A stretch of DNA of 64,000 nucleotides from a virus. Taxonomy: Duplodnaviria > Caudoviricetes. Position 1 is the first letter of the stretch. Each line of letters opens with the position of its first letter. Of the stretch, positions 1 through 64,000 are shown piece after piece. The notes beneath the pieces were generated by a model. That model worked only from the letters and a program-made list of their open reading frames with translations, did no database searches and was not told the DNA's origin. The stretch lies in the IMG/VR virus record IMGVR_UViG_3300028903_000001, positions 32,001 to 96,000 of that record; one strand, written 5' to 3'. The position numbers were made by a program, and so were the translations under genes.

Positions 1-996
1 GAATTCTTCAGGGGTCTCGTAGCACTCCTGACAATTCACCAACTTAGCATACGCATCGGTCCCGGCGCGTTTCATGCTGCACGCGATGAAGTCTTTGTGC
101 GATACCACGGCTTGCGTAAACGCATTATCCCACTTCGTGGAGGCGAATTGCTGCGACCTGATCATCTTGCCGGTCGGAGTGCCGGGAGCCCAGGTCGAGG
201 CGGAAAAGAAGTTGGGCAGTTCGGGAAGATCGGGGGGCGTCGTGTAGGGCTGCTCGATCTGCGGCGTAACACTGCCGGGGTCCTTCTTGGAGAAGATAGC
301 GTCGAGCTTGGCCCAGACGCTGGGCGGAATGCTCAGAAACGCCTCTGCGATTTTGGCCCACGCGATGTCGGCCCAGGGAATCGCCTTGACCCACGCGGGT
401 ACCGGCTGCCCCTCGTTGATTCCAATCGCTTTCAGGAAAGTGTTGGCACTTACGATGAGCAGAGCAAAGTTCTGCTCGGTCAAGATGCCTTTGGTAACGA
501 TCGCTTCCATCAGCTTGATGGGATCGGTGGGGAAAGCCGACTTGTTCGTCACGGCAGGCAGATTACGCAGGTATGGGAACCATGTGTAGAGTACCTGCGC
601 GATGGGAGTCACAATCGCGGGGGTGGGAGGCGGCGGAAGTGGCCAAGCCGTGGGATGCGTGGCGAGGTAGGCTTGCACCATCGTCGCGAAGCCGTTCATC
701 AAATCGATCGGTACCGCCGGTATGGTAGGGATGCCGAGCCCGAGTCTGGCCTGCCCACCCGGTTCGCGCCAATGCGCGGGAACGCGCAGAAGCTCGCCGG
801 GCTCGAGGCGAGAGAAGCACTTGTACAGCGTCCCCCCGCAGCCGCAAGTCGGCTTGTGCAGGTTCGCCCCGACAAGCTCGGGCCATTTCCCAGCAGGCAT
901 CCCGAACCTGCCACAGATCTGCGTGACATGGTCGCCGGGCTGCACGCGATAAGGATAGCCCTTCACGTAACGAATCACGGGTGGATGGAGTGCCAT
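1..996 (-). CDS. LysM-domain protein, 3' end runs off the window
   Basis: Not in the ORF track because it is open to the window edge. Translation from ATG 996 gives MALHPPVIRYVKGYPYRVQPGDHVTQICGRFGMPAGKWPELVGANL...LEPGELLRVP, a LysM pattern (Y-x-V-x-x-G-D ... AN ... L-x-P-G-x-x-L-x-V-P), then Pro-rich and helical segments. Confidence 0.8.
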   Translation of the reverse strand, partial: MALHPPVIRYVKGYPYRVQPGDHVTQICGRFGMPAGKWPELVGANLHKPTCGCGGTLYKCFSRLEPGELLRVPAHWREPGGQARLGLGIPTIPAVPIDLMNGFATMVQAYLATHPTAWPLPPPPTPAIVTPIAQVLYTWFPYLRNLPAVTNKSAFPTDPIKLMEAIVTKGILTEQNFALLIVSANTFLKAIGINEGQPVPAWVKAIPWADIAWAKIAEAFLSIPPSVWAKLDAIFSKKDPGSVTPQIEQPYTTPPDLPELPNFFSASTWAPGTPTGKMIRSQQFASTKWDNAFTQAVVSHKDFIACSMKRAGTDAYAKLVNCQECYETPEEF

Positions 997-998
997 GA

Positions 999-1652
999 CT
1001 ACTTGCGGCCCCTCTTGGTCAGGTAGTACAGGCCCGCGCCAGCCGCAGCGGTTGCCGCGACGCCAGCGAAGATCCAGCCCGCACTCATGCCTTCACTCGC
1101 GCCGACCTGTTCGACCTCACCGGGCTTGACCACGTTCGGGTTCGGGATGTAGGGAGTCACCTTGCCGCCGCAGTTCAACGACTCGGCGCTGGGAGCGACG
1201 AATTTGCCGAAACCGTACTGCACGACGGGAACCGCGTGTCCGATGCCGACCGGATCGTATCCAGCCGCCTTGAGATCAGAGTTGATGTACTGCTGAATAC
1301 CCTGGCTCGTGATGAGAAGCTCGTAGACATCGAGCCTGCCAAGCACGTAGTAGTCCGATACCTGCCTGGTCTTTTTCGCCCACTTCGCAAACAGCGCAGC
1401 GACTCCGCAGTCGTAGGTGACCGGGGGAGGGGGCGTGACGGCTCCCATCTGCTCAGCAGCGGAGATCTGAAGGATGTGCAGCAGTTCCTGCCCGGTAGCG
1501 AAGAGGGTATACACGATGTACCCATCGACGTCCTCTACGGCAAGAATGACCTCGTTTGCCGCACCGGGGTCGGTGAGATTCACGACCTCCGACATCGCAA
1601 GGGACTCGAGTTCGGAACTATCTGCGACCTTTGTCTTAGCGTATTGCATCAC
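999..1652 (-). CDS. Putative virion membrane protein, C-terminal anchor
   Basis: 217 aa, ends WIFAGVAATAAAGAGLYYLTKRGRK (one TM helix plus basic tail); tightly coupled to its neighbours. Confidence 0.7.
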   Translation of the reverse strand: MMQYAKTKVADSSELESLAMSEVVNLTDPGAANEVILAVEDVDGYIVYTLFATGQELLHILQISAAEQMGAVTPPPPVTYDCGVAALFAKWAKKTRQVSDYYVLGRLDVYELLITSQGIQQYINSDLKAAGYDPVGIGHAVPVVQYGFGKFVAPSAESLNCGGKVTPYIPNPNVVKPGEVEQVGASEGMSAGWIFAGVAATAAAGAGLYYLTKRGRK

Positions 1653-2431
1653 TTATCTCCCCGTGCGGTGCATGGGATCATGTCGTAAATGATTCGGCCT
1701 CCGACGCGAGTATACACTGCTTCGGGGTAGTTGAGCATGAACACGTCTTCTCGCCTGAGTCCTGCCGTCTCGATGACGACGGGTTTGTTCGGTCTGCGGT
1801 CAGGGTCGGTCTGGTAGACCGAGGCGAAGAAGCCAATCGTGATGGGGCCCCTGACCTGGAGGTTCAGGTTTGGCTGGCAGTGGTGCCAGGGAAATCGCAT
1901 GTCCCGCCACGTCCCGAGGCCCGGCACGAGGTCCTTGCCGTAGGGAAGGCCAGAGTTGAGCGGGATATACACAGGCGCAGGCTGACGAGAGATCAACGCC
2001 GAGTCTGTCGTATCGGCGCGATTCGTCGCGTCGGGCGGAAAGATGAAGTCGGTGAAGATCGTTCGGTCCTGCGAATTGGCTTGCAGATTCCGCAGATGCC
2101 AACTCACATTGCCGTCGGGGAAGCTCCAGAGCGGATCCTCGACAGGCACCTCGAGCAGCCACGTCTCGTCTACCTCCCCGTCCTCTGCCGGGACCCTAGC
2201 GCCGATGTAGAGAAGCTGGTGAATCGCATTGATCACGCAGATCGTATCGGCTGGCACCTCGAGGCCGCAGAGTCGAAACAGGTAGCGATTATTCTGGTTC
2301 AACGTGGGGGGCTGCGGCACGGCGATGCCGGTAGAGTTCAAGTCGCCAGGAAGTGGAGACGAGCCTACCCCGACCCGGTTGATATCGTACTGGGCACTCG
2401 AGACCATGCCACGGTCGAGTAGCTCTGCCAT
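1649..2431 (-). CDS. Putative minor capsid/penton-like beta-sandwich protein
   Basis: 260 aa with alternating hydrophobic beta-strand patterns (YLFRLCGLEVP, ICVINAIHQ, VSWHLR, ITIGFFASV); in the same operon as the capsid candidates. The fold is inferred. Confidence 0.4.
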   Translation of the reverse strand: MAELLDRGMVSSAQYDINRVGVGSSPLPGDLNSTGIAVPQPPTLNQNNRYLFRLCGLEVPADTICVINAIHQLLYIGARVPAEDGEVDETWLLEVPVEDPLWSFPDGNVSWHLRNLQANSQDRTIFTDFIFPPDATNRADTTDSALISRQPAPVYIPLNSGLPYGKDLVPGLGTWRDMRFPWHHCQPNLNLQVRGPITIGFFASVYQTDPDRRPNKPVVIETAGLRREDVFMLNYPEAVYTRVGGRIIYDMIPCTARGDK

Positions 2432-2434
2432 TTT

Positions 2435-3064
2435 CTACCGAACCCTCGTCACATCAGCGGCGGGCTGCGGATACATTTCCTCGTTACGAAGCGCACAGAC
2501 CACATCGTCGTAGGAGCAGCCGGGAAGCTCGCAACCGGAAAGCTCGAGACCGACCAGAGACAGCCTTACGATGTACGGCACCTCGTCGGTGAAGGCGCGA
2601 GTATTGACCGCATCGATCCTGATATTGCCGTCCCGGCTCAAGACCCAGTCAAGCTCGATCTTGTTTGTCGAACCTGCCGGTGACGCGAGATGCTCGATGG
2701 GCGTCATCACGTCCGTGATCCAGTTCTTGTCGCCGCGACCCGTGATGCGGAAGGTGATGTCCACGTACGGGTTTCGCTTCGTGAACTCGTCCTGCTGTCG
2801 CTGGAAGAAGGCTCCAACGTTTGCGGTGGGACGGTAGATGGAATAAGTCATGTATTTGACCCAGAACATCTGGTACATAGGCTCCTGAAGCCCAGTGCCT
2901 CGAATGGTCTGGTTTGCGGCGGCGCTATCCCATTGGAACGTCACATTGTAGATGCGTGGCTGAAGCGGCTGGCCGCGAGTCAGCATGTAGGCCAGCTTGG
3001 GATTGTACAATGCGAGCGTGCGGATGCTCTCCGCTGCCTTGTTTACCGCGTTCTGAGACGACAT
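2435..3064 (-). CDS. Putative small single-jelly-roll capsid protein
   Basis: 209 aa, about 8 predicted strands (IYNVTF, MFWVKYMTY, VDITFRITG, WVLSRDGNIRIDAVN, IVRLSLVGLEL), resembling small MCPs of P23-77/SH1-type viruses; AAGGAG RBS upstream. Confidence 0.5.
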   Translation of the reverse strand: MSSQNAVNKAAESIRTLALYNPKLAYMLTRGQPLQPRIYNVTFQWDSAAANQTIRGTGLQEPMYQMFWVKYMTYSIYRPTANVGAFFQRQQDEFTKRNPYVDITFRITGRGDKNWITDVMTPIEHLASPAGSTNKIELDWVLSRDGNIRIDAVNTRAFTDEVPYIVRLSLVGLELSGCELPGCSYDDVVCALRNEEMYPQPAADVTRVR

Positions 3065-3089
3065 CAGCAGGCTCCTTTAGATAGAGATA

Positions 3090-3129
3090 AACGACAAGGG
3101 CCACACCGGGTTTGGTTCCGGCGCGGCCC
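3090..3129 (-). terminator. Intrinsic terminator/stabilising hairpin after the large capsid candidate
   Basis: Minus-strand GGGCCGCGCCGG-N8-CCGGTGTGGCCC stem (with G-U pairs) followed by TTGTCGTTT. Confidence 0.55.
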
Positions 3130-3192
3130 TCGTCGTTCACTCACTCACAACAGACACTAGCGTTACCCGACGGGGTCGCGCACCAACACTCT

Positions 3193-4479
3193 CTAGTCTC
3201 GGTCTCCGACCGGACCAGCCTCACCGACCGCACTCATGTAATCGTCGATGATCTTGTCGGCATGGTCGGTGGGACCCGAGAGAGCCGAGCAGTTCGCGAA
3301 GGTGCCCTGCATCGGCGCGTAGGTACCATTGAGCAGTTCCTGCATGAGAGCCTTATTGCTCAGCACGCGCTTCCACTGGCTGCACACGCCCTCGCGGACC
3401 TGGAAGCCCTTGAAGCCCAGGCCGACGCGGACCATGCCGCTGGGGATCTGGGTGAAAGCAGCGGAACCCGTATGAGCTTCCCCGTCCTCGAGCAGCGGGA
3501 ACGTGGCAGCAATGTTCGGGATCGGGCCTTGGCAGGCACGGATGACGGCTTCGTCGATCATGCGAGTGACGTAGTCCTCGTCACCCGCGCCGGGCTCCAT
3601 GAACATCTGAATCTTGGTGTTCGTGTCGAGCGGCATCGGGAAGGGCAGACGGTACCACGTCTCGACGGCGGGAAGCGCGTTGGGCTGACCATAGGCGGCA
3701 TCGGTCGCGACCATCCGGTTGGGAACGATCTCGCCGTCGGCGGTCTGCTCGCAGTTGATGGGAACAAAGAAGGGGAGATTGGGAACAGCAGCCGCCCCAT
3801 CGGAAACCGCCGGGCTCTGCGGCATGGCGGGATCGGTTGCCGCGCGAGCGTTGTAGCGACGGGTCAGGAAAAGATGCGGAGTCTTGGCATCGCTCAAGCC
3901 CTGGAACTCGACGCGGGAGCAGGCATTGCCGATATCGATGAGACGCTCGTTCAGGATCGTCTCGAGGCTCGAGTTCGGGCACTTGAATTCGAGGCGCATC
4001 GCGTGCATCAACGCCCACATAAAGCGCCACGTCGCGCCGCCATGGTCGAGTTGAGCCGCGCAGGGCACAGCGCCGCCGCGAGCGCCAGTGAACAGGGCGT
4101 CGAGGAAGGCTGCGTCTTGGCGCAGGTTGATGGGGGAGGCGGGAGTCTCCAAGATCGTGTTCGGGAAGCTGTTGCCTTCGATCACGGTCGAGTAGGGCTC
4201 GGTGTAGCAGAAGACGCAGACGCCGGTCACGATGATCGGGTCGTCGGGCGTGAAGGTCGGAGCGGTCAGGTTGCTACGGCTGAACTTGCGCGTATTGCTC
4301 TCGGCGATCTGGAAGACCTGAACCTCGTTGCCGGTCAGCCAGTTGTAGTCCTCGGCATCGATGGGAAGCTCGATGTTGCGGACAGCGGACAGGAGCGTGG
4401 GGTACACGCTAAGCGGCAGGCGAGACATGGCCAGCATGTCATCGACCGTATTGCACTTGAACATCTTGGGATACGACAT
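3193..4479 (-). CDS. Putative major capsid protein (jelly-roll type with insertions)
   Basis: 428 aa, strongly biased codons, followed by a hairpin. SNLTAP...IIVTGVCVF near the N-terminus and VRVGLGFKGFQVR near the C-terminus resemble the first and last strands of single-jelly-roll MCPs. No HK97-like features noticed. Confidence 0.5.
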   Translation of the reverse strand: MSYPKMFKCNTVDDMLAMSRLPLSVYPTLLSAVRNIELPIDAEDYNWLTGNEVQVFQIAESNTRKFSRSNLTAPTFTPDDPIIVTGVCVFCYTEPYSTVIEGNSFPNTILETPASPINLRQDAAFLDALFTGARGGAVPCAAQLDHGGATWRFMWALMHAMRLEFKCPNSSLETILNERLIDIGNACSRVEFQGLSDAKTPHLFLTRRYNARAATDPAMPQSPAVSDGAAAVPNLPFFVPINCEQTADGEIVPNRMVATDAAYGQPNALPAVETWYRLPFPMPLDTNTKIQMFMEPGAGDEDYVTRMIDEAVIRACQGPIPNIAATFPLLEDGEAHTGSAAFTQIPSGMVRVGLGFKGFQVREGVCSQWKRVLSNKALMQELLNGTYAPMQGTFANCSALSGPTDHADKIIDDYMSAVGEAGPVGDRD

Positions 4480-4548
4480 TTCGATTCACCTTGGGTTAGA
4501 AACCAGCCTCATTTTTCGCGTCGAAGTGGCCACTTCCACATAGCCTCA

Positions 4549-6048
4549 CTATCGACCAGGGATCCTGTAAGGACCCCTTACGTCACTGCGACGAATCACG
4601 AAGTCGCTACGATTCAGGTTGGCGTTGAGAGCGAGTCCGCTCTGCGAGCGCTGAGAGACCTGTTGTTGCTGCGGATCGTAGCTGTAGCGATTCACAGACT
4701 CATTGGGCCACTCGCGCCCCTCGGGGCGACCGGGAACGTTGAGTTCACTGCCGAAATCACTTATCCGTCGCCCAGACTCTGTCTCGACACGAGAGATGGG
4801 AGGCATTTCTCGACGAGAAATGGGCAGAGTCGGCTGCTGGCGAGAGATGCCAGACGGCAGGAACGTCCCATCCGGGTCTCGGGGAGAGAGCTTGATGGGC
4901 GGAACCGGCTCGCGAGGAGACACGGGAGGCTGCGGCTGCTGCGTGATCGGGGGACGTGCATTGACACTGTCCATGCAGTCGGAACCGCCGCCACCCACCA
5001 CATCGAACGGCCAGGGCTGGCACGATTCCCTACCACTGCTCACGTAGTTGCTCGGATCAACAGGCACACGAGTACAACCGTATTTGCCAACGCTACCGGC
5101 TGCCTGGGGGCCGATCATCATTGGCTTACCGAGAAAAGGGCGCAGGTACCCTCGGGGGCCAGCGAGCCCATACTGAAGTCGGTTGGCAAGCTTCGTCTCG
5201 CCCTCCTTGGGCTCCAGAAGCTTGGGCATCAAGTAGTCCTTGATGATCAGGGTGATACCCTTGGCGGCAAAGCCCGTCGCCATACCGGCGAGAAGGTAGG
5301 TGCCCACAACGCTCTTCTTGCGAAGCAGGAACGCGCCAACGCTCAGACCACCAGCCGCAGCGGCTTGCGCAAAAATGCGGATTCCGTCAGCCTTCTTGAC
5401 GATGGCAGCGGTTGCGTCTTGACCGTACTTGACGGCTCCGCTGTCACCCTTGCGGGTCGCGACGTAACGGTCGAGCACGTCGGCACCAGCCAAACCGAGG
5501 ATGAAGCCACCCGCTGCCGAGACGATCGCCTTGGTCTGGTTGGCAGGGTTCTCGCGGATGATCATGCGAGCCTTGCCCTTGCTGCTCATCGAGTAGCGAA
5601 CCGTCTTCTTCTTCGCCTTCTGAAGCCGCTTGCCCACGGTGCGAACGAACCGAGCAGTCTCCTTCGGCATGGGGCGACGACGCTTCTTGGAAGTTGTCAC
5701 CTTGACGGTACGGTTACCACTATCACTCTTCGTGATCTTGGTACCGGCACGCTTGCGACCAGTCTTCGCCTTGGTCGAATTTGCCTTACGGTTCGCTGCG
5801 ATCATCCGCTTGGTAGCGGCGATCTGGGCAGGGGTGCGCTTCTTGCTGGAGCGCCGACGCTTCTTAGCCATTTTCCTAGTCTCCTTACCTGAAGCCGGAG
5901 AAGTCCGGCTCACTCCTCCGACGACAGCCGCCCTCATGCGAACTGCGCCGACACTACGCTTTTTCGGCGAGGACTTCTTCTTGGCCTTCTTGTTGCGGGC
6001 AACGGCCCGCACACCGTGAGCAAAGCCAGCGGGTTCAACGAACGCCAT
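4549..6048 (-). CDS. Lys/Arg-rich putative core (DNA-condensing) membrane protein
   Basis: 499 aa: about 165 aa of very basic sequence (KKRRRSSKKRTPAQIAATKRMIAANRK), then IIRENP, three Gly/Ala-rich hydrophobic helices and a Pro/Gln-rich tail. Confidence 0.65.
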   Translation of the reverse strand: MAFVEPAGFAHGVRAVARNKKAKKKSSPKKRSVGAVRMRAAVVGGVSRTSPASGKETRKMAKKRRRSSKKRTPAQIAATKRMIAANRKANSTKAKTGRKRAGTKITKSDSGNRTVKVTTSKKRRRPMPKETARFVRTVGKRLQKAKKKTVRYSMSSKGKARMIIRENPANQTKAIVSAAGGFILGLAGADVLDRYVATRKGDSGAVKYGQDATAAIVKKADGIRIFAQAAAAGGLSVGAFLLRKKSVVGTYLLAGMATGFAAKGITLIIKDYLMPKLLEPKEGETKLANRLQYGLAGPRGYLRPFLGKPMMIGPQAAGSVGKYGCTRVPVDPSNYVSSGRESCQPWPFDVVGGGGSDCMDSVNARPPITQQPQPPVSPREPVPPIKLSPRDPDGTFLPSGISRQQPTLPISRREMPPISRVETESGRRISDFGSELNVPGRPEGREWPNESVNRYSYDPQQQQVSQRSQSGLALNANLNRSDFVIRRSDVRGPYRIPGR

Positions 6049-6074
6049 GACGCCTCGATAGATTTAGGATTGAT

Positions 6075-6614
6075 TCAGGGCCAGACGAAGCCGTGCGCGT
6101 TGATGACGCAACCGTCTGGAAGCGAGATGCGATAGACTCGGTGCGACTTGCCGTCAGCACACCTCGAGGCGCGACGCTGCTTGTACAGGATCGCTGCGCT
6201 CGACACGTCCTTCTTGGTTTCGAAGGGATGCTGATACTTGGAAGCCAGTTCGCCATATCTATCGTAGTAGACTCGCAGAATGCGGTCTACACGATCCCAT
6301 GGACCTTCGGGGATTACAACCTGACCCGAGACGAGCTTGTAGTCGTCGCCCCAGTAGCTGGTGGCGGCTTCATGGACACTGTCGTCCACCTGGCGTACGG
6401 TTGGACCACGAGTGGTGTACGGGCATATGAAGATCTCGCACTTGTCCGCGCATTCTCCCGTCACATCGTGTACTAAACCCCACGATTCCGGGAACTCCAC
6501 CATTCTCCCACTGGCAAGCTCCATGGAGACGATGTCACCACGGACCAGAAGCGGAGTATCGATATTGCAGGCTCCTGGCCTATCTATGCCGTTTCGCTTC
6601 GCTTTTCGAGCCAT
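6075..6614 (-). CDS. Hypothetical virion-module protein
   Basis: 179 aa, AGGAG RBS, basic N-terminus MARKAKRNG. Confidence 0.65.
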   Translation of the reverse strand: MARKAKRNGIDRPGACNIDTPLLVRGDIVSMELASGRMVEFPESWGLVHDVTGECADKCEIFICPYTTRGPTVRQVDDSVHEAATSYWGDDYKLVSGQVVIPEGPWDRVDRILRVYYDRYGELASKYQHPFETKKDVSSAAILYKQRRASRCADGKSHRVYRISLPDGCVINAHGFVWP

Positions 6615-6623
6615 GACACACTC

Positions 6624-7493
6624 CTACCGCACCAAGACACCGGAGCGATAAAGCCTCGGCCTGACAAGATCTGAGCCAGGGAGCACATCGTTGTCGTCCC
6701 ACACAGCAGTTGCTTCCCCCGCTCGGTACACCTGCCCATTCGCAGCCTTGTATGCGAACCCGCTCGCGTGGATATACAAGAGTCCACCCTTGGGCCGATA
6801 GAAGTCGTTCACTCGCTTGTCTGTGAAAGCGTTGAAGAGGTACCAGAAGTACTCTCGCTGCGCATGGCATTCCTGTCCAAGCTTATCTTCTATCGATGAG
6901 TGGAAACAGCCTACCATGGCATTGGGGTCAAATAGCCACTGCGTGTACCATGGCTGTTCATTAGGGACAACGACTCCGCAACTGACAATTGGCCACGACG
7001 AGTAATCATCCCTAGTTAGATCCCTAAGCTCAAGGAGAAGGTCTGAAGGGTCTGCTTGAGACTTGGACATGACTCGACCATTGCATTCGGTGTATGTCTT
7101 GATCGATTTCAGTTCAGCGTGCACACCAACTCCTTTTATGAGACCTATTTGTACTACACCACCAGTACACGTCCATTGGTTGCTATTTTCGTCAAAGAAA
7201 GCCTTGACGCTCTTGTAGTAGCTATACGACTTCTCCCATGTATCGAATGTTCTAAACGCAAAGTAGTCAAGCTCGTTTCGCTTGCCATCTTTATTCGTCA
7301 TGGCATTTATCATTACAGCGAACGGACCATCTTCTCCATAAAGGCCTCCAGCAATGTCAGCGCTGGCCAGGGTCGTCTCGTCTGGTTGCTTGATCGTTAG
7401 ATCAGACGCGGCACCCTTGTCTTCCTTCTCGTCTCGAGTCAGAAGCCAGATTCCAAGCGCCGCGCCACCAATTGCCAGTATCGGAAGTAGCAT
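6624..7493 (-). CDS. N-terminally anchored membrane protein (paralogue family A)
   Basis: 289 aa, starts MLLPILAIGGAALGIWLLTRDEKEDKG; shares F-x-T-W-x-x-x-Y-x-Y-Y-K and W-T-C-x-G-G with 8520..8915. Confidence 0.75.
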   Translation of the reverse strand: MLLPILAIGGAALGIWLLTRDEKEDKGAASDLTIKQPDETTLASADIAGGLYGEDGPFAVMINAMTNKDGKRNELDYFAFRTFDTWEKSYSYYKSVKAFFDENSNQWTCTGGVVQIGLIKGVGVHAELKSIKTYTECNGRVMSKSQADPSDLLLELRDLTRDDYSSWPIVSCGVVVPNEQPWYTQWLFDPNAMVGCFHSSIEDKLGQECHAQREYFWYLFNAFTDKRVNDFYRPKGGLLYIHASGFAYKAANGQVYRAGEATAVWDDNDVLPGSDLVRPRLYRSGVLVR

Positions 7494-7495
7494 CC

Positions 7496-8344
7496 CTATC
7501 TCCTCTTGCCCATCCGTGTGAACCCATAGACCCCAGCCGCAATGGCCCCGATCGCGAGTAGGCCAACGACGATCCCCGAGCCGCCTCGATCCTCACCCGT
7601 CTCGAACCTGTCCCCACCCGTACCGTCAAGGTCGATATAAGCGGCTCCAGCATACCCATTCATGATGGCGCTGTTGTAGGCCGCGATGATGCTGTCGACG
7701 TAGCCGCATGGTATAGTCCATACGCCCCAGCGATCAGGTCCATCGCATTGCGCGTTGACCGAGCATGTCGCTTTGCCCGAGTTGAACCTGGCAAGCGCAC
7801 CTACAATGTTTAGATTCTCCGCGTCGATACATTGCAGAATGAGTCTTGCGCCGTGAATCAGGTTCCACGAGGGGTGAAGCACGGTCTCCTTGCCGACTCC
7901 GCTGCTTCCCGAGACGAGCCTGGCCATCTCAAGCGAGAGTTGTGTGAGTCCCAGCCTGCCTCCATCTCCGATCTTGGTGGACTCGCCCCCGCTCTCAATC
8001 GCCACGACTGCGGCGAGAAGCGCGGGTGAAATGCCGTTTGCCTCCGCGCTTTGCGAGATAAGAAGCTTCCACTCATCGACCTTGGCGGGCCACGAGGTGA
8101 GCCTGGGAATTCCGATCCCCTCAACCTCAATCTCTCCGCTGTGAAGGTAGCGGTAGCGAGACGATCCGCCGCAGGGCGACCGGGTCCACTCGCTCATCGG
8201 ATCCTCGGGTCTCGGCTCGTCTCTTTTCGGAGGAGGCGCTGGCATATCCTCGCCGGAATCTATCAGAGAAAGGTCGGGGGGATCGTCGGTGTCAAACCCG
8301 GCAGGAAGACCGCTCGTTTTAAGACTGATGCAGGACTGAGTCAT
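7496..8344 (-). CDS. Lytic transglycosylase (SLT family) with C-terminal TM anchor
   Basis: ISPALLAAVVAIESGG (catalytic Glu), GLTQL, NLIHGAR.I, ALARFNSG motifs; ends IVVGLLAIGAIAAGVYGFTRMGKRR. Confidence 0.85.
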   Translation of the reverse strand: MTQSCISLKTSGLPAGFDTDDPPDLSLIDSGEDMPAPPPKRDEPRPEDPMSEWTRSPCGGSSRYRYLHSGEIEVEGIGIPRLTSWPAKVDEWKLLISQSAEANGISPALLAAVVAIESGGESTKIGDGGRLGLTQLSLEMARLVSGSSGVGKETVLHPSWNLIHGARLILQCIDAENLNIVGALARFNSGKATCSVNAQCDGPDRWGVWTIPCGYVDSIIAAYNSAIMNGYAGAAYIDLDGTGGDRFETGEDRGGSGIVVGLLAIGAIAAGVYGFTRMGKRR

Positions 8345-8492
8345 CGCGTTTCCGGGGCGGAAACCCCGTCCTTCATGGCGGGGAGGAAGCCCCTCCGTGC
8401 TGTCGTTCGATGTAGCGCTTGACCGTCTCGAGTGGGACTCCGCACGTCGTTCTCCTTCACAAAGCCGCGCCCTTTAGGGCGGGGTTGATTAC
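8345..8492. mobile_element. Miniature non-autonomous IS200/IS605 derivative
   Basis: Two typical subterminal hairpins, GAAACCCCGTCCTTCATGGCGGGGAGGA and AAAGCCGCGCCCTTTAGGGCGGGG-TTGATTAC. Between them the minus strand encodes GVPLETVKRYIERQ, the C-terminal catalytic-Tyr motif of Y1 TnpA. Confidence 0.8.
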
Positions 8493-8519
8493 GCCCGCGA
8501 TGATCGCATCAGTCCTGTC

Positions 8520-8915
8520 CTATCGCAACGTTGCCCCGTCACAAGTCTCCCACCGCTTTGTCGCTTTCTGTTGCCCAGAGCCAAAGAGTGAGATCTGACA
8601 GTAGCCACCGGAACAGGTCCAGTAGCCGTGACTCTGGCCGAAGAAATCCTCAAGCGTCTTGTAGTAGCGATACGCCTCGTCCCAGGTCGAGAATCGCCTC
8701 ATGTCCATGTAGCTGTTTCGAGTCTCATCACTCGTTGCGTCGAAGCAATCGACGAGAACGTAGTAGGGTTTAGCACCGATAGACACCGTATCGGTCGAGC
8801 CTTCCGGCTCAGGGATCTTGATACCGGAAGGCTTCCCCTTCTCACTATCATCCTCTCGCATGAGCAGCCAAAGCCCTAGCGCGGTTCCACCTGCAACAAT
8901 GAATGGAATCCACAT
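8520..8915 (-). CDS. N-terminally anchored membrane protein (paralogue family A)
   Basis: 131 aa, MWIPFIVAGGTALGLWLLMREDDSEKGKP; domain similar to 6624..7493. Confidence 0.75.
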   Translation of the reverse strand: MWIPFIVAGGTALGLWLLMREDDSEKGKPSGIKIPEPEGSTDTVSIGAKPYYVLVDCFDATSDETRNSYMDMRRFSTWDEAYRYYKTLEDFFGQSHGYWTCSGGYCQISLFGSGQQKATKRWETCDGATLR

Positions 8916-9067
8916 CAGACATTACCTCTCTTATCTCTGTCTTCTTTCGATAGCGGATCTACGAACGGGGGCCTACCTTCTGGTGGCTTAGCTCTGTCCT
9001 CTTCCTCATCCTTGAGCAGGAGCCAGAGCCCGAGAGCCACTACGCCAACGCTGATGGGCACCCACAT
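8915..9067 (-). CDS. Small membrane protein consisting almost only of the family A anchor
   Basis: 50 aa from ATG 9067: MWVPISVGVVALGLWLLLKDEEEDRAKPPEGRPP...; the longer ORF-track call overlaps the upstream gene. Confidence 0.7.
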   Translation of the reverse strand: MWVPISVGVVALGLWLLLKDEEEDRAKPPEGRPPFVDPLSKEDRDKRGNV

Positions 9068-9069
9068 GT

Positions 9070-9561
9070 TCAAAACTCGTCCCGCCACATCGGGTAGCAT
9101 GTGTTTTCGTAGACAACGCTCAAGTCGCCCATGGCGAATCGGATAAAGGTGGCTGGACTGAAAACGCAGTCCGATACCTCCACTCTGTAGCCCTTGTAGC
9201 CATAGGCTCGCATCGAGGCGGCGAGGATCTTGCCCTGGGCAAGAGCCGTGCTCTTTTCCTGCGGCAACGCTAGGACAGGTGTCGCCATACCTGCTCGGAG
9301 CCTGCTCTTGTCGTAGATGATGATCCACGAGACGGCTTGAGCCCCATCGTCATTGAGCCTTGAAACAGCGAAGCTATACGCCTCGTCGGCCCTGTCCGGG
9401 TCGAGACTTGGACCTTCCCGTCCCAGTGTCACGTCGGAAGCCTTCGGCGACGGGGGCCTACCCTCGGGTGGTTTGGTTGGCTGTCGCTGCTTCTCCTCGT
9501 CTCGAGAGACGAGATACCAGATGCCTAGCGCAGCGGCGATACCAACTACGGGAATCCACAT
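9070..9561 (-). CDS. N-terminally anchored membrane protein (paralogue family A)
   Basis: 163 aa, MWIPVVGIAAALGIWYLVSRDEEKQRQPTKPPEGRPP. Confidence 0.75.
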   Translation of the reverse strand: MWIPVVGIAAALGIWYLVSRDEEKQRQPTKPPEGRPPSPKASDVTLGREGPSLDPDRADEAYSFAVSRLNDDGAQAVSWIIIYDKSRLRAGMATPVLALPQEKSTALAQGKILAASMRAYGYKGYRVEVSDCVFSPATFIRFAMGDLSVVYENTCYPMWRDEF

Positions 9562-9568
9562 CGAAGTC

Positions 9569-10495
9569 CTACTTTCTCGTTAACAGGTAGGTAAGGAAGA
9601 GAGCCGCGCCGCCAGCGAACAGGATCGGTCCCCAACTCGTTCCCTCATCAGCCTTAGCGGTGGGTTCCACCGGCTCATCTAGAACCGGCGGGTCATGCAT
9701 GGTAGCAGAGCTAACCTCACTGGTTAGCTTCATCACCCGCTTGCCCTCATTCTGGGCAATGTATTCCACCATGGATTCTTTCGACATTGCCAATAAATCC
9801 CACAGTGGCAATGGGGCCATACCAAGCGAGGCTCTCACCTCGTTGTATTTTCTAAAGAGTTCGGCCAATTTCTTAACCTCTTCCCGCGTCTCCAGGTCCG
9901 AGGGGGTTACCCAATCCGGCATCCATTCTGGTCTCCTGCATTTACATATCAAGTCTCCCATTGGAGCAGTATACTTACCGGCGTCATATTCGTAGACGGA
10001 GAAGTCGAACATGTCCCAGAATAGAATATTATCTACCTGCTCCTGACTAGAGTAGCAGGGAAGGGCTGGGCTATTGGTTTTCCCTTCTTGAACCGCGAGT
10101 AGGAACTGACCAAGCCATCTGCCACATGTGCCGTTATCCATATCTGTGCTAAGGCTCGACATGTCTCTATCCGCGTCATACGCTACACGCCAATCGCTAC
10201 TGTACAATCTGGCCACGAATCCCATGTACCAGTGGCAGAATCGGCCCCATTGCTGCCAGTCAACGCTCTGCCCCTGCGGTCTCGACACAAAGGTCTTGCA
10301 GGGATCGGAGTAGATTCGGTCGATGAGCTTTGACACCTCCATCTCGAGCGCAGCGGCTTTGACCTTACCCGCTCTGAAGTACAATTCGACCTTGGCTATC
10401 TTCCATGCCCTTCCGAGGTCAACCTGCTTGTCCCAGAACGAGAACTGTGTGCCTTCGGGAAGCTCCTGAACCCTACCATTGGTTGCGTATAGCAT
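9569..10495 (-). CDS. Hypothetical protein with C-terminal TM anchor
   Basis: 308 aa, ends WGPILFAGGAALFLTYLLTRK; visibly lower GC than its neighbours. Confidence 0.7.
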   Translation of the reverse strand: MLYATNGRVQELPEGTQFSFWDKQVDLGRAWKIAKVELYFRAGKVKAAALEMEVSKLIDRIYSDPCKTFVSRPQGQSVDWQQWGRFCHWYMGFVARLYSSDWRVAYDADRDMSSLSTDMDNGTCGRWLGQFLLAVQEGKTNSPALPCYSSQEQVDNILFWDMFDFSVYEYDAGKYTAPMGDLICKCRRPEWMPDWVTPSDLETREEVKKLAELFRKYNEVRASLGMAPLPLWDLLAMSKESMVEYIAQNEGKRVMKLTSEVSSATMHDPPVLDEPVEPTAKADEGTSWGPILFAGGAALFLTYLLTRK

Positions 10496-10505
10496 TGTCT
10501 TGTCC

Positions 10506-11924
10506 TCATATGTGCCAGAAAAGCCTATTCGAATCTGCGAAGGCCAGAGCCTGCTCCCTCACCAACCAGGCATATTCCCACTGCGCAGCGGCGTCTCCAG
10601 ACTCGAGAGCACGCTTCGCCGCCATCGACACGTCGATGGGCAGGATCTTGCCGTTGAACCCAACCGCGCCCAGCATCTGCTTGACCTCTCTGATCAGGTA
10701 GCTGGGGCACGTCGCGAGCGGAAAGGTGTCGGCCACTGCGACACTGGCTCCCACCTTGACCTCGAGGTATGGGTAGCGAAGGTCGGTGAGATCCGTTGCT
10801 GCCTCGATCTGGCTGCGGGTCATTTTCGGCTTCCACCTAGCCCTGATCCGCTTCATGCGACCAGCGACATCAGACACAGACTTGGCGAGGTGGGCCTCGT
10901 GACCCAGCGATGTAGTGCCCTCGGCGAGCCGGGGCCCGAGCACGTTCATGTGACCATAGGCTCTTGGGCTCCAGTTTCCGGTAAGCTGCTCAAAAAGCTC
11001 AACGGAAGCGGACCTTTCGAAGTCTCTAGTCGTTTCGGTCCACGCATCGGTCTTGTAGACCAGCGCTGGCCATCCCTTCACCTTCTCGGGCCGAAGCGAA
11101 CGAGAGGCGAGGGGAATGCGAGCGAAAAGGGTCAATAGGCCGAAGTTGGTAGCCGGAACATCGGACAGGGCAAGGCTGGGGTAGAGCATCGCGTTGCCGC
11201 AGCGCTGAATCCCCGCAATGACTTGCTCCAATGGGGCCGAGTACATGCCAATGTTGATGCAGCGCGTTAGCAGAATCTGCTGGCCCTTGACCACGCCTAC
11301 GATTCCGCCCTCGTCAACGGTTAGCTTCGGCGCGACGGTGCAGAAGTCTACGCCTGGAGCGACTCTTCGCTCCATCTCGCCACGGCTCCACTGCGCCTCA
11401 ACATCGACCTCCATCAGCCCACTCGGAGCAGTGCCGTGAAGCACCTTTCTCTTCTTGGCCGAGTAGTAGGGCATGGTCTTATCGATATGAGACAGGTCAT
11501 TGAACCAGGGCTTGCCCTCGAGCGGCATGACTGTGAAGTCAACCCTTGACTCTTCCAGGGATGACCTGAGCGTTGACTCTATGCCTTCAAAAATCTCGTC
11601 AACCGACACGTCTCTGCGATCGGAACTGAAGATTTGACCCACCCCTCCACGGACCGATGTGCCCCAGCCCCCTTTTTCGAGACTAGCATCTTCGAATCCG
11701 AGTAGGTGTTGAAGCTGAATCTCAAGCCTGCGTTCGTAATTGTTGAGTGGATACTTGAGTTTGCCGAAAAGCCTCGCCTCGAGCCTGTCGGCCCTGCCCT
11801 GAATCGCGACGCGATATGTCTTGTCGGGCATGACCCAGGCAAGCACGTCTGAGCCGCCCATCTGCTTCGTACCGTCCCAGCGGAGCAAGCCATCGGCTCG
11901 TTTCTTGAGAAGTTCGGGAATCAT
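10506..11924 (-). CDS. Hypothetical protein, C-terminal half resembles a domain of phage large polyvalent proteins
   Basis: 472 aa; PSLAL...TNFGLLTLF...VYKTDAWT...YLEVK pattern recalled from DarB-like/polyvalent phage proteins. Not verified. Confidence 0.5.
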   Translation of the reverse strand: MIPELLKKRADGLLRWDGTKQMGGSDVLAWVMPDKTYRVAIQGRADRLEARLFGKLKYPLNNYERRLEIQLQHLLGFEDASLEKGGWGTSVRGGVGQIFSSDRRDVSVDEIFEGIESTLRSSLEESRVDFTVMPLEGKPWFNDLSHIDKTMPYYSAKKRKVLHGTAPSGLMEVDVEAQWSRGEMERRVAPGVDFCTVAPKLTVDEGGIVGVVKGQQILLTRCINIGMYSAPLEQVIAGIQRCGNAMLYPSLALSDVPATNFGLLTLFARIPLASRSLRPEKVKGWPALVYKTDAWTETTRDFERSASVELFEQLTGNWSPRAYGHMNVLGPRLAEGTTSLGHEAHLAKSVSDVAGRMKRIRARWKPKMTRSQIEAATDLTDLRYPYLEVKVGASVAVADTFPLATCPSYLIREVKQMLGAVGFNGKILPIDVSMAAKRALESGDAAAQWEYAWLVREQALAFADSNRLFWHI

Positions 11925-13078
11925 CGTCCGGTCCTCTCCATTGTCGGGTTACCTCTGGCAACAACTGCCTTGCAGTTCTGCGACACCGCTCTTCCCTGCC
12001 TGATCCACGTCTTGCAGATTTGGCCCAGTGTCGCCACGGCTCCAGGGCTTCTCTTTCCCGACACGACATTGTATGCGGCGAGCGTCGCCTTGGTCCTGAC
12101 GCTTGGCTCTCTCTGCTCACTCTGTCCGCTTCTCAGCATGGACAAGCAGATGTTGACGTAGGCTGTCTCATAGTCCCTCTTCAACCTGGCCCCGTCCCTA
12201 TAGTGCTTGTTCAGCAGAGTTAGCGAGTACTTCTTCCTGGCCGGGGAGTCGAGCCGGTACTTTCGCTGCTGCGGCAGCGCGAACAGGGCTAGGCTCATCC
12301 GTTTTCGCTGTTCAGGCGTGACCGGGTTGGGTTTAGCCACGACGGTATGTGTGCCGGGGACATCTCGGATATCCGCGTCGTAAAGCGCTCTGGCGAGCTT
12401 CTGGTAGACCTTGCGCTTATTGCGCTCTGTCAGATACGGCTCAACCCTGATCCAGGTCGGGGAGTTGAGATAGGCGAGCATGCTCAACTTGACCCTGGCG
12501 GGAGTCGAGGCGCGAAGCAGTAGCGCCTCATCGACAACCTGCTGAGAAAACGCCTCAACCTCTTCCGCATCGTTGTAGTAGGCCGACTTATCGCCAGGTT
12601 TCAAGGCGTACGAGGGCCGGTTCGGTGACCAGGGAGACCTGGCGACATGTGTCGCCTCGTGCTTGAGTACGTTAAGGATAGCCTGATGCAGATCGCGGCG
12701 AGAATACACGCTCCAAGCGCCGAGGCTGGGCCGAATCGGCACGTATAGGCTCAGGACTCCTCCGATCTTCTTCCCTTTCTCTGCTACACTTAGGTATCCA
12801 AAGCTTCCACCGAAAGATATCCTCGAGCTATCGTTGAAAATGACCTGGGTCACAATGGGAACGGTGATGTTTCCATTGGTGGTAGGCATCTCGATCTCGT
12901 GCCGATCCAGTTCCTCACCGTACACGAATGGAGACTTGTCTCTGTCGAACTCTCCAAGAGCCTCTTCGTTCAGCTTGTCCCGGATCCGTTCGCTAATCTT
13001 ACCAGCGATGATCGAGGCAGACTTCCTAAGCTGCTCGGAGTCGATGCGGACCGGGGCGGGATTGCTGCGACGTGCCAT
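11921..13078 (-). CDS. Zincin-like metallopeptidase-motif protein with three Asn-Pro motifs
   Basis: 385 aa; LKHEATH (HExxH) followed by YYNDAEEVEAF (third-ligand Glu); RRSNP, AKPNP and ARGNP at the N-terminus, domain boundary and C-terminus. Confidence 0.65.
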   Translation of the reverse strand: MARRSNPAPVRIDSEQLRKSASIIAGKISERIRDKLNEEALGEFDRDKSPFVYGEELDRHEIEMPTTNGNITVPIVTQVIFNDSSRISFGGSFGYLSVAEKGKKIGGVLSLYVPIRPSLGAWSVYSRRDLHQAILNVLKHEATHVARSPWSPNRPSYALKPGDKSAYYNDAEEVEAFSQQVVDEALLLRASTPARVKLSMLAYLNSPTWIRVEPYLTERNKRKVYQKLARALYDADIRDVPGTHTVVAKPNPVTPEQRKRMSLALFALPQQRKYRLDSPARKKYSLTLLNKHYRDGARLKRDYETAYVNICLSMLRSGQSEQREPSVRTKATLAAYNVVSGKRSPGAVATLGQICKTWIRQGRAVSQNCKAVVARGNPTMERTGR

Positions 13079-13198
13079 GCCTGGCAGTCTACAGCCGAGA
13101 CTGCGCTACGGCAACGTTGTCGCGCCGCCAAAGAATCGATCCAGCCTGGTCGTGACGTGCATCGCTGTCACGTTGGAAGCCACTTGCTTGTTTGACGA

Positions 13199-13450
13199 CT
13201 ACTTCCCCAGCTTCAGCCGCATCACTTCGGCTGGAGTGATCACGATCTTGAGCCTGCCCAGCTTACGGCAGACATCGACCGGGCCCATGGAGAAGAATTT
13301 CTTCTCCTCTCTCGGAATGACCCGGCTGCCCATGTGACGGACATAGGGCATGATGACTGCGAGTTCCTGATCCGTGAACTGTCGTTGATTTTCTGACATC
13401 AGAACCTTCCTTGCAGCCAGCGCACGGTCGAACGGAACCCGTCGAGCCAT
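13199..13450 (-). CDS. Small hypothetical protein
   Basis: 83 aa, co-directional with the operon. Confidence 0.5.
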   Translation of the reverse strand: MARRVPFDRALAARKVLMSENQRQFTDQELAVIMPYVRHMGSRVIPREEKKFFSMGPVDVCRKLGRLKIVITPAEVMRLKLGK

Positions 13451-13644
13451 TCGCGCGAGCAGTAGCCGTAACCATCATCATCGACTCGCCACCCGCTGTG
13501 AGGCGATGCTTGGGCAGATACGATCTCGGGCACCGACATGTCTAGGCTCGATACTTCGACGCCGATCTGCACCGTAATCGGGTCGCCACCCGTGAGCGGG
13601 CCAATCGGAGGTTCCACCATTTGCTCGTCGCCGCTGTTTCGCAT
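13399..13644 (-). CDS. Small hypothetical virion-module protein
   Basis: 81 aa starting 1 nt after the upstream stop; positional counterpart of 14840..15298. Confidence 0.5.
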   Translation of the reverse strand: MRNSGDEQMVEPPIGPLTGGDPITVQIGVEVSSLDMSVPEIVSAQASPHSGWRVDDDGYGYCSREWLDGFRSTVRWLQGRF

Positions 13645-13645
13645 C

Positions 13646-13894
13646 TCAGTTATTCCAACTCGCCTGGATCGTGATGTTCGTTATGGGTTGACCGCTAGGG
13701 TTGCTGCTGTTCGGCGCGCCTACCGCGATCCACGTCTCGTAGTCCGACGTGCCGGGACGCCAGCCGCGCATCAAGTATCGCATGGCTCCCGGAGCGGGAA
13801 TGATTTGCGTGTGGTAAGACGAGGCCAGTGGGTCTGCGGGTCCACCCGTAGCCTCACTACCATCATCTCTTATCTCGGCAGTATAGTCAGCCAT
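13646..13894 (-). CDS. Small protein, paralogue of 15305..15490
   Basis: 82 aa from ATG 13894 (TAATG coupling): MADY...YLMRGWRPGTSDYETWIAVGAPNSSNPSGQPITNITIQASWN, identical C-terminal ~42 aa in both copies. Confidence 0.75.
   Translation of the reverse strand: MADYTAEIRDDGSEATGGPADPLASSYHTQIIPAPGAMRYLMRGWRPGTSDYETWIAVGAPNSSNPSGQPITNITIQASWNN
13653..13777. repeat. ~125-bp direct repeat, copy 1
   Basis: TTCCAACTCGCCTGGATCGTGATG...CCGCGCATCAAGTA, nearly identical (about 4 synonymous differences) to 15309..15433. Confidence 0.9.
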
Positions 13895-14832
13895 TAGATC
13901 ACCGGAACCGAGCCGTCCCACGGAAATACTACGCCAGCGAGGTAGATATAGTCCCGTACACCAACTACTGATAGCGTGTCCGCTGGAGAACGAACGACCC
14001 CAGACGCTTTCATCACTGTACCGATTCCTTTCCATCCACTCGGAGCAGCACCAGCCCCCACTCTACGCGCCCACATCAAAGGTATCACATCATCTTTTGC
14101 AGAAAACGGGTTAGTACCTATGCTGCTGCTCGCGTCGTATGCTGGGATACTGCCATTACCTCCGCTATTATCCATAAGTCTGCATGGAGGACATCCAGTG
14201 TATGAAGCCCCCAATAACGCCCTGCCTCCAGCTTGTGTTGTTGAAGCGTTAGCGATCCAGAAATAATTTTTCACTAAGTCGGCATTTTGAAAAAACCGAC
14301 CAAATACAACGGGATCCGGGTCTAACGAGTCGGGTGAGTCTACGGGATCCATAACAAAAATGCCTGCACTGGTTTCAGAACCTCCGTTGGGTATGGTGAG
14401 CCAGTATGCGCCATAAGGAGGTGCGTCATCTGCTCCACAGTGCCCCCTGTAGTTAGATATGGTTAGGAGATGAGTTCCGGCTGTACCAGTGCTCCAGATG
14501 TTCGTCTCATCTGCGGCTGTTGGCATAGTTTCTTTGTCCCCACCGGTAATAAAATGCGCAAGGCGACTGTACTTGATCCACCAAGTGTAGTCTGCCACGC
14601 TTCCTCTTTGGATACATAGCTCGCGGTTACCGTCAGGAGCTTGCATTCTAACCCAAGCTCGTGAAGCGTTCATTTGCGTCCCGTTCGTGACAGCCCCTGG
14701 ACCAAGGGCACCAGCGGTCCCGCCACCGTCCATTGGTTTCGTCCACCCAGCCAACATGAGTGTGGACACGAAATTCCAAATGTGTGTACCGCCATTGGCA
14801 GGAGTCTGGTTTACTGTGAATTGCCAGGTCAT
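13894..14832 (-). CDS. Putative spike/receptor-binding subunit, paralogue of 15493..16389
   Basis: Probable start MTWQFTVNQ (GAGG RBS); shares GWT.P, W..(M/L)..PD, ADDA.PYG, DPDP, IP..(W/F)AR..G, S.WKG..T and PW..G motifs with the paralogue; lower GC. Confidence 0.65.
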   Translation of the reverse strand: MTWQFTVNQTPANGGTHIWNFVSTLMLAGWTKPMDGGGTAGALGPGAVTNGTQMNASRAWVRMQAPDGNRELCIQRGSVADYTWWIKYSRLAHFITGGDKETMPTAADETNIWSTGTAGTHLLTISNYRGHCGADDAPPYGAYWLTIPNGGSETSAGIFVMDPVDSPDSLDPDPVVFGRFFQNADLVKNYFWIANASTTQAGGRALLGASYTGCPPCRLMDNSGGNGSIPAYDASSSIGTNPFSAKDDVIPLMWARRVGAGAAPSGWKGIGTVMKASGVVRSPADTLSVVGVRDYIYLAGVVFPWDGSVPVI

Positions 14833-14839
14833 GTCATCC

Positions 14840-15298
14840 TCACGACGTTTCGAACAGAAGGTCAGCGGAGTAGCACGTCGCCACATTCGTTGCGTCGGCC
14901 ACGTTGATTCTCAGCCTGCACTCGAACACGCCTTTGCCGGTGAAGCCCGCGAAGGCTGCGGCAACGTCGATCTCGTAGGCCGATGGCAGCAGCGGGTTCG
15001 TCGCGGGTCCACCGGGAGGCGGCGAGCCGGTCGTGGTGTCGATTGTTGAGCCTGCAACCACGCCTGGCGCGCCGAGCACACCGTCTTTGTCGTACAGGTC
15101 AATCACGGCTTCCCGGCCCACGGCGGCGCTCGTCGTGCTCAGGATGACCTGGAACCTCACGCTGACCAGCGGAAGTGTGGACAGGTCGATGTACGTCGCG
15201 CCGATCGTGGTGGGCGTGTCGAGAAGCGTGCTCTGCGTCGTGCCGCAGACCGGAACCCGTGTGGGCTTTGCGCCCTGAATCACCATTGAGCTTCGCAT
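14840..15298 (-). CDS. Small beta-rich virion-module protein
   Basis: 152 aa, Thr/Val-rich strands, GAGG RBS. Confidence 0.6.
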   Translation of the reverse strand: MRSSMVIQGAKPTRVPVCGTTQSTLLDTPTTIGATYIDLSTLPLVSVRFQVILSTTSAAVGREAVIDLYDKDGVLGAPGVVAGSTIDTTTGSPPPGGPATNPLLPSAYEIDVAAAFAGFTGKGVFECRLRINVADATNVATCYSADLLFETS

Positions 15299-15304
15299 AT
15301 CGCC

Positions 15305-15490
15305 TCAGTTCCAACTCGCCTGAATCGTGATGTTCGTTATGGGTTGACCGCTAGGGTTACTGCTGTTGGGCGCGCCTACCGCGATCCACGTCTCGTAGTC
15401 CGACGTGCCGGGACGCCAGCCGCGCATCAGGTAGTAGGGGCCGTCCGCACCGGGAAATTCGACCAGAAAGTCTGCTGCGTAGTCTGCCAT
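15305..15490 (-). CDS. Small protein, paralogue of 13646..13894
   Basis: 61 aa MADY...YLMRGWRPGTSDYETW...QASWN. Confidence 0.75.
   Translation of the reverse strand: MADYAADFLVEFPGADGPYYLMRGWRPGTSDYETWIAVGAPNSSNPSGQPITNITIQASWN
15309..15433. repeat. ~125-bp direct repeat, copy 2
   Basis: Near-identical to 13653..13777. Confidence 0.9.
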
Positions 15491-15492
15491 GG

Positions 15493-16389
15493 CTATGCCG
15501 GGACAACCCCGTTCTCCCAGGGAATGCAGATGTCATCGTTTGATCCGCAGACCACATAGCTGCGGGTGCCACTCGTGAGCGTGCTCTTGAAGGCCCGCGT
15601 CGTTCCCACCCACCGTGTGAGCGTACTGAAACCCTTCCAACTCGACGTACCAGCAACGCCAGTGGACCTGGCGAACGGGATCGGAATCGTCGCATCTTCA
15701 CCGCTGCCCGAGTAGGGATTCACGCCGCAACCGTTGGGAAACGAGACCGGGCCGGATGTGGAGAAGATTTGGCTACCGGGAATGGCTCCCCATGTCGCAC
15801 CGCTCCAACCCTTCGCCGTGAGGCTGGTCGCAGTGTCCCCGGTCTCGGTGACTCGCCAGCGATCATAGGCAATGCCATGGCCGCAAAGGTAGGGGTCTGG
15901 GTCGTCGGCGTAGCCCTGCGTCACAGGCTCGTAAATGATCATCCCGCCGAAGTTTGCGCCGCTCCAGCCATAGCTGACCCAGCCGTAGGGAGCCGCGTCA
16001 TCCGCGACATGATTCCACGTCGCGGCACCGATGAAGGTGAACGTCGCGTCGGTTTGGATGAACTGCTCGTCAGCCGCCGTCGCTCTCACCGCAGCCGCGC
16101 CGCCGATGAACAGGGCACCCTTTGAGTAGAGGATGTCCCACTGCTCCTTGCCCGCCGTGCCGCCCATCGAGAAGAGCCATTCCGCGCCAGAGTCTGGCCT
16201 GCGAAGCACCATCCACGAGTTGGCGTTTTCTAGATCTGCGATGGCGGCGATGAAGTCTCCCGCGCCACCGCTCGCCCCATTGCCGCTTCTCGGCACGGTC
16301 CAGCCCACGCTGGTAAGCAAGACCTTGAACCCGTACAACGCCGCAGAGCCGCTTGCAACCACACTGTTGGATACGAATTGGAGCGTCAT
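15493..16389 (-). CDS. Putative spike/receptor-binding subunit, paralogue of 13894..14832
   Basis: 298 aa, Gly/Ser/Trp-rich, shared motifs with the paralogue. Confidence 0.65.
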   Translation of the reverse strand: MTLQFVSNSVVASGSAALYGFKVLLTSVGWTVPRSGNGASGGAGDFIAAIADLENANSWMVLRRPDSGAEWLFSMGGTAGKEQWDILYSKGALFIGGAAAVRATAADEQFIQTDATFTFIGAATWNHVADDAAPYGWVSYGWSGANFGGMIIYEPVTQGYADDPDPYLCGHGIAYDRWRVTETGDTATSLTAKGWSGATWGAIPGSQIFSTSGPVSFPNGCGVNPYSGSGEDATIPIPFARSTGVAGTSSWKGFSTLTRWVGTTRAFKSTLTSGTRSYVVCGSNDDICIPWENGVVPA

Positions 16390-16392
16390 GGC

Positions 16393-17169
16393 TCACACCG
16401 GGGTGTACTTTGCATTGTCAAGAACGTGGATTTCTGCCCGCATCCTCGCGTCGAGAATGCCTGCCATATGCTCGGTAAAGGCGAAGGGGTAGACGGCAAG
16501 CGTATGGATAATGCCGTCTTCGAAGTGGGGATCGACTGTCACCGGGTCGGGGGCGACAGTGAACCAAGACGCGCCAATGATTGCGTCGAGCCCGCTCACG
16601 ATCGTTCCGGCCACGCTTCCAGAAGCAGAGTCCCATGGCACCAGTTTGCCGTCGAGAAATAGTGTCAGACCAGAGGCGTTGCCAGAACCATCGCAGGCAA
16701 CGATGACGCTGCGCTGCTGCTTATCCTCCACGTCCGCAGATGGTAAGACATTGAAGATCGCACTGGCCACCGTTGTTCCATCTTCCAGGAACATCTCAAC
16801 CGTGCTCTGCGTCAGAATCATGTACACTCCTACCGCGTCGATGGGGTGGAGCGTAGAGAAGACGGGCGCAGCCGATGTGGGCAAGTTGCTCACCAGCGCC
16901 GCGATGGTGAAGGGCTGCGCATCAACGATGCAGTTGGCTGGGGCCGTGGCGTAGTCGGTGGAGCCGTTGCCGAAGCCGATACCCCTGCGGGTGTCGAGTT
17001 GGGCCGGGAACGTGGCGGGCGTGACCCCGTCGCCCATGGTGCAGTATTGGGGCCTGGGAGCCTTGCCGCCGCAGTTGCCCGTGACCTGGACACCACCGTC
17101 CACGAACTGCCGATCAAAGGGCAGGTAGATGTTGGCGTTGCGTGCCGAGACTCGTTGTGCGCTGTACAT
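16393..17169 (-). CDS. LamG/concanavalin A-like lectin domain protein
   Basis: GIGFGNGSTDY, PFTIAALV, LTLFLDGKL, AIIGA, FEDG.I..LAVY pattern typical of LamG-like domains. Confidence 0.65.
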   Translation of the reverse strand: MYSAQRVSARNANIYLPFDRQFVDGGVQVTGNCGGKAPRPQYCTMGDGVTPATFPAQLDTRRGIGFGNGSTDYATAPANCIVDAQPFTIAALVSNLPTSAAPVFSTLHPIDAVGVYMILTQSTVEMFLEDGTTVASAIFNVLPSADVEDKQQRSVIVACDGSGNASGLTLFLDGKLVPWDSASGSVAGTIVSGLDAIIGASWFTVAPDPVTVDPHFEDGIIHTLAVYPFAFTEHMAGILDARMRAEIHVLDNAKYTPV

Positions 17170-17202
17170 TTACCTATTCCCTGCCCACTAGAGGCATAAC
17201 GG

Positions 17203-20094
17203 TCATGTCACACTCACCTCTGCGGCGTAGAGTTCCGTGTCGCCGCCGTAGGGGCCGGAGAACCAAGCCACAAGATTACCTGCTCGAGACGGATACCCAA
17301 TGTTCCGACTATTGACACTCCACTGCGGCGTAACGAGAGCCCCAACGTCTTGCGGCGTCTCGATCATCACCCGTGGGTCGCAGGTAATGCTACACAAGTC
17401 ACCGTAGTAAGAGATCGGATTCAATGAATAGCGTCGGAAGAACCACCAGGTAACGGTACCATCACTGTGCAACTCAACCCACGGGGAAACATGAGCCCAA
17501 GCGACAATCGTCGAAGGTGACGGGTCGTATTGAGGCAGATCGAGACGCCTCACGTCCCACGTCATACCCCCATCTTCACTGTAGCAGCGGAGCATCTGAT
17601 CGCCGTCGGGGTAGGCACGCTCGATGCCGACCAACTTGTTGTTGCCAAGATGGACGTAGGCTCCCTCGCCAGCGTTGGTCGAATACACCTCGTCACGTAT
17701 GATGCGATCATTACGAGCGTCAGTCGTCAGGTCCCACGCAACGATGGTGGCAGCCCAACTAGGTGCCCCAGCGACCAGGGATGGCATCACGCGCACACCA
17801 AACATGCCATCCCACTCAATTATTGGACCTTGCGGGACAACACCGTTTTCGATCTGCTCCGCAGCCGACCAGGTCGCGCCTTCATCATATGACACGTATC
17901 GCCAGGCGGTAAACTCCGTCGTTGCCACGATATAGTGCGACATGCACAGAACCCATCGACCGTCACTCACCCGGCCACCGGCAAGGTTGCGCAAGTCATA
18001 CCCGGCAAGTTCCCAGACAAGCGTGGCGGCGCTCCACGTCGCTCCGTCGTCACTGCTCGTGCGCATCTTGATCACGCCGTCATCGTCTGCGTGAGTCGTA
18101 CCTTCCCGATAGTAGTAGACGTAAGTGCCGTCCGTCTTTTGGAACAGCACACCAAACGCGTCATACGTAAGAGTGTCCTCCATCACAACGGGGACGCCAA
18201 GAGACACCGTAGGAGGAGTCAGGAGTGCAGGCATGGGCCATTGGATACCGACGTCGCTGGCCAGTCTGCGGCCAATCGCTGCGAGCTGTGCATCCGTCAC
18301 GCGTTCGCACAACGTCCCAAATTCGTGGACGATGTGCTTAGCCGGATACGTCGCCACGCCGGGGAGTGCGCCGTAGGTGACCACCGCACTGGCATCCGTC
18401 GCGACCTCTCCGGTTACGAGGGCGTCGATGATTTTTACACCGTCGAGCCATACCTCGTAGTTGGTCGCAGACGACCATCGACCCGCAAGTACGAAACGCC
18501 TACCCTTGGGGAGCACAGCTACAGAGGTCGTCTCAAGCGCATAGGAACCAGTGCCGTTTGCCACGCGAAGTGTCACCGTGTCGTCTATCTCACGAATCGT
18601 TTGAATGCCAACACCGGAGGCATCCACGCAGTTAGCAAAGAGTGGTTCTGGGCTAGCGGGAAGCTCCATCGTTTTGCCACACCACCACCATGTCGATCCG
18701 CTACCATCGTGCAGATGGTTGTGTGATGCCGCTGTGGTAGATACAGCCGCCTTATCTCCATCGAATCGCAAGCCTGTGTTGCCTCCCCACTGGTCCCGAA
18801 AAGGTCGAGTCACGTCGGTGGCTTCGGCGACAACAAGCGCCGCGAAGCCCGCACCTCGCGTGCCGGGTGTCGTTGTCGAACATGTCAATCCGGTACAGGT
18901 AAAGCTGTCGATTACGATGCCTGAAGACGTGGTGAAGGCGTAGAATCCAGTTCGCGTCCCACCGGCTGTCGTGTCGACAGAGAATGTGCCGTTGTACACA
19001 ATCGGCTGTCCCTGTGTTAGCGTATATGGATACACAAGCCCGATTCCCGCCGACCGCACAGCGGTGAACCTGTACCGCCTAAACTGTGTCGTAGTAACGG
19101 TCTTGTAGATGGCCCCGTTGGTCCCAGGCGTGAACCGTGCAGCACTCCCGCTAACTGTCCAGCCAACACCTTTCGACCAATACGGATCCGAGTCGAAACC
19201 TAGGTCTGTGACCGTGGATCCAGGGAGCAGAGTCATCGTGTCTGATCGCCAGTCGGCCGCCCACCCGTCGTACGCCGCGACAAGCGCAGCGATCGATGTC
19301 ACGGTGACTGCCACCGTAGCAGACTGCGTGGTACCGCCAGGCCCCGTCGCGTCGGCCCGGAACGTCAGCGTGCCGATGTCCCCGGCGACGATGGGGTAGT
19401 CGACGTATCCAGAGCCAGAGGATACCGACGTATCCGATCCGAGCGAGGCAAACGCGCCACCATTTACCGAACCAAATACCTCAACCTCGGTTGCGTCTGC
19501 ACATGTAAACTCGATTCGCAGCACAGCCCCGACAAGGTGCGTAGTTGCAGCTACTGGAGCGGTCAGAGTCACGGTAGGCGCGAGGATGAATGGAGGAACT
19601 ACCGCATCGCTACCGAGTAGACCAGGAACCGAAAATACGTCGGACAAGGTGTAGGCGTAAAGCTCCTCGACGCTGCCTGCCCAAGCATTTCCACCACTGC
19701 TTCGTCCGCCCACGACGATCCGGTCGAAGCTCGACGTTGCAGTCGAAGCGACCTGCCCCACGACGACCGCATCGACCACGCAGATCACGTTGCCGTCGCT
19801 TTCGAAGACCCAGCCAAAGCTATGTTCGCCATCGGCAATAGCACCTCCGAGGACCACTTCTGCGGTCCCTTCGACATATGGCTCAGACAGAGCGGTTATG
19901 CCCACCTCAAGCCTAATCCCCGCTGCCGTGCCCAGGCTCAGAAGCGCCTGCTTTGCCCCACCCACTACCGTCGCCTTGGCCGCGATGGTGAACGCACTCT
20001 GCGCCCCTACGCTGTATGCCTCGGAGTAGAGCGTGTCGGGGATCGCTGCCGGGTCCCAGCGAAGGATGCAGCTATTTGCTCTTGGGTTGGTCAT
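17203..20094 (-). CDS. Multidomain spike protein: LamG-like, Ig-like, LamG-like and C-terminal sialidase-like (Asp-box) propeller
   Basis: 963 aa; Asp-boxes SSDDGATW, SYDEGATW, SEDGGMTW; YYREGTTH and GYP motifs of BNR/sialidase-like proteins; PTVTLTAP Ig-like linker. Confidence 0.75.
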   Translation of the reverse strand: MTNPRANSCILRWDPAAIPDTLYSEAYSVGAQSAFTIAAKATVVGGAKQALLSLGTAAGIRLEVGITALSEPYVEGTAEVVLGGAIADGEHSFGWVFESDGNVICVVDAVVVGQVASTATSSFDRIVVGGRSSGGNAWAGSVEELYAYTLSDVFSVPGLLGSDAVVPPFILAPTVTLTAPVAATTHLVGAVLRIEFTCADATEVEVFGSVNGGAFASLGSDTSVSSGSGYVDYPIVAGDIGTLTFRADATGPGGTTQSATVAVTVTSIAALVAAYDGWAADWRSDTMTLLPGSTVTDLGFDSDPYWSKGVGWTVSGSAARFTPGTNGAIYKTVTTTQFRRYRFTAVRSAGIGLVYPYTLTQGQPIVYNGTFSVDTTAGGTRTGFYAFTTSSGIVIDSFTCTGLTCSTTTPGTRGAGFAALVVAEATDVTRPFRDQWGGNTGLRFDGDKAAVSTTAASHNHLHDGSGSTWWWCGKTMELPASPEPLFANCVDASGVGIQTIREIDDTVTLRVANGTGSYALETTSVAVLPKGRRFVLAGRWSSATNYEVWLDGVKIIDALVTGEVATDASAVVTYGALPGVATYPAKHIVHEFGTLCERVTDAQLAAIGRRLASDVGIQWPMPALLTPPTVSLGVPVVMEDTLTYDAFGVLFQKTDGTYVYYYREGTTHADDDGVIKMRTSSDDGATWSAATLVWELAGYDLRNLAGGRVSDGRWVLCMSHYIVATTEFTAWRYVSYDEGATWSAAEQIENGVVPQGPIIEWDGMFGVRVMPSLVAGAPSWAATIVAWDLTTDARNDRIIRDEVYSTNAGEGAYVHLGNNKLVGIERAYPDGDQMLRCYSEDGGMTWDVRRLDLPQYDPSPSTIVAWAHVSPWVELHSDGTVTWWFFRRYSLNPISYYGDLCSITCDPRVMIETPQDVGALVTPQWSVNSRNIGYPSRAGNLVAWFSGPYGGDTELYAAEVSVT

Positions 20095-21035
20095 GGAGAT
20101 ACCGTAACTTCTATGGTTTGCGTGTGATATGCCTCTGCGGTCACACCAGCAAATTCGTAGTATGCCGTGACATAGATCTCATTCACACCGAAGACAGCAT
20201 TTACACCCTCAACGGCCTGACTGAACGTGCCATCTGGGCCATCTCCTGGTATTACGTTCATTGGGACATTCGAGCCGTTATATGTACCCGCCACCGATGT
20301 TACGTAGTCGGTATTTAGAACCGTGCCAGATATGGCAAGAGGGGTCCCTTCCTCTATCGCCTGAAGATACGACGGGCTCGTTATCTCAACTCCCATGGAA
20401 GCAAAGGTTCCAGACACGCTGTCGCTGGAGAATTCATTTGCCACAATTACAACTCTACCAATTACATACCCACTACCAGCGGCTGGGTGCGTCATGGTGC
20501 CAGAGAAGTATTGATACCCGCCGGATGAAGAGTCGTAGGCAAGAACTACACTGTCTACGTATGAGCCTTCAAGGTAGATGTCTAAATAACAGTTGCTTAC
20601 TGTGAACGTGTCTTCAAGATAGACCTCAACGGCAGACGAACCGTTTTCAGGTAAGATAAATGCAGCAGAAGGTGCGCTAACAACCACTGTTGGAGGTACT
20701 CGCAGGTCCACATTCATTTCGAAAGAGTAATAGTCAGTGGTACCATCGTTGGCCGCGAACCTGAGAACGTAAATACCTTCCGCATATAATGAAAGATCGA
20801 AGTTCTCGCTCCAGAGACCGCCACCGAAATCCGAAAGCGTTACCAGTGTCGCCCAACTTGATCCACCGTCTGTAGATATCTCCAATACACATGAGATTGC
20901 TACACCTCCATCTACCTGTACATCCGCAGACTGAAGTGCCGGATACCATGCGACGTAATCCGCAGATGGTGAAATTGGGGTAAGAACGAGGCCCGATGCC
21001 ACTCCGACTACGCAGGCATTGATGATGCACGCCAT
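20091..21035 (-). CDS. Acidic Ig-like repeat virion protein
   Basis: 314 aa, three beta-sandwich-like units (PPTVVVSAPS, VEITSPS...ISGTV, GVNEIYVTA); lower GC. Confidence 0.6.
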   Translation of the reverse strand: MACIINACVVGVASGLVLTPISPSADYVAWYPALQSADVQVDGGVAISCVLEISTDGGSSWATLVTLSDFGGGLWSENFDLSLYAEGIYVLRFAANDGTTDYYSFEMNVDLRVPPTVVVSAPSAAFILPENGSSAVEVYLEDTFTVSNCYLDIYLEGSYVDSVVLAYDSSSGGYQYFSGTMTHPAAGSGYVIGRVVIVANEFSSDSVSGTFASMGVEITSPSYLQAIEEGTPLAISGTVLNTDYVTSVAGTYNGSNVPMNVIPGDGPDGTFSQAVEGVNAVFGVNEIYVTAYYEFAGVTAEAYHTQTIEVTVSP

Positions 21036-21038
21036 GCT

Positions 21039-24000
21039 CTACTCCAGCACGCAGACGAGAGTTGCCGTGAGGTCGTCTACGCTGCCTCCAGCAATTGCCA
21101 CGGTCCGAATATCCACGATGTCGTGCCTCGCTATTCGGTTGATCGCCTGAGTCGTTCCCACTTCCTTGTCTGAGAGATAGATTGTGTCAGCCACAGTCAC
21201 GGAGGTGAGCGAAGAAAACAAGTCACCCGTAGGCTCTACCTCGTTTCGAATCGTAGCTTTCCACGTCGCGTCAACGCCTCCCCCAGTTATCGTGTCCGCG
21301 ATGAAGAGTTGCTGCACGACACGAGAGGGGCCAGCAGATAGTGGAATGTACTGGTTGTTGGTGTCGTGGACGATGGAGGTGCCAGTACCAATGTTGCCTC
21401 CCACGAATGTGGACACCTGAATCACCCTGGAGGCGTCACCATACCAGAGGAAAGAAGCGGTCGCGTCAATGTCGCAGCCCGCCCAGATAATCTCGCTGCC
21501 GGAAAGCCCAGTGATGACGCCCCAACGGAAAAACTCCCATGCGCTGTCGATGTCTGCTCCAACCAACGCGTCTATCGTAATCGTACCTCCGAGACCAGAC
21601 CCATTGGCCTCCGTGACGTTGTAGGTGCCCGCTACCGTGTACACCTCGCTCTGTCCCACGAGGTTCTCAAGGTTCCCAGCCGAATCCCTGTCGGCGTAAA
21701 TGTCCACGCGATAGTCACCGCCCCCGATGACCACGTCTCGGAAGTACAGACGCCCACTCGCCTCGACGATGATGTCCTGAAGCCCGGTTAGGCTCATCGC
21801 GGTGATTCGTGTCGCGCCATCCGCCCAGACGTAAATGCCATCTGGCATGAAGAAGCGGATGGGCATTCCCACCTCGAAGTAGACCCGTGGGTCCGTCTCC
21901 GTGTCGATATTGCCGGTCCCCGCGTTGTAGCTCCAGGCAAGCGGAGCCGGGATCCAACCCTTACTCACCTTCGTACCCGTCGTGGTGCCCCTTATCGAAA
22001 GGCTAGCGTTGCCGGTCACCGTAGGCATCTCTGGAACTTGGGAGTTGATGACCTCGGACGTAACTGTCCCGACTGATGCATTCAACTCAAGCGAGTCAAC
22101 GCGGACACCATCGGCATTGAGGTCCACCGTACTGTCGGCGTAGTCGGAGTTGATCTCGATGGCGCTTACGTCAGAATTCTTCAAGTCCGCGTTGATTGCA
22201 ACGTTGTCACTTCCGGTGATCGTGACATTAGGATCCATCGTGACGCCCGCCAACTCCGCGTTGATGGGCACAGTCGATGTATCCGTGTCCGCGCCGATGT
22301 TGATTTGGCTATCGTCCATCCGGCCAGACAGGTATACGTTCAACTCCTCCACAACCGCAGCGTCGGGGCGGAAGTTGAGAGTCGATTCTGTGATTTCGCA
22401 GGAGGCATCGGTCGTAAAATCGAGCGCCGGGGTGTCAGCAGTTATGGTTGTGCCGGTGATCTTCGCGGAGTAAAGCGCGAATAGCATCCGGGTGAAGCCG
22501 GTTGGGAGCGTCCCGGTCGCAATCGCGATGATCTGGTCCCAGAAATCGGAGGTGCCTCGCTTGAAGACGTTGCGAAGTCGAACTTCTCCACAATCACTGA
22601 AAACTATGGTACCCCCCGTGGCCATGAAGCTAACATTTTGAAGCCTCACATACCCGCACTTTACGAAGTTCCAGCCAGCAGCGGCAACACCATCACTGAT
22701 GTCGTCAACGTTTTCTATCGTCAATCCATCTGGCGTTGTGTTGAAATACCCGTCGGCAGTGCCTCCCCCCTCGAACGCAACATATGTCGCTGCTCCCTGG
22801 TCATACGTGAGTTCCGCGAGCCGAAAGCGATTTATCGCGGTAGCGCTTATCCTGCCGAGGTATCCACCACTGAACGTGAGCGTCGTCACGCCCCTGCCAG
22901 AGCCCACGATCGAGATGTCGGTGAGCGTGTCTGGGATGACCAGGCCAGTTTCGGTGAACGTTCCGGGACCCAGCTTTACCACGTCCCCGTCCGATGCGTC
23001 GGTGAGTGCCGCCGCAACCGTCGCGTACGGCTTCGTCAGTAGCCCCCTCACAGCCGTTGCGTCGTCGCCTGCCGTGGAGACGTACAGGAACGCGGCCTCG
23101 CCAATCGCAAGGTCGTCCAGCGTATCCATGCACTTCTGGAGCGTATCGTCGAGCGCACTCAGGTTCCCGTCAAACGCTGTGGTATCAGCAGAGATTGCCG
23201 AGGCGGGATGCGAGTCGGGCTCGCTGCGACCGGCAAGGCTGTTGTGGTCCGTCGCGACGAAGCCGGTGCCGGGAATAGGAGCCGTGTTACGAAGGTCGGC
23301 GTACTCGTAGATGTACGCATTTACACTGTTCGCATAGCCGGTGCTGCAACGGTAGATCAGCTTCCAGATCGGCTTCAACTCATTGGCAAAGAAAGTTCCG
23401 AGGTTCAGATCTGAAAAACTCGCGTCCTGCGCATCCACTGCGCTGGCGTAGTCACCCTGCCCCATTATGGCGAAAACTGGCTCCACGAGATAGCCTGCTC
23501 CACCAGGGTCGGCCTGCCCCACATTGTTCGTGGCACAGATCCACATCACAGCATAATCGCCATTCGTGCTGATGTCGGAAAGGATCCAGTTGCCGCCGCT
23601 GAACGTATTGAATTGCGGAAGACGCAGGTTCGTTACCGCGTATATAGGAAAGTTCGTCACTGCGAGCTTCGCCCACGTCCCAGTCGCCCCGGTTCGGTAG
23701 AAGATGGGGAAGCGACCAGGGGTAGCGCCTGAGCCAAGCTCCTGCTCGAACATGCCGGAAGGTGCCGCGCTCCGAGTGATGGGCACCTCGATGTCCTCGT
23801 CCCAGATCGTGCCGCCACTGATCGTGATTTGCGCGTCGCCATCCGCACCACCAGAACCTGTTGCGACCCTGGCAAGACTGAGTCCGGTCTCGAACCGAGT
23901 GCCGATGGTGTAGTGCAGATACTGGTGCGTGGCCCATGGCATGTTGATGCCGTGACGCTCGTCCAAGACCGCAATCGCGTTGTTTGCCGCGTTGAGGTAG

Positions 24001-24437
24001 ACGAGTGCGACGAGCGTCGTCTTGAATCCGTAGGGCAGCGCGGCCCCATTCGAAAGCACGCCACCGTTGTACCAGAACCACCAGAGCCCAGGCGCGGGCA
24101 CGGCGATTGTGGACGACTGGTCCGTGACGAAGGTGTGTTTCTGCACACTGCCGCCACCCACCTCGAAGACCTCGAAGCTCGTGGCAGGCGCTTTGATCGC
24201 CATGGTCAGCGTCTTGGTTGCGTCGTCCCAGGTCAGGATCGTGTCGTCCCGGTCCACGACTCCCCTGGGATACGCGGCTTCGATAGGCGTACCAACCTCG
24301 ACGCCATCGATGGTCTCAAGCGCTCTCTGCACATCGGTGTCGCTGGGGCCGAGGATGGAGACGAACGCCGACGTGTCAACGACCGTGTTGACTGCCTCAA
24401 CGAAGCCTGAGCAGCAGCGGAGCATGGACGAACGCAT
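21039..24437 (-). CDS. Large fibre/spike protein with pectin-lyase-like beta-helix (depolymerase candidate)
   Basis: Probable start MRSSMLRCC (TGATG coupling); LYVSTAGDDA...KPYATVAAAL...GDVVKLGPGTF is a beta-helix cap; fibre motif DT.AF...L...D...Q....T.D occurs twice. Confidence 0.7.
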   Translation of the reverse strand: MRSSMLRCCSGFVEAVNTVVDTSAFVSILGPSDTDVQRALETIDGVEVGTPIEAAYPRGVVDRDDTILTWDDATKTLTMAIKAPATSFEVFEVGGGSVQKHTFVTDQSSTIAVPAPGLWWFWYNGGVLSNGAALPYGFKTTLVALVYLNAANNAIAVLDERHGINMPWATHQYLHYTIGTRFETGLSLARVATGSGGADGDAQITISGGTIWDEDIEVPITRSAAPSGMFEQELGSGATPGRFPIFYRTGATGTWAKLAVTNFPIYAVTNLRLPQFNTFSGGNWILSDISTNGDYAVMWICATNNVGQADPGGAGYLVEPVFAIMGQGDYASAVDAQDASFSDLNLGTFFANELKPIWKLIYRCSTGYANSVNAYIYEYADLRNTAPIPGTGFVATDHNSLAGRSEPDSHPASAISADTTAFDGNLSALDDTLQKCMDTLDDLAIGEAAFLYVSTAGDDATAVRGLLTKPYATVAAALTDASDGDVVKLGPGTFTETGLVIPDTLTDISIVGSGRGVTTLTFSGGYLGRISATAINRFRLAELTYDQGAATYVAFEGGGTADGYFNTTPDGLTIENVDDISDGVAAAGWNFVKCGYVRLQNVSFMATGGTIVFSDCGEVRLRNVFKRGTSDFWDQIIAIATGTLPTGFTRMLFALYSAKITGTTITADTPALDFTTDASCEITESTLNFRPDAAVVEELNVYLSGRMDDSQINIGADTDTSTVPINAELAGVTMDPNVTITGSDNVAINADLKNSDVSAIEINSDYADSTVDLNADGVRVDSLELNASVGTVTSEVINSQVPEMPTVTGNASLSIRGTTTGTKVSKGWIPAPLAWSYNAGTGNIDTETDPRVYFEVGMPIRFFMPDGIYVWADGATRITAMSLTGLQDIIVEASGRLYFRDVVIGGGDYRVDIYADRDSAGNLENLVGQSEVYTVAGTYNVTEANGSGLGGTITIDALVGADIDSAWEFFRWGVITGLSGSEIIWAGCDIDATASFLWYGDASRVIQVSTFVGGNIGTGTSIVHDTNNQYIPLSAGPSRVVQQLFIADTITGGGVDATWKATIRNEVEPTGDLFSSLTSVTVADTIYLSDKEVGTTQAINRIARHDIVDIRTVAIAGGSVDDLTATLVCVLE

Positions 24438-25855
24438 CAGATCGCACCCTTCTTGCCCTGCGCGGTCCACGTCGCAGGATTGTCGCTGTCAAATGTGATA
24501 CAGTAACTGTCGTACAGAAGCGGCGTATCCACGGCAAGAACCATGTCTGCCGCCGAGGTCAGGCTGATGACCCCACCGTAGAGGTCAGCAGTGATCTCGC
24601 TGTAATTACGCAGTGAGAGGTTCGGCTGCGTCGTCTCGTTGCTCGCATAGATCTTTACGCTGATCGTGGCACCAGCCGTCGCTGTGGCGAGGATGATGGT
24701 CCAGTACGGGAACGTGTCGCCACTGAAGTAGTGCGCGACTAGCGCGTCGGTCGCCACGGCTTGCGAGAAGTCGAAGGGCTCCGTGTTGTCGAAGCTCTGC
24801 ACGACCGGCACGACCTTGTCCGCGTCGGTCACCGAGTCGTAGCTGCGGCTCTGCACGATGAGCATGCGAAGCGCGTTCAGCAGCGCGTATCCCGCATCAC
24901 CATCGGTAAGGGGGACAGCTTCATAATCGTCGATGTACTTGCCACCGATCAGGACTGGGTTTGCCGTCGCCGGATCAGCGTCAGCGTCGATGCCCTGGAT
25001 CGATGGCGAAGAGCTTGGGTCGGTGACGATGAGTCGACCTTCAGAATCGAGGCGAAGGTGGCGATAGACGCCAGGGGCGAGCGGTCCCGGATCGGCAGCC
25101 TCCACAATCGCTCGAGGCTCCGTAACCAGCATCCGCAGCAGGTTCAAAAGCGCGGTACCAATATCGCCATCGTCGAGCGGAGACAGCGTTGGGTCGGCGA
25201 TGAATCTGCCACCGACCGGGACCGGGTTACGGGTTAGCGCGTCTCCATCTACATCGCTTCCCTGCGCGCTTACAATGACACGGCCCTGGTTGTCGAGCCT
25301 GAGTCTGTAGAGCAGTCCATCGGCGTATGGGCCGGGATCCGCGTCCCTCGTGATTGCGATGTCGAGCGGAAGCGTGAGAGGGGCCGCGCCCTCAAGCGTG
25401 GTCCCCTCGATAGAGACGGGCTCTTCAATCGCACCTCCCCCGCCACCCGCGCCAGCCGTGGCAGACGAGGCGGCAAACTCATAGTCACCAGCCGGTGGCT
25501 GGTCCTCGAGCGAGACCACGATTGCCACGTCCATGCGAGACGAGGCCCTGGAGTCCTTACGGTCTATGATGTTGGGAAGCGGAATGAAATGAACCTCACC
25601 GGCAGGAAGCGTGTGTGCATCGGCGAACAGGTACCACTCCTCGGTCTGCTCGTCCCAGAGATAGAGACTGACAGAGGCATCCGGTGCCAGAGCGGGACCG
25701 TTGTAGGCTAGCGCAATCGACTCGAGCGGCTCGGTGTGCGGGCCATACTGCGGCGCGTGAAACACGTTGTCGAGCAGGAGATAGGCCGCATCGGTCGGGA
25801 CCGCGTCTGTGCCGATGGTAGCATCGGTTCGAGTAAAGACGTGTTCGAGTTTCAT
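24437..25855 (-). CDS. Virion protein with internal ~75-aa tandem duplication
   Basis: ADPGP...LRLD..GR.IV...NPV..GG..I.D....PL.DGD.G.ALLN.LRML occurs twice. Confidence 0.7.
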   Translation of the reverse strand: MKLEHVFTRTDATIGTDAVPTDAAYLLLDNVFHAPQYGPHTEPLESIALAYNGPALAPDASVSLYLWDEQTEEWYLFADAHTLPAGEVHFIPLPNIIDRKDSRASSRMDVAIVVSLEDQPPAGDYEFAASSATAGAGGGGGAIEEPVSIEGTTLEGAAPLTLPLDIAITRDADPGPYADGLLYRLRLDNQGRVIVSAQGSDVDGDALTRNPVPVGGRFIADPTLSPLDDGDIGTALLNLLRMLVTEPRAIVEAADPGPLAPGVYRHLRLDSEGRLIVTDPSSSPSIQGIDADADPATANPVLIGGKYIDDYEAVPLTDGDAGYALLNALRMLIVQSRSYDSVTDADKVVPVVQSFDNTEPFDFSQAVATDALVAHYFSGDTFPYWTIILATATAGATISVKIYASNETTQPNLSLRNYSEITADLYGGVISLTSAADMVLAVDTPLLYDSYCITFDSDNPATWTAQGKKGAI

Positions 25856-25858
25856 CGA

Positions 25859-26284
25859 TTACTTGCTTCCTTTGACGACGAGTCCAACCATCACTGCGGC
25901 CATGGCAGCCATGACGAGTGGAGGTATCCAAGGCATCGAGCCACCGCTCACCTCTACCTCATGCCTCGGAACCGGAGCGGTGCCGGAAATGGGTCGGATC
26001 CAGAACAGTTTCGTTCGATTATCAAGCACCAGCGGCTGACCATCTTTGCCTGTCCATGTCGCTTCGGCCCAGAACTGAGAGACGAAGTCAGCCTTGGTCT
26101 CTTTCCGATCGTCATCGGGCCATTCCTTGGGAAGCGTTTCCCAATCATCCCAGACCCGGACGTCAGCGAACCCAACCGACTCGAGCCCCTTCTTGACCTG
26201 GGACGAGCCAGCGAATGCCGAGGCTTCACCAGTAACGACAAGTGAGCCGCGATACCTTGTCCCAGTGCTTAGCACAAATGCCAT
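25859..26284 (-). CDS. Membrane protein, C-terminal anchor
   Basis: 141 aa, ends WIPPLVMAAMAAVMVGLVVKGSK. Confidence 0.7.
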   Translation of the reverse strand: MAFVLSTGTRYRGSLVVTGEASAFAGSSQVKKGLESVGFADVRVWDDWETLPKEWPDDDRKETKADFVSQFWAEATWTGKDGQPLVLDNRTKLFWIRPISGTAPVPRHEVEVSGGSMPWIPPLVMAAMAAVMVGLVVKGSK

Positions 26285-26291
26285 ATTTGCC

Positions 26292-27101
26292 TCAGAGGAT
26301 GACGCAGCCGCTGCCGCCGACTTCCTTACCGGCCCAACGCGGAATTAGGATGTTATCGATGACTCGCGGCGCAATGACCTTGGACTGATAGATATGGTCG
26401 GTGCATGTCTTTTCCATATTGCGGTAGCCAAGAAGCCAAAGCCCACCCACCTTGTACTGGAACTTGCCAGGAATCTTGGTGTAGGTATACTTGCCTATCA
26501 GTTTCTTTACACCATTTACCTCCTGATAGCACAGTGTCGGTATGGGCGCATGATCCGCGTCTACCAGCGCACTGATTGTCACTGGATCCATGTAGACCGG
26601 AGACTGCATGACATGGTCGAGAATCTCGAGTGAGGCTTGTTCCGTGGAGATGGAAGCCTGGGGCGGCTTAGGCGTCTCACTGCTAGTCACGACGAGGCAA
26701 TGCTCGGTGGGTGCGATGTTTGGATTGCCAGAGCTACCGAAGGCGGCGAGCCTCGCATACCGCTTCCAGGCAGGCCACATCAGATGGATGCCGTCGCAGG
26801 CCAAGACGAAGTCTGGCGCGCCACCGTCAGGGCTCGAGAGAAGAACCGCAACGCCGATACAAGTCTCGGAAAAGCCGAGAATGGCAACCCTGTTTCCAGG
26901 CTTATCTAAGCCATGATTCTTTAGCGCCTGCTTGATGGGACGCTCGCCATAGGCAGATTTGATAGCATTGCTGTAGGCGTCAAAGTTTCTACCATTGCCC
27001 TTTGGCATGGTAATCTCTGCCGTGTCGGATCTAAAGCTAGCCCGCCAGTTCTTCCCGAACCAGGAGTGAAGCTCGCCGAAGTGAAGGATGATGTCTGTCA
27101 T
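26292..27101 (-). CDS. Putative alpha/beta-hydrolase-fold protein
   Basis: VAILGFSETC nucleophile-elbow-like motif, LACDGIH, late DH..Q His. Confidence 0.5.
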   Translation of the reverse strand: MTDIILHFGELHSWFGKNWRASFRSDTAEITMPKGNGRNFDAYSNAIKSAYGERPIKQALKNHGLDKPGNRVAILGFSETCIGVAVLLSSPDGGAPDFVLACDGIHLMWPAWKRYARLAAFGSSGNPNIAPTEHCLVVTSSETPKPPQASISTEQASLEILDHVMQSPVYMDPVTISALVDADHAPIPTLCYQEVNGVKKLIGKYTYTKIPGKFQYKVGGLWLLGYRNMEKTCTDHIYQSKVIAPRVIDNILIPRWAGKEVGGSGCVIL

Positions 27102-28600
27102 TCCTCTACCGTGCGCCTGCGGCTCTTGTTCCAGTCGAGAAGCGCCGCGATGCCGTATACCGCCACGCCTCCCATCGCGATGACCATCAGAGCGGTCAAT
27201 GCAGACTCTGCGGTCTTAGCTAGCTTGCTAAACGGGCTCACCTCTTCCTTCTTGACATCGATCTCTGCCTTGTCTCTCGCCTGGCTACTGAGTTCGCTTT
27301 GAATCCTGAGCGCTTCCTTGGTAGCTTCTTCTCGACTCATGCCCCCAGCTACAAGCTTTTCGGTCTGCTCAGTGACAAAGTCCTGAGCCCTCCTCATCGA
27401 CGCCTTGTCGAGGTGCGCCTTCACGACGTCGCAAACCTCTTTGACCGATAGGTACTGAATGACGGAACCGATGATGACTGCGCCGACGACGAGCCCGACA
27501 TATGCCGCACCCATCGTTCCTGGAGGCGTTATCGTGGTATCCTCGATGACGAATCGCTTCGTCGCTTCGTCAAAGCCTACCCTGGGCTCACCCGGCTTGC
27601 CTAGAATGAGAGAACTGGACTGATCGACGTCATAGGCCAGCCTGCGCTTGTCGGTCGCGCCGTCGTAGCCGTAGTTGATCATTTTGGGTATCCACTTCTC
27701 CATATCACCGTAGTAGTCCTCGCTAGCCTGCGGCCAGGACTCGCTGATGATCGAATACCCCATCATCTCACAGGCCAGTTTGTACTGCCTGTGTTGGAAC
27801 CTCACGTCGTAAAACGAGTCGGCGAGATCCGAGGTGATGCGTTTGACCTGTTCCCTCATATATTCGTAGAACGACTCTGTGATTCCGGTTAGACCCGGCT
27901 CGGCTTGTCCCGCTAGCATTCCTCCCGGCCTGCCAACTCCAACGAATCTGCCCGTGTTGTCACTAGATCCCAAGCCCGACGGGACCCTAGCGGCATCGAC
28001 GACACCGTTTTTATCCGCCAAGACCTTACCTCCGGGAACCGCGATGAAGGTCTCCCGCGTCGGCTTGGAAGCGGTGCCGAATGGATCGCTTGTCGAGGGA
28101 TCGCACCTAACCCATACGCCCCGCTTCTCGTCTCTCACCGCCGCGAGAACATGCGTATGCTGGCGATGCGGCTCGTAGCTATGAGCGACGACGCAGCCTT
28201 CAATCCCCACGCTTTCAATCGCGGAAAGGAAGGCAACAACGAGACCGTCACAGTCTTCGCCCATGAACACGAGACCGTCGCAGCCCTCGAGCGTGCAAGC
28301 GGCGCTGGGGATGAATTCACCATCGATAGGGTCTTCGATGTAGGGACGCTCTTTTCGAAGACGTTCGAGGATAGCCTTTGCCTGAGCCATCTTGTCGGCC
28401 TGGAATCCACCCAGCCCGCCGCGAACAATGGTCTCCCTGGCCCAAGCCACGGTCTTTGGGTCCATGCGTCCCTTCTCGACGCGGTCCACGATTTCGGACA
28501 GGGAGACCCTGATCCCTTTTTCGCCCCTGGGGTGGGGGCGGCTCACGGTCTTGGGACCAGCGGTTCGGTTAGGTTGTTTTCGCGAGGGCTCGTTGCGCAT
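27098..28600 (-). CDS. Transglutaminase-like (Cys-His-Asp) protein with two C-terminal TM helices; candidate maturation protease
   Basis: GEDCDG (Cys), HTHVLA (His), WVRCDPS (Asp); hydrophobic helices YVGLVVGAVIIGSVIQYL and ALMVIAMGGVAVYGIAALL. Confidence 0.8.
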   Translation of the reverse strand: MRNEPSRKQPNRTAGPKTVSRPHPRGEKGIRVSLSEIVDRVEKGRMDPKTVAWARETIVRGGLGGFQADKMAQAKAILERLRKERPYIEDPIDGEFIPSAACTLEGCDGLVFMGEDCDGLVVAFLSAIESVGIEGCVVAHSYEPHRQHTHVLAAVRDEKRGVWVRCDPSTSDPFGTASKPTRETFIAVPGGKVLADKNGVVDAARVPSGLGSSDNTGRFVGVGRPGGMLAGQAEPGLTGITESFYEYMREQVKRITSDLADSFYDVRFQHRQYKLACEMMGYSIISESWPQASEDYYGDMEKWIPKMINYGYDGATDKRRLAYDVDQSSSLILGKPGEPRVGFDEATKRFVIEDTTITPPGTMGAAYVGLVVGAVIIGSVIQYLSVKEVCDVVKAHLDKASMRRAQDFVTEQTEKLVAGGMSREEATKEALRIQSELSSQARDKAEIDVKKEEVSPFSKLAKTAESALTALMVIAMGGVAVYGIAALLDWNKSRRRTVEE

Positions 28601-30803
28601 AGGCTATACCGTCCAGGAGGCTTTTCGATCCCCCCGACGATACGACGGGCTTTGCGCTAGGTCCATGTTGCGTAGGTACTTTTTTCTCCGTCCACGCCGG
28701 TTTACTGGGAGGCGACGGGCTCGAGACCGTGACGGGAACAGGGGCTGGGGGAGACGTGGCGACGGTGACAGCGTTCCCGCTCTGGAGCGCATCGACCGTG
28801 GACTGCGACGGCGCGAGCCGCCTCGAGAGCATGTCGATCTGTTGCGCCTGAAGCTGCTGGTTTTCCATGAGTTGCTGCTGCATCTGCTCAAACATGCGAT
28901 AGGTGTCCCGCATCTCTTCCTGTCTACGAGCATCTTTCACATGCTGCCTCAACTCACCAAGCGCCTTGATACCTGGCTCAATCCACGATTTGACATTGTC
29001 GGCGTTGAGAGCCATCATGGTGAAGAAATCGACAGCTTTACCGTCCTTGTCGGTCACGTACCGAAACGGTCCCATCTCAAATACCTTGAGCGGAGAGCCG
29101 TCTTCCGCCTTGGTCTCGGACTGGACCAAAGCCTGTTGTGGCGGCGGTTGCTGCATCCACTGAGGCATTTGAGGCGGGGGCGGAACGGGTGGGGATGATG
29201 GTGAGAGCTTTTCGAACATCTCTTTTAGCTCTGCCATCTGCTTCATCGTCTTTCGCATCTCGCTAAGCGAGTCCTTTGGCTCGGGCGGCGGCGGCTGCTG
29301 TTGTTGCTGTTGCGGCATCCCCATCTGAGCCCACTGCGCCATTTGCTGCTGCATCTGAATCTGCTGCTGCTGCGCCTCGGTGGCCTTCAGTCTCTCATCC
29401 ACCAATCTGGCGATTTCCTCCATGCTCATCATTTGAGGCTGCTGCATAGGCTGTTGCTGCATCGCGGCTTGAGCCTTAGCCTCCTCGAGTTGCTGCTTCA
29501 TGCTATGGAGCGACCCGTTGAGAGTTGACAGCATTTGCCAGACCTGGAACTGCTGCTGATACGAGGCTTGCGTACTTGCGCTTCTCATATCGTGGTTGTT
29601 CCGCTTCTGAAGCTTCTTGATCTGGCGGTTCAATCCCTTGATCGTCCCCTCTAGCTGAAGTATTCGATAGTCGGGTTGTGGCTGCTGCGGCTGGTATGGG
29701 TTGTGACCCATTCTACTGGGAGGAGGCGGCGGAATATCCTCGATGAATTCCTCCTCTTCCTCCTCGTCATCGTCGTCATCGTCAACTTGATCCTGCGGAG
29801 GCGGCGGCGGCTGCATCCACGGCATTTGCTGCGGCCATCCCGGCATTTGTGGCTGTGGCTGTGGCCATTGCGGCTGCCCCCATTGCTGCTGTGGCTGCTG
29901 CGGAGGCGACTGTTGAAGCTGTGGTTGGGCCCAACCCTGCTGCTGCGGTGAAAGCCATTCCTGCGGTGGATGCTGCCTTTGCGGTTGCGGCTCGCCCCAT
30001 TGCTGCTGCGGTTGCTGAACCTGCTGCGGAGGATCCTGCCATTGTTGGGCTCGAGGCTGCTGCTGCTGAGACCGAGACTGCTGCGGGTCCTGCCACTGCT
30101 GCTGCGGTTGCTGAGCCTGCTGCGGATCGGAGGGCAGGGGAACACCTCTGGCTTGTGCCTCGATTGTTTTCCACTCGATCCTTCGCTTTGGGTTGTCACC
30201 CAGTTTGAGATAGCAAACCGCAGCAATGCTTCTGCCGGTAGAGTACATGATGATCTTGTACTTCTGCGGAGTGCCGTCCCATTGATTGTTGCAGATATAC
30301 TCACTGAGCTTACCCCAGTTTGGAACCTGATGAAGCGGTATCACTCCAACATGGTGGGCCACCGGCTGCTCAAGTGAGATCTCAACCTCGGACGACGAGC
30401 CGAAAAGAGTCATGCACTTCTCGGAGCCATAGTTGTATTTGATGCCGTCTTGACCATGCCAGGGAACCCTGGCGTGATTCTTTCGCATCTCGATGACGCG
30501 GTTAGCGGTCTGATTCTGAAGCCTGGCTTCGTCGTCGAGACCGTTTAGAAGCTCTTGTCGCTCCTCGTCCTCAGTCATCGGTCTATCACGCTGGACGGGT
30601 GCGGATAGCTCCTGTCGCTGCGGCTCTTCGTCGTAGCTATCCAACTCCTCATCTTCATCTTCATCTTCATCCTCATCCTCGTTTTCCTCCACGAGGATTT
30701 CCTCTTCCCTCTTCTTTCTCGCCCTACCCGCTACGGCTGGCTTATTCCTCGGTCGTCCCCTTCGCTTCATACCCGCCAGTGATTGATTCTGCTTTCGAGC
30801 CAT
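28569..30803 (-). CDS. Gln/Pro-rich, acidic low-complexity protein
   Basis: 744 aa; poly-D/E tracts, repeated QQQW(Q/G)xP units, coiled-coil; AGGAG RBS. Confidence 0.75.
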   Translation of the reverse strand: MARKQNQSLAGMKRRGRPRNKPAVAGRARKKREEEILVEENEDEDEDEDEDEELDSYDEEPQRQELSAPVQRDRPMTEDEERQELLNGLDDEARLQNQTANRVIEMRKNHARVPWHGQDGIKYNYGSEKCMTLFGSSSEVEISLEQPVAHHVGVIPLHQVPNWGKLSEYICNNQWDGTPQKYKIIMYSTGRSIAAVCYLKLGDNPKRRIEWKTIEAQARGVPLPSDPQQAQQPQQQWQDPQQSRSQQQQPRAQQWQDPPQQVQQPQQQWGEPQPQRQHPPQEWLSPQQQGWAQPQLQQSPPQQPQQQWGQPQWPQPQPQMPGWPQQMPWMQPPPPPQDQVDDDDDDEEEEEEFIEDIPPPPPSRMGHNPYQPQQPQPDYRILQLEGTIKGLNRQIKKLQKRNNHDMRSASTQASYQQQFQVWQMLSTLNGSLHSMKQQLEEAKAQAAMQQQPMQQPQMMSMEEIARLVDERLKATEAQQQQIQMQQQMAQWAQMGMPQQQQQQPPPPEPKDSLSEMRKTMKQMAELKEMFEKLSPSSPPVPPPPQMPQWMQQPPPQQALVQSETKAEDGSPLKVFEMGPFRYVTDKDGKAVDFFTMMALNADNVKSWIEPGIKALGELRQHVKDARRQEEMRDTYRMFEQMQQQLMENQQLQAQQIDMLSRRLAPSQSTVDALQSGNAVTVATSPPAPVPVTVSSPSPPSKPAWTEKKVPTQHGPSAKPVVSSGGSKSLLDGIAYAQRALAKTT

Positions 30804-30815
30804 ATCGTCTCCTAA

Positions 30816-31148
30816 TTAGGGGATTGGGGGAGCGGGGACAACTACGCCTTCCAAGACGGTCCCAGGTAGACGTGTCGAGAAAGCCGACTTGAAAGCACCG
30901 AGAAGTGACTGGTACTTCAAGTCGTCGGTAGGGTTGGCCGCATCGAATTCTGCCGTGAGCGTGACCCGGATCGTCCTGAGAATCTGCCCTGGTACCAACT
31001 CGCTCGTCGCGTCGGCAGCCAGGGTGAAGTCCAAAGCTCTCTCACTCAGGATATCCACAATGGGTACAGCCGCGACTTTCGCCAAAGCGGTGGCGGTTTT
31101 CATCGGAGTTCCTGAGAAAGTGAATATGATTCTGTATTCAGCGTCCAT
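30816..31148 (-). CDS. Hypothetical protein
   Basis: 110 aa, operon-coupled. Confidence 0.6.
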   Translation of the reverse strand: MDAEYRIIFTFSGTPMKTATALAKVAAVPIVDILSERALDFTLAADATSELVPGQILRTIRVTLTAEFDAANPTDDLKYQSLLGAFKSAFSTRLPGTVLEGVVVPAPPIP

Positions 31149-31150
31149 GT

Positions 31151-31504
31151 CTATTCCCTTTGGTCCTTGTTCAGATGTCCCATAATTGCGTCAATGGCAC
31201 CCTTGCCGAGAGCCGCACCGAGTCTGCCGAAGCCCTTTTCCGCCGCATCGTTTGCGGCAACCGAGCCGATTTCCTGCGCCGCTGCGGTGGCAAAGCCCGC
31301 CGGAAGTCCGCTTGGTGCGATATCCTGCTCGGAAAGCTCTGGGAGCCAGTGCGCAGCCTCCCACTCGATGCTCCAGCCGCCTTCCTGGTCGAGTGAGCCT
31401 CGAGCGACAAAGACGACGTCGGCAAGCGGTGAGCCACGACGCTTCGATTTACGCAAAGCCTTCAAGGCTGCCGTTGGCGATATCTTTGCTTTTTGACTCG
31501 ACAC
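31151..31504 (-). CDS. Hypothetical protein
   Basis: 117 aa, GTG start with AGGAG upstream, amphipathic C-terminal helix. Confidence 0.55.
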   Translation of the reverse strand: MSSQKAKISPTAALKALRKSKRRGSPLADVVFVARGSLDQEGGWSIEWEAAHWLPELSEQDIAPSGLPAGFATAAAQEIGSVAANDAAEKGFGRLGAALGKGAIDAIMGHLNKDQRE

Positions 31505-31719
31505 GCTTCTTGCTCCTTGTATAGCTCTCGCATCTTGGACGAGTCCTCGTCCATGTACCGTCGCCTAATAGCCATCTCGATCACTGCGGATCTCGTGAGC
31601 CCTCCATTGATTGCGCAAAGCATGTCCAGCATTCGCTCAGCCGCTACGCTTATACGAATCTGGATCTTCGACTTTGACTTCCTTGGCTTGGCGAATAGCT
31701 CATCACTGAGATTCGACAT
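31462..31719 (-). CDS. Ribbon-helix-helix DNA-binding protein
   Basis: KIQIRIS (strand)-VAAERMLDMLC (helix)-GLTRSAVIEMAIRR (helix), CopG/Arc-like. Confidence 0.7.
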   Translation of the reverse strand: MSNLSDELFAKPRKSKSKIQIRISVAAERMLDMLCAINGGLTRSAVIEMAIRRRYMDEDSSKMRELYKEQEACRVKKQRYRQRQP

Positions 31720-32188
31720 CTGTCGCCTCTTGTTGGCTATCCGAATCTACGGCTTGCTCCTCGAGTTCATTTTGCATGATGAGGTATTCAAACCGCATGT
31801 CGTCCGTGATGGGGATCTTTGCGAGAAACGCGATCTTGTCGATATGCGCCTGCCATGCCTGTTCGCAGTATTTCTTCTGTGCCATATATCCGACCATTTC
31901 CTGCTCGTATTGCTGGTAGGCGATGGCGAAGTCTTCCCTGCTACCGAACTGAGTCAGAGTCGGCTCTTCCGGCTCACTGGGAGGCCCCTTCTCGCCCGAA
32001 TCCTTGTCGGGTAGGCAGATGAACCTGACGAATTGCGTCACATCCTGCTCCTCGCCCTCTCCGGTAATCTCCTCGACAAGCTCGATGGCTGCGATTAGGA
32101 ATGGCTCGACGGTATATCCGGGTGGGACCGGGAGGTGTTGACCGATCGCGTAGACAGAGTTGGGAGTTACGATTCGAACTAGCTGCAT
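31703..32188 (-). CDS. Acidic hypothetical protein
   Basis: Probable start MQLVRIVTP with AAGGA RBS; first gene of the leftward virion transcript. Confidence 0.6.
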   Translation of the reverse strand: MQLVRIVTPNSVYAIGQHLPVPPGYTVEPFLIAAIELVEEITGEGEEQDVTQFVRFICLPDKDSGEKGPPSEPEEPTLTQFGSREDFAIAYQQYEQEMVGYMAQKKYCEQAWQAHIDKIAFLAKIPITDDMRFEYLIMQNELEEQAVDSDSQQEATDVESQ

Positions 32189-32235
32189 GCTACAATTCCT
32201 TTCCGTTGGGACGCCCGCGAGCATCTCCCGCGAAA

Positions 32236-32311
32236 TGTCCGTCCGCAATGTTGCCGGTGGCACTTTTTGTCCGACCGGCGTACGATTGTTGTCCGACCGA
32301 CCTACCGGCGT
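32236..32311. promoter_or_regulatory. Short direct repeats in a divergent intergenic region
   Basis: TTGTCCGACCG at 32267 and 32289 (22-bp spacing), variant TGTCCGTCCG at 32236, ACCGGCGT twice. Confidence 0.35.
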
Positions 32312-32343
32312 CAGATAGTGCCGGGCAGCTACGTCTGGAGAGC

Positions 32344-32616
32344 ATGACCATGCAACAACCCCCCGCCGACCCGAGCCGCAGACCGGCGGCTCTCGACATG
32401 TTCGCCGTCCTCGACCTTCTCACGGTCGAGGCTTACGTCGCCGGGATGGCGGGCGGGGACAGGGCCGCGCCCGGCGTCGAGGTGTGTCGGGCCGTCGTCG
32501 AGGCGATGTTGACCGGGAACAACGACCCGGTCTGGGTCGCCGATACCGCTGCGGCCCATATCGACCATCCAGCGGCGTATCGCGCCGCTGAAGCTATTAG
32601 GAGCATCCTGCGATGA
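32344..32616 (+). CDS. Hypothetical protein
   Basis: GGAG RBS before ATG 32344; ATGA overlap with the next gene. Confidence 0.55.
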   Translation: MTMQQPPADPSRRPAALDMFAVLDLLTVEAYVAGMAGGDRAAPGVEVCRAVVEAMLTGNNDPVWVADTAAAHIDHPAAYRAAEAIRSILR

Positions 32617-34334
32617 ACACCTTCTCCTCCTCCATTCTTAACGAGTATGGGGTCGAGCCGACCGTTGCCGGGGCTCGGGCCTGGGCCAGGATCGGCTCAG
32701 CCGAGCGCAGGCCGATACGGTCTGCCGGGGCCTACGTCGGCGTTTGCCGAGCCATGTCCCCCAGCGCTCGCCACATCGATGGGCGACTCATAGCGGCGGG
32801 ATTCGACCACGTCCCTCCCCTCGAATGGGTCAGGGGCGAGACCGGCATGCCGCCCCGCCGCCTCGAGGATTTTGTCAATTTCTGGGCCCGGACACAGACC
32901 AGACCCGACACAGTGGGGTCCTCGTATAACGCCACACCCGAGGTGGCGTTTTCGTTGTGGCAGGGCAGGCACTGGACCTTCGCCTTGGCCGTGCCCTCTG
33001 AGCACTGGTCGAGAGCGCTGCGGCCCGACGGCTCGCTGCGACGGCGCTGGAGCCGAAACTGCGTAGAGATTGGCCGAGCGCTCAGGCGATGCTCAGCCTC
33101 GACGTCGACGTGCGGCTTGCCGATTTCGGCTCGAGCCGCTGCGGCACTGGGTCGGCTGTGTCCCGAGATGCAGCACGCCGCGCTCCAGGGCGTGGTGAAC
33201 AGGGTTGAGGCTAGGGTCTCTGGTCAGCCCTGCTCGTCCGGCGGCACTGCCTGCGGCCCGCTGCCGCTGCGTGGGCGCTGGATGGGTATGCCCTGGGAGC
33301 CGATGTGTCGCAGCGATACGGGCCAATACCTCAGGCATGTCGGTGAGGAACGGTATGTCGTCTCGCACCCCTGCCTCGACTGGCCCGAGACGTGCCGGGG
33401 GACGGGCGCGGACCGTCTCGAGCCGGTTAGCGGTTTCTGCGGCAGAGTCGTCCGCATTCGCGATCTCGACTGGGCCGCAGCACAGCGAGTCCAGTCTATC
33501 GTCTCTCTCGGAGACAGAGCCAGGCTTCGCATGGTCTATGACCGCCCGAGGCGATTCGAGCGGCTCCTCGACAACCTGGCCCAGGATCGGAGCAACAGGG
33601 TCGCGTTCCTGGCCCCCGCCTATCCCCGAGTGGATTACGACACGGCTCTGCACCTGTTTTTGGGCATGAGCCCGGTCGAGCTTAGCGGCTGCGTCCTATC
33701 GCGTCGCGAGGCCCATGAGTGGCTGCTCGACGGTGGCAGGGTCAGCCCGATCGCGTGGATCGTGCGAAACCTCCCCGACCTGCCCGCGATCCGTTCTGCG
33801 AATATCGCCAGGTGGCTCGTCGATCTGCATCGCAGAGGCGGCTGGGGCGGGCTCACTCGGACCCGCGTCACCTATGGCCCGGCAGAGGCTAGGCTCGAGT
33901 TTCGCATGATCGACCGGATCGACGAGATCCAGGACGTGGACCTCGTACGCGGAGTCTCTACCTCGGTCGACGATGCGTTTCGGCACGCCTCGGAGCGACT
34001 CGGTGCGGCGTGGCTCGAGACCGCTGCCGGGGACCATCGCGTGCTCGCGTACCCACCCGCACGCTGGAGGCTCTACCCCTGCATGCGTGCGCTGGTGACG
34101 CAAGCCATGCTGGCGAGGGAGGGGCAGGAAATGGGCCACTGCGTGGGTGGCTATAGCTACGCCGTCGAGCGGGGACAGAGCGTGATTCTGGCCCTCAACG
34201 TGGCGGGTCACCGCAGCACTGCCGAGGTGGCACCGGAGGGCAGGGTGATTCAGCACAGGGCCATGCACAACGGCGAGCCTCACACGCTGTGCCAGACCGT
34301 GCTGAATCGATTCATCGAGAGGAGGATCGCATGA
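32613..34334 (+). CDS. PcfJ-domain protein
   Basis: C-terminal LAREGQEMGHCVGGY...GQSVILAL...RSTAEV...VIQHRAMHN is the PcfJ-like signature. Confidence 0.8.
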   Translation: MNTFSSSILNEYGVEPTVAGARAWARIGSAERRPIRSAGAYVGVCRAMSPSARHIDGRLIAAGFDHVPPLEWVRGETGMPPRRLEDFVNFWARTQTRPDTVGSSYNATPEVAFSLWQGRHWTFALAVPSEHWSRALRPDGSLRRRWSRNCVEIGRALRRCSASTSTCGLPISARAAAALGRLCPEMQHAALQGVVNRVEARVSGQPCSSGGTACGPLPLRGRWMGMPWEPMCRSDTGQYLRHVGEERYVVSHPCLDWPETCRGTGADRLEPVSGFCGRVVRIRDLDWAAAQRVQSIVSLGDRARLRMVYDRPRRFERLLDNLAQDRSNRVAFLAPAYPRVDYDTALHLFLGMSPVELSGCVLSRREAHEWLLDGGRVSPIAWIVRNLPDLPAIRSANIARWLVDLHRRGGWGGLTRTRVTYGPAEARLEFRMIDRIDEIQDVDLVRGVSTSVDDAFRHASERLGAAWLETAAGDHRVLAYPPARWRLYPCMRALVTQAMLAREGQEMGHCVGGYSYAVERGQSVILALNVAGHRSTAEVAPEGRVIQHRAMHNGEPHTLCQTVLNRFIERRIA

Positions 34335-34391
34335 TTCTGATCACATTTATCCTTCTGCACCTTCTACTCCTGTTCTTCGCCCACCCCTACT

Positions 34392-34832
34392 ATGGAGAGC
34401 ACGATGATCAATAAGTCGCTTCGAATGCTGGCACGGTGTCCAGGCGTCGTCGCGGAGCGAATTCTTGAGCGTGCGAAGGCGGCAGAATCGCCAGACTCAT
34501 ACATTATTGCTTCCGTCACCGAACTCGAGACGTGGGACCGCGAGTGCCGCGCGAAGGCGCTGGAGGTCCTGTCCCGGCACAACTCGGTTCACAGCATCAC
34601 GCTGGCGCTATGGATCGAGGACGGCTCGTCGGGGACCGAATTCGCTCGCAAGGAGCGAATATCTAGGGACTGCCTCTACCAGCGAAAGCTGCGGGCAAGG
34701 CTCGAGATACTCGACCAACTCGACTCGAGGACCGCTGCGTGGCTCTACAGTTACGGGCACCAGCGGTACTCGATCCAGCGAGGTGAGACGATGCGACGTA
34801 AGACCGCCTGCGCGCCCCGCAGGGCGGCATGA
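34392..34832 (+). CDS. Protein with sigma-70 region-4-like HTH
   Basis: LWIEDGSSGTEFARKERISRDCLYQRKLRARLEI resembles the ECF sigma r4 helix-turn-helix; no region 2 seen. Confidence 0.45.
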   Translation: MESTMINKSLRMLARCPGVVAERILERAKAAESPDSYIIASVTELETWDRECRAKALEVLSRHNSVHSITLALWIEDGSSGTEFARKERISRDCLYQRKLRARLEILDQLDSRTAAWLYSYGHQRYSIQRGETMRRKTACAPRRAA

Positions 34833-35037
34833 CTAGTCGTTAGGTGGCTCACACAGCCCGTCTAGGTCTCGCTTCGTTTCTATCGCGACGGAGTTGGATG
34901 AATTCGGTCTCTCTCTCACGTCTTTGGTTAGTGGTTGAACGATTCGTAAGCCCTTGTAACTGATCAGGAGTGGCTTACCCGGATCGTATTTGCCGACGTA
35001 TCCCTTCGACTCCTCAACAGGATCTGTATCGCTGGGC

Positions 35038-35805
35038 TTAATCATCGATCCCCCAAGCCGCAACCTGCTCAAGCGCCATGGAGGCGTCGTCAGGGTCGAA
35101 TCCGAATCGAATCGCCGCCTCGTACCACTCGCTCTCGCCCCAGTCGCTGGTCGCCCTCCCGCTCGCCTTCACGCTGAAAATGAACTGATCGAACCTGGCC
35201 TCCTCGTCGAGCCCATCGACGGGATTGGACCTGGGAGTTTTAGAAATGAAACGGTCGGCCAGGGTGAGCAGGGACGAGGACTTCTTGGTGGGGTTCTTTT
35301 TACTTCTACGTACGGGATTGTGCTTCATAGCTCTGTCTTTCCTCTCAAGCCCAACAGTGTCGTCAAGGTTGGCCCAGTCGAGCTTTGCTCCCGATAGATC
35401 TGCGCCGGTAAGATTTGCTCCTCTAAGATCTGCGGACTCTAGACTAGAGTCAACAAGGATTGCCCCGGACAGGTTAGCTTCTCCAAAATACGCACCGTCG
35501 AGATTGGCCCCTCTGAAGCTAGCCTTCGATGCATTGGCTCGAAACAGATCTGTTTCGTTAAGGATCGCGTTATCGAACCTAGCCCCGGATAGATTCGTGT
35601 CCTCGAAATCTGCGCCGGATAGATTGGAGCCTTCGAAGTTGGCCCCGGACAGGTTCGACTCGGCAAAGTCGGCATTGGACAGGTTGACACCGGATAGATT
35701 CGCTTTTGACAAGTTGAGCTTGCCTAGGCTCGCCCTCTCGCCACGCTTTCCTTCAAGCCACAGAGCGTGAAGCCTGAGAATCTCTTTCAACTCGTTTTTC
35801 GTCAT
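35038..35805 (-). CDS. Pentapeptide-repeat protein with Asn-Pro-marked C-terminal extension
   Basis: ELKEILRLHALWLEG.RGERA N-cap, about 24 A(N/D)LSG-type repeats, then MKHNPVRRSKKNP...PRSNP. Confidence 0.85.
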   Translation of the reverse strand: MTKNELKEILRLHALWLEGKRGERASLGKLNLSKANLSGVNLSNADFAESNLSGANFEGSNLSGADFEDTNLSGARFDNAILNETDLFRANASKASFRGANLDGAYFGEANLSGAILVDSSLESADLRGANLTGADLSGAKLDWANLDDTVGLERKDRAMKHNPVRRSKKNPTKKSSSLLTLADRFISKTPRSNPVDGLDEEARFDQFIFSVKASGRATSDWGESEWYEAAIRFGFDPDDASMALEQVAAWGIDD

Positions 35806-35806
35806 A

Positions 35807-37435
35807 TCAATGCTTCCCATAGACGACGGGGAGTCGAACCACTCTCTGGTCCCGCTTCCCACCCGTTACGCCCCAGCAGACGCGACATTCAGTCTTCTTG
35901 TTCATGTCAATCGCAATGGCGCAGCAGCCCGCCGCCTCGTAGGCTTGCGTCTTAGCCGTGCCGTAGACCTTGCCTGGGTTCTCTCTCTGAACCTTGCCCA
36001 TGTTCGTCTTGGAGGCAGACATGGGCCTGCCATGCGGGTCTAGGACGAACCGCTTCTCTCTCACATCGACGATTGCGTCGTAAAACACTCCATCCTTGGG
36101 AAGCGTCGCGATATCGACGTCGGTGGGATACATGGGATAGGAGAGTGGATAGGTCTGGGCCGGATTGTCCTTGATCTTGACGCCCTCTTCTCTGATATCT
36201 GGCGTCTCCCTCTTGCCCTGGATCTTGGCCCTAGCCCCACCACCGATCACGGAGGGCAGGTAGGCGGGGCAGGCCCATGTCTCGGGGCCCGTGTCCGAGA
36301 TCTGTACCTGAATCTTGCCCTTTTTGATATCGAAACTGATCGTGTTGCTGCTCGTGCCTCCGCTCATGCCAGCGACACTGGGCTCTGGCGCGTCGAAAAA
36401 GATGCCAGAGGGCCGGATCGCGAGGTTCTTGGGGAACTTGCCTTTTCGCACCACTTCCTCGAGCAGTCTCGCTCCGCTGCTCGAGGTCCAGATCCGGGTC
36501 GGGGCCCAGAAGTGGATATCTTTCATCGACCTGACGATTTCCAGCCACATCCCCAGGTATTCGCGTGAGAAGAAGTCGCCGCTGTCGTGGATGCGGAAGA
36601 AATCGGGGTGCGGAATCACAGCGAGCTTGTTCGGGTCGCTCGTCCTCGACCGTGCCCTGCGACTCACGTCTTGCGCCATGCGAATCGCAGCTTTCATCAC
36701 GGGAATAAAGGTGCCAGTCTTTACCGCATAGTCGGTCCACATCTTGCGCCACTGCATGACGAGGATGATACTTGGATTGCCGTAGCTGCCTTTCAGTGCG
36801 TAGCAGCCGTTGCAAATAAACCTCTCCTTGGCTTCTCCTGGAGCCATGGGTAGGGAATCGACGTACTCCTTCGCCGCAGCGACTCTCAGCCTTCGAATGC
36901 CAGACAGTATCTTGAGACTGTCAAGCGCCCCCTTCTCAAGCTCCATTCGCTCCGCGTCGAATCCAATCGCAGAGCCGGGGCAGCATCCGCCGAACCTGGG
37001 AGGTCCTGCGGGAAGGTTCCAGGAGTAGCAACCCATCTTCGTGGTACGGGTCAGAAGCGCACAATTTCTCACGATGACAGAGGTCGGCTTGTGAAGCTCA
37101 CCGGAATCAGCGAGGTACTTTTTGATGAAAGCGTTTTCCGACGCGCCTTTGCGGTCTTTTCTCGCCTCGTAAGCGATATTGTCCATGTCGCGCCAAAGCA
37201 CGGGTTGGTCGAATCGGAAACCGAGTAGACCGCCGCCGACTCTATGATATCTCCAGCCCCTGGGAGTCTCTGCGATCCGCTTTATCGCCTTCCACTCCGC
37301 ATCGCTTCCAGGCACCGCCTTAGCGTGTGCCAGGTAGGTATCCGGCAGAATCTCGGCTCTCTCAATGAAAGGTCGCGTCCATAGCACATGCTTCTGTGCC
37401 GTGTTTTCTGCCTCTTTGCTCATAGCCTTCTCCAC
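35807..37435 (-). CDS. Phage Gp88-like protein (Cys-rich)
   Basis: TKMGCYSWNLPA...CPG, CNGCYALKGSY, FRIHDSGDFFS, FWAPTR, CPA, CRVCW...VVYGKH motifs. Confidence 0.7.
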   Translation of the reverse strand: MEKAMSKEAENTAQKHVLWTRPFIERAEILPDTYLAHAKAVPGSDAEWKAIKRIAETPRGWRYHRVGGGLLGFRFDQPVLWRDMDNIAYEARKDRKGASENAFIKKYLADSGELHKPTSVIVRNCALLTRTTKMGCYSWNLPAGPPRFGGCCPGSAIGFDAERMELEKGALDSLKILSGIRRLRVAAAKEYVDSLPMAPGEAKERFICNGCYALKGSYGNPSIILVMQWRKMWTDYAVKTGTFIPVMKAAIRMAQDVSRRARSRTSDPNKLAVIPHPDFFRIHDSGDFFSREYLGMWLEIVRSMKDIHFWAPTRIWTSSSGARLLEEVVRKGKFPKNLAIRPSGIFFDAPEPSVAGMSGGTSSNTISFDIKKGKIQVQISDTGPETWACPAYLPSVIGGGARAKIQGKRETPDIREEGVKIKDNPAQTYPLSYPMYPTDVDIATLPKDGVFYDAIVDVREKRFVLDPHGRPMSASKTNMGKVQRENPGKVYGTAKTQAYEAAGCCAIAIDMNKKTECRVCWGVTGGKRDQRVVRLPVVYGKH

Positions 37436-38823
37436 GTCTTAGGGATCACGATCTTGCCTCGCCGCCGGATCGGGTTTGGTGATATCTGCCAGGTCTTACC
37501 GCCGATGTAGGGTATCTTGGTGTCTGCCTTTCGCATGCCCATGCTCTTAGGCAAGTCCTCGTACAGGCTTCGCGGCGAGCCAAATTGTTGCTTCTGCTCA
37601 TAGCTCAGCATCTCGACTCGCAGCCCGGCCTTCTCCGCAATGTCGAAGACGAGAGCCAATGCGTCGTAGTAGAACCTCTCGACAAACGGCTGCATCACGT
37701 CTAGCGCGGCATGAATCTTCTCGTCGGTGAGTCCCTTCGCCTTAAGTCGGCTTTGAAACTGTTCGTCGCTAAGCCCCTTGCGAACGATGGGAAGGTCGCT
37801 CTGCACCTCCTCGACGAGAATCGATTCTTCTGCCAAAATTATGTGTGAGTACCTCACCCAGCCGATAGTGAAGAGACCGAGTTTCAGCACGGGATGCGAG
37901 GAGCGATACGACACGTCTCGAATCGCTTCAATCGTATTGAGCACTTCCGGCTCGTCACTGACCAATGCCGGGTCGATGTTGAGTTGCAGCACGTTGTTGG
38001 GATAGGTGCTAAGTCGCTGAAGCTCCGAGGTCCACTTCGTCTCGGTAATCTGCCAAGTCATGCCGTAGCTATCGATTAGCTTCTTCGCCGCATCGGGCGT
38101 CAGCGTACCGCCACCTATATCGTGCTTGACCGTCTCGAATGCATCGGGGAAGGTTCGCTTGAAGGCGGCAATCTTCATCGGCTCGGTGACCTTGGCTAGC
38201 GCCTTAGCGCCTGCTCGCTTTCTGCCATAGACTGTCTTGGGCCCGATCTTATTTGGCTCCAGAATGGTTCCGGTGAGGTTCGCGCCCTCAAGGTTCGCTT
38301 CACGGAGGTTCGCGCTAGTAAGGTCCGCGTGATACAAGTCCGCTCTGGTGAGGTTCGCTCTGGTGAGGTTCGCTCTGGTGAGGTCCGCGTCGGTGAGGTT
38401 CGCGCCAGTGAGGTTCGCGTCGGCGAGGTTCGCGCGAAAGAGGTTCGCTCCGGTGAGGTTTAAGTTATGGAGGTCCGCGTCGGTGAGGTTCGCGCCAGTG
38501 AGGTTCGCGTCGGTGAGGTTCGCTCCGGTGAGGTTCGCGCCAGTGAGGTCCGCGTCGGTGAGGTTCGCATCCTCAAGGTACGCTCCGGTGAGGTTCGCGC
38601 CAGTGAGGTCCGCGTCGGTGAGGTCCGCGCCAGTGAGGTTCGCGCCCACAAGAATTGCGTTGGATAGATCTGCCTCGGCAAGGTTGACCCCGCGCAGGTC
38701 AGCCCCGGTGAGGTCTGCCTTAGCCAGATTAGCTTGTTCGCCTCCCTGCTCATAGCCTTCCCTCCAGAGTCTGTGCAGCCTCACTATCTCGCCTACCTGC
38801 TCCTTGGTAACTTTTCGGCTCAT
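37420..38823 (-). CDS. Pentapeptide-repeat protein fused to an unknown C-terminal domain
   Basis: About 31 A(N/D)LT(G/D/R) repeats; C-terminal domain with IGWVR and ILVEEVQSD motifs; ends SPNPIRRRGK. Confidence 0.85.
   Translation of the reverse strand: MSRKVTKEQVGEIVRLHRLWREGYEQGGEQANLAKADLTGADLRGVNLAEADLSNAILVGANLTGADLTDADLTGANLTGAYLEDANLTDADLTGANLTGANLTDANLTGANLTDADLHNLNLTGANLFRANLADANLTGANLTDADLTRANLTRANLTRADLYHADLTSANLREANLEGANLTGTILEPNKIGPKTVYGRKRAGAKALAKVTEPMKIAAFKRTFPDAFETVKHDIGGGTLTPDAAKKLIDSYGMTWQITETKWTSELQRLSTYPNNVLQLNIDPALVSDEPEVLNTIEAIRDVSYRSSHPVLKLGLFTIGWVRYSHIILAEESILVEEVQSDLPIVRKGLSDEQFQSRLKAKGLTDEKIHAALDVMQPFVERFYYDALALVFDIAEKAGLRVEMLSYEQKQQFGSPRSLYEDLPKSMGMRKADTKIPYIGGKTWQISPNPIRRRGKIVIPKTWRRL
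38272..38715. repeat. 15-bp tandem repeats encoding the pentapeptide solenoid
   Basis: Unit GTGAGGT(T/C)CGC(G/T)(C/T)C(A/G) repeated with little divergence. Confidence 0.9.
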
Positions 38824-39113
38824 GCCAACCTCTCATCCATCTCGTCGCTGATAACTCGCTCGAAACTCGATCGCATCGGCTTGAGCCCGAACGGCAACTT
38901 GACCCTGACGCAGACATATTCGGGGTCGAGTTCGATCTCCCCCTTGATGCCCTTGGTCAGTCCCCCGGTCGATTCGAACTCGATCGCCTTGTGATCTTCG
39001 CGCCAGCTAAGCTCGAGGTGAAGCTCTTCCTTCAGCCCCTCGGCCATTGCGATGGTCCTGGTGACGAGGTCCTTGGTGTCGAAACTGTGCGGCCTTTTGA
39101 TCTCGATGTCCAT
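38820..39113 (-). CDS. Polyhydroxyalkanoate-granule-region (PHA_gran_rgn-like) protein
   Basis: I.I.RPH...A..L.......W.....F......G..G.I......V.V.V.LPF.L.P....E..I...L pattern, 97 aa. Confidence 0.7.
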   Translation of the reverse strand: MDIEIKRPHSFDTKDLVTRTIAMAEGLKEELHLELSWREDHKAIEFESTGGLTKGIKGEIELDPEYVCVRVKLPFGLKPMRSSFERVISDEMDERLA

Positions 39114-39313
39114 TGTAGCGGCATCTTCGCACCTATCTAGGGCTGACGCAACATTGCTGATGCAACAAAGCGGCAGGGGTCAATACGGGGTCAACCCGCA
39201 ATGGTAACCACCTCTGTAACGATGTGGTAAACAGACTAATCGCCAGCCGTATCTGGTTTTTTGCAGCTACTTTAGCACGAAAATGTCCCACGGCTGTTTT
39301 AGCTCGCTCAATG

Positions 39314-39357
39314 TTGACTAACCCTGTTCACCGTGTTACGACCCGGCTACGAAGGAG
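39314..39357 (+). promoter_or_regulatory. Putative sigma-70 promoter and RBS
   Basis: TTGACT-N17-TACGAC in an AT-richer 250-bp divergent intergenic region; AAGGAG RBS before ATG 39364. Confidence 0.45.
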
Positions 39358-39363
39358 ATTGAT

Positions 39364-39945
39364 ATGAGTCTACACACATCCGTTATGACAATGCTGCTAG
39401 CGCTTCCGCCCGCTCACGCGGATCTGGACGAGCAAAACAGGTCAGAAAGGGTAGAAGTCATTGCCTCTGCGATAAGCCAGGCGACGCAGCGCGCCTGCTG
39501 CTCCGGTGCCTACGCGAGTGACGATTGTCCCAGGCTCTGGACCGGGTCAGAAAACAGTCTCGCCGCGCTTATCGTCACCAAGGGCTGGTGGGAGTCCAGG
39601 TTTGCGCTCAACGTGCATCGTGGCGAGTGCAAGCCATGGGAATGCGACGCGGTGAAGCTGAGTAATGGTTCAATCCAGCACCTGGCCAGGACGCCTTGGC
39701 AGTTTCAACGCACAGCCTTCTCGGCTCCCTTCTGGTCCGACATGGTTGGGACCGGCATAGAACCTACCAGAAACGCGGCATGGGTCGCGGCCAGGATCAT
39801 CAGTCACGGAATGAAGAGTTGCAAAAGCGTCGAGGGTACCATCGCGTGGTACGCGACGGGTCGTTGCCAATGGAGCAAGGCAAAAGATCGCTACGTGACG
39901 TACAGAAAGTTGACGACCTTGCTTGCGTCGCGCCGCGAGTCGTGA
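39364..39945 (+). CDS. Putative lysozyme-fold/transglycosylase-like secreted protein
   Basis: Hydrophobic N-terminus; WWESRF (Glu-Ser), TPWQF, IAWYATG pattern; Cys pairs. Confidence 0.5.
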   Translation: MSLHTSVMTMLLALPPAHADLDEQNRSERVEVIASAISQATQRACCSGAYASDDCPRLWTGSENSLAALIVTKGWWESRFALNVHRGECKPWECDAVKLSNGSIQHLARTPWQFQRTAFSAPFWSDMVGTGIEPTRNAAWVAARIISHGMKSCKSVEGTIAWYATGRCQWSKAKDRYVTYRKLTTLLASRRES

Positions 39946-39966
39946 TAGACACTTAACCTCACCTCA

Positions 39967-40029
39967 AGCACTGCCTGCCGCACGAGCGTTACCCCCTTTC
40001 CGCTGCTGACGGCAGGCAGTGCTCTTTTG
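39967..40029 (+). terminator. Long GC-rich hairpin followed by a T-tract
   Basis: AGCACTGCCTGCCG ... CGGCAGGCAGTGCT (14-bp perfect stem) then CTTTTG. Confidence 0.7.
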
Positions 40030-40067
40030 TTCCCGCAACGTTGCGAGTCGAACAGTGTCGGGCTAGC

Positions 40068-40874
40068 ATGGCTGACATGCCTAGTCCGTGGAAAACGCAG
40101 TGTGAGGGCTACGTCAGCTATCGCTGGCACGAAAACGGTGCCATCGAGGTGCATGGCAAGGGCTTTCTCAAGCACGACCCGTCGAGCAAAGCAGCTAAGG
40201 GAATCTCGAAATATGTCGAAAAGTACATGCCGCTTTTCGAGAAGAATGCTCAAGCCCTGGGGCTACCGGTAGCGTGGATCGTTGGGATAGTCTTTGTGGA
40301 GAGCGGTGGCAACGAGTGGGGCTGCTCGCCCTGCATCCGCTTCGATAGCAAGGGAAAGCAGACATGCTCTCTCGCCCCCAACTGTGGCGGGGGCGTGGCG
40401 AGAGACGGCAAGACCTACTCGTGCTGCGCCTACGGTCTCATGCAGGTCACTCATCGAAACGCGGTGACATACGGCATGAGTCATGGCGCAGAGCTTCTCG
40501 GTAACCCCGAGGACTCGGTCAGGATCGGCACGAGGATATACGCCGACAACGTCAAGGCAAGCGAGGGCGACCCGCTCGTCGCGGTGCGGCGATACAACGG
40601 CTGCGCACGGACGACGTGTGTCGGCGGCAGACTCACTACATGCACGCCGGAATGCATCTTCGGAATCGGTGGGCAGGGCGGGTATGCGGAGAAGTTCACC
40701 AGGGCAGTGAACACGTTCCTCGAGCTTCCTCCCGGCCCCGTGGAGCCTCCAGAGCCGCCTCTGGTCGAGCCGGTGGACTACGAAGCCTCCGTGGGCTCCC
40801 CAGGCGTCCTGGGGCTAGCCTTGGCGATTGGCGTAGGCATTGGAGCCTACTGGTACGCATCGAAAAGGTTGTAG
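40068..40874 (+). CDS. Lytic transglycosylase (SLT family) with C-terminal TM anchor, paralogue of 7496..8344
   Basis: IVFVESGGN, AYGLMQV, SVRIGTRI, RRYNG motifs; Cys-rich insertions; ends VLGLALAIGVGIGAYWYASKRL. Confidence 0.85.
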   Translation: MADMPSPWKTQCEGYVSYRWHENGAIEVHGKGFLKHDPSSKAAKGISKYVEKYMPLFEKNAQALGLPVAWIVGIVFVESGGNEWGCSPCIRFDSKGKQTCSLAPNCGGGVARDGKTYSCCAYGLMQVTHRNAVTYGMSHGAELLGNPEDSVRIGTRIYADNVKASEGDPLVAVRRYNGCARTTCVGGRLTTCTPECIFGIGGQGGYAEKFTRAVNTFLELPPGPVEPPEPPLVEPVDYEASVGSPGVLGLALAIGVGIGAYWYASKRL

Positions 40875-40950
40875 GTAACGGTCTACACACCGTGAACCAA
40901 TAATATCACGATTCGGAACTCGATGCAAGAAAGCAAAAGGAACTGGTAAC

Positions 40951-41307
40951 ATGAGCAAGGTAGATCCGGCTGAGTGGGCAAATTACTCCGACGAGGCTTT
41001 GCAGGTAGTTCTCACCCTGCCCCCAGAGCGCATCGCCAGGATCAATGGGGCCTGGGACGAGGCTTGGTGCAATCGTCTTCGAAATAGCGGAGACTTCAAG
41101 GACACCTACACCAAGGAAGAGGTCGATCTCATCGTCTCGACAATGAAGAGATACAATCCGACACTGGACGAGGCGAAGTTTCGAAGCTACGTCGTCGAAT
41201 GCTCCGGGGCGACGATTGAAGGCTCCTCCTCCTCGACTTGGCTCTGGGTCGGTGCGCTGGGCCTAGCCGCTGTCGGGCTCGTGGCCTACGTCGCGACGAG
41301 GAAGTAA
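40951..41307 (+). CDS. Small membrane protein, C-terminal anchor
   Basis: 118 aa, ends WLWVGALGLAAVGLVAYVATRK. Confidence 0.7.
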   Translation: MSKVDPAEWANYSDEALQVVLTLPPERIARINGAWDEAWCNRLRNSGDFKDTYTKEEVDLIVSTMKRYNPTLDEAKFRSYVVECSGATIEGSSSSTWLWVGALGLAAVGLVAYVATRK

Positions 41308-42200
41308 TGGGACTCTGCAACGACAAGTCTGGTTACTACACTGCCCCACCAGATATAACGATCTCGCAGATTCATGCCTGCTGGATGTTCCATGGCGCAA
41401 AGCCTCGGGGCTGGATCGATCTTCGCTTTCAATTGCCTCTGAGCGAGGTTTGGCAGTGGAGACTCTTTCGATTCCGTGGGCAAGACGCGCCGGTTGAATA
41501 CTGGGACGAGATCCGCGATAGCATGCTAAGAGATGGTTGGTGGGAATCGGATCCACTCCTTCTCATACTAGGTGCCGACGGATGTATCACCATGGAGGGC
41601 AACCATAGACTCCAAATTGCTAGAGAAATCGGCATAACTACGATACCCGCTCGCATAGCAGACTTCTACCGTAAAGTATGTGGCAGCTACCCACCTGGAA
41701 TTCAGCCAAGCACGATGGCTTTCGCCTCACAATACAGGCCAGAGGTTCTTGAATGTGACTACAACGAGTTTAGGCGAGCCATTGACTCGATGAGCGCAAG
41801 TGCGCCCGACTGGGATAGCTTGGTTGACTCTGTTGTCGAGTGGTGCAGAAACGGTAAGGGTCTGGACCCGAGACGAAAGTCTCGGAATATGGCTATGATA
41901 CGTGGCTCCAAGTCTCTGGAAAAACGTGAACGAGCAAAGCTCCGAGAGATGTATTTGGAATGGGTCAGAGAACAAGTCGAAAGCATGATGCTTGTCGGGG
42001 TTACTTGGCCACTTCCCCTAACTTGGCCCAATGTGACGAAGGATCAGTTGCAAATGCATAGTGGATATATGTCGGAAGAGGCTAAGTCGGAATATCGCGC
42101 GGCCAAAATGATGTTGGGCAAGCGGAATGATAGTAAAAGAGTGAGCGAAAAGAGCGATAGAGCGGTGGACGAGATAATGCGTCTACTGTCGGGGAGGTGA
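41307..42200 (+). CDS. ParB/Srx-like N-terminal domain protein
   Basis: IRDSMLRDGW..DPLLL......ITMEGNHRLQIAREIGITTIP; TAATG-coupled start. Confidence 0.7.
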   Translation: MGLCNDKSGYYTAPPDITISQIHACWMFHGAKPRGWIDLRFQLPLSEVWQWRLFRFRGQDAPVEYWDEIRDSMLRDGWWESDPLLLILGADGCITMEGNHRLQIAREIGITTIPARIADFYRKVCGSYPPGIQPSTMAFASQYRPEVLECDYNEFRRAIDSMSASAPDWDSLVDSVVEWCRNGKGLDPRRKSRNMAMIRGSKSLEKRERAKLREMYLEWVREQVESMMLVGVTWPLPLTWPNVTKDQLQMHSGYMSEEAKSEYRAAKMMLGKRNDSKRVSEKSDRAVDEIMRLLSGR

Positions 42201-42201
42201 C

Positions 42202-43236
42202 ATGACCTCGATCTGGCTCGATCGAGCGCTGGAAAAGCTCTGGCCCCCGGTCCAACTCTGGGTCCACTACCCCGACTCTGAGGGCAAGAGGGCCAAGGCA
42301 GAGCTTCTCGACGCCTACGATAGCCTTGGGCCGAGGGAAAAGGCGGCATACGACGCGGACGTCAGGGAAGCGTTCCTCCGCGCCCACGGATCGGATCGCG
42401 TCATCGCGTATCGACGCAGGAAGGCCAGGTCTGAGCCCATGGCTGGGCTCTCTCTGTCCACACTCGAGCCTGGTGCGAGGTCTGATACATACAGCGTGTC
42501 ACTAAACGATGTTCTCGTCCACTGGGCTCAGTCCGAAATGCCGCTATCGAGCCGCGCCTATGGCCATGAGAAGGAGATCATCTTGAGACGCGACGCTGAG
42601 CCGGTCCCAGTAGGTGAGGTGAAAGAAAACCCGACCCTGCTACCCGGCTCCAAAATCGTCGAGATTCTGTCCGTCATCGATACGAGAGAGTACGAGGAGG
42701 TCGCCGACGGCGTGTTCAAGCCGATCGCGGGCAGCGGCAACGAGAATGAATGCGCGAGATGCGGCAGGATGCACGAGGTACACGCCCATGTCAGGCTCGA
42801 GAGCGGGGAGACCGCCGTTGTCGGCACGGGATGCATGCGAGGCGAGAGCGTCGAGACTACCAAAGCCGTCACCAAGGCTGCCAATGCCGCCAAGCGGCTG
42901 GCAGCGCTCAAGGCCGAGTACAAGAAGCTGACCGAGGAGCTTGCGGCCTGGGACGCGGCTTGGGAAGAGGTCCTGAGCCTGACACCACCCGAGCCGGTCA
43001 GGGCGATGCATAGGTGGCAGAAAGGTGAGGAAGTCATCCGAATAGGTGATGCTGTCCTGTTCGTACGGCATATACGAGGTCCTGAGCCGACGAGGGGCGA
43101 GATGGATGGCCTGATCCACGACTGGAGACTGAAACGGATGGAAGCTACCGGTCTCAGGCATCCCGCGCAGGTAGCGTCGTACCTGAAAGAGGTTGAGAAG
43201 CGGATCAGAAAGCTGATTCCTCCCCCGCAGCTATGA
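42202..43236 (+). CDS. Two-domain protein: ART-like N-terminus, zinc-finger/coiled-coil C-terminus
   Basis: VIAYRR...LSLST...HEKEIIL resembles the R-S-E ADP-ribosyltransferase pattern; EVKENP linker; CARCGR...H...VGTGC; GGAGG RBS. Confidence 0.5.
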   Translation: MTSIWLDRALEKLWPPVQLWVHYPDSEGKRAKAELLDAYDSLGPREKAAYDADVREAFLRAHGSDRVIAYRRRKARSEPMAGLSLSTLEPGARSDTYSVSLNDVLVHWAQSEMPLSSRAYGHEKEIILRRDAEPVPVGEVKENPTLLPGSKIVEILSVIDTREYEEVADGVFKPIAGSGNENECARCGRMHEVHAHVRLESGETAVVGTGCMRGESVETTKAVTKAANAAKRLAALKAEYKKLTEELAAWDAAWEEVLSLTPPEPVRAMHRWQKGEEVIRIGDAVLFVRHIRGPEPTRGEMDGLIHDWRLKRMEATGLRHPAQVASYLKEVEKRIRKLIPPPQL

Positions 43237-43438
43237 CCCGATCCTGCTCAAGCAGCGCGTCCAGTACCTGCCTGGGGCCATGTCTGCGCAGATACTCGTA
43301 GACGCACTTCTTGGCCCTCTCATCGGCATCCTCGACACCGTCAGCCTCCATAATCGCGATTCGCTCCTCGACGAGATGCTTACCCTCATCGAGCGGAGTC
43401 GTGACGTTGTCGGCCATGAAAAAGTCTATGTCAGCCAT
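43205..43438 (-). CDS. Small hypothetical protein
   Basis: EERIAIMEADG motif common in small phage proteins; GGAG RBS. Confidence 0.5.
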   Translation of the reverse strand: MADIDFFMADNVTTPLDEGKHLVEERIAIMEADGVEDADERAKKCVYEYLRRHGPRQVLDALLEQDRVIAAGEESAF

Positions 43439-43820
43439 GTACCATCTCCAGTTCCGGCTCGTCATCGATCCCCGTACCGATCCATATCCAGGTCGTTGAA
43501 TCTCCAGGATATGACTCATTCACCTTCACCCAGAGATATCCCAATGCGCGAAGCTTTTCCATCGCGACTACACTGCCTGGTAGCCACTCATCTAGCCCTA
43601 TGGCTCCTGGGTCCGACATGTCGAGAAGGAAAGTTGCCTGCCTCGTCGTCATATCTGTCCAGTCCAACACAGATTCTTTACGATAGTCGATCTTGGCTCG
43701 GTACAGCCTGTTACCACCATAGCCACGGTTCGACGCCTTGGCAACGGATCTATCCTCGGCGAAGCAGTATCCGGTGTCCACGTAGTCATCACTAGCGGCT
43801 CGCCACAGCGTTTTCCTCAT
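43431..43820 (-). CDS. Hypothetical protein, weakly ART-like
   Basis: TLWRA...GYCFAEDRSVAK...GGNRLYRAKI...VLDW; AAGGAGG RBS. Confidence 0.5.
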   Translation of the reverse strand: MRKTLWRAASDDYVDTGYCFAEDRSVAKASNRGYGGNRLYRAKIDYRKESVLDWTDMTTRQATFLLDMSDPGAIGLDEWLPGSVVAMEKLRALGYLWVKVNESYPGDSTTWIWIGTGIDDEPELEMVHG

Positions 43821-43870
43821 CTCGTCCTCCTTGACCCCAGGGTCAAGTCGTGCATTTTGATCAAGTACAG

Positions 43871-43943
43871 CGTCCCCGGCAGGACTCGAACCTGCAAATT
43901 GCGGTTTAGGAAACCGCTGCTCTATCCATTGAGCTACGGAGAC
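43871..43943 (-). tRNA. tRNA-Arg (anticodon CCT)
   Basis: GTCTCCGTAGCTCAATGGATAGAGCAGCGGTTTCCTAAACCGCAATTTGCAGGTTCGAGTCCTGCCGGGGACG folds into a cloverleaf with D-arm, GTTCGA T-loop and CCT anticodon; CCA not encoded. Confidence 0.95.
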
Positions 43944-43955
43944 TTACGTTACGAC

Positions 43956-44613
43956 TTATACGAATTCATCCCCAGTGCTGCTCAGTACAATCGGACTCTG
44001 GCTCGCCTTTCGGATCTGAGAGATCAATCCTCGCAGTTCTGGTTCGCCTAGCTCTGCTTTTACCACATGCTGAGCCTCCCTGACCCAGCTAAAGGAGTAG
44101 ACCGGCCTTGCCACGACTCCCGAGCCTGTCGCCGTCCCATCGTATCGCTTGTCCACGCCTATCGGAGGCAAGCCGTCGTCGAGAATGCATGCTTTGGGGA
44201 ACATGCCCATGGGCATCTTGAGCAGATCCGAGAGTTGAGACTCGAGCCCCATGGCGACGCTGGGACGCATCGCCCAGACATAGGGAGTGTTGACCCAGGA
44301 TAGAAGCACCATTTGGCCGGAACGCTTCACGCTAATCATTCTGCCCGCCTTAGTTCGGTTTACTGCCAGGGTCTTCGTTGCGGTACGGTACACCGATTGC
44401 TGGCGTGGCCCGCATATACACAACGAATAGCTTGTTCAGCGAGTCAATCATCACGGCTCGCTGCGTCTCTGTCATGTATCCGACAATCACTCCTAGTGCT
44501 GCTAGGCCCGCCATGTCTATGACGGAACCACGCCTGTCTTCAAACCTCCGTTTCGTTCGCTTGACGCTATAGCCGTGTCTCTTTAGGTACGCGATGAGTA
44601 GCTTGTCTAACAT
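43956..44613 (-). other. Two small hypothetical CDSs (about 43956..44339 and 44350..44613)
   Basis: Co-directional ORFs; GGAGG RBS before MLDKLLIAY. Confidence 0.45.
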
Positions 44614-44662
44614 GAATCCTCCATGTCCGCAAGATTTGGTCGCGGGGGGTAGGGGTCCAGGG

Positions 44663-44974
44663 TCAAATCTCGCGATCCGGCTCGTCACTCTCCTCGACAG
44701 CCTTCTGTACACCATGTATCGCGTGGATGCTAAGGTCGATTGTGGCCTTTTTGTAGCCGATCCGCTGCATCTGGGCCCGAATCTCCTCTATCTGCGCTGG
44801 TCCCAGTCTATGCCAGGGGAAAGAGACGAGATCTTCCGGCGCGCGAAGCAGGCGCGTCACCCGCAGCAGCGCGCTGCGCATGCTCGCCGCTCCGTTGCGG
44901 CTCAGTTTCCCGAGGTAGATTTCGACCTGGGACCGCTGGAGAGGTGACTTGACTCTGCGTCGTTTATCGGACAC
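44663..44974 (-). CDS. Stand-alone core-binding (SAM-like) domain of a tyrosine recombinase
   Basis: YLGKLS...ASMRSALLRVTRLL...SFPWHRL......IRAQM...GYKKATIDLSIHAIHGV matches N-terminal integrase domains; stops before any catalytic domain; AGGAG RBS, GTG start. Confidence 0.65.
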   Translation of the reverse strand: MSDKRRRVKSPLQRSQVEIYLGKLSRNGAASMRSALLRVTRLLRAPEDLVSFPWHRLGPAQIEEIRAQMQRIGYKKATIDLSIHAIHGVQKAVEESDEPDREI

Positions 44975-45024
44975 AATAACGTCTCCTAGCTATCTGTCCG
45001 ATAAGGGAGCATTATCGGACACAA
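44964..45024. promoter_or_regulatory. lox/res-like recombination or operator site
   Basis: Perfect palindrome TGTCCGATAA-GGGAGCA-TTATCGGACA (44995..45021) plus an extra half-site TTATCGGACACAA at 44964. Confidence 0.75.
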
Positions 45025-45043
45025 CCTCGTTTTGGAGTCTAGT

Positions 45044-46012
45044 ATGTCTAACACCTACATCGTAAAGCCTGACTCGAGCGCCGCGCTCGCGACCGACCTC
45101 GAGGATCTTGCGGACCAGGCCAAGGACTTCATCAAAGCTTCGAAGTCGAAAGCGACGCGCACAGCTTACAGGTCGGACTTCGATGCCTTCACCTCGTGGT
45201 GCCGGGAACACGTTCTGGTGTCGATCCCGGCGAGACCCGAGACAGTGGCGATGTACGCCGCACACATGGCCCGCGAGGGGCTCGGCGTGTCGAGTGTCCA
45301 GCGAGCCATGGCGGCGATATCGCAGGCGCACAGAATGGCCGGAATCGAGTCGCCAACCCAGGCATCCGTGGTGAGGGAAACCGTCCGTGGCATCCGGCGC
45401 AGCCTCGGCGTGAAGCCGAACAAGAAGGCCCCCGTCACGATCGACGAGCTTCGAAAGATGGTCGCGACTCGCCCACAGACCCTGCTCGGCCTGCGAGACC
45501 GCGCGCTGCTTCTGCTCGGCTTCAGCGGCGCGTTTCGCCGCTCCGAGCTTGCCGCGCTCGACCATGCCGACCTGGATTTTGTCGCCGAGGGCGTCGTCGT
45601 CACGGTGCGTCGCAGCAAAACCGATCAGGAAGGCGAGGGGCTCGAGAAGGCGATTCCCTACGCCATGGACCAGACCATGTGCCCGGTCCTTACGCTTCAG
45701 TCCTGGCTCGACGCGGCTGGAACGAGTGATGGTCCCGTGTTTCCGAGCATCGATCGCGGCGACAACCTGTCTGGACGCATGAGCGACAGGGCCGTGGCAA
45801 GGACCGTGCAGAGAGCCGCGAGGCGCGTCGGTCTGGACCCGTCCAGATTCGCGGGGCACAGCCTCCGAGCCGGGTTTGCCACATCGGCCATTCTCGCCGG
45901 GAAATCGGAGGCAGATACGATGCGGCAGACCGGGCATAGGAGTATTGCCGTTTTCAGGGGTTATGTTCGAGTCGCTAATCTGTGGAAGAGTAATGCGTCT
46001 AAACTGCTTTGA
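45044..46012 (+). CDS. Tyrosine recombinase, Cre/TnpS-like
   Basis: Full catalytic set: RDRALLLLGFSGAFRRSEL, RSKTDQ, GHSLRAG, QTGHRS, GYVR; GGAG RBS before ATG 45044. Confidence 0.95.
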   Translation: MSNTYIVKPDSSAALATDLEDLADQAKDFIKASKSKATRTAYRSDFDAFTSWCREHVLVSIPARPETVAMYAAHMAREGLGVSSVQRAMAAISQAHRMAGIESPTQASVVRETVRGIRRSLGVKPNKKAPVTIDELRKMVATRPQTLLGLRDRALLLLGFSGAFRRSELAALDHADLDFVAEGVVVTVRRSKTDQEGEGLEKAIPYAMDQTMCPVLTLQSWLDAAGTSDGPVFPSIDRGDNLSGRMSDRAVARTVQRAARRVGLDPSRFAGHSLRAGFATSAILAGKSEADTMRQTGHRSIAVFRGYVRVANLWKSNASKLL

Positions 46013-46057
46013 TGGGGCGCAGCTACCATACCACTGCCGCCGCCTGGGGGCTGGCCG

Positions 46058-46989
46058 GTCTCGACAAGCAAGATGTCGAGCTACTACTGCCACACGGGAT
46101 CCGTGTTTCCTAGTTGATCTGTCACTCATGGGTCTCGACAAGCAAGATGTCGAGCTACTACCGCTACACTCGTCAAGCAGTTGGGACCTTGAGTTGGAGT
46201 GGGAGTCTCGACAAGCAAGATGTCGAGCTACTACTGCTACACGCCAGATAGGCCTCAGCGCGATCGTCAAGACCAAGGTCTCGACAAACAAGATGTCGAG
46301 CTACTACCGCTACCGCTGATGCAGACAAGCGTTTGACTGCGGCAAAGGAGTCTCGACAAGCAAGATGTCGAGCTACTACCGCTACCGGCTCGTCGCTCCC
46401 AGGGCGCGGCGCAACCAGGCTTGACAGGTCACGGCTCGACCCTGGTCTCGACAAGCAAGATGTCGAGCTACTACCGCTACCGCGCCTCGGTGAGGTATTT
46501 GCGGGAGACGACGCCGGGTCTCGACAAGCAAGATGTCGAGCTACTACCGCTACGATGACGATGGGGCGCGTCGCCATCCGAGATTGCCGCATGTCTCGAC
46601 AAGCAAGATGTCGAGCTACTACCGCTACTTAGAGACGTCTTCGCCTCGGGCGACCCGGAGAACGTCTCGACAAGCAAGATGTCGAGCTACTACCGCTACG
46701 ACCGGGTTCGAATTTCGCATCGAGGGCACCTCTCTTGTCTCGACAAGCAAGATGTCGAGCTACTACCGCTACAGGACAAAAAGGGGCAACCGAAGCCGGC
46801 ACACCCGCCGTCTCGACAAGCAAGATGTCGAGCTACTACCGCTACGTCGGGCAGGACGATCAAGATCCCATCGACGCGATTGTCTCGACAAGCAAGATGT
46901 CGAGCTACTACCGCTACCATCCCGCTACCCACCTGGAAGGCGCTCGGCGAAATGTCTCGACAAGCAAGATGTCGAGCTACTACCGCTAC
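46058..46989 (-). CRISPR. CRISPR array 2: 13 repeats, 12 spacers
   Basis: 36-bp repeat GTAGCGGTAGTAGCTCGACATCTTGCTTGTCGAGAC (minus strand; 7-bp stem CTCGACA/TGTCGAG near the 3' end); spacers 35-39 bp except one of 59 bp; variant repeats cluster at the leader-distal (left) end. Confidence 0.98.
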
Positions 46990-47168
46990 GAGTCTGGCAG
47001 GACGCTCGCAATTTCGACGGGTTACAGCACGACTTGCGAGCGGTCCTCCAAGCCTACTGTCTCGGATCAATTTTCAACGACCAGGATCGGCGTAGTGCCG
47101 CAGATTCTACCTCATCTCTGAGGCTTTCGAGCGGTCCCAGCGGTTTCGGGACCACCCAGGCGCTCGCG
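46990..47168 (-). promoter_or_regulatory. CRISPR leader, copy 2 (179 bp)
   Basis: Identical to 48422..48600 except at 4 positions; contains GCGAGCG/CGCTCG inverted and direct motifs and TTGAAAAT. Confidence 0.9.
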
Positions 47169-47738
47169 AAGCTTCTCGTTCTCCTTTTCCAAACTCCTGA
47201 CCCTTGCCTTCAGTGTCTTGTTCTCAGCCCTAAGCTCCCTATTCTCCCTGGACAGTTTATCGAACAGGTTCTCCTTCTGGGGCTTGACCCTAACCTCGGG
47301 GACGTAGTGCTTTCGGACTATCGACGCTGCGCTCCACGAACTCGGCTCTTTACCATTCCTGACTCGAAACTCAATGAGTTCTGCCATGGCAGATCTTGTT
47401 GCCAGACCGTGTACGGATCTTGACGGAGCATCGGGAGGAATGATGAGCAACTTCTCTGCCGCAGGGATACCTATCTTACGAATGTTGTCAATGCCGCCAC
47501 ACAACTCGACACAAAGTTTGAATCTCGCAAACCTTGTTGGCTGGGCAAGGTCACTCACATGGAGCACCTCCACAAATGTGGCCCACCCATACCTACCACC
47601 TACACCACTCTTCCATGCCGATTCGTTCTTTTCGAACCTGACGAGACCAGCCATGAAGTCAACCCCGGCCTCGGAGTATGCGGTCCTTAGCGCCTCGCAC
47701 TCCTTTACGAGCGCATCAAATCTCTTCTTGGTCGCCAT
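47112..47738 (-). CDS. Unknown protein embedded between the two CRISPR arrays, C-terminal coiled coil
   Basis: 208 aa, GAGGTG RBS; RYGWATFVEVL motif, leucine-zipper LSRENRELRAENKTLKARVRSLEKENEKL; last 18 codons are supplied by the leader copy. Confidence 0.8.
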   Translation of the reverse strand: MATKKRFDALVKECEALRTAYSEAGVDFMAGLVRFEKNESAWKSGVGGRYGWATFVEVLHVSDLAQPTRFARFKLCVELCGGIDNIRKIGIPAAEKLLIIPPDAPSRSVHGLATRSAMAELIEFRVRNGKEPSSWSAASIVRKHYVPEVRVKPQKENLFDKLSRENRELRAENKTLKARVRSLEKENEKLRERLGGPETAGTARKPQR

Positions 47739-47756
47739 GTCTCACCTCACTGTTAT

Positions 47757-48421
47757 CTATCGACTACCTAGTGTCGAGCTACTACCGCTACAAAGTCGAA
47801 TTGCGCGGAGATATCGTCCGTCGCGTGTCTCGACAAGCAAGATGTCGAGCTACTACCGCTACATCTCGCGTCATCGGCTTGCTGGCTCGGCAGTTCCACG
47901 CGGTGCTCCGTCTCGACAAGCAAGATGTCGAGCTACTACCGCTACGGTCTCCATATAGACCGGCACGAAATACGAATCGATGTCTCGACAAGCAAGATGT
48001 CGAGCTACTACCGCTACCGAATTCGGTCGATATCGGTGCGATTCTTGGCTGGCGTCTCGACAAGCAAGATGTCGAGCTACTACCGCTACCCCCAAGCTCA
48101 CACCTGTTGCACAGACCGTGATGTTCGTCTCGACAAGCAAGATGTCGAGCTACTACCGCTACCTGGCGTCTCGACAAGCAAGATGTCGAGCTACTACCGC
48201 TACAATGGGACAGACGAGGGCGGCAGGACGATGCAGCGGTCTCGACAAGCAAGATGTCGAGCTACTACCGCTACGATCGGATCGCGGAGGCCCGCGTCGC
48301 TGAGTGGTTGGCCGTCTCGACAAGCAAGATGTCGAGCTACTACCGCTACTGCGCTGGCCCGTGCCGTTGCGCAGTTTGACGCGCTGTCTCGACAAGCAAG
48401 ATGTCGAGCTACTACCGCTAC
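47757..48421 (-). CRISPR. CRISPR array 1: 9 full repeats plus a degenerate terminal repeat, 9 spacers
   Basis: Same 36-bp repeat at 47827, 47910, 47982, 48054, 48127, 48168, 48239, 48314 and 48386; degenerate copy at 47757..47791; spacers 35-39 bp except 47 bp and 5 bp. Confidence 0.98.
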
Positions 48422-48600
48422 GGGTCTGGCAGGACGCTCGCAATTTCGACGGGTTACAGCACGACTTGCGAGCGGTCCTCCAAGCCCACTGTCTCGGATC
48501 AATTTTCAACGACCAGGATCGGCGTAGTGCCGCAGATTCGACCTCATCTCTGAGGCTTTCGAGCGGTCCCAGCGGTTTCGGAACCACCCAGGCGCTCGCG
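48422..48600 (-). promoter_or_regulatory. CRISPR leader, copy 1 (179 bp)
   Basis: Fills the whole gap between the cas12m stop and the first repeat; duplicated at 46990..47168. Confidence 0.9.
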
Positions 48601-48601
48601 T

Positions 48602-50596
48602 TTACTCAGCCGCGACGGCGAGCATCTTCTCCTGTCTCCTGATGATTTCCAACACTTCGTTTTGCTTCCCGTCATCGTTGAGCATGTTCAACAATCTAAC
48701 GTGGAATGTATCACGAGTCAGTCCGCAATGCGAGCAGGAAAACATATGCGCCTTCACATCTTTATTTCCCTTCTCGAGTCTGCCGCACCTGGGGCATCTC
48801 ACTGAGCTATTCTCGACACTGACCTTCTCATAGAACACTCCCCTACCTCTGGCGGCATTCTTGATGCATTCGCGAAAGATGCCTGGGGCCACGATCTGGA
48901 GATTGGACCTCGACTTTTGTCTCTGCCTCTTACCAATCTCGCCCTCGCTCTTCTCTTCCTCTTTCTCCTTCTCCACTATCTGCTTGAAGTTGGTGCCGTC
49001 CACAAGTATTCGGGAGTACGTCCTCGCCAATCTGGCCGCGACGTTTCGATACGCATTGTTTCTTCTGCGTTTCGCCGTTTCATGCATACCCCCCTCAAAA
49101 CGGTACAGATGCAGGTTCTGCTTCCTCCATGCCATCATTCTCTCGTAAATCTCTGCGTCACCCTCGAATCGATTCTTCTCCCACGTCGTGACTAGATTGG
49201 CAAGCCGCCTTGGAGCCCTCCACTTTTGCATGCGAGCTATCGCCTGCTTTGATGTCGGTGTTCCATCGACACTCTTATCCTCCTCGTCATCGATGTCTCT
49301 TGCCGTAGCATTTCGCATCCACGCTGGCAGCTTATCGATCATGCTGAGCCAAGAGACTAGCTCCTTCATCGCCTTGTTGAAGTTGTCGTCCCTGGTGCGT
49401 GAGATCTCTTCCTTCCTTCTGAAGCTGGCGAAGATTCCGCTCCTGCCGCCGTCGCTCTCCACGTTGTATGGGCTCTGCACGCATCCCTTCCCACACTCGA
49501 TCTTTTCAACGATCTTGTCTCGAGACAGATCAAACACTCCGGTCTCCCCGTCCTCCGAGAGCCAATGCGCGACCCTGATCTTGTTGCCTTCCACTGCCCG
49601 CCATCCCAGCACTACGGCAACCGTGCCCCCTGCGGGCAGTGGCGGCTTCTCCGATTGCTTGTCAAGCTCTACCGTGATCTCACAGGACCAGCGCAGGTCT
49701 GGACCCCGCCTTCGCCTGGTAACGGTTACCCAGGTGATTCTCGAATTCGGTGGCAGCGGCCTATGAAGTATCATCGGCCACTTGGCTACGATGTATTCGC
49801 TCTTTCCCCTGGCGGTCCCGGCGACTGCCATGGTCAGAGTAGTCCTTGCCGCACGCCTCCTGTCGCACCGTCTTTCCGAGGTGAGCGCAACCGTGTCAAC
49901 CGGATCGATGATAGCTCTATGGTCGTTGCTAAAAATGTCAAGAGGGATTTTGCCCTTGCCGCCCTGTATCTGCACCGACAAAGACCCCTCACCTTTCCAC
50001 CGTTTGAATTCAGGGTTGTTGTCCTCCCTCCCTTCGTACATGGGGACCTTGGAACTCTCAAAGAATGCCTTGTCCACAAGTAACTTCGTGCCCCAGAAAG
50101 CCGGGGAGTCGTGACTGGCCTGTCTCCTCATCCTCGCCGCGATACCGTTGTTCGGTGTCTTGTCCGAAAAAGCTTCGGCTCTTGTCTTTTTCTTGCCAGT
50201 GCTTTCCTTGCCATTGATCTCGAGCATGCGGGCCTTTAGCGCTGGCGTGGCCCTCAACTCCTTGATCCTAGCAATGAGTTTGGCGATCTTTTCATCAATC
50301 GCCTCAACCTTTTCCGCGAACTCTTTGCTGGACCTGTCCTTGTCCGACTTGCCCTTGTAGAGCTTAGCCTTTTCCACGCCCAGGTCTTTGATTTGACCCA
50401 ATAGCTCTCGGATGCCGTACTCGTCTTCCGCTGCCCGCTTCAGATCCCTGACCTTGCACTCCACGCTCACTAGCTCATTTCTGTACCTATGCGCGTGCCA
50501 CAACTGCTCTTCCACCACATCCGCGTTAAAAACCGGAGGCAAGAGCCCATATTTCATCACCAATGGCATCGTGTTCCCCTTTCTTCTCTGCGTCAT
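48602..50596 (-). CDS. cas12m: Cas12m-like (type V-M / V-U1) effector with degenerate RuvC active site
   Basis: EQLWHAHRYRNELVSVE, FWGTKLLV, FKRWKGEGSLSVQIQGG, HRPLP, GTVAVVLGWR, WRAPRRLANL, RRNNAYR, ILVDG, APGIFR and CPRC...CSHC align by eye with Cas12m family motifs; directly upstream of leader and array. Likely start is ATG 50569 (AAGGGG RBS). Confidence 0.85.
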   Translation of the reverse strand: MTQRRKGNTMPLVMKYGLLPPVFNADVVEEQLWHAHRYRNELVSVECKVRDLKRAAEDEYGIRELLGQIKDLGVEKAKLYKGKSDKDRSSKEFAEKVEAIDEKIAKLIARIKELRATPALKARMLEINGKESTGKKKTRAEAFSDKTPNNGIAARMRRQASHDSPAFWGTKLLVDKAFFESSKVPMYEGREDNNPEFKRWKGEGSLSVQIQGGKGKIPLDIFSNDHRAIIDPVDTVALTSERRCDRRRAARTTLTMAVAGTARGKSEYIVAKWPMILHRPLPPNSRITWVTVTRRRRGPDLRWSCEITVELDKQSEKPPLPAGGTVAVVLGWRAVEGNKIRVAHWLSEDGETGVFDLSRDKIVEKIECGKGCVQSPYNVESDGGRSGIFASFRRKEEISRTRDDNFNKAMKELVSWLSMIDKLPAWMRNATARDIDDEEDKSVDGTPTSKQAIARMQKWRAPRRLANLVTTWEKNRFEGDAEIYERMMAWRKQNLHLYRFEGGMHETAKRRRNNAYRNVAARLARTYSRILVDGTNFKQIVEKEKEEEKSEGEIGKRQRQKSRSNLQIVAPGIFRECIKNAARGRGVFYEKVSVENSSVRCPRCGRLEKGNKDVKAHMFSCSHCGLTRDTFHVRLLNMLNDDGKQNEVLEIIRRQEKMLAVAAE

Positions 50597-50950
50597 CTAC
50601 TGTCGAGCTACTACTGCTACCTCGAACAACTCTCCGACCGTCACTCCGGTCGTATAGCTCTCATACCTCTCACCAACCTCTGTGAGACTAGCAAGTCTGA
50701 TTCCTTTTGGCCACTCAATTGTTTCGAGCCGAAACGATTTCTCTACCCTCGCCCACTTGTACAGCGAGCCGTCGGGCCAGCTATACTGATGCCTGTACTC
50801 GATACCGTTTTGCTCCAGAGTGGACTCGACGAGACGCTCGGCTAGTGACAAAACGAAGTCAGCCCTCGCCTCTCTGCCCATTTCTTCGCGCCCAGCTATG
50901 TTGAACAGGCCACTGTAGCTAAAGCTCATCGAGTAGTATCTGTAACTCAT
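50597..50950 (-). CDS. Hypothetical protein; C-terminus (VAVVARQ) encoded by the half repeat
   Basis: 117 aa, ATGA overlap with the exonuclease gene. Confidence 0.55.
   Translation of the reverse strand: MSYRYYSMSFSYSGLFNIAGREEMGREARADFVLSLAERLVESTLEQNGIEYRHQYSWPDGSLYKWARVEKSFRLETIEWPKGIRLASLTEVGERYESYTTGVTVGELFEVAVVARQ
50601..50620 (-). repeat. Orphan half CRISPR repeat upstream of cas12m
   Basis: GTAGCAGTAGTAGCTCGACA equals the first 20 nt of the repeat (same one-base variant as the repeat at 46205). Confidence 0.9.
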
Positions 50951-51630
50951 GCCAGCCTCACGACACGGAACGGCAGCTTCGCCGCATCGTCAATCGCCAT
51001 CTTCCTGACCCAGCGCTTCTTGTCTCTCTCCCACCGGAAGCCCGCGTCCTTGGCAATGTCTCTGTCCTCGTAGGGAATCTTCGCTTCGAAAACAGCCTTG
51101 GGACGAAGACCTCGAGCGAGCAGTTCCGAGACGTCGTGGCCGAGTTCCGCGACCCTGGTCATGAGTCGCGCCAGCATGAAGCAGTCGCCCAGCGCACGGT
51201 GCGGATCGACGACTCCGATCCCGTGGTCGAGACAGAGCGAGACGAGGCTCGAGCCGGGCCTTTGCTCGAGTGGCCACGTCACGTCGCCACACGTATCGAT
51301 CCACGGCACCTTCGCCGGAAACGTGTCGGGCACCCATTGCCGATCGAAGTCGGCGTTGTGGGCCAGCACGGCTTCACAGCCACCCGCTCTGACGCCGACC
51401 TCGCCCCAGACATACTCCGCGTCCATTCCACTGCTCTGCCTGAGCAGACCCACCGGAATATGGTTGACGCGCTCCGCGTCATTGCCGTCGCTGTGGATGA
51501 GGCTCGAGAAAGCCTCGACCATCGCGCGGTGCCTAATCGAGTAGACGATGCAGCCAACCTCGATGCATTTTGCGCCCTGCGCCGGATCGAGGCCCGTCGT
51601 CTCCGTGTCGAGTATGCATACTAGGTCCAT
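50947..51630 (-). CDS. DEDDh 3'-5' exonuclease (DnaQ/epsilon-like)
   Basis: LDTETTG, AHNADFD and HRALGDC motifs; C-terminal AKDAGFRWERDKKRW; start ATG 51630 with GGAG RBS. Confidence 0.92.
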   Translation of the reverse strand: MDLVCILDTETTGLDPAQGAKCIEVGCIVYSIRHRAMVEAFSSLIHSDGNDAERVNHIPVGLLRQSSGMDAEYVWGEVGVRAGGCEAVLAHNADFDRQWVPDTFPAKVPWIDTCGDVTWPLEQRPGSSLVSLCLDHGIGVVDPHRALGDCFMLARLMTRVAELGHDVSELLARGLRPKAVFEAKIPYEDRDIAKDAGFRWERDKKRWVRKMAIDDAAKLPFRVVRLA

Positions 51631-51640
51631 GTCACTCCGA

Positions 51641-53365
51641 TCACTTTTCGCTACCAGACGTTGCCAATGCAACGCCCAGTGCCGATGCATCCAACAGGTT
51701 TCCCCGAAGGATGGGTTGATCTCCCAAAGCTCGCAGGAATATCCCGCGAGCGCCGTTGTAATCTCGATCCATTGACACGCCGGTCGATGCCGATCGGACA
51801 GTCTTTGCGCCACCAAGCTTGGCGTTGATCTCGCCGGTCCACGACACGGTCTTGCTCGTCCAAGCCTCGTTCTGGTCGAGCACGAGCTTGCCGTACTCGA
51901 ACGCCTTGTGCTTCAGGAAAGTCTTGAACCGATAGTGCGAGAACGTCAGCATGGATCGCACCGACTTCGCGCGAAGCCTGCGCGCCCCGCGCCGAACCAT
52001 CTCCGAGGTCTCGAACGTCGGCAGCACGATCACGTCGAAGCTCTTGACCAGAAACGCTGCCACCTTGTGGTGCAGATCGTCTACAAGGTTTCGAATCCTG
52101 ACCTGCATGCTCACGATAGCACGCCGAAGATTTCGCTTCCGAAGACGATGCGTCTCCAACCTGCGCCTCGAAATGAGGTCATCCATGTGCGAGCACAACC
52201 GCTGAATCTTCCCGAAGTCGCCAGCACCAAGCTTGCCGCAACTGGACTCCGTGTAGAACGTTTGGAAGGATCGTATCCCTGGATCGAGAGCAACGACGCG
52301 CCCTTGGTTTTCGGCTACGCACCGCTTTTGCTGCACGGGAACGATCAGAAACCACCGCCCTCTTTCGCAGACTAGCCTAAGATCGCAATGTTCCTTTGGT
52401 ACCTCCTCGACCATTCGAAGCGCCCCTCGGGATAGAGTCGGGTAGACCCCACCGTTTCGAAGTGCGCTTTTGGGGATGTAGCAGGACTGCACCGGGTTCT
52501 TTCTCGACCTGAACCCGACGTCCTGAAAGCCTCCCCCCTCCTTGAATCTGCGCTTTGCCGCCGACACGGCTTTACAGGCATCGCGCACCGCCACTGACCT
52601 GATCTGGTAGGGCGTCTCCTCGGACCAAGCAGGGAGACCTCGCAGCAGCCCCGTCTTGATCGACTTCCAGTTCGCCTTCGTCCCCGGGGTCTTCAGAAAG
52701 CTCACGGCAGCGTTGAAGGCGACGCGCGCAGTCCCAAACCACTGTCTGAAGATGCTCTCCTGCTGCCTAGTGGGGTAGAGTCGGATCTTCTTTGATTTGA
52801 GAAGCGTATCGTCGCAGCCCGTGCATTCGGCAAGAGAAGACGTGAATGATGGCGAGAAGATCGTCGGATAGCTCTCGCTCGGGGCTGTGTTCAACTCGAT
52901 CGAGAACCAAGAGTTCGCCACCGTTTTGCTCGAGCATGTGGGCGATGAGTTCGACACCAAAGCGGGCAAGGCGGTCCTTGTGGGCAACCACAACCGTGAG
53001 CTTTGCTCCTCATGCCAATCGGTCCAGTAGGGAGAGCAGTCCTTTACGCTTGAAGTTGAGACCACTTCCGATGTCCTTGACGATTTCGGCATCAGGGAAG
53101 CGCTGTCGCATGTAGACAACCTGTCTTGCGAGGTCGTCCTTTTGCTTCGGGGAGGAGACCCTGAAGTAGCAGATGGTGGCGGGGGGCAAGGCGTCTTTGA
53201 CGAAGGACTCGACATCGAAGAGCCGCTGACCCGCAGGGTTTCTAACGTGTTTGATGAGTCCAGCATCAGCGTATTTCCGCACCGTATTGGGGGCACATGC
53301 CGAGCGACTGGCATGCCATCCGTAGAGGGACGAGCTTTATGTCGTATGGTAGAGGACGGTGGCAT
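51641..53365 (-). CDS. tnpB: IS607 TnpB RNA-guided nuclease (start uncertain; core domain about 51641..52806)
   Basis: KSKKIRLYP, VVALDPGIRSF (RuvC-I Asp), VIVLP then QNEAWTSKT (displaced Glu typical of IS607/Fanzor-like TnpB), DRDYNGARGIFLR (RuvC-III Asp); zinc-finger cysteines absent. Confidence 0.9.
   Translation of the reverse strand: MPPSSTIRHKARPSTDGMPVARHVPPIRCGNTLMLDSSNTLETLRVSGSSMSSPSSKTPCPPPPSATSGSPPRSKRTTSQDRLSTCDSASLMPKSSRTSEVVSTSSVKDCSPYWTDWHEEQSSRLWLPTRTALPALVSNSSPTCSSKTVANSWFSIELNTAPSESYPTIFSPSFTSSLAECTGCDDTLLKSKKIRLYPTRQQESIFRQWFGTARVAFNAAVSFLKTPGTKANWKSIKTGLLRGLPAWSEETPYQIRSVAVRDACKAVSAAKRRFKEGGGFQDVGFRSRKNPVQSCYIPKSALRNGGVYPTLSRGALRMVEEVPKEHCDLRLVCERGRWFLIVPVQQKRCVAENQGRVVALDPGIRSFQTFYTESSCGKLGAGDFGKIQRLCSHMDDLISRRRLETHRLRKRNLRRAIVSMQVRIRNLVDDLHHKVAAFLVKSFDVIVLPTFETSEMVRRGARRLRAKSVRSMLTFSHYRFKTFLKHKAFEYGKLVLDQNEAWTSKTVSWTGEINAKLGGAKTVRSASTGVSMDRDYNGARGIFLRALGDQPILRGNLLDASALGVALATSGSEK
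52767..53340 (-). pseudogene. tnpA: IS607 TnpA serine recombinase, inactivated
   Basis: RVSSPKQKDDLARQ, DIGSGLNFKRKGL, KDRLARFG and ELSDDLLAIIHVFSCR motifs; start mutated to ATA (53340), +1 frameshift in a C5 run (53289..53293), in-frame TGA at 53010..53012. Confidence 0.88.
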
Positions 53366-53373
53366 CCGACTAC

Positions 53374-53658
53374 CTATTCGTCAACCTTATTTCTAACCCG
53401 CATCACGATGTCATCGGGCAGTCCTATGTCCCTGGCGATTTCCCTTGACTTGCTCAATCTCCCCGCGAAAAACGCATCCTGCAGCGAGTTGACGATCGTT
53501 GCAGGATCGATTTTCTTCGCGCAGTCCCGGTCGATGACGAGGTTGACGCCAGGGCCATGGATCCAGACGTAGTCAGACTTGTCCTCATCCTCGAACTCAT
53601 CGACCCTGTAGATCATTTCCATGCCAGCCTCCGGTGTGGGAGCAGGTTCTTCGGCCAC
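53374..53658 (-). CDS. Small hypothetical protein
   Basis: Co-directional ORF ending at the IS607 left end. Confidence 0.5.
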   Translation of the reverse strand: MAEEPAPTPEAGMEMIYRVDEFEDEDKSDYVWIHGPGVNLVIDRDCAKKIDPATIVNSLQDAFFAGRLSKSREIARDIGLPDDIVMRVRNKVDE

Positions 53659-54488
53659 TCTATTAGATCATTGCCTTTCCCGCTCACCTTGAGACGATAG
53701 ATGTCACCGTCTCTCTCCCAGGTCCGCTTCTTGCCACCTATCGCTGCTAGGTCGGCAAACGCTTCAGGGTTGGACGTCACGGGTCGGCTGCCGACTTGCT
53801 TTATGAAGCAGGGCACATCGCTTCTCTCGCACTGCTGGGCAATAGAGAGCACATGGTCCAGGTTGCAGTCCCTTGCCTCCTTGCCCATCTCGCCGCCGAT
53901 GACGACTTGACCGACTCCGGTCATGTCGATGTCGAGACTCGACAGTAGCGGCTCGAGCGAGAGCCACGACTTGACGAAGCCTGAAGACGAGTGCGCAGAC
54001 ATCCTCTTGCCCGCCACGGCTTGACTCTCGACGCTCGTGCCTTCCCAGACATTGTCGAGCGGCAGCGATGGAGGGAAAAGTGTCAGATTGGCTCGAATCC
54101 GATACTTGAGCGCATGCTCGATAAAGAGCCTCGAGTTCTTGACCCTGGCGAGGAGCTTCTTTCGCCGCGCCGGGTACTTGGTCAGGGTGAGGAAGGTGTG
54201 CTTGGGGTGGAGTGCCATGACGCCATAGACGGCATAGATGAACGCGTCGGGCACCTTGGACTGGAAAAGGTCTCCCAGGTTGGAGACGATGCAGATCTTG
54301 TGCTTGGCCCAAGCCGCTGGATCGCTCAGCTTCATATCGAGCAGCTTCACCTCGCTGAACTCGGAGGTGAACCTGCGCTTATGCAGAGCCTCGGCCCAGC
54401 AATGGTCGCAGCCCTCGCTTTTCTTCTCGCAGCCATGGACCACGTTGAGTTGCCGGTCCCAGTACGTATCGCTGCCGATAGTCACCAC
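53613..54488 (-). CDS. DUF5131 (phage Gp37/Gp68-like) protein
   Basis: GCEKKSEGCDHCWAE, GDLF, HTFLTLTKYP, NVWEGTSVE, LSLEPLL, VVIGGE.G..AR, FIKQVG. Confidence 0.9.
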   Translation of the reverse strand: MVTIGSDTYWDRQLNVVHGCEKKSEGCDHCWAEALHKRRFTSEFSEVKLLDMKLSDPAAWAKHKICIVSNLGDLFQSKVPDAFIYAVYGVMALHPKHTFLTLTKYPARRKKLLARVKNSRLFIEHALKYRIRANLTLFPPSLPLDNVWEGTSVESQAVAGKRMSAHSSSGFVKSWLSLEPLLSSLDIDMTGVGQVVIGGEMGKEARDCNLDHVLSIAQQCERSDVPCFIKQVGSRPVTSNPEAFADLAAIGGKKRTWERDGDIYRLKVSGKGNDLIEWPKNLLPHRRLAWK

Positions 54489-56363
54489 GGATGCCTCCTA
54501 TGGTCCCAGGAGGCGGGAGGCGCGTTGCCCGCCTTCATCCAGTCGTTTAATGCCACGACAAGCTCGGCGAGTCTCACCGTCTCAGTATCATACCTGTCGT
54601 AGGGATCAAAGACGATTCGGGTCGCGATCTCGATCTGCTCCCTCAGATTCGCGTTAGGATCCATCACACTTTACCCCTTTCTTTCTTCGCATCGCCTATG
54701 CTCGTTCCACCACTTCCAAGGTGTGTAGACTCGCTTCTTTCTTACGCCGTCCCTTTCCACGATGCCTCCGACCCTTATACCACTTCCACACGTCTTGCAC
54801 ATCAAAAATCCGTCACCAGCTATGATATTTTCGCACGGGTCAACCCAGGCGAGTTGCTCTTCGGTATAGACCGGAGACGGCTTATCCGCTTTCTTCGCCT
54901 GCCTAACCATGACTACTTTTCCTGGTCAAGCAGATCTAGCAAACGTTTGCAGACGCGCCAGCCAAAAATGACTCTGTGAGCGGGCACGTCACCCATGTCG
55001 CAAATCTCGAAATCAATCTCATTGATCAATTTCTGCACCTCGAACATGGCGTCGCTTCGACGTATTGCCTCAACGACGTCATTCCAAGGATTTGGCTCAG
55101 ACTCGACCTGTTTCATGTAGTGCAGGGCAGAGTCGAGCGCGACGGCGCTTACCCACTGCGTCGCAACGTAGTGTCCCATGCCGATCTTGGCCTTTTGCCA
55201 GACATAGTCTAGTTCTGAGCAGGCTATCCACTCTAGGATCTCTTTATGCGGCGAATGGTACGGGCAGAACTGGTATACGACCGGGTCAAAATCGCCAACC
55301 ACGGACAGGTACCTCAAGCGTCGAGACACGATGACTTGGGACAGCATCTCTGATCTGCCGCGTATCCCCACGGTCCACCCAGCCGTCATGTCCGACTCGT
55401 TGCAGTTTTCGTTGGTTCCGAACCTGTCCAAGATCTCGTGTCTCGCCAATGCCTTATCGAAGGAGCCGATGATCTCTTTGCAGTACTGGTCTCTGGTGAC
55501 TGGAGTCATGGCTTCACCCCAAGCGCTTCCTCGCACAACCTGACCATCTCATCCGCCTCTTCATTCACGATCGAGTAGGTACCGAGACCATACCCGTTTC
55601 TCGTCAAGATCATCCCGTTTTCTATCCTACAGCAACTCGGCTTAGGCTCCGGCATGGCACCCATAGCCTCAAGCCTGTTCCAAGTCTCACAATCCTCCCG
55701 CCACGCTTCCCGCTCCGCTTCCGTCGAACCGTCTGGGTCTGGAGCGAATCGCCTCGGGTCGCCACCTGGGAAGAATCCGTACACCTCTTCACTCGCATAG
55801 TTTTGAAACAGGTAGAGACACGTCTCGAGAGCCGACGACAGTTTCAACTCTGCCTCGTCCAGTCTCAGGCACTCACGTTTCCACCACTTCGCAGCGATTA
55901 CCGCTGCTTGGAACCTGAGCAGGTTCCGGTACCCCACTATCATATTGTGACCCGTGATGACACGAAATCCGCCGTCGGGAGCCGTCAGGTACGCCAGGCT
56001 TCCGTCGGGAAGCTCCTTGACCAGTCTGGCAAGGCTGAGCCCAAACGTTTTGGACTCAATCGTTAGATTCAGCCTGGACGTGGTGTAGGGGATTGCCCCC
56101 TCAAGCAGATCTATTTTGTCACTGCCGTCGGGGGCCCCATATCGGGACAGCCTGCTGAGCCTCTCTGACCCAGCTAAAGTCTTGTTGACTCTGAGTAATA
56201 AAAGCACCATGGGCCTGCACCACGAGTCCTGCGGGTCCGGCGCGTCGCGATGCGAGCAATACTCGCTCCGCTTTCCACCGTCGCACTCGATCACGTACCA
56301 CGGGCAGCCCTCGCTACACAGCGGCGCGCCACCATCGTCATAGATCGGCTTTACAGGCTTCAC
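54482..56363 (-). other. Four small-to-medium hypothetical phage CDSs (54482..54667, 54671..54910, 54913..55509, 55506..56363)
   Basis: Tightly coupled co-directional ORFs; the first has the MDPNA.L...LNDW..G..P..W pattern seen in small phage proteins. Confidence 0.6.
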
Positions 56364-56545
56364 TTTGAATACCCATCCTTTGCCCAGCCCTTGCCCTTCA
56401 GAACAAAGCTGGTACGGGAGATGAGGCGAATCACATGCTCACTCGAATCGCAGATGGCGCACTTCACCTCTGGGTCCTCTTTGATGCCGTGCTCGATCTC
56501 AAAGCTCACCTCGCACTTGAAGCAGTGGTATTTGTACGTCGGCAT
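56360..56545 (-). CDS. FmdB-family zinc-ribbon protein
   Basis: MPTYKYHCFKC...FE......CAICD....RLIS.TSFVLKGKGW..DGY. Confidence 0.88.
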   Translation of the reverse strand: MPTYKYHCFKCEVSFEIEHGIKEDPEVKCAICDSSEHVIRLISRTSFVLKGKGWAKDGYSK

Positions 56546-56562
56546 TAGTTCTCTCCCGGATC

Positions 56563-58050
56563 CTATCGCTTCTTCCTTGATCCCCTGGGGATATCATTCC
56601 ACTTGTCGAGCGATTCGAAGTAGTCGCCACCCTCGCCATCCTCCTGGTCCGTTTCCAGATCGTCGAAGCGGGTACAGAAGGCTCGAAACGCGGCAAGGGC
56701 TGAGCCGGTGGGGCCGTTGCGCTGCTTAGACACGATGATCTCGCACATGCCCTTCACATCGTCCTCGTCGGGCCAGTAGTACTCTTTGCGTAGCAGGAAC
56801 AAGACCTCGTCGGCATCCTGTTCGATAGAGCCCGACTCGCGCAGATTGTGAAGCTGCGGGCGCTTGTCCCTCGCCTGTTCACAGTCGCGATTGAGTTGGG
56901 CTAGAAGGACGATGCAGACATTCTCTGCCTGCGCCATGAGCTTGAGTCCCCTCGAGATCTCCTGGACTACGTTCTCCCTCGTCTGCGACTTACCCTGCTT
57001 CGCCGCTATAAGCTGCAAATAGTCGATCACAACGACGGAGAGTTCCATCCCGTCCCTGTCATATCTCAGCTTGGCACGCCTGATGGTCGATCTGATGTCC
57101 TGCATCGATGCGACACGGTCGATGATCTGAATCGGCAGCTTCGACAGATCGTTCAGGGCGACGAAGAACCGGCCCACTTCCTGCTGGTCGAAATTGGTCT
57201 TGCGGTACTTGGAAATGCTCACTCTGGCGCTTTCGCAGGCCAGGCGCATGACCAACTCTTTTCGCGGCATCTCGAGCGAGACGAAGGCTGACGCCATGAC
57301 CTTGCCTTCGTAGCTCAGTTTCCCCGCCACCGACTGCGCCAGCTTCATGCCGAATGCGCTCTTGCCCATGCCGGGGCGTCCCGCAACGACCGTGACATTG
57401 CCTCGATGAAGCCCACCCAGAATATCGTCCAGCCGCTTGATGCCAGTTGGCATTTCAGTCGTTGACTTGCCCTCGGTCTCAAGTCTCTTGTTTAGCTCAA
57501 GCTGCTTCTGGTACTCCTTGGCATAGTCGAGAATCGCGTCCCTGAGATCAACGGCTTCGCCGCCTCCCACGTCCTTGGTCCAGTCCGACATATCCTTTTC
57601 GAACTGCGTGACCAGTCCGGGGATGTCCTCCATCGGCGTGATGTAGCTTTGAGACAGGAACTTCTTGGCCGCATACTGCATCTGCCTGAGCCGGTATAGC
57701 TCGACGACGCGCTCCACCTCCCGGTACGGGTCCAAGACCGCAGGGGTGGAGATGAAAAGCTCATATTCCAGGTACTTGTCGCCGCCCGCCTTCTCGAGCC
57801 GCCCCGTGTCGAAAAGGATGTCCCGGATCGCGGGTAGAGTGATTCGCTCAGCCTTGGCCGCGATCTCCGACATCGCGGCGTAGATGATAGCGTTCTGCGG
57901 CGAGTAGAAGTGCTCCTCCCGCAGATCGGTGCTGACCTCGACGAAGATCGCGTCGTCCTCGAGGATCGAGGCGAGAATGCAGCACTCTGCCTTGACGTCG
58001 CAGGGCTGCTGCCTATCGCTCGGCGCTTCGCCTAGTGAGACAGGGGCCAC
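56563..58050 (-). CDS. dnaB: Replicative DNA helicase DnaB
   Basis: AGRPGMGKS (Walker A), SLEMP, VVIDYLQL, LAQLNR, LRESGSIEQDAD, KQRNGPTG. Confidence 0.97.
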   Translation of the reverse strand: MAPVSLGEAPSDRQQPCDVKAECCILASILEDDAIFVEVSTDLREEHFYSPQNAIIYAAMSEIAAKAERITLPAIRDILFDTGRLEKAGGDKYLEYELFISTPAVLDPYREVERVVELYRLRQMQYAAKKFLSQSYITPMEDIPGLVTQFEKDMSDWTKDVGGGEAVDLRDAILDYAKEYQKQLELNKRLETEGKSTTEMPTGIKRLDDILGGLHRGNVTVVAGRPGMGKSAFGMKLAQSVAGKLSYEGKVMASAFVSLEMPRKELVMRLACESARVSISKYRKTNFDQQEVGRFFVALNDLSKLPIQIIDRVASMQDIRSTIRRAKLRYDRDGMELSVVVIDYLQLIAAKQGKSQTRENVVQEISRGLKLMAQAENVCIVLLAQLNRDCEQARDKRPQLHNLRESGSIEQDADEVLFLLRKEYYWPDEDDVKGMCEIIVSKQRNGPTGSALAAFRAFCTRFDDLETDQEDGEGGDYFESLDKWNDIPRGSRKKR

Positions 58051-58314
58051 CCGGTCACCCCCTTATCGTTGCCGCAATCACGATGAGGGACAGGACCAGG
58101 AAGAGACCGACGACTTCGATGGTTGGGCTCATTTCTCACAACCCTCCTGAGCCAAATGCTCCCAACCCGGAATTGGAACCCAGTGCCAGAGCGGGTTCCA
58201 CTCTTCGATGCTAAATGCTGTCGGAGACTTGATATCCCTCGGATCGCTTCGACTCCACATTGTCAACCCCTTTCTACCCGCAGACGCTAGATCGGATCCC
58301 CACCTGGAGTCAAG

Positions 58315-61300
58315 TCAAAACGGGATGTTGCTGTTGTCATCCAGGTCGATCACCTCCACATCCTTTTTGACCATGAGCTTGACCGCTTTCAGCACGTAGA
58401 ACTCGACGCCAGAGTTGCACCTGGCAAGCCTCTCGGCTTCCGCCTCGGCGGCTTTGAGCGAAAGGTGCCTTACGGTTGGCGTGCCACTTGTTGGGCTCCA
58501 GACGCAATAGAAGCTTCGAACGCTCATGTCTCTTAATCCTTTCTGCTATACACGATACCGATCTGTCCCGGCTCGTCTCCATACTGTACGTTGAGACTGG
58601 TCCCACATACCGGACATTCTCCCTCCCAGATCTCTTGACCCGGCTCGGGACCATCGCATAGTCCCTCTGCGACCCTTCTGATCGCATCACGTATATTTGC
58701 CACTTCACCATCGTTGGCCCAAGGGGACATTATCGCGTCCCCGATACAGACTCGATGCCTACCATCTTCAAATGGTATGCTCCTGATCGATTTGCATATT
58801 CGTTCCACAACGGCTTCACACCGATCATTTTTCATTTCGACTCCTATTCGGGTCTACCGGCGTGCCGTAACAGGCCGGGCATCCATCATGCCACATGTGT
58901 TCGTTGGCATCGAAGGGGCACAAGATGATGCCGCAGATCGGGCACTCGACTTCCACGCAGTCGTAGGGCTGATGCACGTCCTGAAGCGCTGTCTTCATGT
59001 CGTGCCGTGCCTTGGCTAGTTCCGCCACCTCCCGCTTCGCCTCATCAAGTCGTTTCGAGAGTGAAGCGACTTCTCTACGCAAGGCACGATTCTCGTCGGC
59101 CAAGTCGTAGATCCTACGTTCCTCGTCTTGACGTGCCATTTCATCATTTAGACTCGTCATCGCCTCTGTCTCCTGCCGCCTTCTCTGGTGGCGAGTAGAT
59201 GTACCCGGACTCACTCGTAAACCTGTCGATCGTAAGGTCTGCGCACCTATCGGCAAAGGACACGCAGAACTCAGGGTCGAATGCTTTTGAATCCGACACG
59301 CCTCTAAGTGCGGCGAAGTATGCGTTCCACCAGATCTCTTGTCGTGTCATGACGTTCCTCCCTGGCTCTTTCTCTCGCGTAGCTGCACCCTGCGCATTCG
59401 CAGTTAGTTGGCGGGCATTCGCAAGCCATCATCGCGTCGTCGCGCATCTGCGCAAGCTCGGCACGAAGCTTGTCACACTCGCTCGCCTCAACACTTCCCT
59501 GCACTACCTCTTCCGGCTCGGGTACCGGGACTTCGGCCTCGACCCAGGACAGTCGCACGTCCTATGACGCCATACAGTCAAGCGCTGCCTCGGTTCGATA
59601 TCACTCCTTAGTCGCGCTTCATGCGTCTCCCTTATAACTTCATTTCTTGCGTTCGCCTTCAGTGTACGTTTATCGGAATCGTATTCGTCTTGCGCCTCCA
59701 ACTCAGCCCGCTTGTTGCGCTTGCTGTATATCCTCAAAACAAGTACGGTCATCAAGACTGAGACTATGGCAACAATTACCCCGCTCACAATGTGGCTCCC
59801 GTTGATAAACTTCCAAGTAGCATCACAGTCCATCGCTTTCTCCTTGCTAGTTGAGCGGATGTCCCGCCCGACGCAAGGCGCACACTATCTTCGGCTGGGG
59901 ATACACCAATAGCTATTAGGTGTTGCGCGTATTCCTTGTACCGATCCGACATGGTCATTTTGCTTCCTTCTCCTTAGCGGTCTAAAAGTCCCCACCCTCA
60001 AACCGCCCTGAAAAGTCATCGATGCTAGCGTCTTCGTCGAGCGCATCCCCGGAGTTATAGCGCCTACCGTGTTCGTCGAGCACTAGGATAGTATTACCTC
60101 CCCCGACAAATACCATAAGACATTCTGGCATTCTGTCGCACACGTCCTTGAATTCCTTGATCCACTTTTTGACGGACGGATCCTGTCTCAGTTGCCGAAC
60201 TCGTTTTCTCGCCTCGGCACTCATCTGCACTTCACCCCTTTCATGGCTTCCACCCCTTCGGCGGCTTCCATCCAGCCGCTGTAGCCTTGACTGCCCAGTC
60301 GGGCATCGGAGCGCCGCTGTTGAGTAGGGATGTGTTGGCGGCGAGCATGGCAAGTCTAGCCTGTTTCTCGCTGTCGAACCTGTATCCGTACATGTCCTTT
60401 CTGCCATCGGCAAAGGGTTTGGCTGCGGCGTCTGCCGTCATGATCTCCCAACGGGCCTTCTTTTTCTCGTCGCTACCACCAGTGTACTCGCTCACGTCTC
60501 GGTCACCAACGTATGCGCCGAAGTCCTCGTCCTCGGGCAGATACCATGCGACTCGCCACGCACCGTCCTGCTCGTCAATGCCGAGGTAGCTACCATCGTC
60601 CGACTTGTACCTTTTGCCTGCCATCACTCCTCCTCCGGGACCTCTCGGCAGTCACCGCTCACCGGAAGCATCGATTATCTTTGGATCCACGCCAAGCGCT
60701 TCTATGCACCATTTGATACCATATCCCTTTTTGACCTGTATCGTAGCAAACCCAACATACCCCATTTCAGGGAATGGACTAGGCGTGTCGAGAGCGATGT
60801 GTACCTCGTCTGTCCCACGAAGGCCAATTACAACTTTTACCTCTTTGATGGGTATAGATAGAATCATTTGTCATCCTCCGGGACCTCACGGTAGTCGAAG
60901 TCGAGGCACTCATCTATCTGCGTGGCAAGTTCACCGTAGATCCAGCCGTTGGGACAGTACCGCTCTCGGATCGCGACGCAGATCGCGCAGGTATCGTACC
61001 GGTCCCAGTATCCGTCCCACAGCCCACTGACATGCTCGTAGCGCTGCCCCTTGGTAATGGTGTCACCGCACTCGCAGCACTTGTGCGGCTTACGGGCCTT
61101 GCGCCACTCGACGCGGCAGATGGAGGGACGATCGCCGTCGTGTGTCGAGCAATCGCAGCTAATCACGCCTCACCTCCACGGCTTCTGACGATTTTCTGAA
61201 ACGATGCGAAAGCCTTGGCTACCGCCACTGCGTTGGCCTTGGCCTCCTCGATCCCATCGGCTGTCCCCTTGTACATAGGAGCAAGCATTGGCCGGGAAAC

Positions 61301-62587
61301 AGATACGCTTGTGTCAATGGTCGAGTAGACGCACCAGCCCGTGTCCCAAGCCGCAATCCCGAACCCGGACTGGACACTGTGGTACTCTCCCTTTGCCCTC
61401 TTCTCCCAAGCCATTTGTCACCTCAAGCTTTTCTCACCTGTCGCATCTACCAGTTTCGGCACCATGTCTCTTAGCTTACGCATCTGCTTCTCGAGCGTCT
61501 GTATCTTGCCTGCTTTCCGATTCACCACATCGATCTGGGCGTCCTTGAGCGTTTCGAAGCACATGCTGGGGTAAACTATGACCCTACCCTTGGACCACGG
61601 AACCCTGACGAGGTAGTAGCGACTACACATGCCGTTCATGTCGCTCTTCACGACCTCCTCTGCCTCGACCCTGACGATGCCCTCGGTCTCCCACCACTTG
61701 GTGACGTAGCGCTCCATGACTACCCTCCACTTTCCGGGTCCAGAGCCTCGTATACCTCCACTGCCCTGTCTCGGAGACCGTGTTCGGCGATGATGGTGTC
61801 TATGCGGCGAAACGCAAATACCATCTTCTTCTCCTCCCGCTTCGCCAGTCGATCAGCTTTCACTCGAGCCGAGTTCCAATTCGGTTGAGCAAGCACCTCT
61901 GGGGAAATCTCCTTTCCAAACCTATCGTATCGAAACATGCGAGTGATTTCCACCGAGAGAGTCCCAGCGTCAATTCTATCTCGTGTCGTTTTGAAGCAGG
62001 TATGCAGCCCCTCCTTTCTGCACGCCTTGACGCATGCCTTGAAGCGCTTTTCCGACTCCTTTCTACCCTGTTCATTGATGGTGTCGATCTGCTGCTTCAA
62101 CTCATCGATCTTGGCGATAAGCTCTTCCCGCTTCGTCATGTCCCGGTCTCCAGTTCTCGCTCGTAGTACCCATCCTCGGTCTCGATCATTTCGCTGACCG
62201 GCTCGCCGTCGATGGTAAGGATGACCCGACCTCCTTCCCGCAGAACCTGCTCGGATTGGTCGTGCTTGACGTTGTCACCCACAAGCACGCTATCGCCCCT
62301 GCGGTCCAGGAGTACACCATCGACCCAAGCCATATAGCTAGCCCTGTCAAGGTATAGCGTCTTTATCATATCCAGGTCTCCTCGATGCACTCGTCGTCTG
62401 TATCGCTTCTCACGATCCTACTGCGCCCCGGTGGCAGTGAGACTCGAGCATAATCAAGTGAGTCGTGCAGCGTACAGTCAGCCTCGGCCCTGACGCCACC
62501 GGAGATGGATACCTGCCAGCGTCGAACCACCCATTTGCCGGGATGGTCCTTGGTTGTGGGTCTGTAAATCACGTATAGGTAGATCAT
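58315..62587 (-). other. Cluster of about 15 short hypothetical phage CDSs, several Cys-rich
   Basis: Consecutive 65-145 aa ORFs with ATGA overlaps and GGAGG RBSs, e.g. 60864..61166 (KARKPHKCCECG...TCAIC zinc-binding pattern) and 59504..59833 (single TM helix). Confidence 0.65.
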
Positions 62588-63154
62588 CTATTCACCTCTT
62601 GCGCTATACTCCCGGCACTCGCGGCACATGTAGTGACCATCACCATCGCACGTCCCAGGTCCTTTACCGGAAACGAAATGTTCACATCCCTCGCGAGCCG
62701 TCACATTCCGATCCAGTGGCATGGCTCGTCTCTTCCACATCTTCGCCGCCTTCACCGCGTTGACGAGCCGAACCCTGCACTGCTCAAGGTCAGACATAGT
62801 TGTGAGTCTTATCCCGATCTCGATTGACACGGCATATCGAGACGAGCGCTGCTGGTCATAATACCACTGGATACGCTTGTCCTTGTCCGCTACCCCGAAC
62901 CACTCCGCAACGGCATCGGCAATGTGCTTCGCCGCAACTGTGAGGTTGTCGTGCCCGTCGATTTCGCTTGGGCCATGGTGGGTGATGGTGACGGCAACTG
63001 GTAGCTTTGGGCGCTTCTGGGTCTGAAGCACGAGAAGGACGTCGTCGCGCTGCTTTCTCGCCTGCCTGGCCGTTCGCATACGGCTCAACATGGAAGCGTT
63101 CCGAAACGTTACGTTCGGCGAGACGAGTCTTATGCCTGGGATGTAGATCTCCAT
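62588..63154 (-). CDS. RusA-like Holliday junction resolvase candidate
   Basis: SPN near the N-terminus, PVAVTIT, DGHDNL..AAKHIADAV...GV.D.D acidic/Lys pattern. Confidence 0.6.
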   Translation of the reverse strand: MEIYIPGIRLVSPNVTFRNASMLSRMRTARQARKQRDDVLLVLQTQKRPKLPVAVTITHHGPSEIDGHDNLTVAAKHIADAVAEWFGVADKDKRIQWYYDQQRSSRYAVSIEIGIRLTTMSDLEQCRVRLVNAVKAAKMWKRRAMPLDRNVTAREGCEHFVSGKGPGTCDGDGHYMCRECREYSARGE

Positions 63155-63157
63155 TCT

Positions 63158-63963
63158 CTAAAACAGGCTCAATTGCCCGTCCCCTTTCTTCTCTATGACG
63201 CATTGACCATCGGGCAGGTACAGTTCGAACGGCGACAGGTACAGCAGTCCTGGGACGTAGTCGGCATACTGCACGCGCTTTCGCTGCTTGTAGACCTTGA
63301 CCCCATCGATTTGGCCCTCTTCGTAGTAGTAATGCGGCGTATCGACAGGCGAGACAGCCGCCACCAAGTCGTCGGGCCGAAACTCGACATAGGGACCTCT
63401 GCCACCGATCACGACGCGACGGTAGCTGCGGGCCACGAGGATCCTATTCTTGCCAGTGTACATGTCAACTCTGACACCAAAGACCGGGACCCTGAGTCGA
63501 GACTCGTAGTACGATGCCATAGCTAGTACATGTTGCTCATGACTTTCAGGATCGCCTCGGAGACCAGTTTTGCCTGCTCAGGCTGCATGGTAATTGTCGC
63601 CATGAGCTTCCCATCACTACAGTAGCTACGGATCTCCACAAGATCGATCCCGTCCCTATCGGGCCCAACCTCAATTCTATCTCCGTATTTGTCGTCCCAG
63701 ATCTGGCACATAGGCTCTAACTTGAATGGCATATCATCTCCCTTGAATGGCATATCATCTCCCTATCTTGCGACTTTGCACGCATCCAGGCATTTGTCAT
63801 AGCCGCTGTAGCATGCAGCTTTATGTGTCTCGCTCTTCTCAGCCGTTCCAAGCGGCTCGTGGAGGCAAGAGCTTCGATGGTTGCCGCACTCATTCACGCA
63901 CGCCGACACCGGGTCCATCGAGCATCCGATCAGGGTGGCGAGCCAGATCAGGTTGCGCATCAT
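63158..63963 (-). other. Three small hypothetical CDSs (63158..63520, 63523..63753, 63763..63963)
   Basis: Coupled ORFs; the last looks like a Cys-rich lipoprotein (LIGC, CxxxCxxxxxxC twice). Confidence 0.6.
63721..63762. repeat. 21-bp perfect tandem duplication covering an RBS and start codon
   Basis: CTTGAATGGCATATCATCTCC twice, giving MPFKGDD-MPFK. Confidence 0.9.
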
Positions 63964-64000
63964 GCCTCCGGTCTCGTTAGCTCATCGAGAACAGCGAGTT

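What the first reader, a model, noticed from the sequence alone, without database searches (positions are those of the whole stretch)
46058..50620. Virus-encoded, nuclease-dead Cas12m-like CRISPR system with two arrays and no adaptation module
Seen: a 655-664 aa TnpB-family protein with Cas12m motifs directly upstream of a leader and arrays of a 36-bp repeat with a 3' hairpin, inside a viral gene context, with no cas1/cas2/cas4 in the window. The RuvC positions read VAVVLGWR (Val for the RuvC-I Asp), ILVDG (Asp for Glu) and RDTFHV (Phe where the catalytic Asp of DRDxNAA falls). Known: characterised Cas12m proteins bind dsDNA without cutting, silence transcription and process their own crRNA. 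Inference: this virus carries a programmable repressor with about 21 guides, aimed at competing elements or host genes. It is more degenerate than the Cas12m I recall and has two extra insertions (ECGKGC segment, DIDDEED segment).
Basis: partly seen in the sequence, partly recalled or inferred. Interest (0 to 1): 0.9.

Follow-up and report, generated by a model that had tools for sequence, protein, structure and literature searches.

The report
Phage Cas12m with ablated RuvC and partner
A 120-kb sludge virus carries a CRISPR system whose Cas12m-type protein has lost its DNA-cutting residues and always travels with a small unstudied partner gene, so it most likely blocks rather than cuts its still-unknown targets.

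Summary
Window 46058-50620 (- strand) carries a 655/664-aa Cas12m-family gene. It also carries two CRISPR arrays of a 36-nt repeat (13 repeats; 9 repeats plus a truncated one; 20 real spacers) and a duplicated leader. The complete 119,895-bp IMG/VR virus record has no cas1, cas2 or cas4.

Family membership is firm from a full-length V-U1 profile match, PDB sequence hits and a fold match to Cas12m2 and GoCas12m. The RuvC positions read V329/D533/F631, where MmCas12m2 has H317/D485/D579.

Much of the claimed novelty is ordinary. V-M systems normally lack adaptation genes, even DED-type Cas12m do not cut, IMG/VR already holds about 47 viral Cas12m loci, and a 2026 preprint reports a phage Cas12m.

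Three things appear new:
- A monophyletic clade has lost the RuvC-I Asp (V/S/A-D-x).
- In 12 of 12 DNA-checked loci of that clade, a 192-227-aa gene sits next to cas12m. It has a possible ParB-like HTH domain and a leucine zipper, and it is absent from about 45 other viral Cas12m loci.
- The leaders share a conserved box and hairpin.

A mobile unit of a promoter-like stretch plus a solitary repeat also occurs in three related viruses.

No protospacer was found, so the targets are unknown. DNA binding, lack of cutting and silencing are inferred, not tested.

The parts
48602..50596 (-). cas12m-like effector gene (664 aa from the first ATG; probable start is M10 at 50569, giving 655 aa). RuvC positions V329/D533/F631. 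crRNA-contact residues H278-R279 and the CxxC...CxxC zinc finger (C601, C604, C621, C624) are conserved.
50601..50620 (-). Partial repeat: the 5' 20 nt of the repeat with 1 mismatch and no hairpin. It lies 31 nt upstream of the probable cas12m start and overlaps the last codons of the upstream 117-aa ORF.
   Evidence: A comparable 5' partial repeat precedes cas12m in L062, and a hairpin-bearing repeat-like unit precedes it in L064. Absent in the closest relative L002.
48422..48600 (-). Leader copy 2 (179 nt), directly after the cas12m stop codon. Its first 57 nt (48544-48600) are a relic of the 3' end of orf208. It contains the invariant box ACCGCTCGC and a strong hairpin or palindrome (about 48427-48482).
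   Evidence: MFE -27.9 kcal/mol, z -4.7.
47772..48421 (-). CRISPR array 2: 9 full 36-nt repeats plus a truncated 20-nt terminal repeat (47772-47791). It has 8 spacers of 35-47 nt and one 5-nt remnant (48163-48167).
47112..47738 (-). orf208, the clade-specific partner gene. It has a helical N-terminal domain (weak ParB/Noc/Spo0J HTH-like fold), a C-terminal leucine-zipper coiled coil and a basic tail.
46990..47168 (-). Leader copy 1 (98% identical to copy 2). It overlaps the last 57 nt of orf208 and carries the same box and hairpin (about 46995-47050).
46058..46989 (-). CRISPR array 1: 13 repeats, with the three trailer-end repeats carrying 1-2 substitutions. It has 12 spacers of 35-39 nt plus one of 59 nt.

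Best explanation
What it is. This is a virus-borne type V-M CRISPR-Cas12m system without adaptation genes. It belongs to a distinct clade in which the RuvC-I Asp is lost (V, S or A) and the RuvC-III Asp is usually lost too.

Proposed mechanism, all on the - strand:
1. cas12m and orf208 are expressed.
2. Each of the two identical leaders drives a pre-crRNA.
3. Cas12m binds the 3' hairpin handle of each repeat, using H278/R279 to contact A(-2)/C(-1). It processes the pre-crRNA in a RuvC-independent way, as shown for other Cas12m.
4. The resulting 20 crRNAs guide PAM-dependent binding to double-stranded DNA without cutting.
5. Interference comes from a roadblock to transcription or replication of the target.

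Role of the partner. Orf208 is probably a dimeric DNA-binding protein. I see two options: it controls the locus through the conserved leader palindrome, or it acts with Cas12m at bound targets.

Targets. The most likely targets are other mobile elements competing for the same host, but none has been identified.

Shown here: family membership, fold, residue replacements, array anatomy and strand, absence of adaptation genes, and the exclusive cas12m-orf208 linkage.

Inferred, not tested: DNA binding without cutting, crRNA processing, silencing, the role of Orf208 and the nature of the targets.
For: Family and fold:
- PDB sequence hits to Cas12m: 23vw at 1.7e-37, 8pm4 at 4e-29, 8hhl at 3e-17.
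- PADLOC Cas12u1 profile at 8e-70 over its full length.
- AF2 model with pLDDT 85.8. Its best folds are Cas12m2 and GoCas12m at TM 0.64-0.71, against at most 0.39 for Cas12f and TnpB.

Residues:
- Triad V/D/F by alignment.
- H278 and R279 are invariant in the 30-sequence alignment, and the four zinc-finger Cys are invariant in the 7-member clade alignment and nearly invariant in the 30.

Clade:
- The 9 members in the tree form one clade with support 100, nested among DED-type viral Cas12m.
- They share 37-57% identity over the full length. The third triad position drifts freely (F, S, A, P, M, G), as expected if catalysis is abandoned while the protein is kept.

Repeat and strand:
- The repeat hairpin covaries between loci: CTCGAC/GTCGAG, CTCGA/TCGAG, CTCGTC/GACGAG.
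- Strand is set by the 3' hairpin, the trailer-end degeneracy and the gene order.

Partner and leader:
- An Orf208 homologue lies directly downstream of cas12m in 11 other DNA-checked loci. None is found in about 45 other viral Cas12m loci.
- In this window orf208 is separated from cas12m by leader copy 2 and array 2.
- The family has only 10 clusters in 5.8 billion.
- The leader box ACCnCTCGC is invariant in the 9 aligned loci. The hairpin has z between -3.9 and -4.9 in four loci. The box occurs only in the two leaders of this genome.

Adaptation genes: no cas1, cas2 or cas4 in the complete genome.

Literature: Cas12m of the DED, HDD and NDD types bind but do not cut, silence transcription, and process pre-crRNA independently of RuvC (PMC11013384, PMC10442227).
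Against: - No protospacer was found for any spacer, so neither interference nor the PAM can be inferred.
- No RNA data exist for the locus.
- The DNA-binding assignment of Orf208 is weak: VIA Z about 7 to ParB/Spo0J, which is within the range of chance for helical models, and Foldseek gave E above 1.
- The leader hairpin is weak in 3 of 8 loci, and RNAalifold found no consensus on a sequence alignment.
- In MmCas12m2 the residues H317 and D579 hold a Mg2+ ion that helps bind the non-target strand (PMC10442227). V329 and F631 cannot do this, so binding may be weaker or may need help.
- Viral status rests on the IMG/VR and CheckV call plus endolysin, tail-fibre-like and replication genes. No terminase, portal or capsid profile hit was obtained.
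Confidence: 0.75

Rival explanations
1. The system is a domesticated gene regulator rather than an interference system, in the manner of TldR or of crRNA-like regulatory RNAs. Its guides would tune genes of the host or of the virus itself, for example during lysogeny. The locus sits next to the integrase.
For: - The effector can only bind.
- The locus lies beside a tyrosine integrase in this virus and in its closest relative.
- Spacer GC of 0.61 is compatible with a host or relatives of similar GC.
- No viral or plasmid protospacers were found.
Against: - No spacer matches the virus's own genome beyond 14-16 nt, which is chance level.
- The arrays have about 20 diverse spacers, trailer-end decay and different content in the relative, which looks like turnover rather than fixed regulatory guides.
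- The other clade loci lie in unrelated neighbourhoods without an integrase.
- The host is unknown, so host targeting could not be tested.
Confidence: 0.15
2. The effector still causes target destruction. It would do so by recruiting a nuclease in trans, such as Orf208, the nearby DEDDh exonuclease or a host enzyme, or through an unrecognised active site.
For: - A strictly co-inherited partner gene suggests a second activity.
- A DEDDh exonuclease lies two genes upstream in this virus, in virus B and in L088.
- Mg2+-dependent, RuvC-independent RNA cleavage in Cas12m implies an unmapped catalytic site (PMC11013384).
Against: - Orf208 shows no nuclease motif or fold. It is helical with a coiled coil.
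- The exonuclease belongs to the replication module next to DnaB. It is absent beside cas12m in L085, L087, L089 and L090.
Confidence: 0.07
3. The locus is a decaying, non-functional remnant of a Cas12m system.
For: - The catalytic residues are lost.
- Array 2 has a 5-nt pseudo-spacer and a truncated terminal repeat.
- There are odd long spacers of 47 and 59 nt.
- No targets were found.
Against: - The ORFs are full-length and intact in 12 loci at 37-57% identity, with crRNA-contact and zinc-finger residues conserved.
- 18 of 22 repeats are identical.
- The leader duplicate is kept at 98% identity.
- The clade sits on a long, well-supported branch and has diversified.
Confidence: 0.03

Closest known systems
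Type V-M CRISPR-Cas12m: MmCas12m2 (PDB 8HHL/8HIO), GoCas12m (8PM4), PmCas12m
   Same: - Overall fold (TM 0.64-0.71) and size class.
- A single 36-nt-repeat crRNA with a 3' hairpin ending ...A(-2)C(-1).
- The WED His-Arg pair that reads it, and the TNB zinc finger.
- No tracrRNA-like anti-repeat and no adaptation genes.
- A non-canonical RuvC site.
   Different: - The triad is V-D-F, so neither of the two residues that hold the Mg2+ ion and non-target strand in MmCas12m2 (H317, D579) is present.
- The NAA motif after RuvC-III is lost.
- The zinc finger is CCCC rather than HCCC.
- There is a strictly linked partner gene (orf208) and a conserved leader hairpin.
- The genome is viral.
- Sequence identity is only 19-23%.
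MvCas12m of myxophage MV-1 (bioRxiv 10.64898/2026.09.14.751636)
   Same: A phage-borne Cas12m next to an array, with no cas1, cas2 or cas4 and no protospacers found.
   Different: MvCas12m keeps D305/E463/D555, has one array with 8 spacers, and no partner gene is described. Here the triad is ablated, there are two arrays with a duplicated leader, and orf208 is present.
Solitary repeat units, RNA anti-CRISPRs (Racr; PMC10651486) and viral crRNA-like regulators (Cracr; bioRxiv 10.1101/2024.10.29.618823)
   Same: The 67-nt unit outside the window is a lone CRISPR repeat 3' part. It sits directly behind a promoter-like stretch in viral genomes and is not next to cas genes.
   Different: - The repeat type is V-M, whereas reported Racr and Cracr are I-C, I-E, I-F and V-A.
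- The carrier viruses encode a Cas12m system themselves, and in virus B the unit matches that virus's own repeat.
- The unit sits at three non-homologous positions.
- No partial match of its downstream 'guide' to cas12m upstream regions was found.
TldR (nuclease-dead TnpB-like repressors) and Cas12k/Cas12c (binding-only type V effectors)
   Same: RNA-guided DNA binding with an inactivated RuvC domain, used for repression or targeting.
   Different: TldR has no CRISPR array and uses an omega-RNA-type guide. Cas12k works with Tn7 transposition proteins. This locus has arrays, and its sequence and fold place it with Cas12m.

Membership tests
Cas12m (type V-M, formerly V-U1) | Full-length sequence similarity to the family profile and to characterised members | tested here: met
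   PADLOC Cas12u1 at 8e-70 covering positions 2-529 of 533. PDB phmmer hits to 23vw at 1.7e-37, 8pm4 at 4e-29 and 8hhl at 3e-17.
Cas12m (type V-M, formerly V-U1) | Bilobed Cas12m fold with a coiled-coil REC, WED, RuvC and an inserted zinc-finger TNB domain | tested here: met
   AF2 pLDDT 85.8. Foldseek top four hits are all Cas12m (E 5e-26, TM 0.58-0.73); the next is Cas12f at TMq 0.36. There are long helices at 25-128. Residues C601, C604, C621 and C624 are conserved.
Cas12m (type V-M, formerly V-U1) | Adjacent CRISPR array, single crRNA with a 3' repeat hairpin, no tracrRNA | tested here: met
   Arrays lie downstream of the gene on the same strand. There is a 7-bp 3' hairpin followed by AC. 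No reverse-strand copy of the repeat exists in the genome at up to 6 mismatches. A more degenerate anti-repeat is not excluded.
Cas12m (type V-M, formerly V-U1) | WED His-Arg pair that reads C(-1) and the G:A pair of the crRNA (H269/R270 in MmCas12m2) | tested here: met
   H278 and R279 align to H269 and R270. They are invariant in 30 family members.
Cas12m (type V-M, formerly V-U1) | RuvC triad of one of the described types (DED, NED, DND, HDD, NDD, HEK/HQK) | tested here: not met
   The triad is V329/D533/F631. Across the clade and its nearest relatives it is V/S/A-D-(A, F, S, P, M, G or D). This is a new state of a feature already known to vary, not a reason for exclusion.
Cas12m (type V-M, formerly V-U1) | No adaptation genes in the locus | tested here: met
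   Cas1, Cas2 and Cas4 profiles find nothing in the complete 119,895-bp genome, with positive controls.
Cas12m (type V-M, formerly V-U1) | PAM-dependent dsDNA binding without cleavage, transcriptional silencing and self-processing of pre-crRNA | not testable with these tools
   These need biochemistry. No RNA run holds the locus and no protospacers are available to infer a PAM.
IS200/IS605 TnpB (ordinary transposon nuclease) | About 400 aa, intact DED, an omega-RNA at the 3' end, transposon ends, no CRISPR array | tested here: not met
   The protein has 655 aa, the triad is lost, arrays are present, and the fold match to TnpB is only TMq 0.30-0.37. Pfam OrfB_IS605 scores only 0.093.
Solitary repeat unit / Racr-type RNA (for the 67-nt unit outside the window) | A lone CRISPR-repeat copy in a viral genome, away from cas genes | tested here: met
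   Genome 22381-22411 matches 30 of 31 nt of the virus-B repeat. It is a single copy about 56 kb from the cas12m locus. The same unit occurs in two other viruses.
Solitary repeat unit / Racr-type RNA (for the 67-nt unit outside the window) | A promoter directly upstream, and expression as a small RNA that inhibits the cognate Cas protein | tested here: inconclusive
   A conserved 36-nt upstream stretch reads TTGACC-16 nt-TATCAC, but the consensus scan does not call it a promoter. Expression and inhibition are not testable here.
ParB/Noc/Spo0J-type HTH DNA-binding domain (for Orf208) | Fold similarity of the N-terminal domain to the ParB DNA-binding domain | tested here: inconclusive
   VIA-align gives Z 7.1 to 6s6h_B and Z 7.0 to 1vz0_A (rmsd 3.9 over 108 residues). 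Foldseek gives Noc 6y93_B at TMt 0.62 but E 4. The ESM Atlas lead is DUF3102 at 0.89-0.90. Pfam finds only coiled-coil families.

The most novel reading that the evidence does not exclude
The Cas12m clade that lost the RuvC-I Asp, together with Orf208, forms a two-protein programmable silencer. Having lost the metal site that helps hold the displaced strand, the effector would depend on a dimeric ParB-like partner, either to stabilise or spread repression or to gate array expression through the leader palindrome. In addition, this virus group wages RNA-level CRISPR warfare among viruses. A mobile unit made of a promoter-like stretch plus a solitary V-M repeat would act as the first type V-M RNA anti-CRISPR, or as a guide-hijacking RNA, against the Cas12m of competing viruses.
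Probability: 0.2. Interest if true: 0.8.

Novelty: new variant of a known kind. Interest (0 to 1): 0.55.

Why it matters
Cas12m proteins are being developed as compact programmable DNA binders for base editing and epigenome editing. This clade shows which parts can be removed in nature while the protein is kept. It lacks both metal ligands of the RuvC pocket yet stays conserved across at least 12 loci. The strictly linked partner protein could be a natural enhancer or regulator of binding-only interference. No accessory protein is described for V-M systems in the papers read here.

For phage biology, the locus adds to evidence that viruses carry CRISPR systems without adaptation genes. The repeat-only unit in three related viruses points to RNA-level counter-measures between viruses, which could be tested directly with these sequences.

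Tried and rejected
Spacer targets (nothing found):
- All 20 spacers against the masked own genome: best hits were 14-16 nt, which is chance level.
- Spacers against all fetched relatives. Virus-B spacers against this genome, and virus-B spacers against the 'Parcubacteria' MAG that holds virus B.
- Both arrays against 50,697 phage records and 72,556 plasmid records with blastn: none, apart from two chance hits in orf208.
- Exact 24-nt PAM-proximal parts of five spacers against IMG/VR: none.

Host: not identified.
- The only cellular-genome hit of the clade is a viral contig binned into a Parcubacteria MAG.
- I do not take that as host evidence. The contig GC of 0.55-0.56 and spacer GC of 0.60 do not look like a typical CPR genome, but that judgement comes from my own knowledge.

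Virion and packaging genes: PHROGs, Pfam, two terminase profiles and an ESM Atlas query recognised no terminase, portal or capsid.

Expression: no RNA holder is listed for the locus. Laying contigs of two activated-sludge runs only showed the usual assembly breaks at the arrays and double depth on the leader.

RNA families and structure:
- Rfam gave no match in 45900-53500.
- RNAalifold on a MAFFT alignment of leaders gave no consensus structure. The hairpin claim rests on single-sequence folds.

Solitary repeat unit: the idea that its downstream 'guide' partially matches cas12m upstream or leader regions (Cracr-style autorepression) found nothing at up to 3 mismatches in 16 nt.

Partial repeat in front of cas12m: the idea that it marks a recombination border was rejected. 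Nucleotide identity to virus B (86%) runs through it into the first 240 nt of cas12m.

Other: the consensus scan called no usable - strand promoter in the locus. The earlier-findings index was empty for this genome.

Full report
**Where the window lies.** The window is bases 32001-96000 of a 119,895-bp IMG/VR record. That record is classed as a virus with direct terminal repeats and a CheckV completeness of 100. The terminal repeat is 127 bp, the size of an assembly overlap, so the sequence closes on itself. GC is 0.577. Two activated-sludge runs hold the locus.

Gene content fits a phage:
- four endolysin PHROG families, a DNA methyltransferase and a polynucleotide kinase;
- a tail-fibre-like repeat protein and a DnaB helicase, and a GP88-family protein;
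- SNF2 and DEAD helicases and a PD-(D/E)XK nuclease;
- a tyrosine integrase and a tRNA-Arg.

No terminase, portal or capsid profile matched. 'Virus' therefore rests on the database classification and these accessory genes.

**Anatomy of the locus.** All parts read on the - strand, in this order:
1. A 20-nt partial repeat (50620-50601).
2. cas12m (50596 or 50569 to 48602).
3. A 179-nt leader (48600-48422).
4. Array 2 (48421-47772).
5. orf208 (47738-47112).
6. A second copy of the leader (47168-46990).
7. Array 1 (46989-46058).
8. The end of a convergent integrase gene (45032-46012, + strand).

- The repeat, GTAGCGGTAGTAGCTCGACATCTTGCTTGTCGAGAC, folds into a 7-bp hairpin that ends two bases before the spacer.
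- This leaves G(-24):A(-2) and C(-1). That matches the G:A pair and C(-1) which the MmCas12m2 structure shows are read by His269/Arg270 (PMC10442227).
- Trailer-end repeats of array 1 carry substitutions, while leader-end repeats are perfect. This agrees with the assigned polarity.
- There are 20 spacers of 35-59 nt and one 5-nt remnant. No spacer is shared between the arrays.
- The 216-nt duplication covers the last 57 nt of orf208, the leader and the first repeat.
- The copy behind cas12m therefore carries a relic of the orf208 3' end (48544-48600).
- I read this as a tandem duplication of orf208-leader-array, followed by loss of most of the first orf208 copy. That is inference.

**The effector is a Cas12m.**
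- phmmer against PDB chains gives Cas12m entries first: 23vw at 1.7e-37, 8pm4 at 4e-29, 8hhl and 8hio at about 3e-17. Cas12f and CasPhi appear only at 0.007 or worse.
- The PADLOC Cas12u1 (V-U1) model matches end to end at 8e-70.
- An AlphaFold2 model built on 30 homologues has pLDDT 85.8 and pTM 0.77. Its four best Foldseek hits are the Cas12m2 and GoCas12m structures (TM 0.58-0.73). Cas12f and TnpB reach at most 0.39 by query.
- H278 and R279 align to the crRNA-reading His269/Arg270 and are invariant in 30 relatives. A CxxC...CxxC zinc finger is kept.
- No reverse-strand copy of the repeat, which could mark a tracrRNA, exists in the genome at up to 6 mismatches.

**The RuvC site.**
- I checked the PDB numbering first: 8hhl carries two extra N-terminal residues relative to 8hio. 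With that correction, H317, D485 and D579 of MmCas12m2 align to V329, D533 and F631.
- Published Cas12m triads are HEK/HQK, HDD, DED/NED and DED/DND/NED (Wu 2022, as cited in PMC10442227), plus NDD (PMC11013384; bioRxiv 10.64898/2026.03.26.714355). V-D-F is not among them.
- It removes both ligands of the single Mg2+ ion that helps MmCas12m2 hold the non-target strand.

Two points from PMC11013384 temper the novelty. DED, HDD and NDD Cas12m all fail to cut and all bind DNA in a PAM-dependent way, with RuvC-independent pre-crRNA processing. And V-U systems typically lack adaptation genes. So 'nuclease-dead' and 'no cas1/cas2/cas4' (confirmed for the whole genome) are family traits rather than surprises.

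**A clade, not a one-off.**
- The word-indexed protein search found six relatives at 41-57% identity.
- All six read V or S at RuvC-I, D at RuvC-II and a non-acidic residue at RuvC-III.
- Two more turned up through the partner gene.
- In a tree of 71 Cas12m-like proteins these nine form one clade (support 100, stem length 0.73). The clade is nested among DED-bearing viral proteins, with an H-M-D pair as sister at support 93. This is a FastTree tree, unrooted, so the direction of change is inferred.
- A full profile scan of 1.84 billion representatives finds 1,876 family members at E <= 1e-30.
- Among the nearest representatives it finds further degenerate triads: VDM, ADG, VDS, VDD, SAS, SGA, STS, RVA.
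- The third position drifts freely while the rest of the protein stays conserved. This is what one expects if catalysis is abandoned but the protein is kept.

**Virus-borne Cas12m is not rare.**
- A scan of IMG/VR returned 47 loci encoding relatives. Many sit on contigs of 80-190 kb, and about half have an array directly downstream.
- Their triads are DED (25), NED (5), DKD (4), NDD (3), HMD (3) and NGD (2), besides this clade.
- A September 2026 preprint claims the first phage Cas12m. That protein has 610 aa, an intact DED triad and eight spacers (bioRxiv 10.64898/2026.09.14.751636).

**The partner gene.**
- The closest relative, virus B, is an ENA contig of 69 kb. It equals IMG/VR UViG_3300029288_000610 and is also filed in a 'Parcubacteria' MAG.
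- Virus B is 84-90% identical in the flanks but only about 66% identical across cas12m and orf208.
- Its gene order is RNase T-like exonuclease, orf122, cas12m, orf208, leader, a 16-repeat array, then integrase.
- Orf208 is 56% identical between the two viruses, the same as Cas12m.
- A homologue lies directly after cas12m in every clade locus I could read: L002, L059, L061, L062, L063, L064, L085, L087, L088, L089 and L090. One further locus shows it by gene calls only.
- It is found in none of about 45 other viral Cas12m loci.
- The family has only ten 90%-identity clusters among 5.8 billion.
- The AlphaFold2 model (pLDDT 83.8) is a helical domain of about 145 residues followed by one 36-residue helix. 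Pfam sees only leucine-zipper and coiled-coil families there.
- Fold searches give nothing significant. They do repeatedly place ParB, Noc and Spo0J DNA-binding domains at the top: VIA Z about 7, and Foldseek Noc at TMt 0.62 but E 4. The ESM Atlas points to DUF3102 and plasmid-partition-like clusters.
- I treat 'dimeric HTH DNA-binding protein' as a lead only.

**The leader.**
- Aligning the leaders of nine loci shows an invariant ACCnCTCGC box about 50-60 nt before the first repeat.
- In most loci the box is the 5' arm of a long hairpin or palindrome whose 3' arm changes in step with it.
- The z-scores are -4.7 (this virus), -3.9, -4.9, -4.7 and -2.5. Three other loci are weak, at -1.6, -1.2 and -0.2.
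- In this genome the 10-mer CCGCTCGCAA occurs only in the two leaders.
- A palindrome next to a gene for a probable dimer suggests an operator for Orf208. It could equally be an RNA structure in the pre-crRNA. RNAalifold on a plain alignment gave no consensus, so this remains a hypothesis.

**Partial repeats in front of genes.**
- The 5' 20 nt of the repeat, without the hairpin, sit 31 nt before the likely cas12m start (one mismatch). Another copy sits 33 nt before orf208, as the truncated end of array 2.
- L062 has a similar 5' partial repeat just before its cas12m ribosome-binding site.
- L064 has a hairpin-bearing repeat-like unit 14 nt before the ATG. Its stem differs from that of L064's own array repeat.
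- Virus B has none.
- I cannot explain these. Relics of upstream arrays and regulatory elements are both possible.

**A solitary repeat unit outside the window.**
- Genome 22345-22411 holds a 36-nt stretch (TTGACC, 16 nt, TATCAC) followed by the last 31 nt of the virus-B type repeat with one mismatch.
- The same 67-nt unit, 94-97% identical, sits in virus B and in a third related virus (L070).
- It lies at three non-homologous positions with sharp borders and a different downstream sequence each time. The flanks are only 68-86% identical.
- This matches the published description of viral solitary repeat units behind promoters, some of which are RNA anti-CRISPRs (PMC10651486) or Cas-hijacking regulatory RNAs (bioRxiv 10.1101/2024.10.29.618823).
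- No V-M example appears in either paper.
- Two cautions apply. The consensus promoter scan does not call the upstream stretch. And in virus B the unit matches that virus's own repeat, which fits a simple anti-CRISPR decoy less well.
- Its downstream bases show no partial match to cas12m upstream or leader regions.

**Targets.** None was found; the searches are listed under Tried and rejected. Mean spacer GC is 0.61, close to the virus group. The function 'silences competitors or host genes' is therefore the family-based default, not something shown here.

**Verdict.** The Cas12m assignment and the degenerate triad are correct. The framing as a striking novelty is only partly right. What is worth following up is the clade-specific pairing of a Cas12m that has lost its RuvC-I Asp with Orf208, the conserved leader element, and the mobile solitary V-M repeat in the same virus group.

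Noticed in passing
L054 5345-5411 (genome 22345-22411, outside the window); also L052 4486-4552 and L070 166-231: A 67-nt unit made of a conserved promoter-like stretch (TTGACC-16 nt-TATCAC) plus the 3' 31-32 nt of the virus-B type Cas12m repeat. It is 94-97% identical in three related viruses, at three non-homologous positions with sharp borders. It is a candidate type V-M solitary repeat unit, RNA anti-CRISPR or orphan guide.
   Followed up: partly
window 51641-53365 (-): A second TnpB-family gene of 574 aa with an HTH_OrfB_IS605 domain and a TNB zinc ribbon, and an intact DRD motif. Its best PDB hit is mimivirus Fanzor2 (L79) at 1e-25. It is an insertion relative to virus B, which lacks it between the DUF5131 gene and the exonuclease gene.
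   Followed up: partly
window 50947-51816 (-): A DEDDh/RNase T-type exonuclease two genes upstream of cas12m. It matches the PADLOC 'DEDDh, CRISPR-associated' model at 2.5e-20. An RNase_T-family gene lies upstream of cas12m in virus B (same synteny) and in L088, but is absent next to cas12m in L085, L087, L089 and L090. It is probably part of the replication module.
   Followed up: partly
L062 1-23; L064 about 60-91: Other clade loci also carry repeat fragments just upstream of cas12m. L062 has the 5' part of its own repeat before the RBS. L064 has a hairpin-bearing repeat-like unit (GGCTCGACGCTATAGATAGTCGAGAC) 14 nt before the ATG, with a stem unlike that of L064's own array repeat.
   Followed up: partly
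window 46846-46881 and 48204-48238: Spacers A1_11 and A2_7 share the 11-mer ATCGTCCTGCC. This resembles the last bases of the leader (GCGTCCTGCCAGAC) next to the first repeat. It may be a relic of earlier leader-repeat junctions inside the arrays.
   Followed up: no
IMG/VR loci L006-L050: There are 47 viral contigs with Cas12m relatives. Some carry triads not in the published lists (H-M-D, N-G-D, D-K-D), and several have arrays of 16-19 repeats directly downstream. L007 and L037 are two different cas12m genes on one 153-kb contig.
   Followed up: partly
window 37420-38823 (-), tandem repeats 38305-38646: About 22 copies of a 15-nt repeat lie inside a 467-aa ORF. That ORF matches several PHROGs of repeat-rich phage proteins, including a tail-fibre family.
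   Followed up: no
window 43870-43943 (-) and 45032-46012 (+): A tRNA-Arg(CCT) and a tyrosine integrase lie immediately beside the trailer end of array 1. The integrase side is 90% identical to virus B, whereas the CRISPR module is about 66% identical. The module therefore behaves as a fast-evolving or exchanged island between conserved flanks.
   Followed up: partly
L002 1-276: The closest relative virus carries a Tad2-like (anti-Thoeris family) gene about 10 kb upstream of its cas12m.
   Followed up: no
L073, L076, L077, L068 (metagenome contigs): Short arrays or clusters of a related hairpin repeat (GTAGCTCGACACCTTGAAGGTCGAGAC type) with about 30-nt spacing. They came up in the repeat pattern scan and their nature was not examined.
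   Followed up: no

What the first reader, a model, noticed from the sequence alone, without database searches (positions are those of the whole stretch)
46990..48600. Modular gene-leader-array architecture: a duplicated 179-bp leader drives two independently grown arrays
Seen: on the minus strand the order is cas12m, leader, array 1, 208-aa gene, leader, array 2. The leaders differ at only 4 of 179 positions, yet I see no shared spacer between the arrays, and repeat variants collect at the leader-distal ends. The leader carries GCGAGCG/CGCTCG motifs four times, in inverted and direct orientation. Inference: both arrays kept acquiring spacers after the duplication, borrowing host Cas1-Cas2 in trans. 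The leader motifs resemble the integrase-recruiting motifs of class 1 leaders and should identify the host system.
Basis: partly seen in the sequence, partly recalled or inferred. Interest (0 to 1): 0.72.

Follow-up and report, generated by a model that had tools for sequence, protein, structure and literature searches.

The report
Phage Cas12m locus with duplicated leader
A 120-kb sludge phage carries a non-cutting CRISPR system (Cas12m) whose leader plus first repeat was copied once, giving two arrays with different spacers. The more useful finding is that this phage group always places an unknown 208-residue gene and a fixed-position DNA motif between cas12m and the array.

Summary
On the minus strand the order is cas12m, a 179-nt unit, array 1, a 208-aa gene (g208), the same 179-nt unit (4 differences), then array 2. 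The arrays share no spacer, and worn repeats lie at the far ends. The window is part of a complete 119.9-kb phage genome that has no cas1 or cas2.

Three corrections apply.
- The first 57 nt of the "leader" are the 3' coding end of g208. The true non-coding leader is 122 nt.
- Four relatives (Cas12m 33-56% identical) all have cas12m, then g208, then leader, then one array. The copy behind cas12m is therefore secondary: an 862-nt block inserted between the cas12m stop and the g208 start.
- The GCGAGCG/CGCTCG motifs reduce to two direct boxes, GGACCGCTCG. They lie 91-92 nt apart (103 in one locus), and box B sits at a fixed distance from the first repeat in all five loci. Two relatives without g208 lack them.

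Borrowing of host Cas1-Cas2 remains untested. No matching host array was found, and this phage's arrays are identical in three assemblies. In the sister phage, two assemblies with identical flanks differ in the spacer next to the leader.

This is a new variant of a known kind and of moderate interest.

The parts
48602..50569 (-). cas12m, 655 aa from the ATG with a ribosome-binding site. The longest ORF starts at 50596 (664 aa).
   Evidence: PDB Cas12m chains 23vw, 8pm4, 8hhl and 8hio match at E 1.9e-37 to 4e-17. PADLOC Cas12u1 matches at 8e-70 over the full length. Pfam Cas12f1-like TNB domain is present. The gene call and the sister-phage start agree on 655 aa. RuvC motif I reads AVVLGWR, with Val where solved Cas12m have H or D. 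The motif II and III Asp residues are kept.
48544..48600 (-). Leader copy 1, first part: a displaced copy of the last 57 nt of g208 (18 codons plus TGA). It starts 1 nt after the cas12m stop and contains box A (GGACCGCTCG, 48560-48569).
   Evidence: It is collinear with 47112-47168, which is the g208 C-terminus. The C-terminus is homologous in relatives.
48422..48543 (-). Leader copy 1, non-coding 122 nt. It contains box B (48469-48478) and its inverted partner TTGCGAGCGTCC.
47756..48421 (-). CRISPR array 1: 9 perfect 36-nt repeats and 9 spacers (35-39 nt, plus one of 47 nt and one of 5 nt). The worn terminal repeat (47791-47756) keeps a 5-bp hairpin.
47739..47755 (-). 17-nt linker with the ribosome-binding site GAGGTGA in front of g208. 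It is absent in relatives, where cas12m and g208 abut or overlap.
47112..47738 (-). g208: a 208-aa all-helical protein with a C-terminal leucine-zipper coiled coil and a basic tail. It is a conserved partner of cas12m in this clade.
   Evidence: The family has 87 clusters at 50% identity, all about 200 aa. A Cas12m-like gene lies immediately upstream in all 5 relatives' loci for which upstream DNA could be read. The AlphaFold2 model has pLDDT 93. No Pfam domain matches except coiled-coil families.
46990..47168 (-). Leader copy 2, in the ancestral position. 47168-47112 overlaps the g208 3' end (box A 47128-47137). 47111-46990 is non-coding (box B 47037-47046).
46058..46989 (-). CRISPR array 2: 13 repeats, with variants in repeats 10, 11 and 13, and 12 spacers (35-39 nt, plus one of 59 nt). 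A possible decayed 14th repeat lies at about 46000-46034.
50601..50620 (-). Isolated 5' half of the repeat (GTAGCAGTAGTAGCTCGACA), 32 nt upstream of the cas12m ATG at the end of the 117-aa ORF. It has no hairpin. It is probably a recombination scar.
   Evidence: It is absent at the homologous place in the sister phage.
45032..46012 (+). Tyrosine integrase gene, convergent with and abutting the trailer end of array 2. The same arrangement occurs in the sister phage.
   Evidence: Pfam Phage_integrase 3.7e-17..

Best explanation
This is a phage-borne type V-M (Cas12m) CRISPR locus.

Shown:
- It belongs to a subclade whose ancestral layout is cas12m, then an unknown 208-aa helical coiled-coil gene (g208) that abuts or overlaps cas12m, then a 122-nt leader, then one array.
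- The leader region carries two direct GGACCGCTCG boxes. Box B has a fixed distance to the first repeat.
- In this phage an 862-nt block lies exactly between the cas12m stop and the g208 start. The block consists of the last 57 nt of g208, the leader, an array with 9 spacers, a worn terminal repeat and a 17-nt linker with a ribosome-binding site. 'Leader 1' is therefore a secondary copy of the g208-end/leader/first-repeat junction.
- The two arrays are co-oriented with cas12m, and no predicted terminator lies between them.

Inferred:
- The whole stretch is transcribed as one unit or from weak leader promoters.
- Cas12m cuts its own crRNAs out at the 3' hairpin of each repeat.
- Having Val at RuvC motif I, Cas12m binds rather than cuts matching DNA of rival mobile elements, and so blocks their transcription or replication.
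- Because the near-identical leaders front wholly different spacers, spacer turnover has been faster than 2% sequence drift. The integrase is not encoded by the phage and is presumed to come from the host.
- The boxes, which occur only where g208 occurs, are most likely the binding site of g208, acting on array expression or on spacer integration.

The confidence given applies to the structural and evolutionary reading. The functional steps marked as inferred are less certain (g208 binding the boxes about 0.4; spacer gain in trans from a host integrase about 0.35).
For: - Cas12m identity.
- Complete phage genome with direct terminal repeats, and no Cas1 or Cas2.
- Single-array layout with g208 directly behind cas12m in L012 (Cas12m 56% identical), L015/L016 (50%), L017 (47%) and L022 (33%). 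L023 shows a Cas12m C-terminus directly upstream of its g208 homologue..
- The g208 C-terminus encoded inside the duplicated unit is homologous across the family.
- Duplication boundaries and the 4 differences.
- Disjoint spacers.
- Independent contigs and about 2x depth of the leader.
- Box geometry: the box B core lies 66-67 nt from the repeat hairpin arm in all five independent loci. Box A to box B is 91-92 nt in four of them and 103 nt in L022.
- The box is not enriched elsewhere in the genome.
- Two relatives without g208 (L040, L018) have the array 20-25 nt behind the cas12 gene, with no leader and no box.
- The repeat has a 7-bp hairpin at its 3' end.
- No terminator is predicted between cas12m and the end of array 2.
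- Sister phage: 1524 nt of cas12m-g208-leader are 100% identical between two assemblies, and the last three spacers are shared. The spacer after the first repeat differs and is absent from the other assembly's whole array.
Against: - No protospacer was found for any spacer in the phage genome itself, in relatives' loci, in 50,697 phage records or in 72,556 plasmids. The two newest spacers were also absent from IMG/VR. Function against rivals is therefore assumed from the family.
- This phage's arrays are identical in all assemblies, so there is no sign of current acquisition.
- No promoter was found in the leader.
- The fold of g208 gives only weak, sub-threshold likenesses: ParB/Spo0J helix-turn-helix at Z 5.0-5.7, and DUF3102 in BFVD at E 0.017. 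Its DNA binding is a guess.
- The inverted partners of the boxes keep pairing in 76-96% of cells, with two compensatory pairs. An RNA hairpin could therefore explain part of the conservation without any protein.
- Irregular spacers (5, 23, 47 and 59 nt, and a duplicated spacer in L012) show that recombination as well as integration shapes these arrays.
Confidence: 0.8

Rival explanations
1. Array 1 with its leader was not grown in place after an internal duplication. It was imported whole by unequal or illegitimate recombination with a co-infecting close relative that had the same repeat and leader but its own spacers.
For: The leaders differ by 2.2% while 19 of 22 repeats are identical. A same-genome unequal crossover would first give arrays that share spacers, and none is shared. 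Scars of recombination are present in the locus: a half repeat upstream of cas12m, a 5-nt spacer, and a duplicated spacer in the sister phage.
Against: No donor is known. If only the leader plus one repeat was copied, de novo growth explains the disjoint sets equally well. Either route still needs active spacer turnover in the lineage.
Confidence: 0.3
2. The leader boxes are integrase-anchoring motifs like those of class 1 leaders. Through them a host Cas1-Cas2 loads both arrays, so the motifs should point to the host system.
For: Box B has a fixed distance to the leader-repeat junction in five loci. The phage lacks Cas1 and Cas2. The sister phage shows a leader-end spacer difference. An earlier scan note on another phage proposes host type I-G loading of Cas12m arrays (this is a lead only).
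Against: No host array of this repeat family lies next to cas1 in one genome per 185,579 species. The metagenome bin that holds the sister phage has no Cas1. The leader has no IHF consensus. The boxes co-occur with g208, a phage gene, rather than with any host system.
Confidence: 0.2
3. The conserved inverted GCGAGCG/CGCTCG pairs act as RNA hairpins in the pre-crRNA or mRNA, for processing, stability or attenuation, and not as protein-binding DNA sites.
For: The leader RNA folds better than shuffled versions (z -3.06). Helix 1 pairs in 96% of cells and helix 2 in 76%, against 30-45% when partners are slid. Two pairs show changes on both sides.
Against: There are only six sequences, two of them nearly identical, and the structure was derived from one of them. 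Box A and box B are direct repeats of one another and are conserved more strongly than their partners. Box A keeps identical third-codon positions inside g208 in three loci and lies outside the ORF in L022. No Rfam family matches.
Confidence: 0.25
4. The double array is an assembly artefact that merges two strains.
For: Repeats and a 216-nt duplication are classic causes of misjoins. All available data are short-read assemblies from what may be one sampling campaign.
Against: Three assemblies agree base for base. Logan contigs show no branch at the cas12m stop or upstream of g208, and the leader is at about 2x depth while cas12m, g208 and the integrase flank have equal depth.
Confidence: 0.04

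Closest known systems
Type V-M CRISPR-Cas12m (MmCas12m2, GoCas12m; PMC10442227, PMC11013384)
   Same: The effector is homologous over its whole length. It has 36-nt repeats with a 3' hairpin, no tracrRNA-like anti-repeat, no adaptation genes and a degenerate RuvC site. The published mode of action is DNA binding that blocks transcription or replication.
   Different: - It is phage-borne.
- RuvC motif I is Val, where described variants are D-E-D, H-D-D or N-D-D.
- A conserved extra gene (g208) and a box-bearing leader lie between the effector and the array.
- There are two arrays.
Myxophage MV-1 Cas12m locus (bioRxiv 10.64898/2026.09.14.751636)
   Same: A Cas12m with an adjacent array in a complete phage genome, without cas1, cas2 or cas4. 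No protospacers were found. The host repeat is dissimilar.
   Different: MV-1 has one array of eight spacers, a canonical D-E-D RuvC triad and no reported partner gene.
CRISPR loci with two arrays and homologous leaders (for example the type I-F CRISPR1/CRISPR2 arrangement; from general knowledge)
   Same: Two co-oriented arrays with near-identical leader and repeat and different spacers, served by one set of cas genes.
   Different: Here the second leader copy drags a gene fragment with it, which dates it as a recent local rearrangement. No adaptation module is present.
Leader elements that position spacer integration (IHF site and upstream anchoring site of type I-E, leader-anchoring sequence of type II-A; from general knowledge)
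   Same: A conserved motif lies at a fixed distance upstream of the first repeat.
   Different: There is no IHF consensus. The motif is GC-rich and is repeated 91-92 nt upstream inside a coding region. It is tied to a phage gene, not to a known integrase. This is a likeness in geometry only.

Membership tests
Type V-M CRISPR-Cas12m | Effector homologous to Cas12m (V-U1) over its full length, with a TnpB-type RuvC and a zinc-ribbon C-terminus | tested here: met
   PDB 23vw 1.9e-37, 8pm4 4.9e-29 (residues 17-623) and 8hhl/8hio 4.4e-17. PADLOC Cas12u1 8e-70 over residues 10-641. Pfam PF07282.
Type V-M CRISPR-Cas12m | RuvC site unable to cut double-stranded DNA; the target is bound instead | not testable with these tools
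   Sequence evidence only. Val stands at the motif I position in AVVLGWR, against H in 8pm4/8hio and D in 23vw. The motif II and III Asp residues are present.
Type V-M CRISPR-Cas12m | Adjacent array of about 36-nt repeats with a 3' stem-loop, crRNA only (no tracrRNA) | tested here: met
   There are 22 repeats of 36 nt, plus one worn terminal repeat, in two arrays. The 3' hairpin has 7 bp. No anti-repeat or further repeat copy occurs on either strand of the 120-kb genome apart from one 20-nt half repeat.
Type V-M CRISPR-Cas12m | No cas1 or cas2 in the locus | tested here: met
   PF01867 and PF09827 gave no match at E <= 1 in the whole phage genome, and the control genomes scored as expected. 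Cas4 was not searched.
CRISPR leader (functional sense) | Lies directly upstream of the first repeat, on the side away from the degenerate repeats | tested here: met
   Variant and worn repeats lie at the far ends of both arrays.
CRISPR leader (functional sense) | AT-rich and carries the array promoter | tested here: not met
   The GC content of the 122-nt part is 57-59%, against 57.7% for the genome. The scan of 45900-50800 found no sigma-70-like site in the leaders. Other promoter types are not covered.
CRISPR leader (functional sense) | New spacers enter at the leader end | tested here: inconclusive
   This phage is identical in all assemblies. In the sister phage, the spacer after the first repeat differs between two assemblies while the trailer spacers are shared. 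One of those contigs ends 16 nt into the spacer.
Class 1 type leader with IHF site and integrase-anchoring motif | IHF consensus WATCARNNNNTTR between the motif and the repeat | tested here: not met
   No match with up to 1 mismatch on either strand of the leader.
Class 1 type leader with IHF site and integrase-anchoring motif | A cognate Cas1-Cas2 and a host array with matching repeat ends | tested here: inconclusive
   The family-level repeat pattern hit only the sister-phage contig and a decayed cas12 array among one genome per 185,579 species. The host is unknown.
ParB/Spo0J-like or DUF3102-like DNA-binding proteins (for g208) | Recognisable fold or sequence match | tested here: inconclusive
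   VIA-align gave Z 5.7 (6s6h_B) and Z 5.0 (1vz0_A), below the noise level for helical models. The best BFVD Foldseek hit was DUF3102 at E 0.017. The ESM Atlas feature neighbours include DUF3102 clusters at 0.89-0.90. Pfam scans of 54 members gave coiled-coil families only.

The most novel reading that the evidence does not exclude
g208 is an undescribed Cas12m-associated protein that binds the GGACCGCTCG boxes of the leader. By doing so it marks the phage's own arrays for spacer integration by a borrowed integrase, or it controls their expression. That would make this subclade a self-contained 'effector + leader factor + array' module. It could explain how Cas1-less type V-M arrays keep growing, and why copying the g208-end/leader/repeat junction was enough to found a second working array.
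Probability: 0.2. Interest if true: 0.8.

Novelty: new variant of a known kind. Interest (0 to 1): 0.55.

Why it matters
How type V-M arrays, and phage-borne arrays in general, gain spacers without their own Cas1-Cas2 is an open question. This locus offers a concrete handle on it. It has a conserved partner gene, a conserved leader box at fixed distance from the first repeat, and a natural experiment in which copying just that junction produced a second array with nine different spacers. A sister phage also shows a spacer difference at the leader end. The double array by itself is an ordinary rearrangement.

Tried and rejected
- Close relatives in IMG/VR. A Cas12m search, the exact repeat and a box-plus-repeat pattern found only the sister-phage contig.
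- g208 alignments. A2 and A3 were too diverse for the search for related loci. The 4-sequence alignment found only the sister phage in JGI metagenomes.
- Protospacers. None was found in phage records, plasmids, the phage's own genome or relatives' loci. The first 24 nt of the two newest spacers were absent from IMG/VR.
- Host arrays. The Deltaproteobacteria bin with a related decayed array has Cas1 genes, but only on short contigs without arrays. This was a dead end.
- RNA evidence. No RNA holder was listed for this stretch. Logan contigs do not cover the array interiors, so spacer polymorphism in this phage could not be read.
- Cas12m-g208 complex prediction gave no verdict.
- Foldseek against the PDB found no match for g208.
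- Rfam found no family in 45900-50800.
- Idea dropped: that two of the four leader differences create in-frame stop codons for g208. The real stop is TGA at 47112-47114 and is present in both copies.
- Idea dropped: that the 17-nt linker before g208 is targeted by spacer 6 of the sister phage. The shared word is only 9 nt.
- Earlier scan notes returned nothing for this genome or for the g208 sequence.
Full report
**What the window is.**
The window is bases 32001-96000 of a 119,895-bp virus record with direct terminal repeats, rated complete. Its GC content is 57.7%. Logan contigs place the phage in two activated-sludge metagenome runs of 2019.

**Check of the observation.**
Reading the minus strand of 44000-51000, with repeat finding and a scripted repeat/spacer parse, gives this order:
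- a 117-aa ORF (50950-50597);
- cas12m (ATG at 50569, stop at 48602);
- a 179-nt unit (48600-48422);
- array 1, with nine perfect 36-nt repeats (48421-47827), a last spacer, and a worn terminal repeat (47791-47756);
- a 17-nt linker with a ribosome-binding site;
- a 208-aa gene, here called g208 (47738-47112);
- the same 179-nt unit (47168-46990);
- array 2, with 13 repeats (46989-46058);
- the end of a convergent tyrosine-integrase gene (45032-46012, plus strand).

The two units plus the first repeat align without gaps over 216 nt. They differ at four positions: 48582/47150, 48540/47108, 48487/47055 and 48423/46991. An all-against-all spacer comparison found no shared spacer; the best match was an 11-nt word. 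Repeat variants are repeats 10, 11 and 13 of array 2 and the terminal repeat of array 1. The repeat occurs nowhere else in the genome, apart from one 20-nt half copy.

**Is the duplication an artefact?**
Two ENA assemblies of the same phage (L009, L010) are 100% identical to the window over 6 kb, including every spacer. Logan contigs come from a different assembler and were laid from two runs:
- The cas12m contig runs 48 nt into leader copy 1. It stops exactly where the two copies become indistinguishable for a 31-mer.
- A 737-nt contig joins g208 to the last spacer of array 1.
- A 196-nt contig for the shared leader sits at 53 and 87 depth, against 28-33 and 35-42 for the flanks.
- That shared-leader contig carries a copy-1 allele at one site in each run.

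There is no branch that would join cas12m directly to g208. A two-strain chimera is therefore unlikely, although all the data are short reads.

**The effector.**
- The 655-aa protein matches solved Cas12m chains: 23vw at 1.9e-37, GoCas12m 8pm4 at 4.9e-29 over residues 17-623, and MmCas12m2 8hhl/8hio at 4.4e-17.
- It matches the PADLOC Cas12u1 model at 8e-70 over its full length.
- In the alignments, RuvC motif I reads AVVLGWR. Val stands where GoCas12m and MmCas12m2 have His and 23vw has Asp. The motif II and III aspartates are kept.
- Published Cas12m proteins bind but do not cut DNA, whatever their triad (PMC11013384).
- The repeat folds into a 7-bp hairpin at its 3' end followed by AC, as expected for a 5'-handle crRNA. 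The worn terminal repeat keeps 5 bp.
- The phage has no Cas1 or Cas2.

**Relatives fix the polarity of the duplication.**
The nearest Cas12m homologues were traced to their contigs:
- The sister phage has a Cas12m 56% identical to this one. It is represented by L012 (a 69-kb contig), by a JGI/IMG-VR contig, and by contigs binned into a 'Parcubacteria' MAG. It is syntenic with this phage from the DnaB helicase to the integrase.
- In the sister phage, cas12m is followed after 1 nt by a 208-aa homologue of g208, then by 122 nt, then by a single array of 16 repeats.
- L015/L016 (50% identical), L017 (47%) and L022 (33%) have the same order: cas12m, an abutting or overlapping g208 homologue, then about 100-200 nt. 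Each contig ends in a repeat of the same family. L023 shows a Cas12m C-terminus directly upstream of its g208 homologue.
- The last 18 codons and the TGA stop of g208 lie inside the duplicated unit (47168-47112). They are homologous to the C-termini of the family, for example ...LRERLG..GTARK....

The copy behind cas12m therefore carries a displaced g208 fragment and is the derived copy. An 862-nt block (48600-47739) has been inserted between the TAA-A of cas12m and the ATG of g208, and g208 has gained its own ribosome-binding site. The true non-coding leader is 122 nt.

**The motifs.**
- Box B lies 66-67 nt from the hairpin arm of the first repeat in all five independent loci, which places it about 54-57 nt upstream of the repeat.
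- Box A lies 91-92 nt further upstream in four loci and 103 nt in L022.
- Box A falls inside the g208 codons for G-T-A-R in this phage, L015 and L017, with identical third positions. In L022 it lies after the stop. This argues for a constraint at the nucleic-acid level.
- Each box has an inverted partner of varying quality.
- Counting pairs on the alignment gives 96% (helix 1) and 76% (helix 2) of cells paired, against 30-45% for slid partners. Two pairs show changes on both sides. With six sequences, and a structure derived from one of them, this is only weak support for a hairpin or palindrome.
- The leader RNA folds somewhat better than shuffles (z -3.06).
- The box is not enriched elsewhere in the phage.
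- There is no sigma-70-like promoter, no terminator, no IHF consensus and no AT-richness in the leader.
- Two related loci without g208 have the array 20-25 nt behind the cas12 gene, with no leader and no box. They are L040 (Cas12m 27% identical, with an array of about 18 repeats of the same family) and L018 (a decayed cas12 fragment in a Deltaproteobacteria MAG).

The boxes and g208 thus travel together.

**What g208 is.**
- The family has 87 clusters at 50% identity, all about 200 aa.
- The AlphaFold2 model built on 54 sequences is confident (pLDDT 93). It is all-helical, with a globular part (residues 1-147), a long C-terminal helix (158-193) that scores as a leucine zipper, and a basic tail.
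- Foldseek found nothing in the PDB.
- VIA-align gave sub-threshold likenesses to the DnaA domain III lid (Z 6.8) and to the DNA-binding domains of ParB/Spo0J (Z 5.7 and 5.0).
- BFVD and the ESM Atlas both pointed weakly to DUF3102 phage and plasmid proteins. Pfam scans did not confirm this.

I read g208 as a dimeric nucleic-acid-binding protein and propose the boxes as its site. This is an inference.

**Do the arrays grow?**
Near-identical leaders and repeats in front of wholly different spacers mean that spacer content has turned over faster than 2% sequence drift. This holds whether array 1 grew in place from a copied leader plus repeat or was imported from a co-infecting relative. A same-genome unequal crossover would at first give shared spacers, and there are none.

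Direct evidence in this phage is lacking, because all assemblies are identical. In the sister phage, 1524 nt of cas12m-g208-leader are 100% identical between L012 and the JGI/MAG contig, and the three trailer spacers are shared. The spacer after the first repeat is CGTCGAGTG... in one assembly and GGAAGGATT... in the other, and the latter is absent from the whole L012 array. One contig ends 16 nt into that spacer. The difference in content is therefore certain, and its position is only probable.

Recombination also shapes these arrays. This phage has a 5-nt spacer and spacers of 47 and 59 nt. L012 has a 23-nt spacer and a duplicated spacer.

**Source of the integrase.**
This is unknown. A pattern for two consecutive repeats of this family was scanned over one genome for each of 185,579 species. 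It hit only the sister-phage contig and the decayed Deltaproteobacteria array. The MAG that holds the sister phage has no Cas1. No protospacer was found anywhere searched.

**Comparison with what is known.**
- Cas12m biology is established (PMC10442227, PMC11013384).
- A phage-borne Cas12m with one array was reported in a 2026 preprint, which called it the first (10.64898/2026.09.14.751636).
- Earlier notes of this scan list many phage Cas12m loci. One has a duplicated leader that was read as a host type I-G-like leader. These are leads only and were not tested here.
- Two arrays with homologous leaders are common in CRISPR loci generally.
- I found no description of a conserved partner gene or leader box for type V-M in the papers searched.

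**Verdict.**
This is a new variant of a known kind. The double array is an ordinary local rearrangement. The g208-plus-box module and the leader-end spacer difference in a Cas1-less phage are the parts worth bench work.

Noticed in passing
window 50601-50620 (-): An isolated 20-nt 5' half of the CRISPR repeat (the A-variant also seen in repeats 11 and 13 of array 2). It lies at the 3' end of the 117-aa ORF, 32 nt before the cas12m ATG. It replaces 15 nt of the sister phage's sequence and cannot form the repeat hairpin. It is probably a recombination scar rather than a Cas12m handle.
   Followed up: partly
L035 1490-1527 (G001:C10, about 16650-16684), sister phage: One solitary, near-full-length repeat in inverted orientation. 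It lies in an intergenic gap about 13 kb upstream of cas12m. No such solitary repeat exists in this phage.
   Followed up: partly
window 51641-53365 (-): An IS607-like unit: a 90-aa serine-recombinase fragment plus a TnpB (NCBIfam guided_TnpB 9.8e-39). It lies between the DUF5131 gene region and the exonuclease gene. It is absent at the same place in the sister phage, so it is a recent insertion about 1 kb upstream of cas12m.
   Followed up: partly
window 50947-51816 (-): A DEDDh 3'-5' exonuclease two genes upstream of cas12m in both phages. It matches PADLOC's 'CAS-associated DEDDh' model (2.5e-20) and also PHROG 192, a DNA polymerase exonuclease subunit. Whether it belongs to replication or to the CRISPR module is open.
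   Followed up: no
window 46850, 46996, 48222, 48428 (-): The 9-mer CGTCCTGCC occurs 5 times in the 120-kb genome, and 4 of these are in the CRISPR locus. They are the end of both leaders, spacer 3 of array 1 and spacer 2 of array 2; the two spacers share 11 nt. This is unexplained. It could be chance, leader-derived fragments, or spacers taken from rival leaders.
   Followed up: partly
window 48163-48167, 47863-47909 and 46386-46444; L012 13498-13520: Irregular spacers of 5, 47 and 59 nt in this phage. In the sister phage there is a 23-nt spacer directly before a duplicated spacer (7 = 12). These are signs of deletion and recombination inside the arrays.
   Followed up: partly
L040 5984-8130; L039: More distant phage-like contigs (Cas12m 27-29% identical) lack g208. 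L040 has about 18 repeats of the same repeat family starting 25 nt after the cas12m stop, plus a lone repeat about 770 nt beyond the array.
   Followed up: partly
L012 / G001: The sister phage's contigs are binned in a 1.5-Mb 'Parcubacteria group' MAG that serves as a GTDB species representative. This is either a host hint or a binning error.
   Followed up: no

What the first reader, a model, noticed from the sequence alone, without database searches (positions are those of the whole stretch)
47738..50620. Half-repeats sit about 30 nt upstream of both cas12m and the embedded gene: possible repeat-mediated autoregulation
Seen: the first 20 nt of the repeat occur alone at 50601..50620, 31 nt upstream of the likely cas12m ATG (50569). 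The same 20 nt at 47772..47791 lie 33 nt upstream of the ATG of the 208-aa gene, in the same orientation with an RBS in between. The orphan copy can form an alternative hairpin (TCGAG...CTCGA) with upstream sequence; the other copy keeps a weakened TCGAC/GTCGA stem. Inference: the effector may bind or cut its own mRNA leader, release monocistronic mRNAs from a long viral transcript, or use a degenerate repeat to guide self-repression. Alternatively these are scars of cassette insertion by recombination at repeats.
Basis: partly seen in the sequence, partly recalled or inferred. Interest (0 to 1): 0.7.

Follow-up and report, generated by a model that had tools for sequence, protein, structure and literature searches.

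The report
Repeat fragments before cas12m and partner
Two 20-base pieces of the CRISPR repeat really do sit about 30 bases in front of cas12m and of its neighbour gene in this 120-kb phage, but they look like leftovers of recombination in a much-rearranged CRISPR locus, not a purpose-built self-regulation switch.

Summary
The first 20 nt of the 36-nt repeat occur at 47772-47791 (20/20) and 50601-50620 (19/20), minus strand, 33 and 31 nt before the ATGs of the 208-aa gene (g208) and cas12m. Chance expectation is 0.

- The g208 copy is the degenerate last repeat of array 1. Array 1, a second leader and a 57-nt piece of g208's own 3' end form an ~860-bp lineage-specific insertion. In seven relatives g208 follows cas12m directly.
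- The cas12m copy is an orphan that encodes the last 7 codons of the upstream ORF. It is absent at the same site in the two closest relatives.
- It lacks the 3' arm of the pseudoknot that forms the Cas12m scaffold. Its alternative hairpin folds no better than shuffles.

The best reading is recombination or template-switch scars at the repeat hairpin (confidence 0.5).

One caveat: 11 of 81 Cas12m loci carry full-length scaffold-like hairpins, often as mini-arrays, just upstream of cas12m on the same strand. Repeat-based control of cas12m is therefore plausible in the family, and the window's elements could be decayed versions. I found no paper describing this for type V-M. It parallels the standalone repeats known upstream of cas12a.

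The parts
50601..50620 (-). Orphan half-repeat (repeat positions 1-20, 19/20; identical to the old A6 variant of the repeat at 46221-46240). It encodes the last 7 codons (VAVVARQ) of ORF117. Its stop codon follows at 50597-50599.
50585..50620 (-). 36-nt frame starting at the orphan. It could be the relic of a full standalone repeat. Its 3' 16 nt, GTAGATGACGCAGAGA, are shared with L009 (13/16) and are not significantly repeat-like.
   Evidence: score 5.7 against 30.1 for true repeats; 8.9 bits, E 0.39; p 0.10
50597..50950 (-). ORF117, a conserved phage gene (85-90% identical homologues). Its C-terminal tail diverges exactly where the half-repeat begins.
48602..50569 (-). cas12m (655 aa)
   Evidence: solved Cas12m chains, E 1.9e-37 to 4e-17; TNB domain
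48544..48600 (-). Duplicated fragment of the last 19 codons of g208, lying directly after the cas12m stop. This is the left end of the inserted segment.
   Evidence: 216-nt duplication, 4 differences
48422..48543 (-). Leader copy A (conserved GACCGCTCGCAA...TTGCGAGCG hairpin; -10-like TGGGCT against TAGGCT in copy B)
47827..48421 (-). CRISPR array 1: 9 full 36-nt repeats, including one 5-nt spacer (48163-48167) and one 47-nt spacer
47756..47791 (-). Degenerate terminal repeat of array 1. Positions 1-20 are exact, at normal array spacing (71 nt). The 3' half has diverged but keeps a 5-bp helix 2 and 3/3 helix-1 pairs. It ends 17 nt before the g208 ATG.
   Evidence: score 15.4; CM aligns only the 5' 19 nt, E 1.6
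47112..47738 (-). g208: conserved partner gene of this Cas12m clade, with a helical N-domain, a C-terminal coiled coil and a basic tail
46990..47111 (-). Leader copy B (the ancestral position, after g208)
46058..46989 (-). CRISPR array 2: 13 repeats. The two trailer-end variants carry A at position 6, as the orphan does.

Best explanation
Both half-repeats are by-products of illegitimate recombination or template switching at the CRISPR repeat hairpin, in a locus that rearranges often. They are not a dedicated regulatory device. The ancestral order in this phage clade is cas12m, then g208 (stop and start adjacent or overlapping), then leader, then array. In the window's lineage a segment was inserted exactly between the cas12m stop and the g208 start. 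It holds the last 57 nt of g208, a leader copy, nine repeat-spacer units and a final repeat that is intact only to position 20. So the half-repeat before g208 is simply the degenerate terminal repeat of that extra array, and g208 is now read through from it. The half-repeat before cas12m is a separate, lineage-specific 20-nt copy of an old repeat variant. It overwrote about 15 nt at the junction between ORF117 and cas12m. Both copies stop at the last base of the first stem arm (CTCGACA). A polymerase stalled at the hairpin would be expected to switch template there. This step is inferred, not shown. The orphan lacks the part of the repeat that builds the Cas12m-binding pseudoknot, so Cas12m should not recognise it as a crRNA scaffold. 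The terminal repeat keeps a weakened scaffold. If Cas12m still binds it, the g208 RBS and AUG (guide positions about 9-21) would be covered. That would be a side effect of the rearrangement.
For: (1) Seven relatives carry g208 directly after cas12m with no array between: L009, L012/L013, L014, L119, L120, L121. L016, L017 and L019 also carry the gene after cas12m. (2) A 216-nt duplication with 4 differences begins with the last 19 codons of g208, placed right after the cas12m stop. This fixes the direction of the event. (3) Arrays 1 and 2 share no spacers. (4) The half-repeat at 47772 sits at normal array spacing, 71 nt. Fragments that keep only the 5' half are common in the tails of other Cas12m arrays: L018, L035, L055, L092. 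(5) At the orphan site the flanks are collinear with L009 at about 86% identity. In place of the 20 nt, L009 has GAGCGAAAGTCATTG. L118 has the same ORF but no cas12m, and it has neither. (6) Across 42 distinct Cas12m repeats, positions 9-11/20-22 and 14-19/29-34 covary as a pseudoknot and the 3' AC is invariant. This matches the Cas12m2 structure (PMC10442227). The orphan has none of the 3' partners. (7) The covariance model gives the orphan 8.9 bits (E 0.39) against 29.1 bits for true repeats. (8) Its alternative hairpin has z = -0.08 to -0.34. (9) Other signs of sloppy recombination occur in these arrays: a 5-nt spacer, 47- and 59-nt spacers, and a truncated repeat in L014.
Against: Repeat-like elements directly upstream of cas12m are enriched in the family: 10 of 69 loci on the same strand, against 1 of 69 on the opposite strand and 1 of 66 further upstream. 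A second member of the clade, L119, has the leader end plus repeat positions 1-14 lying 15 nt before its cas12m ATG. So this type of junction recurs and might be selected. Against L118, the insertion in the window is 35 nt, about one repeat length, and abuts the RBS as the full element of L121 does. The orphan has no change against an existing repeat variant. The two 3' continuations match at 8 of 16 positions, which is marginal (about p 0.05 by my own estimate). With only three sequences at the orphan site, which state is ancestral rests on parsimony. No RNA or protein-binding data exist.
Confidence: 0.5

Rival explanations
1. One reading: the half-repeats are working Cas12m-responsive leader elements. 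Cas12m binds or cuts the mRNA at them, either releasing monocistronic mRNAs from the long phage transcript or repressing translation of cas12m and g208.
For: Both copies have the same orientation and similar spacing before an RBS. The terminal repeat before g208 keeps helix 1 (3/3 pairs) and a 5-bp helix 2. It scores 15.4 on the family pairing-aware matrix, against a null 99th percentile of 8.3. Its putative guide would cover the g208 RBS and AUG. Full-length scaffold-like elements precede cas12m in about 14% of loci. In L121 a promoter-like site ends 7 nt before such an element.
Against: The orphan lacks the scaffold and is absent in L009 and L118. The covariance model finds neither copy significant as a full element (E 0.39 and 1.6). 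Neither hairpin is stabler than shuffles. According to the papers, Cas12m cuts pre-crRNA upstream of a scaffold that it recognises. That scaffold is the part missing here.
Confidence: 0.15
2. The orphan is the decayed relic of a once full-length standalone repeat, or of the terminal repeat of a former upstream mini-array. That element sat against the cas12m RBS in the common ancestor of the window phage and L009, as in L121, L036, L043, L026, L059 and L021. It may have been regulatory then. Now only the 5' half survives.
For: Against L118 the window has a 35-nt insertion, about one repeat, directly before the RBS. L009 has a 25-30-nt insertion at the same place and shares the 3' core GTARATGACGCRGWG. 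The 36-nt frame ends 15 nt before the ATG, close to the 14-17 nt seen for the L121 element. The best match of the 3' 16 nt is the repeat of clade member L119. The orphan carries the ancestral A6 variant.
Against: The likeness of the 3' 16 nt to repeat 3' halves is not significant (p 0.10 gapped, 0.38 ungapped). Neutral decay should not leave one half at 20/20 and the other unrecognisable. In L009 the 5' part (AGCGAAAG) matches the L118 backbone, which points to backbone sequence and not a decayed repeat.
Confidence: 0.2
3. The 20-nt motif works at the DNA level. It could be an operator for g208, a possible helix-turn-helix plus coiled-coil dimer. Or it could be a short homology patch that lets the cas12m-array cassette be excised, exchanged or recaptured between co-infecting phages.
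For: g208 is a strictly conserved neighbour of cas12m and the arrays. It has weak ParB/Spo0J-like DNA-binding-domain matches (Z 4.7-5.6). The CRISPR module is mosaic: 66-70% identity against 85-92% for the backbone. Shmakov et al. proposed standalone repeats as recombination targets in V-A loci (PMC10120712).
Against: The fold matches are below the level that separates true relatives from common helical arrangements. The left mosaic breakpoint lies about 217 nt inside cas12m, not at the orphan. Nothing here shows DNA binding.
Confidence: 0.07

Closest known systems
Degenerate terminal repeat of a CRISPR array
   Same: The copy at 47756-47791 lies at the trailer end of array 1 at regular spacing. 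Its 5' part is intact and its 3' part has diverged.
   Different: It abuts the RBS of a conserved cas12m-associated gene. The whole array with a leader copy is a recent segmental insertion.
Standalone repeat units (SRUs) and mini-arrays next to effector genes, described for subtype V-A (upstream of cas12a) and type I (Shmakov et al. 2023, PMC10120712)
   Same: A repeat-derived sequence of 16 nt or more lies outside the array, just upstream of the effector gene in the same orientation. Its function is unknown, and both recombination remnant and regulator have been proposed.
   Different: This is subtype V-M in a phage. Only the 5' half of the repeat is present, which is the part not kept in the crRNA scaffold. 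It overlaps the end of an upstream ORF and is not conserved in the nearest relatives.
Cas-regulating crRNA-like guides: the long tracrRNA of Cas9 (Workman et al. 2021, bioRxiv 10.1101/2020.05.21.102756), and CreR and mini-array guides (CreR recalled from my own knowledge)
   Same: The general idea is the same: a repeat-derived RNA lets the effector control its own expression.
   Different: Those elements keep the effector-binding handle and carry a spacer partly complementary to the cas promoter. The window's orphan has no handle, and no spacer matches the locus.
Cas12m (type V-M) systems of plasmids and bacteria (Wu et al. 2022; PMC10442227; PMC11013384)
   Same: A compact effector with a TNB zinc ribbon, 36-nt repeats with a pseudoknot scaffold, no tracrRNA and no cas1/cas2.
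   Different: It is encoded by a 120-kb phage, has two arrays with duplicated leaders, and carries a conserved extra gene (g208) not reported for V-M loci in the papers I read.

Membership tests
Type V-M CRISPR-Cas (Cas12m) | Effector homologous to characterised Cas12m proteins | tested here: met
   matches to solved Cas12m chains 23vw_A (E 1.9e-37), 8pm4_A (4.9e-29) and 8hio/8hhl Cas12m2 (4.4e-17) over nearly the full length. Cas12f1-like TNB domain.
Type V-M CRISPR-Cas (Cas12m) | Adjacent array of about 36-nt repeats whose 3' part forms the pseudoknot/stem scaffold ending in AC, transcribed in the same direction as the effector | tested here: met
   both helices covary across 42 repeats (94% of cells paired; 0 of 500 shuffles reach this). 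The window repeat keeps helix 2 (6-7 bp) and 2 of 3 helix-1 pairs.
Type V-M CRISPR-Cas (Cas12m) | No adaptation genes and no tracrRNA | tested here: met
   no Cas1 or Cas2 match in the complete phage; no anti-sense copy of the repeat 5' half. Only the 5' half was searched genome-wide.
Type V-M CRISPR-Cas (Cas12m) | DNA binding without cleavage; self-processing of pre-crRNA | not testable with these tools
   These are biochemical properties. RuvC residues were not examined here.
Degenerate terminal repeat of a CRISPR array (for 47756-47791) | Last unit of an array at regular spacing, partly diverged from the consensus | tested here: met
   (71-nt spacing after the repeat at 47843). (positions 1-20 identical; about 10 of 15 in the 3' part with a 1-nt deletion).
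Standalone repeat unit adjacent to an effector gene (Shmakov et al. 2023) (for 50601-50620) | Match of 16 nt or more to the locus's own repeat, inside the CRISPR-cas locus but outside any array | tested here: met
   19/20 match, 2,180 nt from the nearest array repeat.
Standalone repeat unit adjacent to an effector gene (Shmakov et al. 2023) (for 50601-50620) | Conserved in closely related loci (their criterion for a likely functional element) | tested here: not met
   L009 has 9/20 to its own repeat and 11/20 to the window's repeat at the orthologous site. L118 lacks it. L012 and L014 have none upstream. L119 has a different partial copy.
Regulatory crRNA-like guide (mini-array, CreR or tracr-L type) | Keeps the effector-binding handle of the repeat (for type V, the 3' part with the hairpin) | tested here: not met
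   the orphan holds positions 1-20 only. The covariance model gives 8.9 bits, E 0.39.
Regulatory crRNA-like guide (mini-array, CreR or tracr-L type) | A spacer-like segment partly complementary to a cas promoter or another locus gene | tested here: not met
   the spacers give only chance-level 13-17-nt matches to the phage genome; the UTR segments have no second copy.
tracrRNA / anti-repeat | Complementary (opposite-sense) to the repeat | tested here: not met
   all 24 copies are on the same strand as the array.

The most novel reading that the evidence does not exclude
In many type V-M loci cas12m is transcribed as the 3' extension of a short, degenerate mini-array. The last repeat-like pseudoknot sits against the RBS, so Cas12m binds its own mRNA like a crRNA. 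Its 'guide' is then the ribosome-binding site and start codon, which gives translational self-limitation or self-processing. In this phage the same logic would apply to the conserved partner gene g208, through the degenerate terminal repeat of array 1. The orphan before cas12m would be a disabled or evolving version of such an element.
Probability: 0.2. Interest if true: 0.75.

Novelty: new member of a known kind. Interest (0 to 1): 0.45.

Why it matters
For this window, the result turns an attractive regulatory story into a documented case of how phage CRISPR loci rearrange. A leader and array were duplicated into the junction of two translationally coupled genes, and repeat fragments were left at gene starts. 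The comparison also produced two leads that go beyond the window. First, about one in seven cas12m genes is preceded by crRNA-scaffold-like hairpins on the same strand, a V-M counterpart of the unexplained standalone repeats upstream of cas12a. Cas12m binds without cutting, so it is a natural candidate for self-control through its own 5' leader, and this can be tested directly with existing purified Cas12m orthologues. Second, a conserved, uncharacterised gene (g208) accompanies cas12m throughout this phage clade. Both matter to people who use Cas12m as a compact programmable repressor or base-editor scaffold. Built-in feedback elements or accessory factors could affect dosage and performance.

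Tried and rejected
- **Close relatives in annotated collections.** The GenBank phage search found no match. The plasmid search found only a 26%-identical Allomeiothermus hit. The first IMG/VR scan with the single protein found nothing.
- **RNA evidence.** No RNA holder is listed for the stretch. Only two DNA contig runs could be laid. They show no alternative joints.
- **Self-targeting spacers as a route to autoregulation.** Only chance-level matches appeared.
- **Origin of the 33 nt before g208 and the 31 nt before cas12m.** Neither has a second copy in the phage or in any locus, apart from the common RBS motif.
- **Fold and family of g208.** Pfam and PDB sequence searches gave only coiled-coil noise. 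Foldseek gave nothing below E 1. VIA-align gave weak ParB/Spo0J/DnaA-domain rows at Z 4.7-5.7, which is inconclusive.
- **More outgroups for the ORF117-cas12m junction.** The representative search found only homologues of 42% identity or less besides L009's. The genome collection gave no closer Cas12m and no upstream elements in 8 usable loci.
- **Whether the 16 nt after the orphan are a decayed repeat 3' half.** The test was not significant.
- **A repeat-like stretch inside the window's own cas12m (50342-50377).** It looked similar by eye, but the covariance model gives 4 bits, E 4.4, so I dropped it.
- **Pair counting on the upstream elements.** I did not run it, because they were selected with a pairing-aware score and the count would be circular.


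Full report
**What is in the sequence**

The window is bases 32001-96000 of a complete 119,895-bp phage record with direct terminal repeats. All features below are on the minus strand, listed 5' to 3':

- A DnaQ-like exonuclease (51816-50947).
- ORF117 (50950-50597).
- cas12m (50569-48602, 655 aa).
- A leader.
- Array 1 (48421-47827, nine full 36-nt repeats).
- A partly degenerate tenth repeat (47791-47756).
- The 208-aa gene g208 (47738-47112).
- A second leader.
- Array 2 (46989-46058, 13 repeats).
- A tyrosine integrase on the other strand.

The effector matches solved Cas12m structures over nearly its full length, with E 1.9e-37 to 4e-17. The phage has no Cas1 or Cas2.

**The observation**

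- The first 20 nt of the repeat (GTAGCGGTAGTAGCTCGACA) occur 24 times with up to 3 mismatches. All are on the minus strand, and shuffles give none.
- Two of the 24 are not part of a full repeat: 47772-47791 (exact) and 50601-50620 (one change, G6 to A).
- They lie 33 and 31 nt before the ATGs of g208 and cas12m, with purine-rich RBS-like stretches in between.
- The orphan's A6 variant is identical to the first 20 nt of a trailer-end repeat of array 2 (46221-46240). A is also the state at this position in the repeats of relatives.
- Two independent contig sets from activated-sludge DNA runs cover both junctions unchanged. The 196-nt leader contig has about double depth, as expected for two copies.

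**The copy before g208**

- Relatives of the Cas12m were fetched from metagenomes.
- In L009 (56% identical; syntenic from DUF5131 through the exonuclease and an ORF122 to the integrase), L012/L013, L014, L119, L120 and L121, a g208 homologue starts at or overlaps the cas12m stop. The leader and array follow g208.
- L016, L017 and L019 also carry the gene after cas12m.
- The window alone has a leader and an array between the two genes.
- The 216-nt duplication 46953-47168 = 48385-48600 has four differences. It starts with the last 19 codons of g208, which therefore lie as a fragment directly after the cas12m stop.
- This fixes the direction of the event. About 860 bp were inserted between two formerly coupled genes: the g208 3' fragment, a leader, nine repeat-spacer units and a final repeat intact to position 20.
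- The two arrays share no spacer. The donor was therefore probably another genome of the population and not array 2 itself. This is an inference.
- The half-repeat at 47772-47791 sits at normal array spacing (71 nt), so it is the degenerate terminal repeat of that array.
- Repeat fragments that keep only the 5' half are common in the tails of other Cas12m arrays.

**The copy before cas12m**

- The backbone of the window phage and L009 is 85-92% identical at the DNA level. The block from the exonuclease through the first roughly 217 nt of cas12m is 86% identical. The rest of the CRISPR module is only 66-70% identical.
- Inside that 86% block the orphan is a local difference. The window reads ttcgag-GTAGCAGTAGTAGCTCGACA-GTAGATGACGCAGAG-aagaaagggg. 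L009 reads ttcaag-GAGCGAAAGTCATTG-GTAAATGACGCGGTG-aaagggg.
- L118 is a third phage with an 85% identical ORF but another gene instead of cas12m. It reads ttcgag-AAGCGAAAGGGGAACAGAG-ATG.
- The ORF products are alike up to ...TVGELF and then differ. The half-repeat therefore supplies the last seven codons of ORF117.
- L009 matches its own repeat at 9 of 20 positions here. L012 and L014 have nothing upstream.
- The orphan is thus lineage-specific. By parsimony it is derived, because L009 shares AGCGAAAG with L118. With three sequences this polarity is not firm.

**Can Cas12m recognise the two copies?**

- In the Cas12m2 structure the scaffold is built from repeat nucleotides -29 to -1. A pseudoknot forms between -22..-17 and -8..-3, and the 5' seven nucleotides are disordered. 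Cleavage occurs upstream of the scaffold (PMC10442227; PMC11013384).
- I aligned 42 distinct repeats of Cas12m loci. Positions 9-11/20-22 and 14-19/29-34 covary strongly: 94% of cells are paired, there are 129 double changes, and 0 of 500 shuffles reach this. The 3' AC is invariant.
- The orphan has only the 5' partners. A covariance model gives it 8.9 bits (E 0.39) against 29.1 bits for true repeats.
- The terminal repeat before g208 keeps three helix-1 pairs and a 5-bp helix 2. It scores 15.4 on a pairing-aware matrix (true repeats 30.1; null 99th percentile 8.3). The covariance model, however, aligns only its 5' 19 nt (E 1.6).
- If the terminal repeat is still bound, the g208 RBS and AUG would fall at guide positions about 9-21. 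This is inference.

**Family context**

- I scanned 73 non-redundant Cas12m loci with the matrix. Eleven have a full-length scaffold-like element within 200 nt upstream of cas12m on the same strand.
- Several are tandem mini-arrays with spacers of 7-35 nt: L036, L043, L026 and L059. L021 has longer spacers. The last unit ends 14-50 nt before the ATG.
- In a subset of 69 loci the counts are 10 on the same strand upstream, 1 on the opposite strand and 1 of 66 in the next 215 nt upstream.
- Eight loci from genomes added none. The total is 11 of 81.
- Copies within one locus differ in stem sequence but keep pairing. They were, however, selected with a pairing-aware score.
- In L121 a promoter-like site (TTGACA-16-TAGATT) ends 7 nt before the element.
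- In L119 the 38 nt before the ATG begin with 23 nt identical to its own leader end plus repeat positions 1-14. The 3' 23 nt of its repeat recur inside the gene at +196.
- Shmakov et al. described standalone repeats upstream of cas12a in a third to a half of V-A loci, without an established function (PMC10120712).
- I found no paper reporting this for V-M. Phage-borne Cas12m itself was first reported in a 2026 preprint.

**Verdict**

For this window the evidence favours recombination or template-switch scars. Both truncations fall at the end of the first stem arm, the locus is full of other aberrant junctions, and the orphan is neither conserved nor scaffold-competent.

- A relic of a once full-length upstream element remains possible. 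The insertion against L118 is 35 nt, about one repeat, but the test of the 3' half gave p 0.10.
- A working Cas12m-responsive leader is least likely for the orphan and open for the g208 copy.
- The family-wide upstream elements and the conserved partner gene g208 are the more interesting leads. The g208 model has pLDDT 84.7, with a helical N-domain and a coiled coil. It has only weak ParB-like matches.

Noticed in passing
window 47112-47738 (-); L009:9988-10614; L012:2766-3422; L014:9607-10272; L119:1940-2593; L120:2098-2676; L121:1940-2590: The 208-aa gene is a conserved partner of this Cas12m clade. Outside this window it is always directly downstream of cas12m, with stop and start adjacent or overlapping. 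It has a helical N-domain (weak ParB/Spo0J-like matches; an Atlas lead to DUF3102), a leucine-zipper-like coiled coil and a basic tail. It was not described for V-M loci in the papers I read.
   Followed up: partly
L036:332-413; L043:490-640; L026:5831-5969; L059:262-458; L021:5745-5977; L035:5908-5943; L121:55-91; L106:5902-5937; L112:5838-5873; L094:1914-1949; L100:5846-5881: Eleven of 81 Cas12m loci have one to four full-length crRNA-scaffold-like hairpins just upstream of cas12m on the same strand. Several form mini-arrays with unusually short spacers. The elements are strongly enriched against the opposite strand and against sequence further upstream. They are candidates for an autoregulatory 5' leader.
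   Followed up: partly
L119:1-38 and L119:234-256; L014:9188-9215: Pieces of the locus's own repeat lie inside or around the cas12m coding sequence. L119 has the leader end plus repeat positions 1-14 lying 15 nt before the ATG, and the exact 3' 23 nt of its repeat at +196..+218. L014 has a 24/28 copy, including the hairpin, at +1448.
   Followed up: partly
window 50352 (about +217 nt into cas12m) and 46005: Mosaic structure against phage L009. The backbone is 85-92% identical, but the CRISPR module (most of cas12m, g208, leader) is only 66-70% identical. The left breakpoint lies inside the cas12m N-terminal region, at about the same place as the in-gene repeat piece of L119. The module seems to be exchanged between related phages.
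   Followed up: partly
window 51641-53365 (-): A 574-aa TnpB-like protein (HTH_OrfB_IS605, OrfB_IS605 and TNB domains, with an N-terminal extension of about 190 aa) is an insertion between the DUF5131 gene and the exonuclease. It is absent from the syntenic phage L009.
   Followed up: no
window 48163-48167, 47863-47909, 46386-46444; L014:10356-10463: Aberrant array units occur in the window: a 5-nt spacer, and spacers of 47 and 59 nt. In L014, a repeat is followed by a 5-nt spacer, a 31-nt truncated repeat and a full repeat without a spacer. This suggests frequent slippage or recombination in these arrays.
   Followed up: no
window 48436-48500 and 47004-47068; L009:10680-10735; L014:10295-10350: The leaders of this clade share a conserved hairpin (GACCGCTCGCAA ... 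TTGCGAGCG, with compensating changes in L014). It lies just after a promoter-like TTGAAA-N15-17-TAGGYT. In the window's copy A the -10-like box reads TGGGCT instead of TAGGCT.
   Followed up: no
L036:145-209: An inverted copy of the repeat (27 nt) lies 300 nt upstream of cas12m. It has its own minus-strand promoter-like site (TTGACA-17-TACAGT with TG). This may be a divergently transcribed crRNA-like RNA.
   Followed up: no
window 46003-46034 (-): After the last full repeat of array 2 and a short 23-nt spacer there is a further degenerate repeat-like stretch (GTGGTATGGTAGCTGCGCCCCATCA...). It resembles the L009-type repeat more than the window's own. It lies just before sequence shared with L009 next to the integrase gene.
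   Followed up: no
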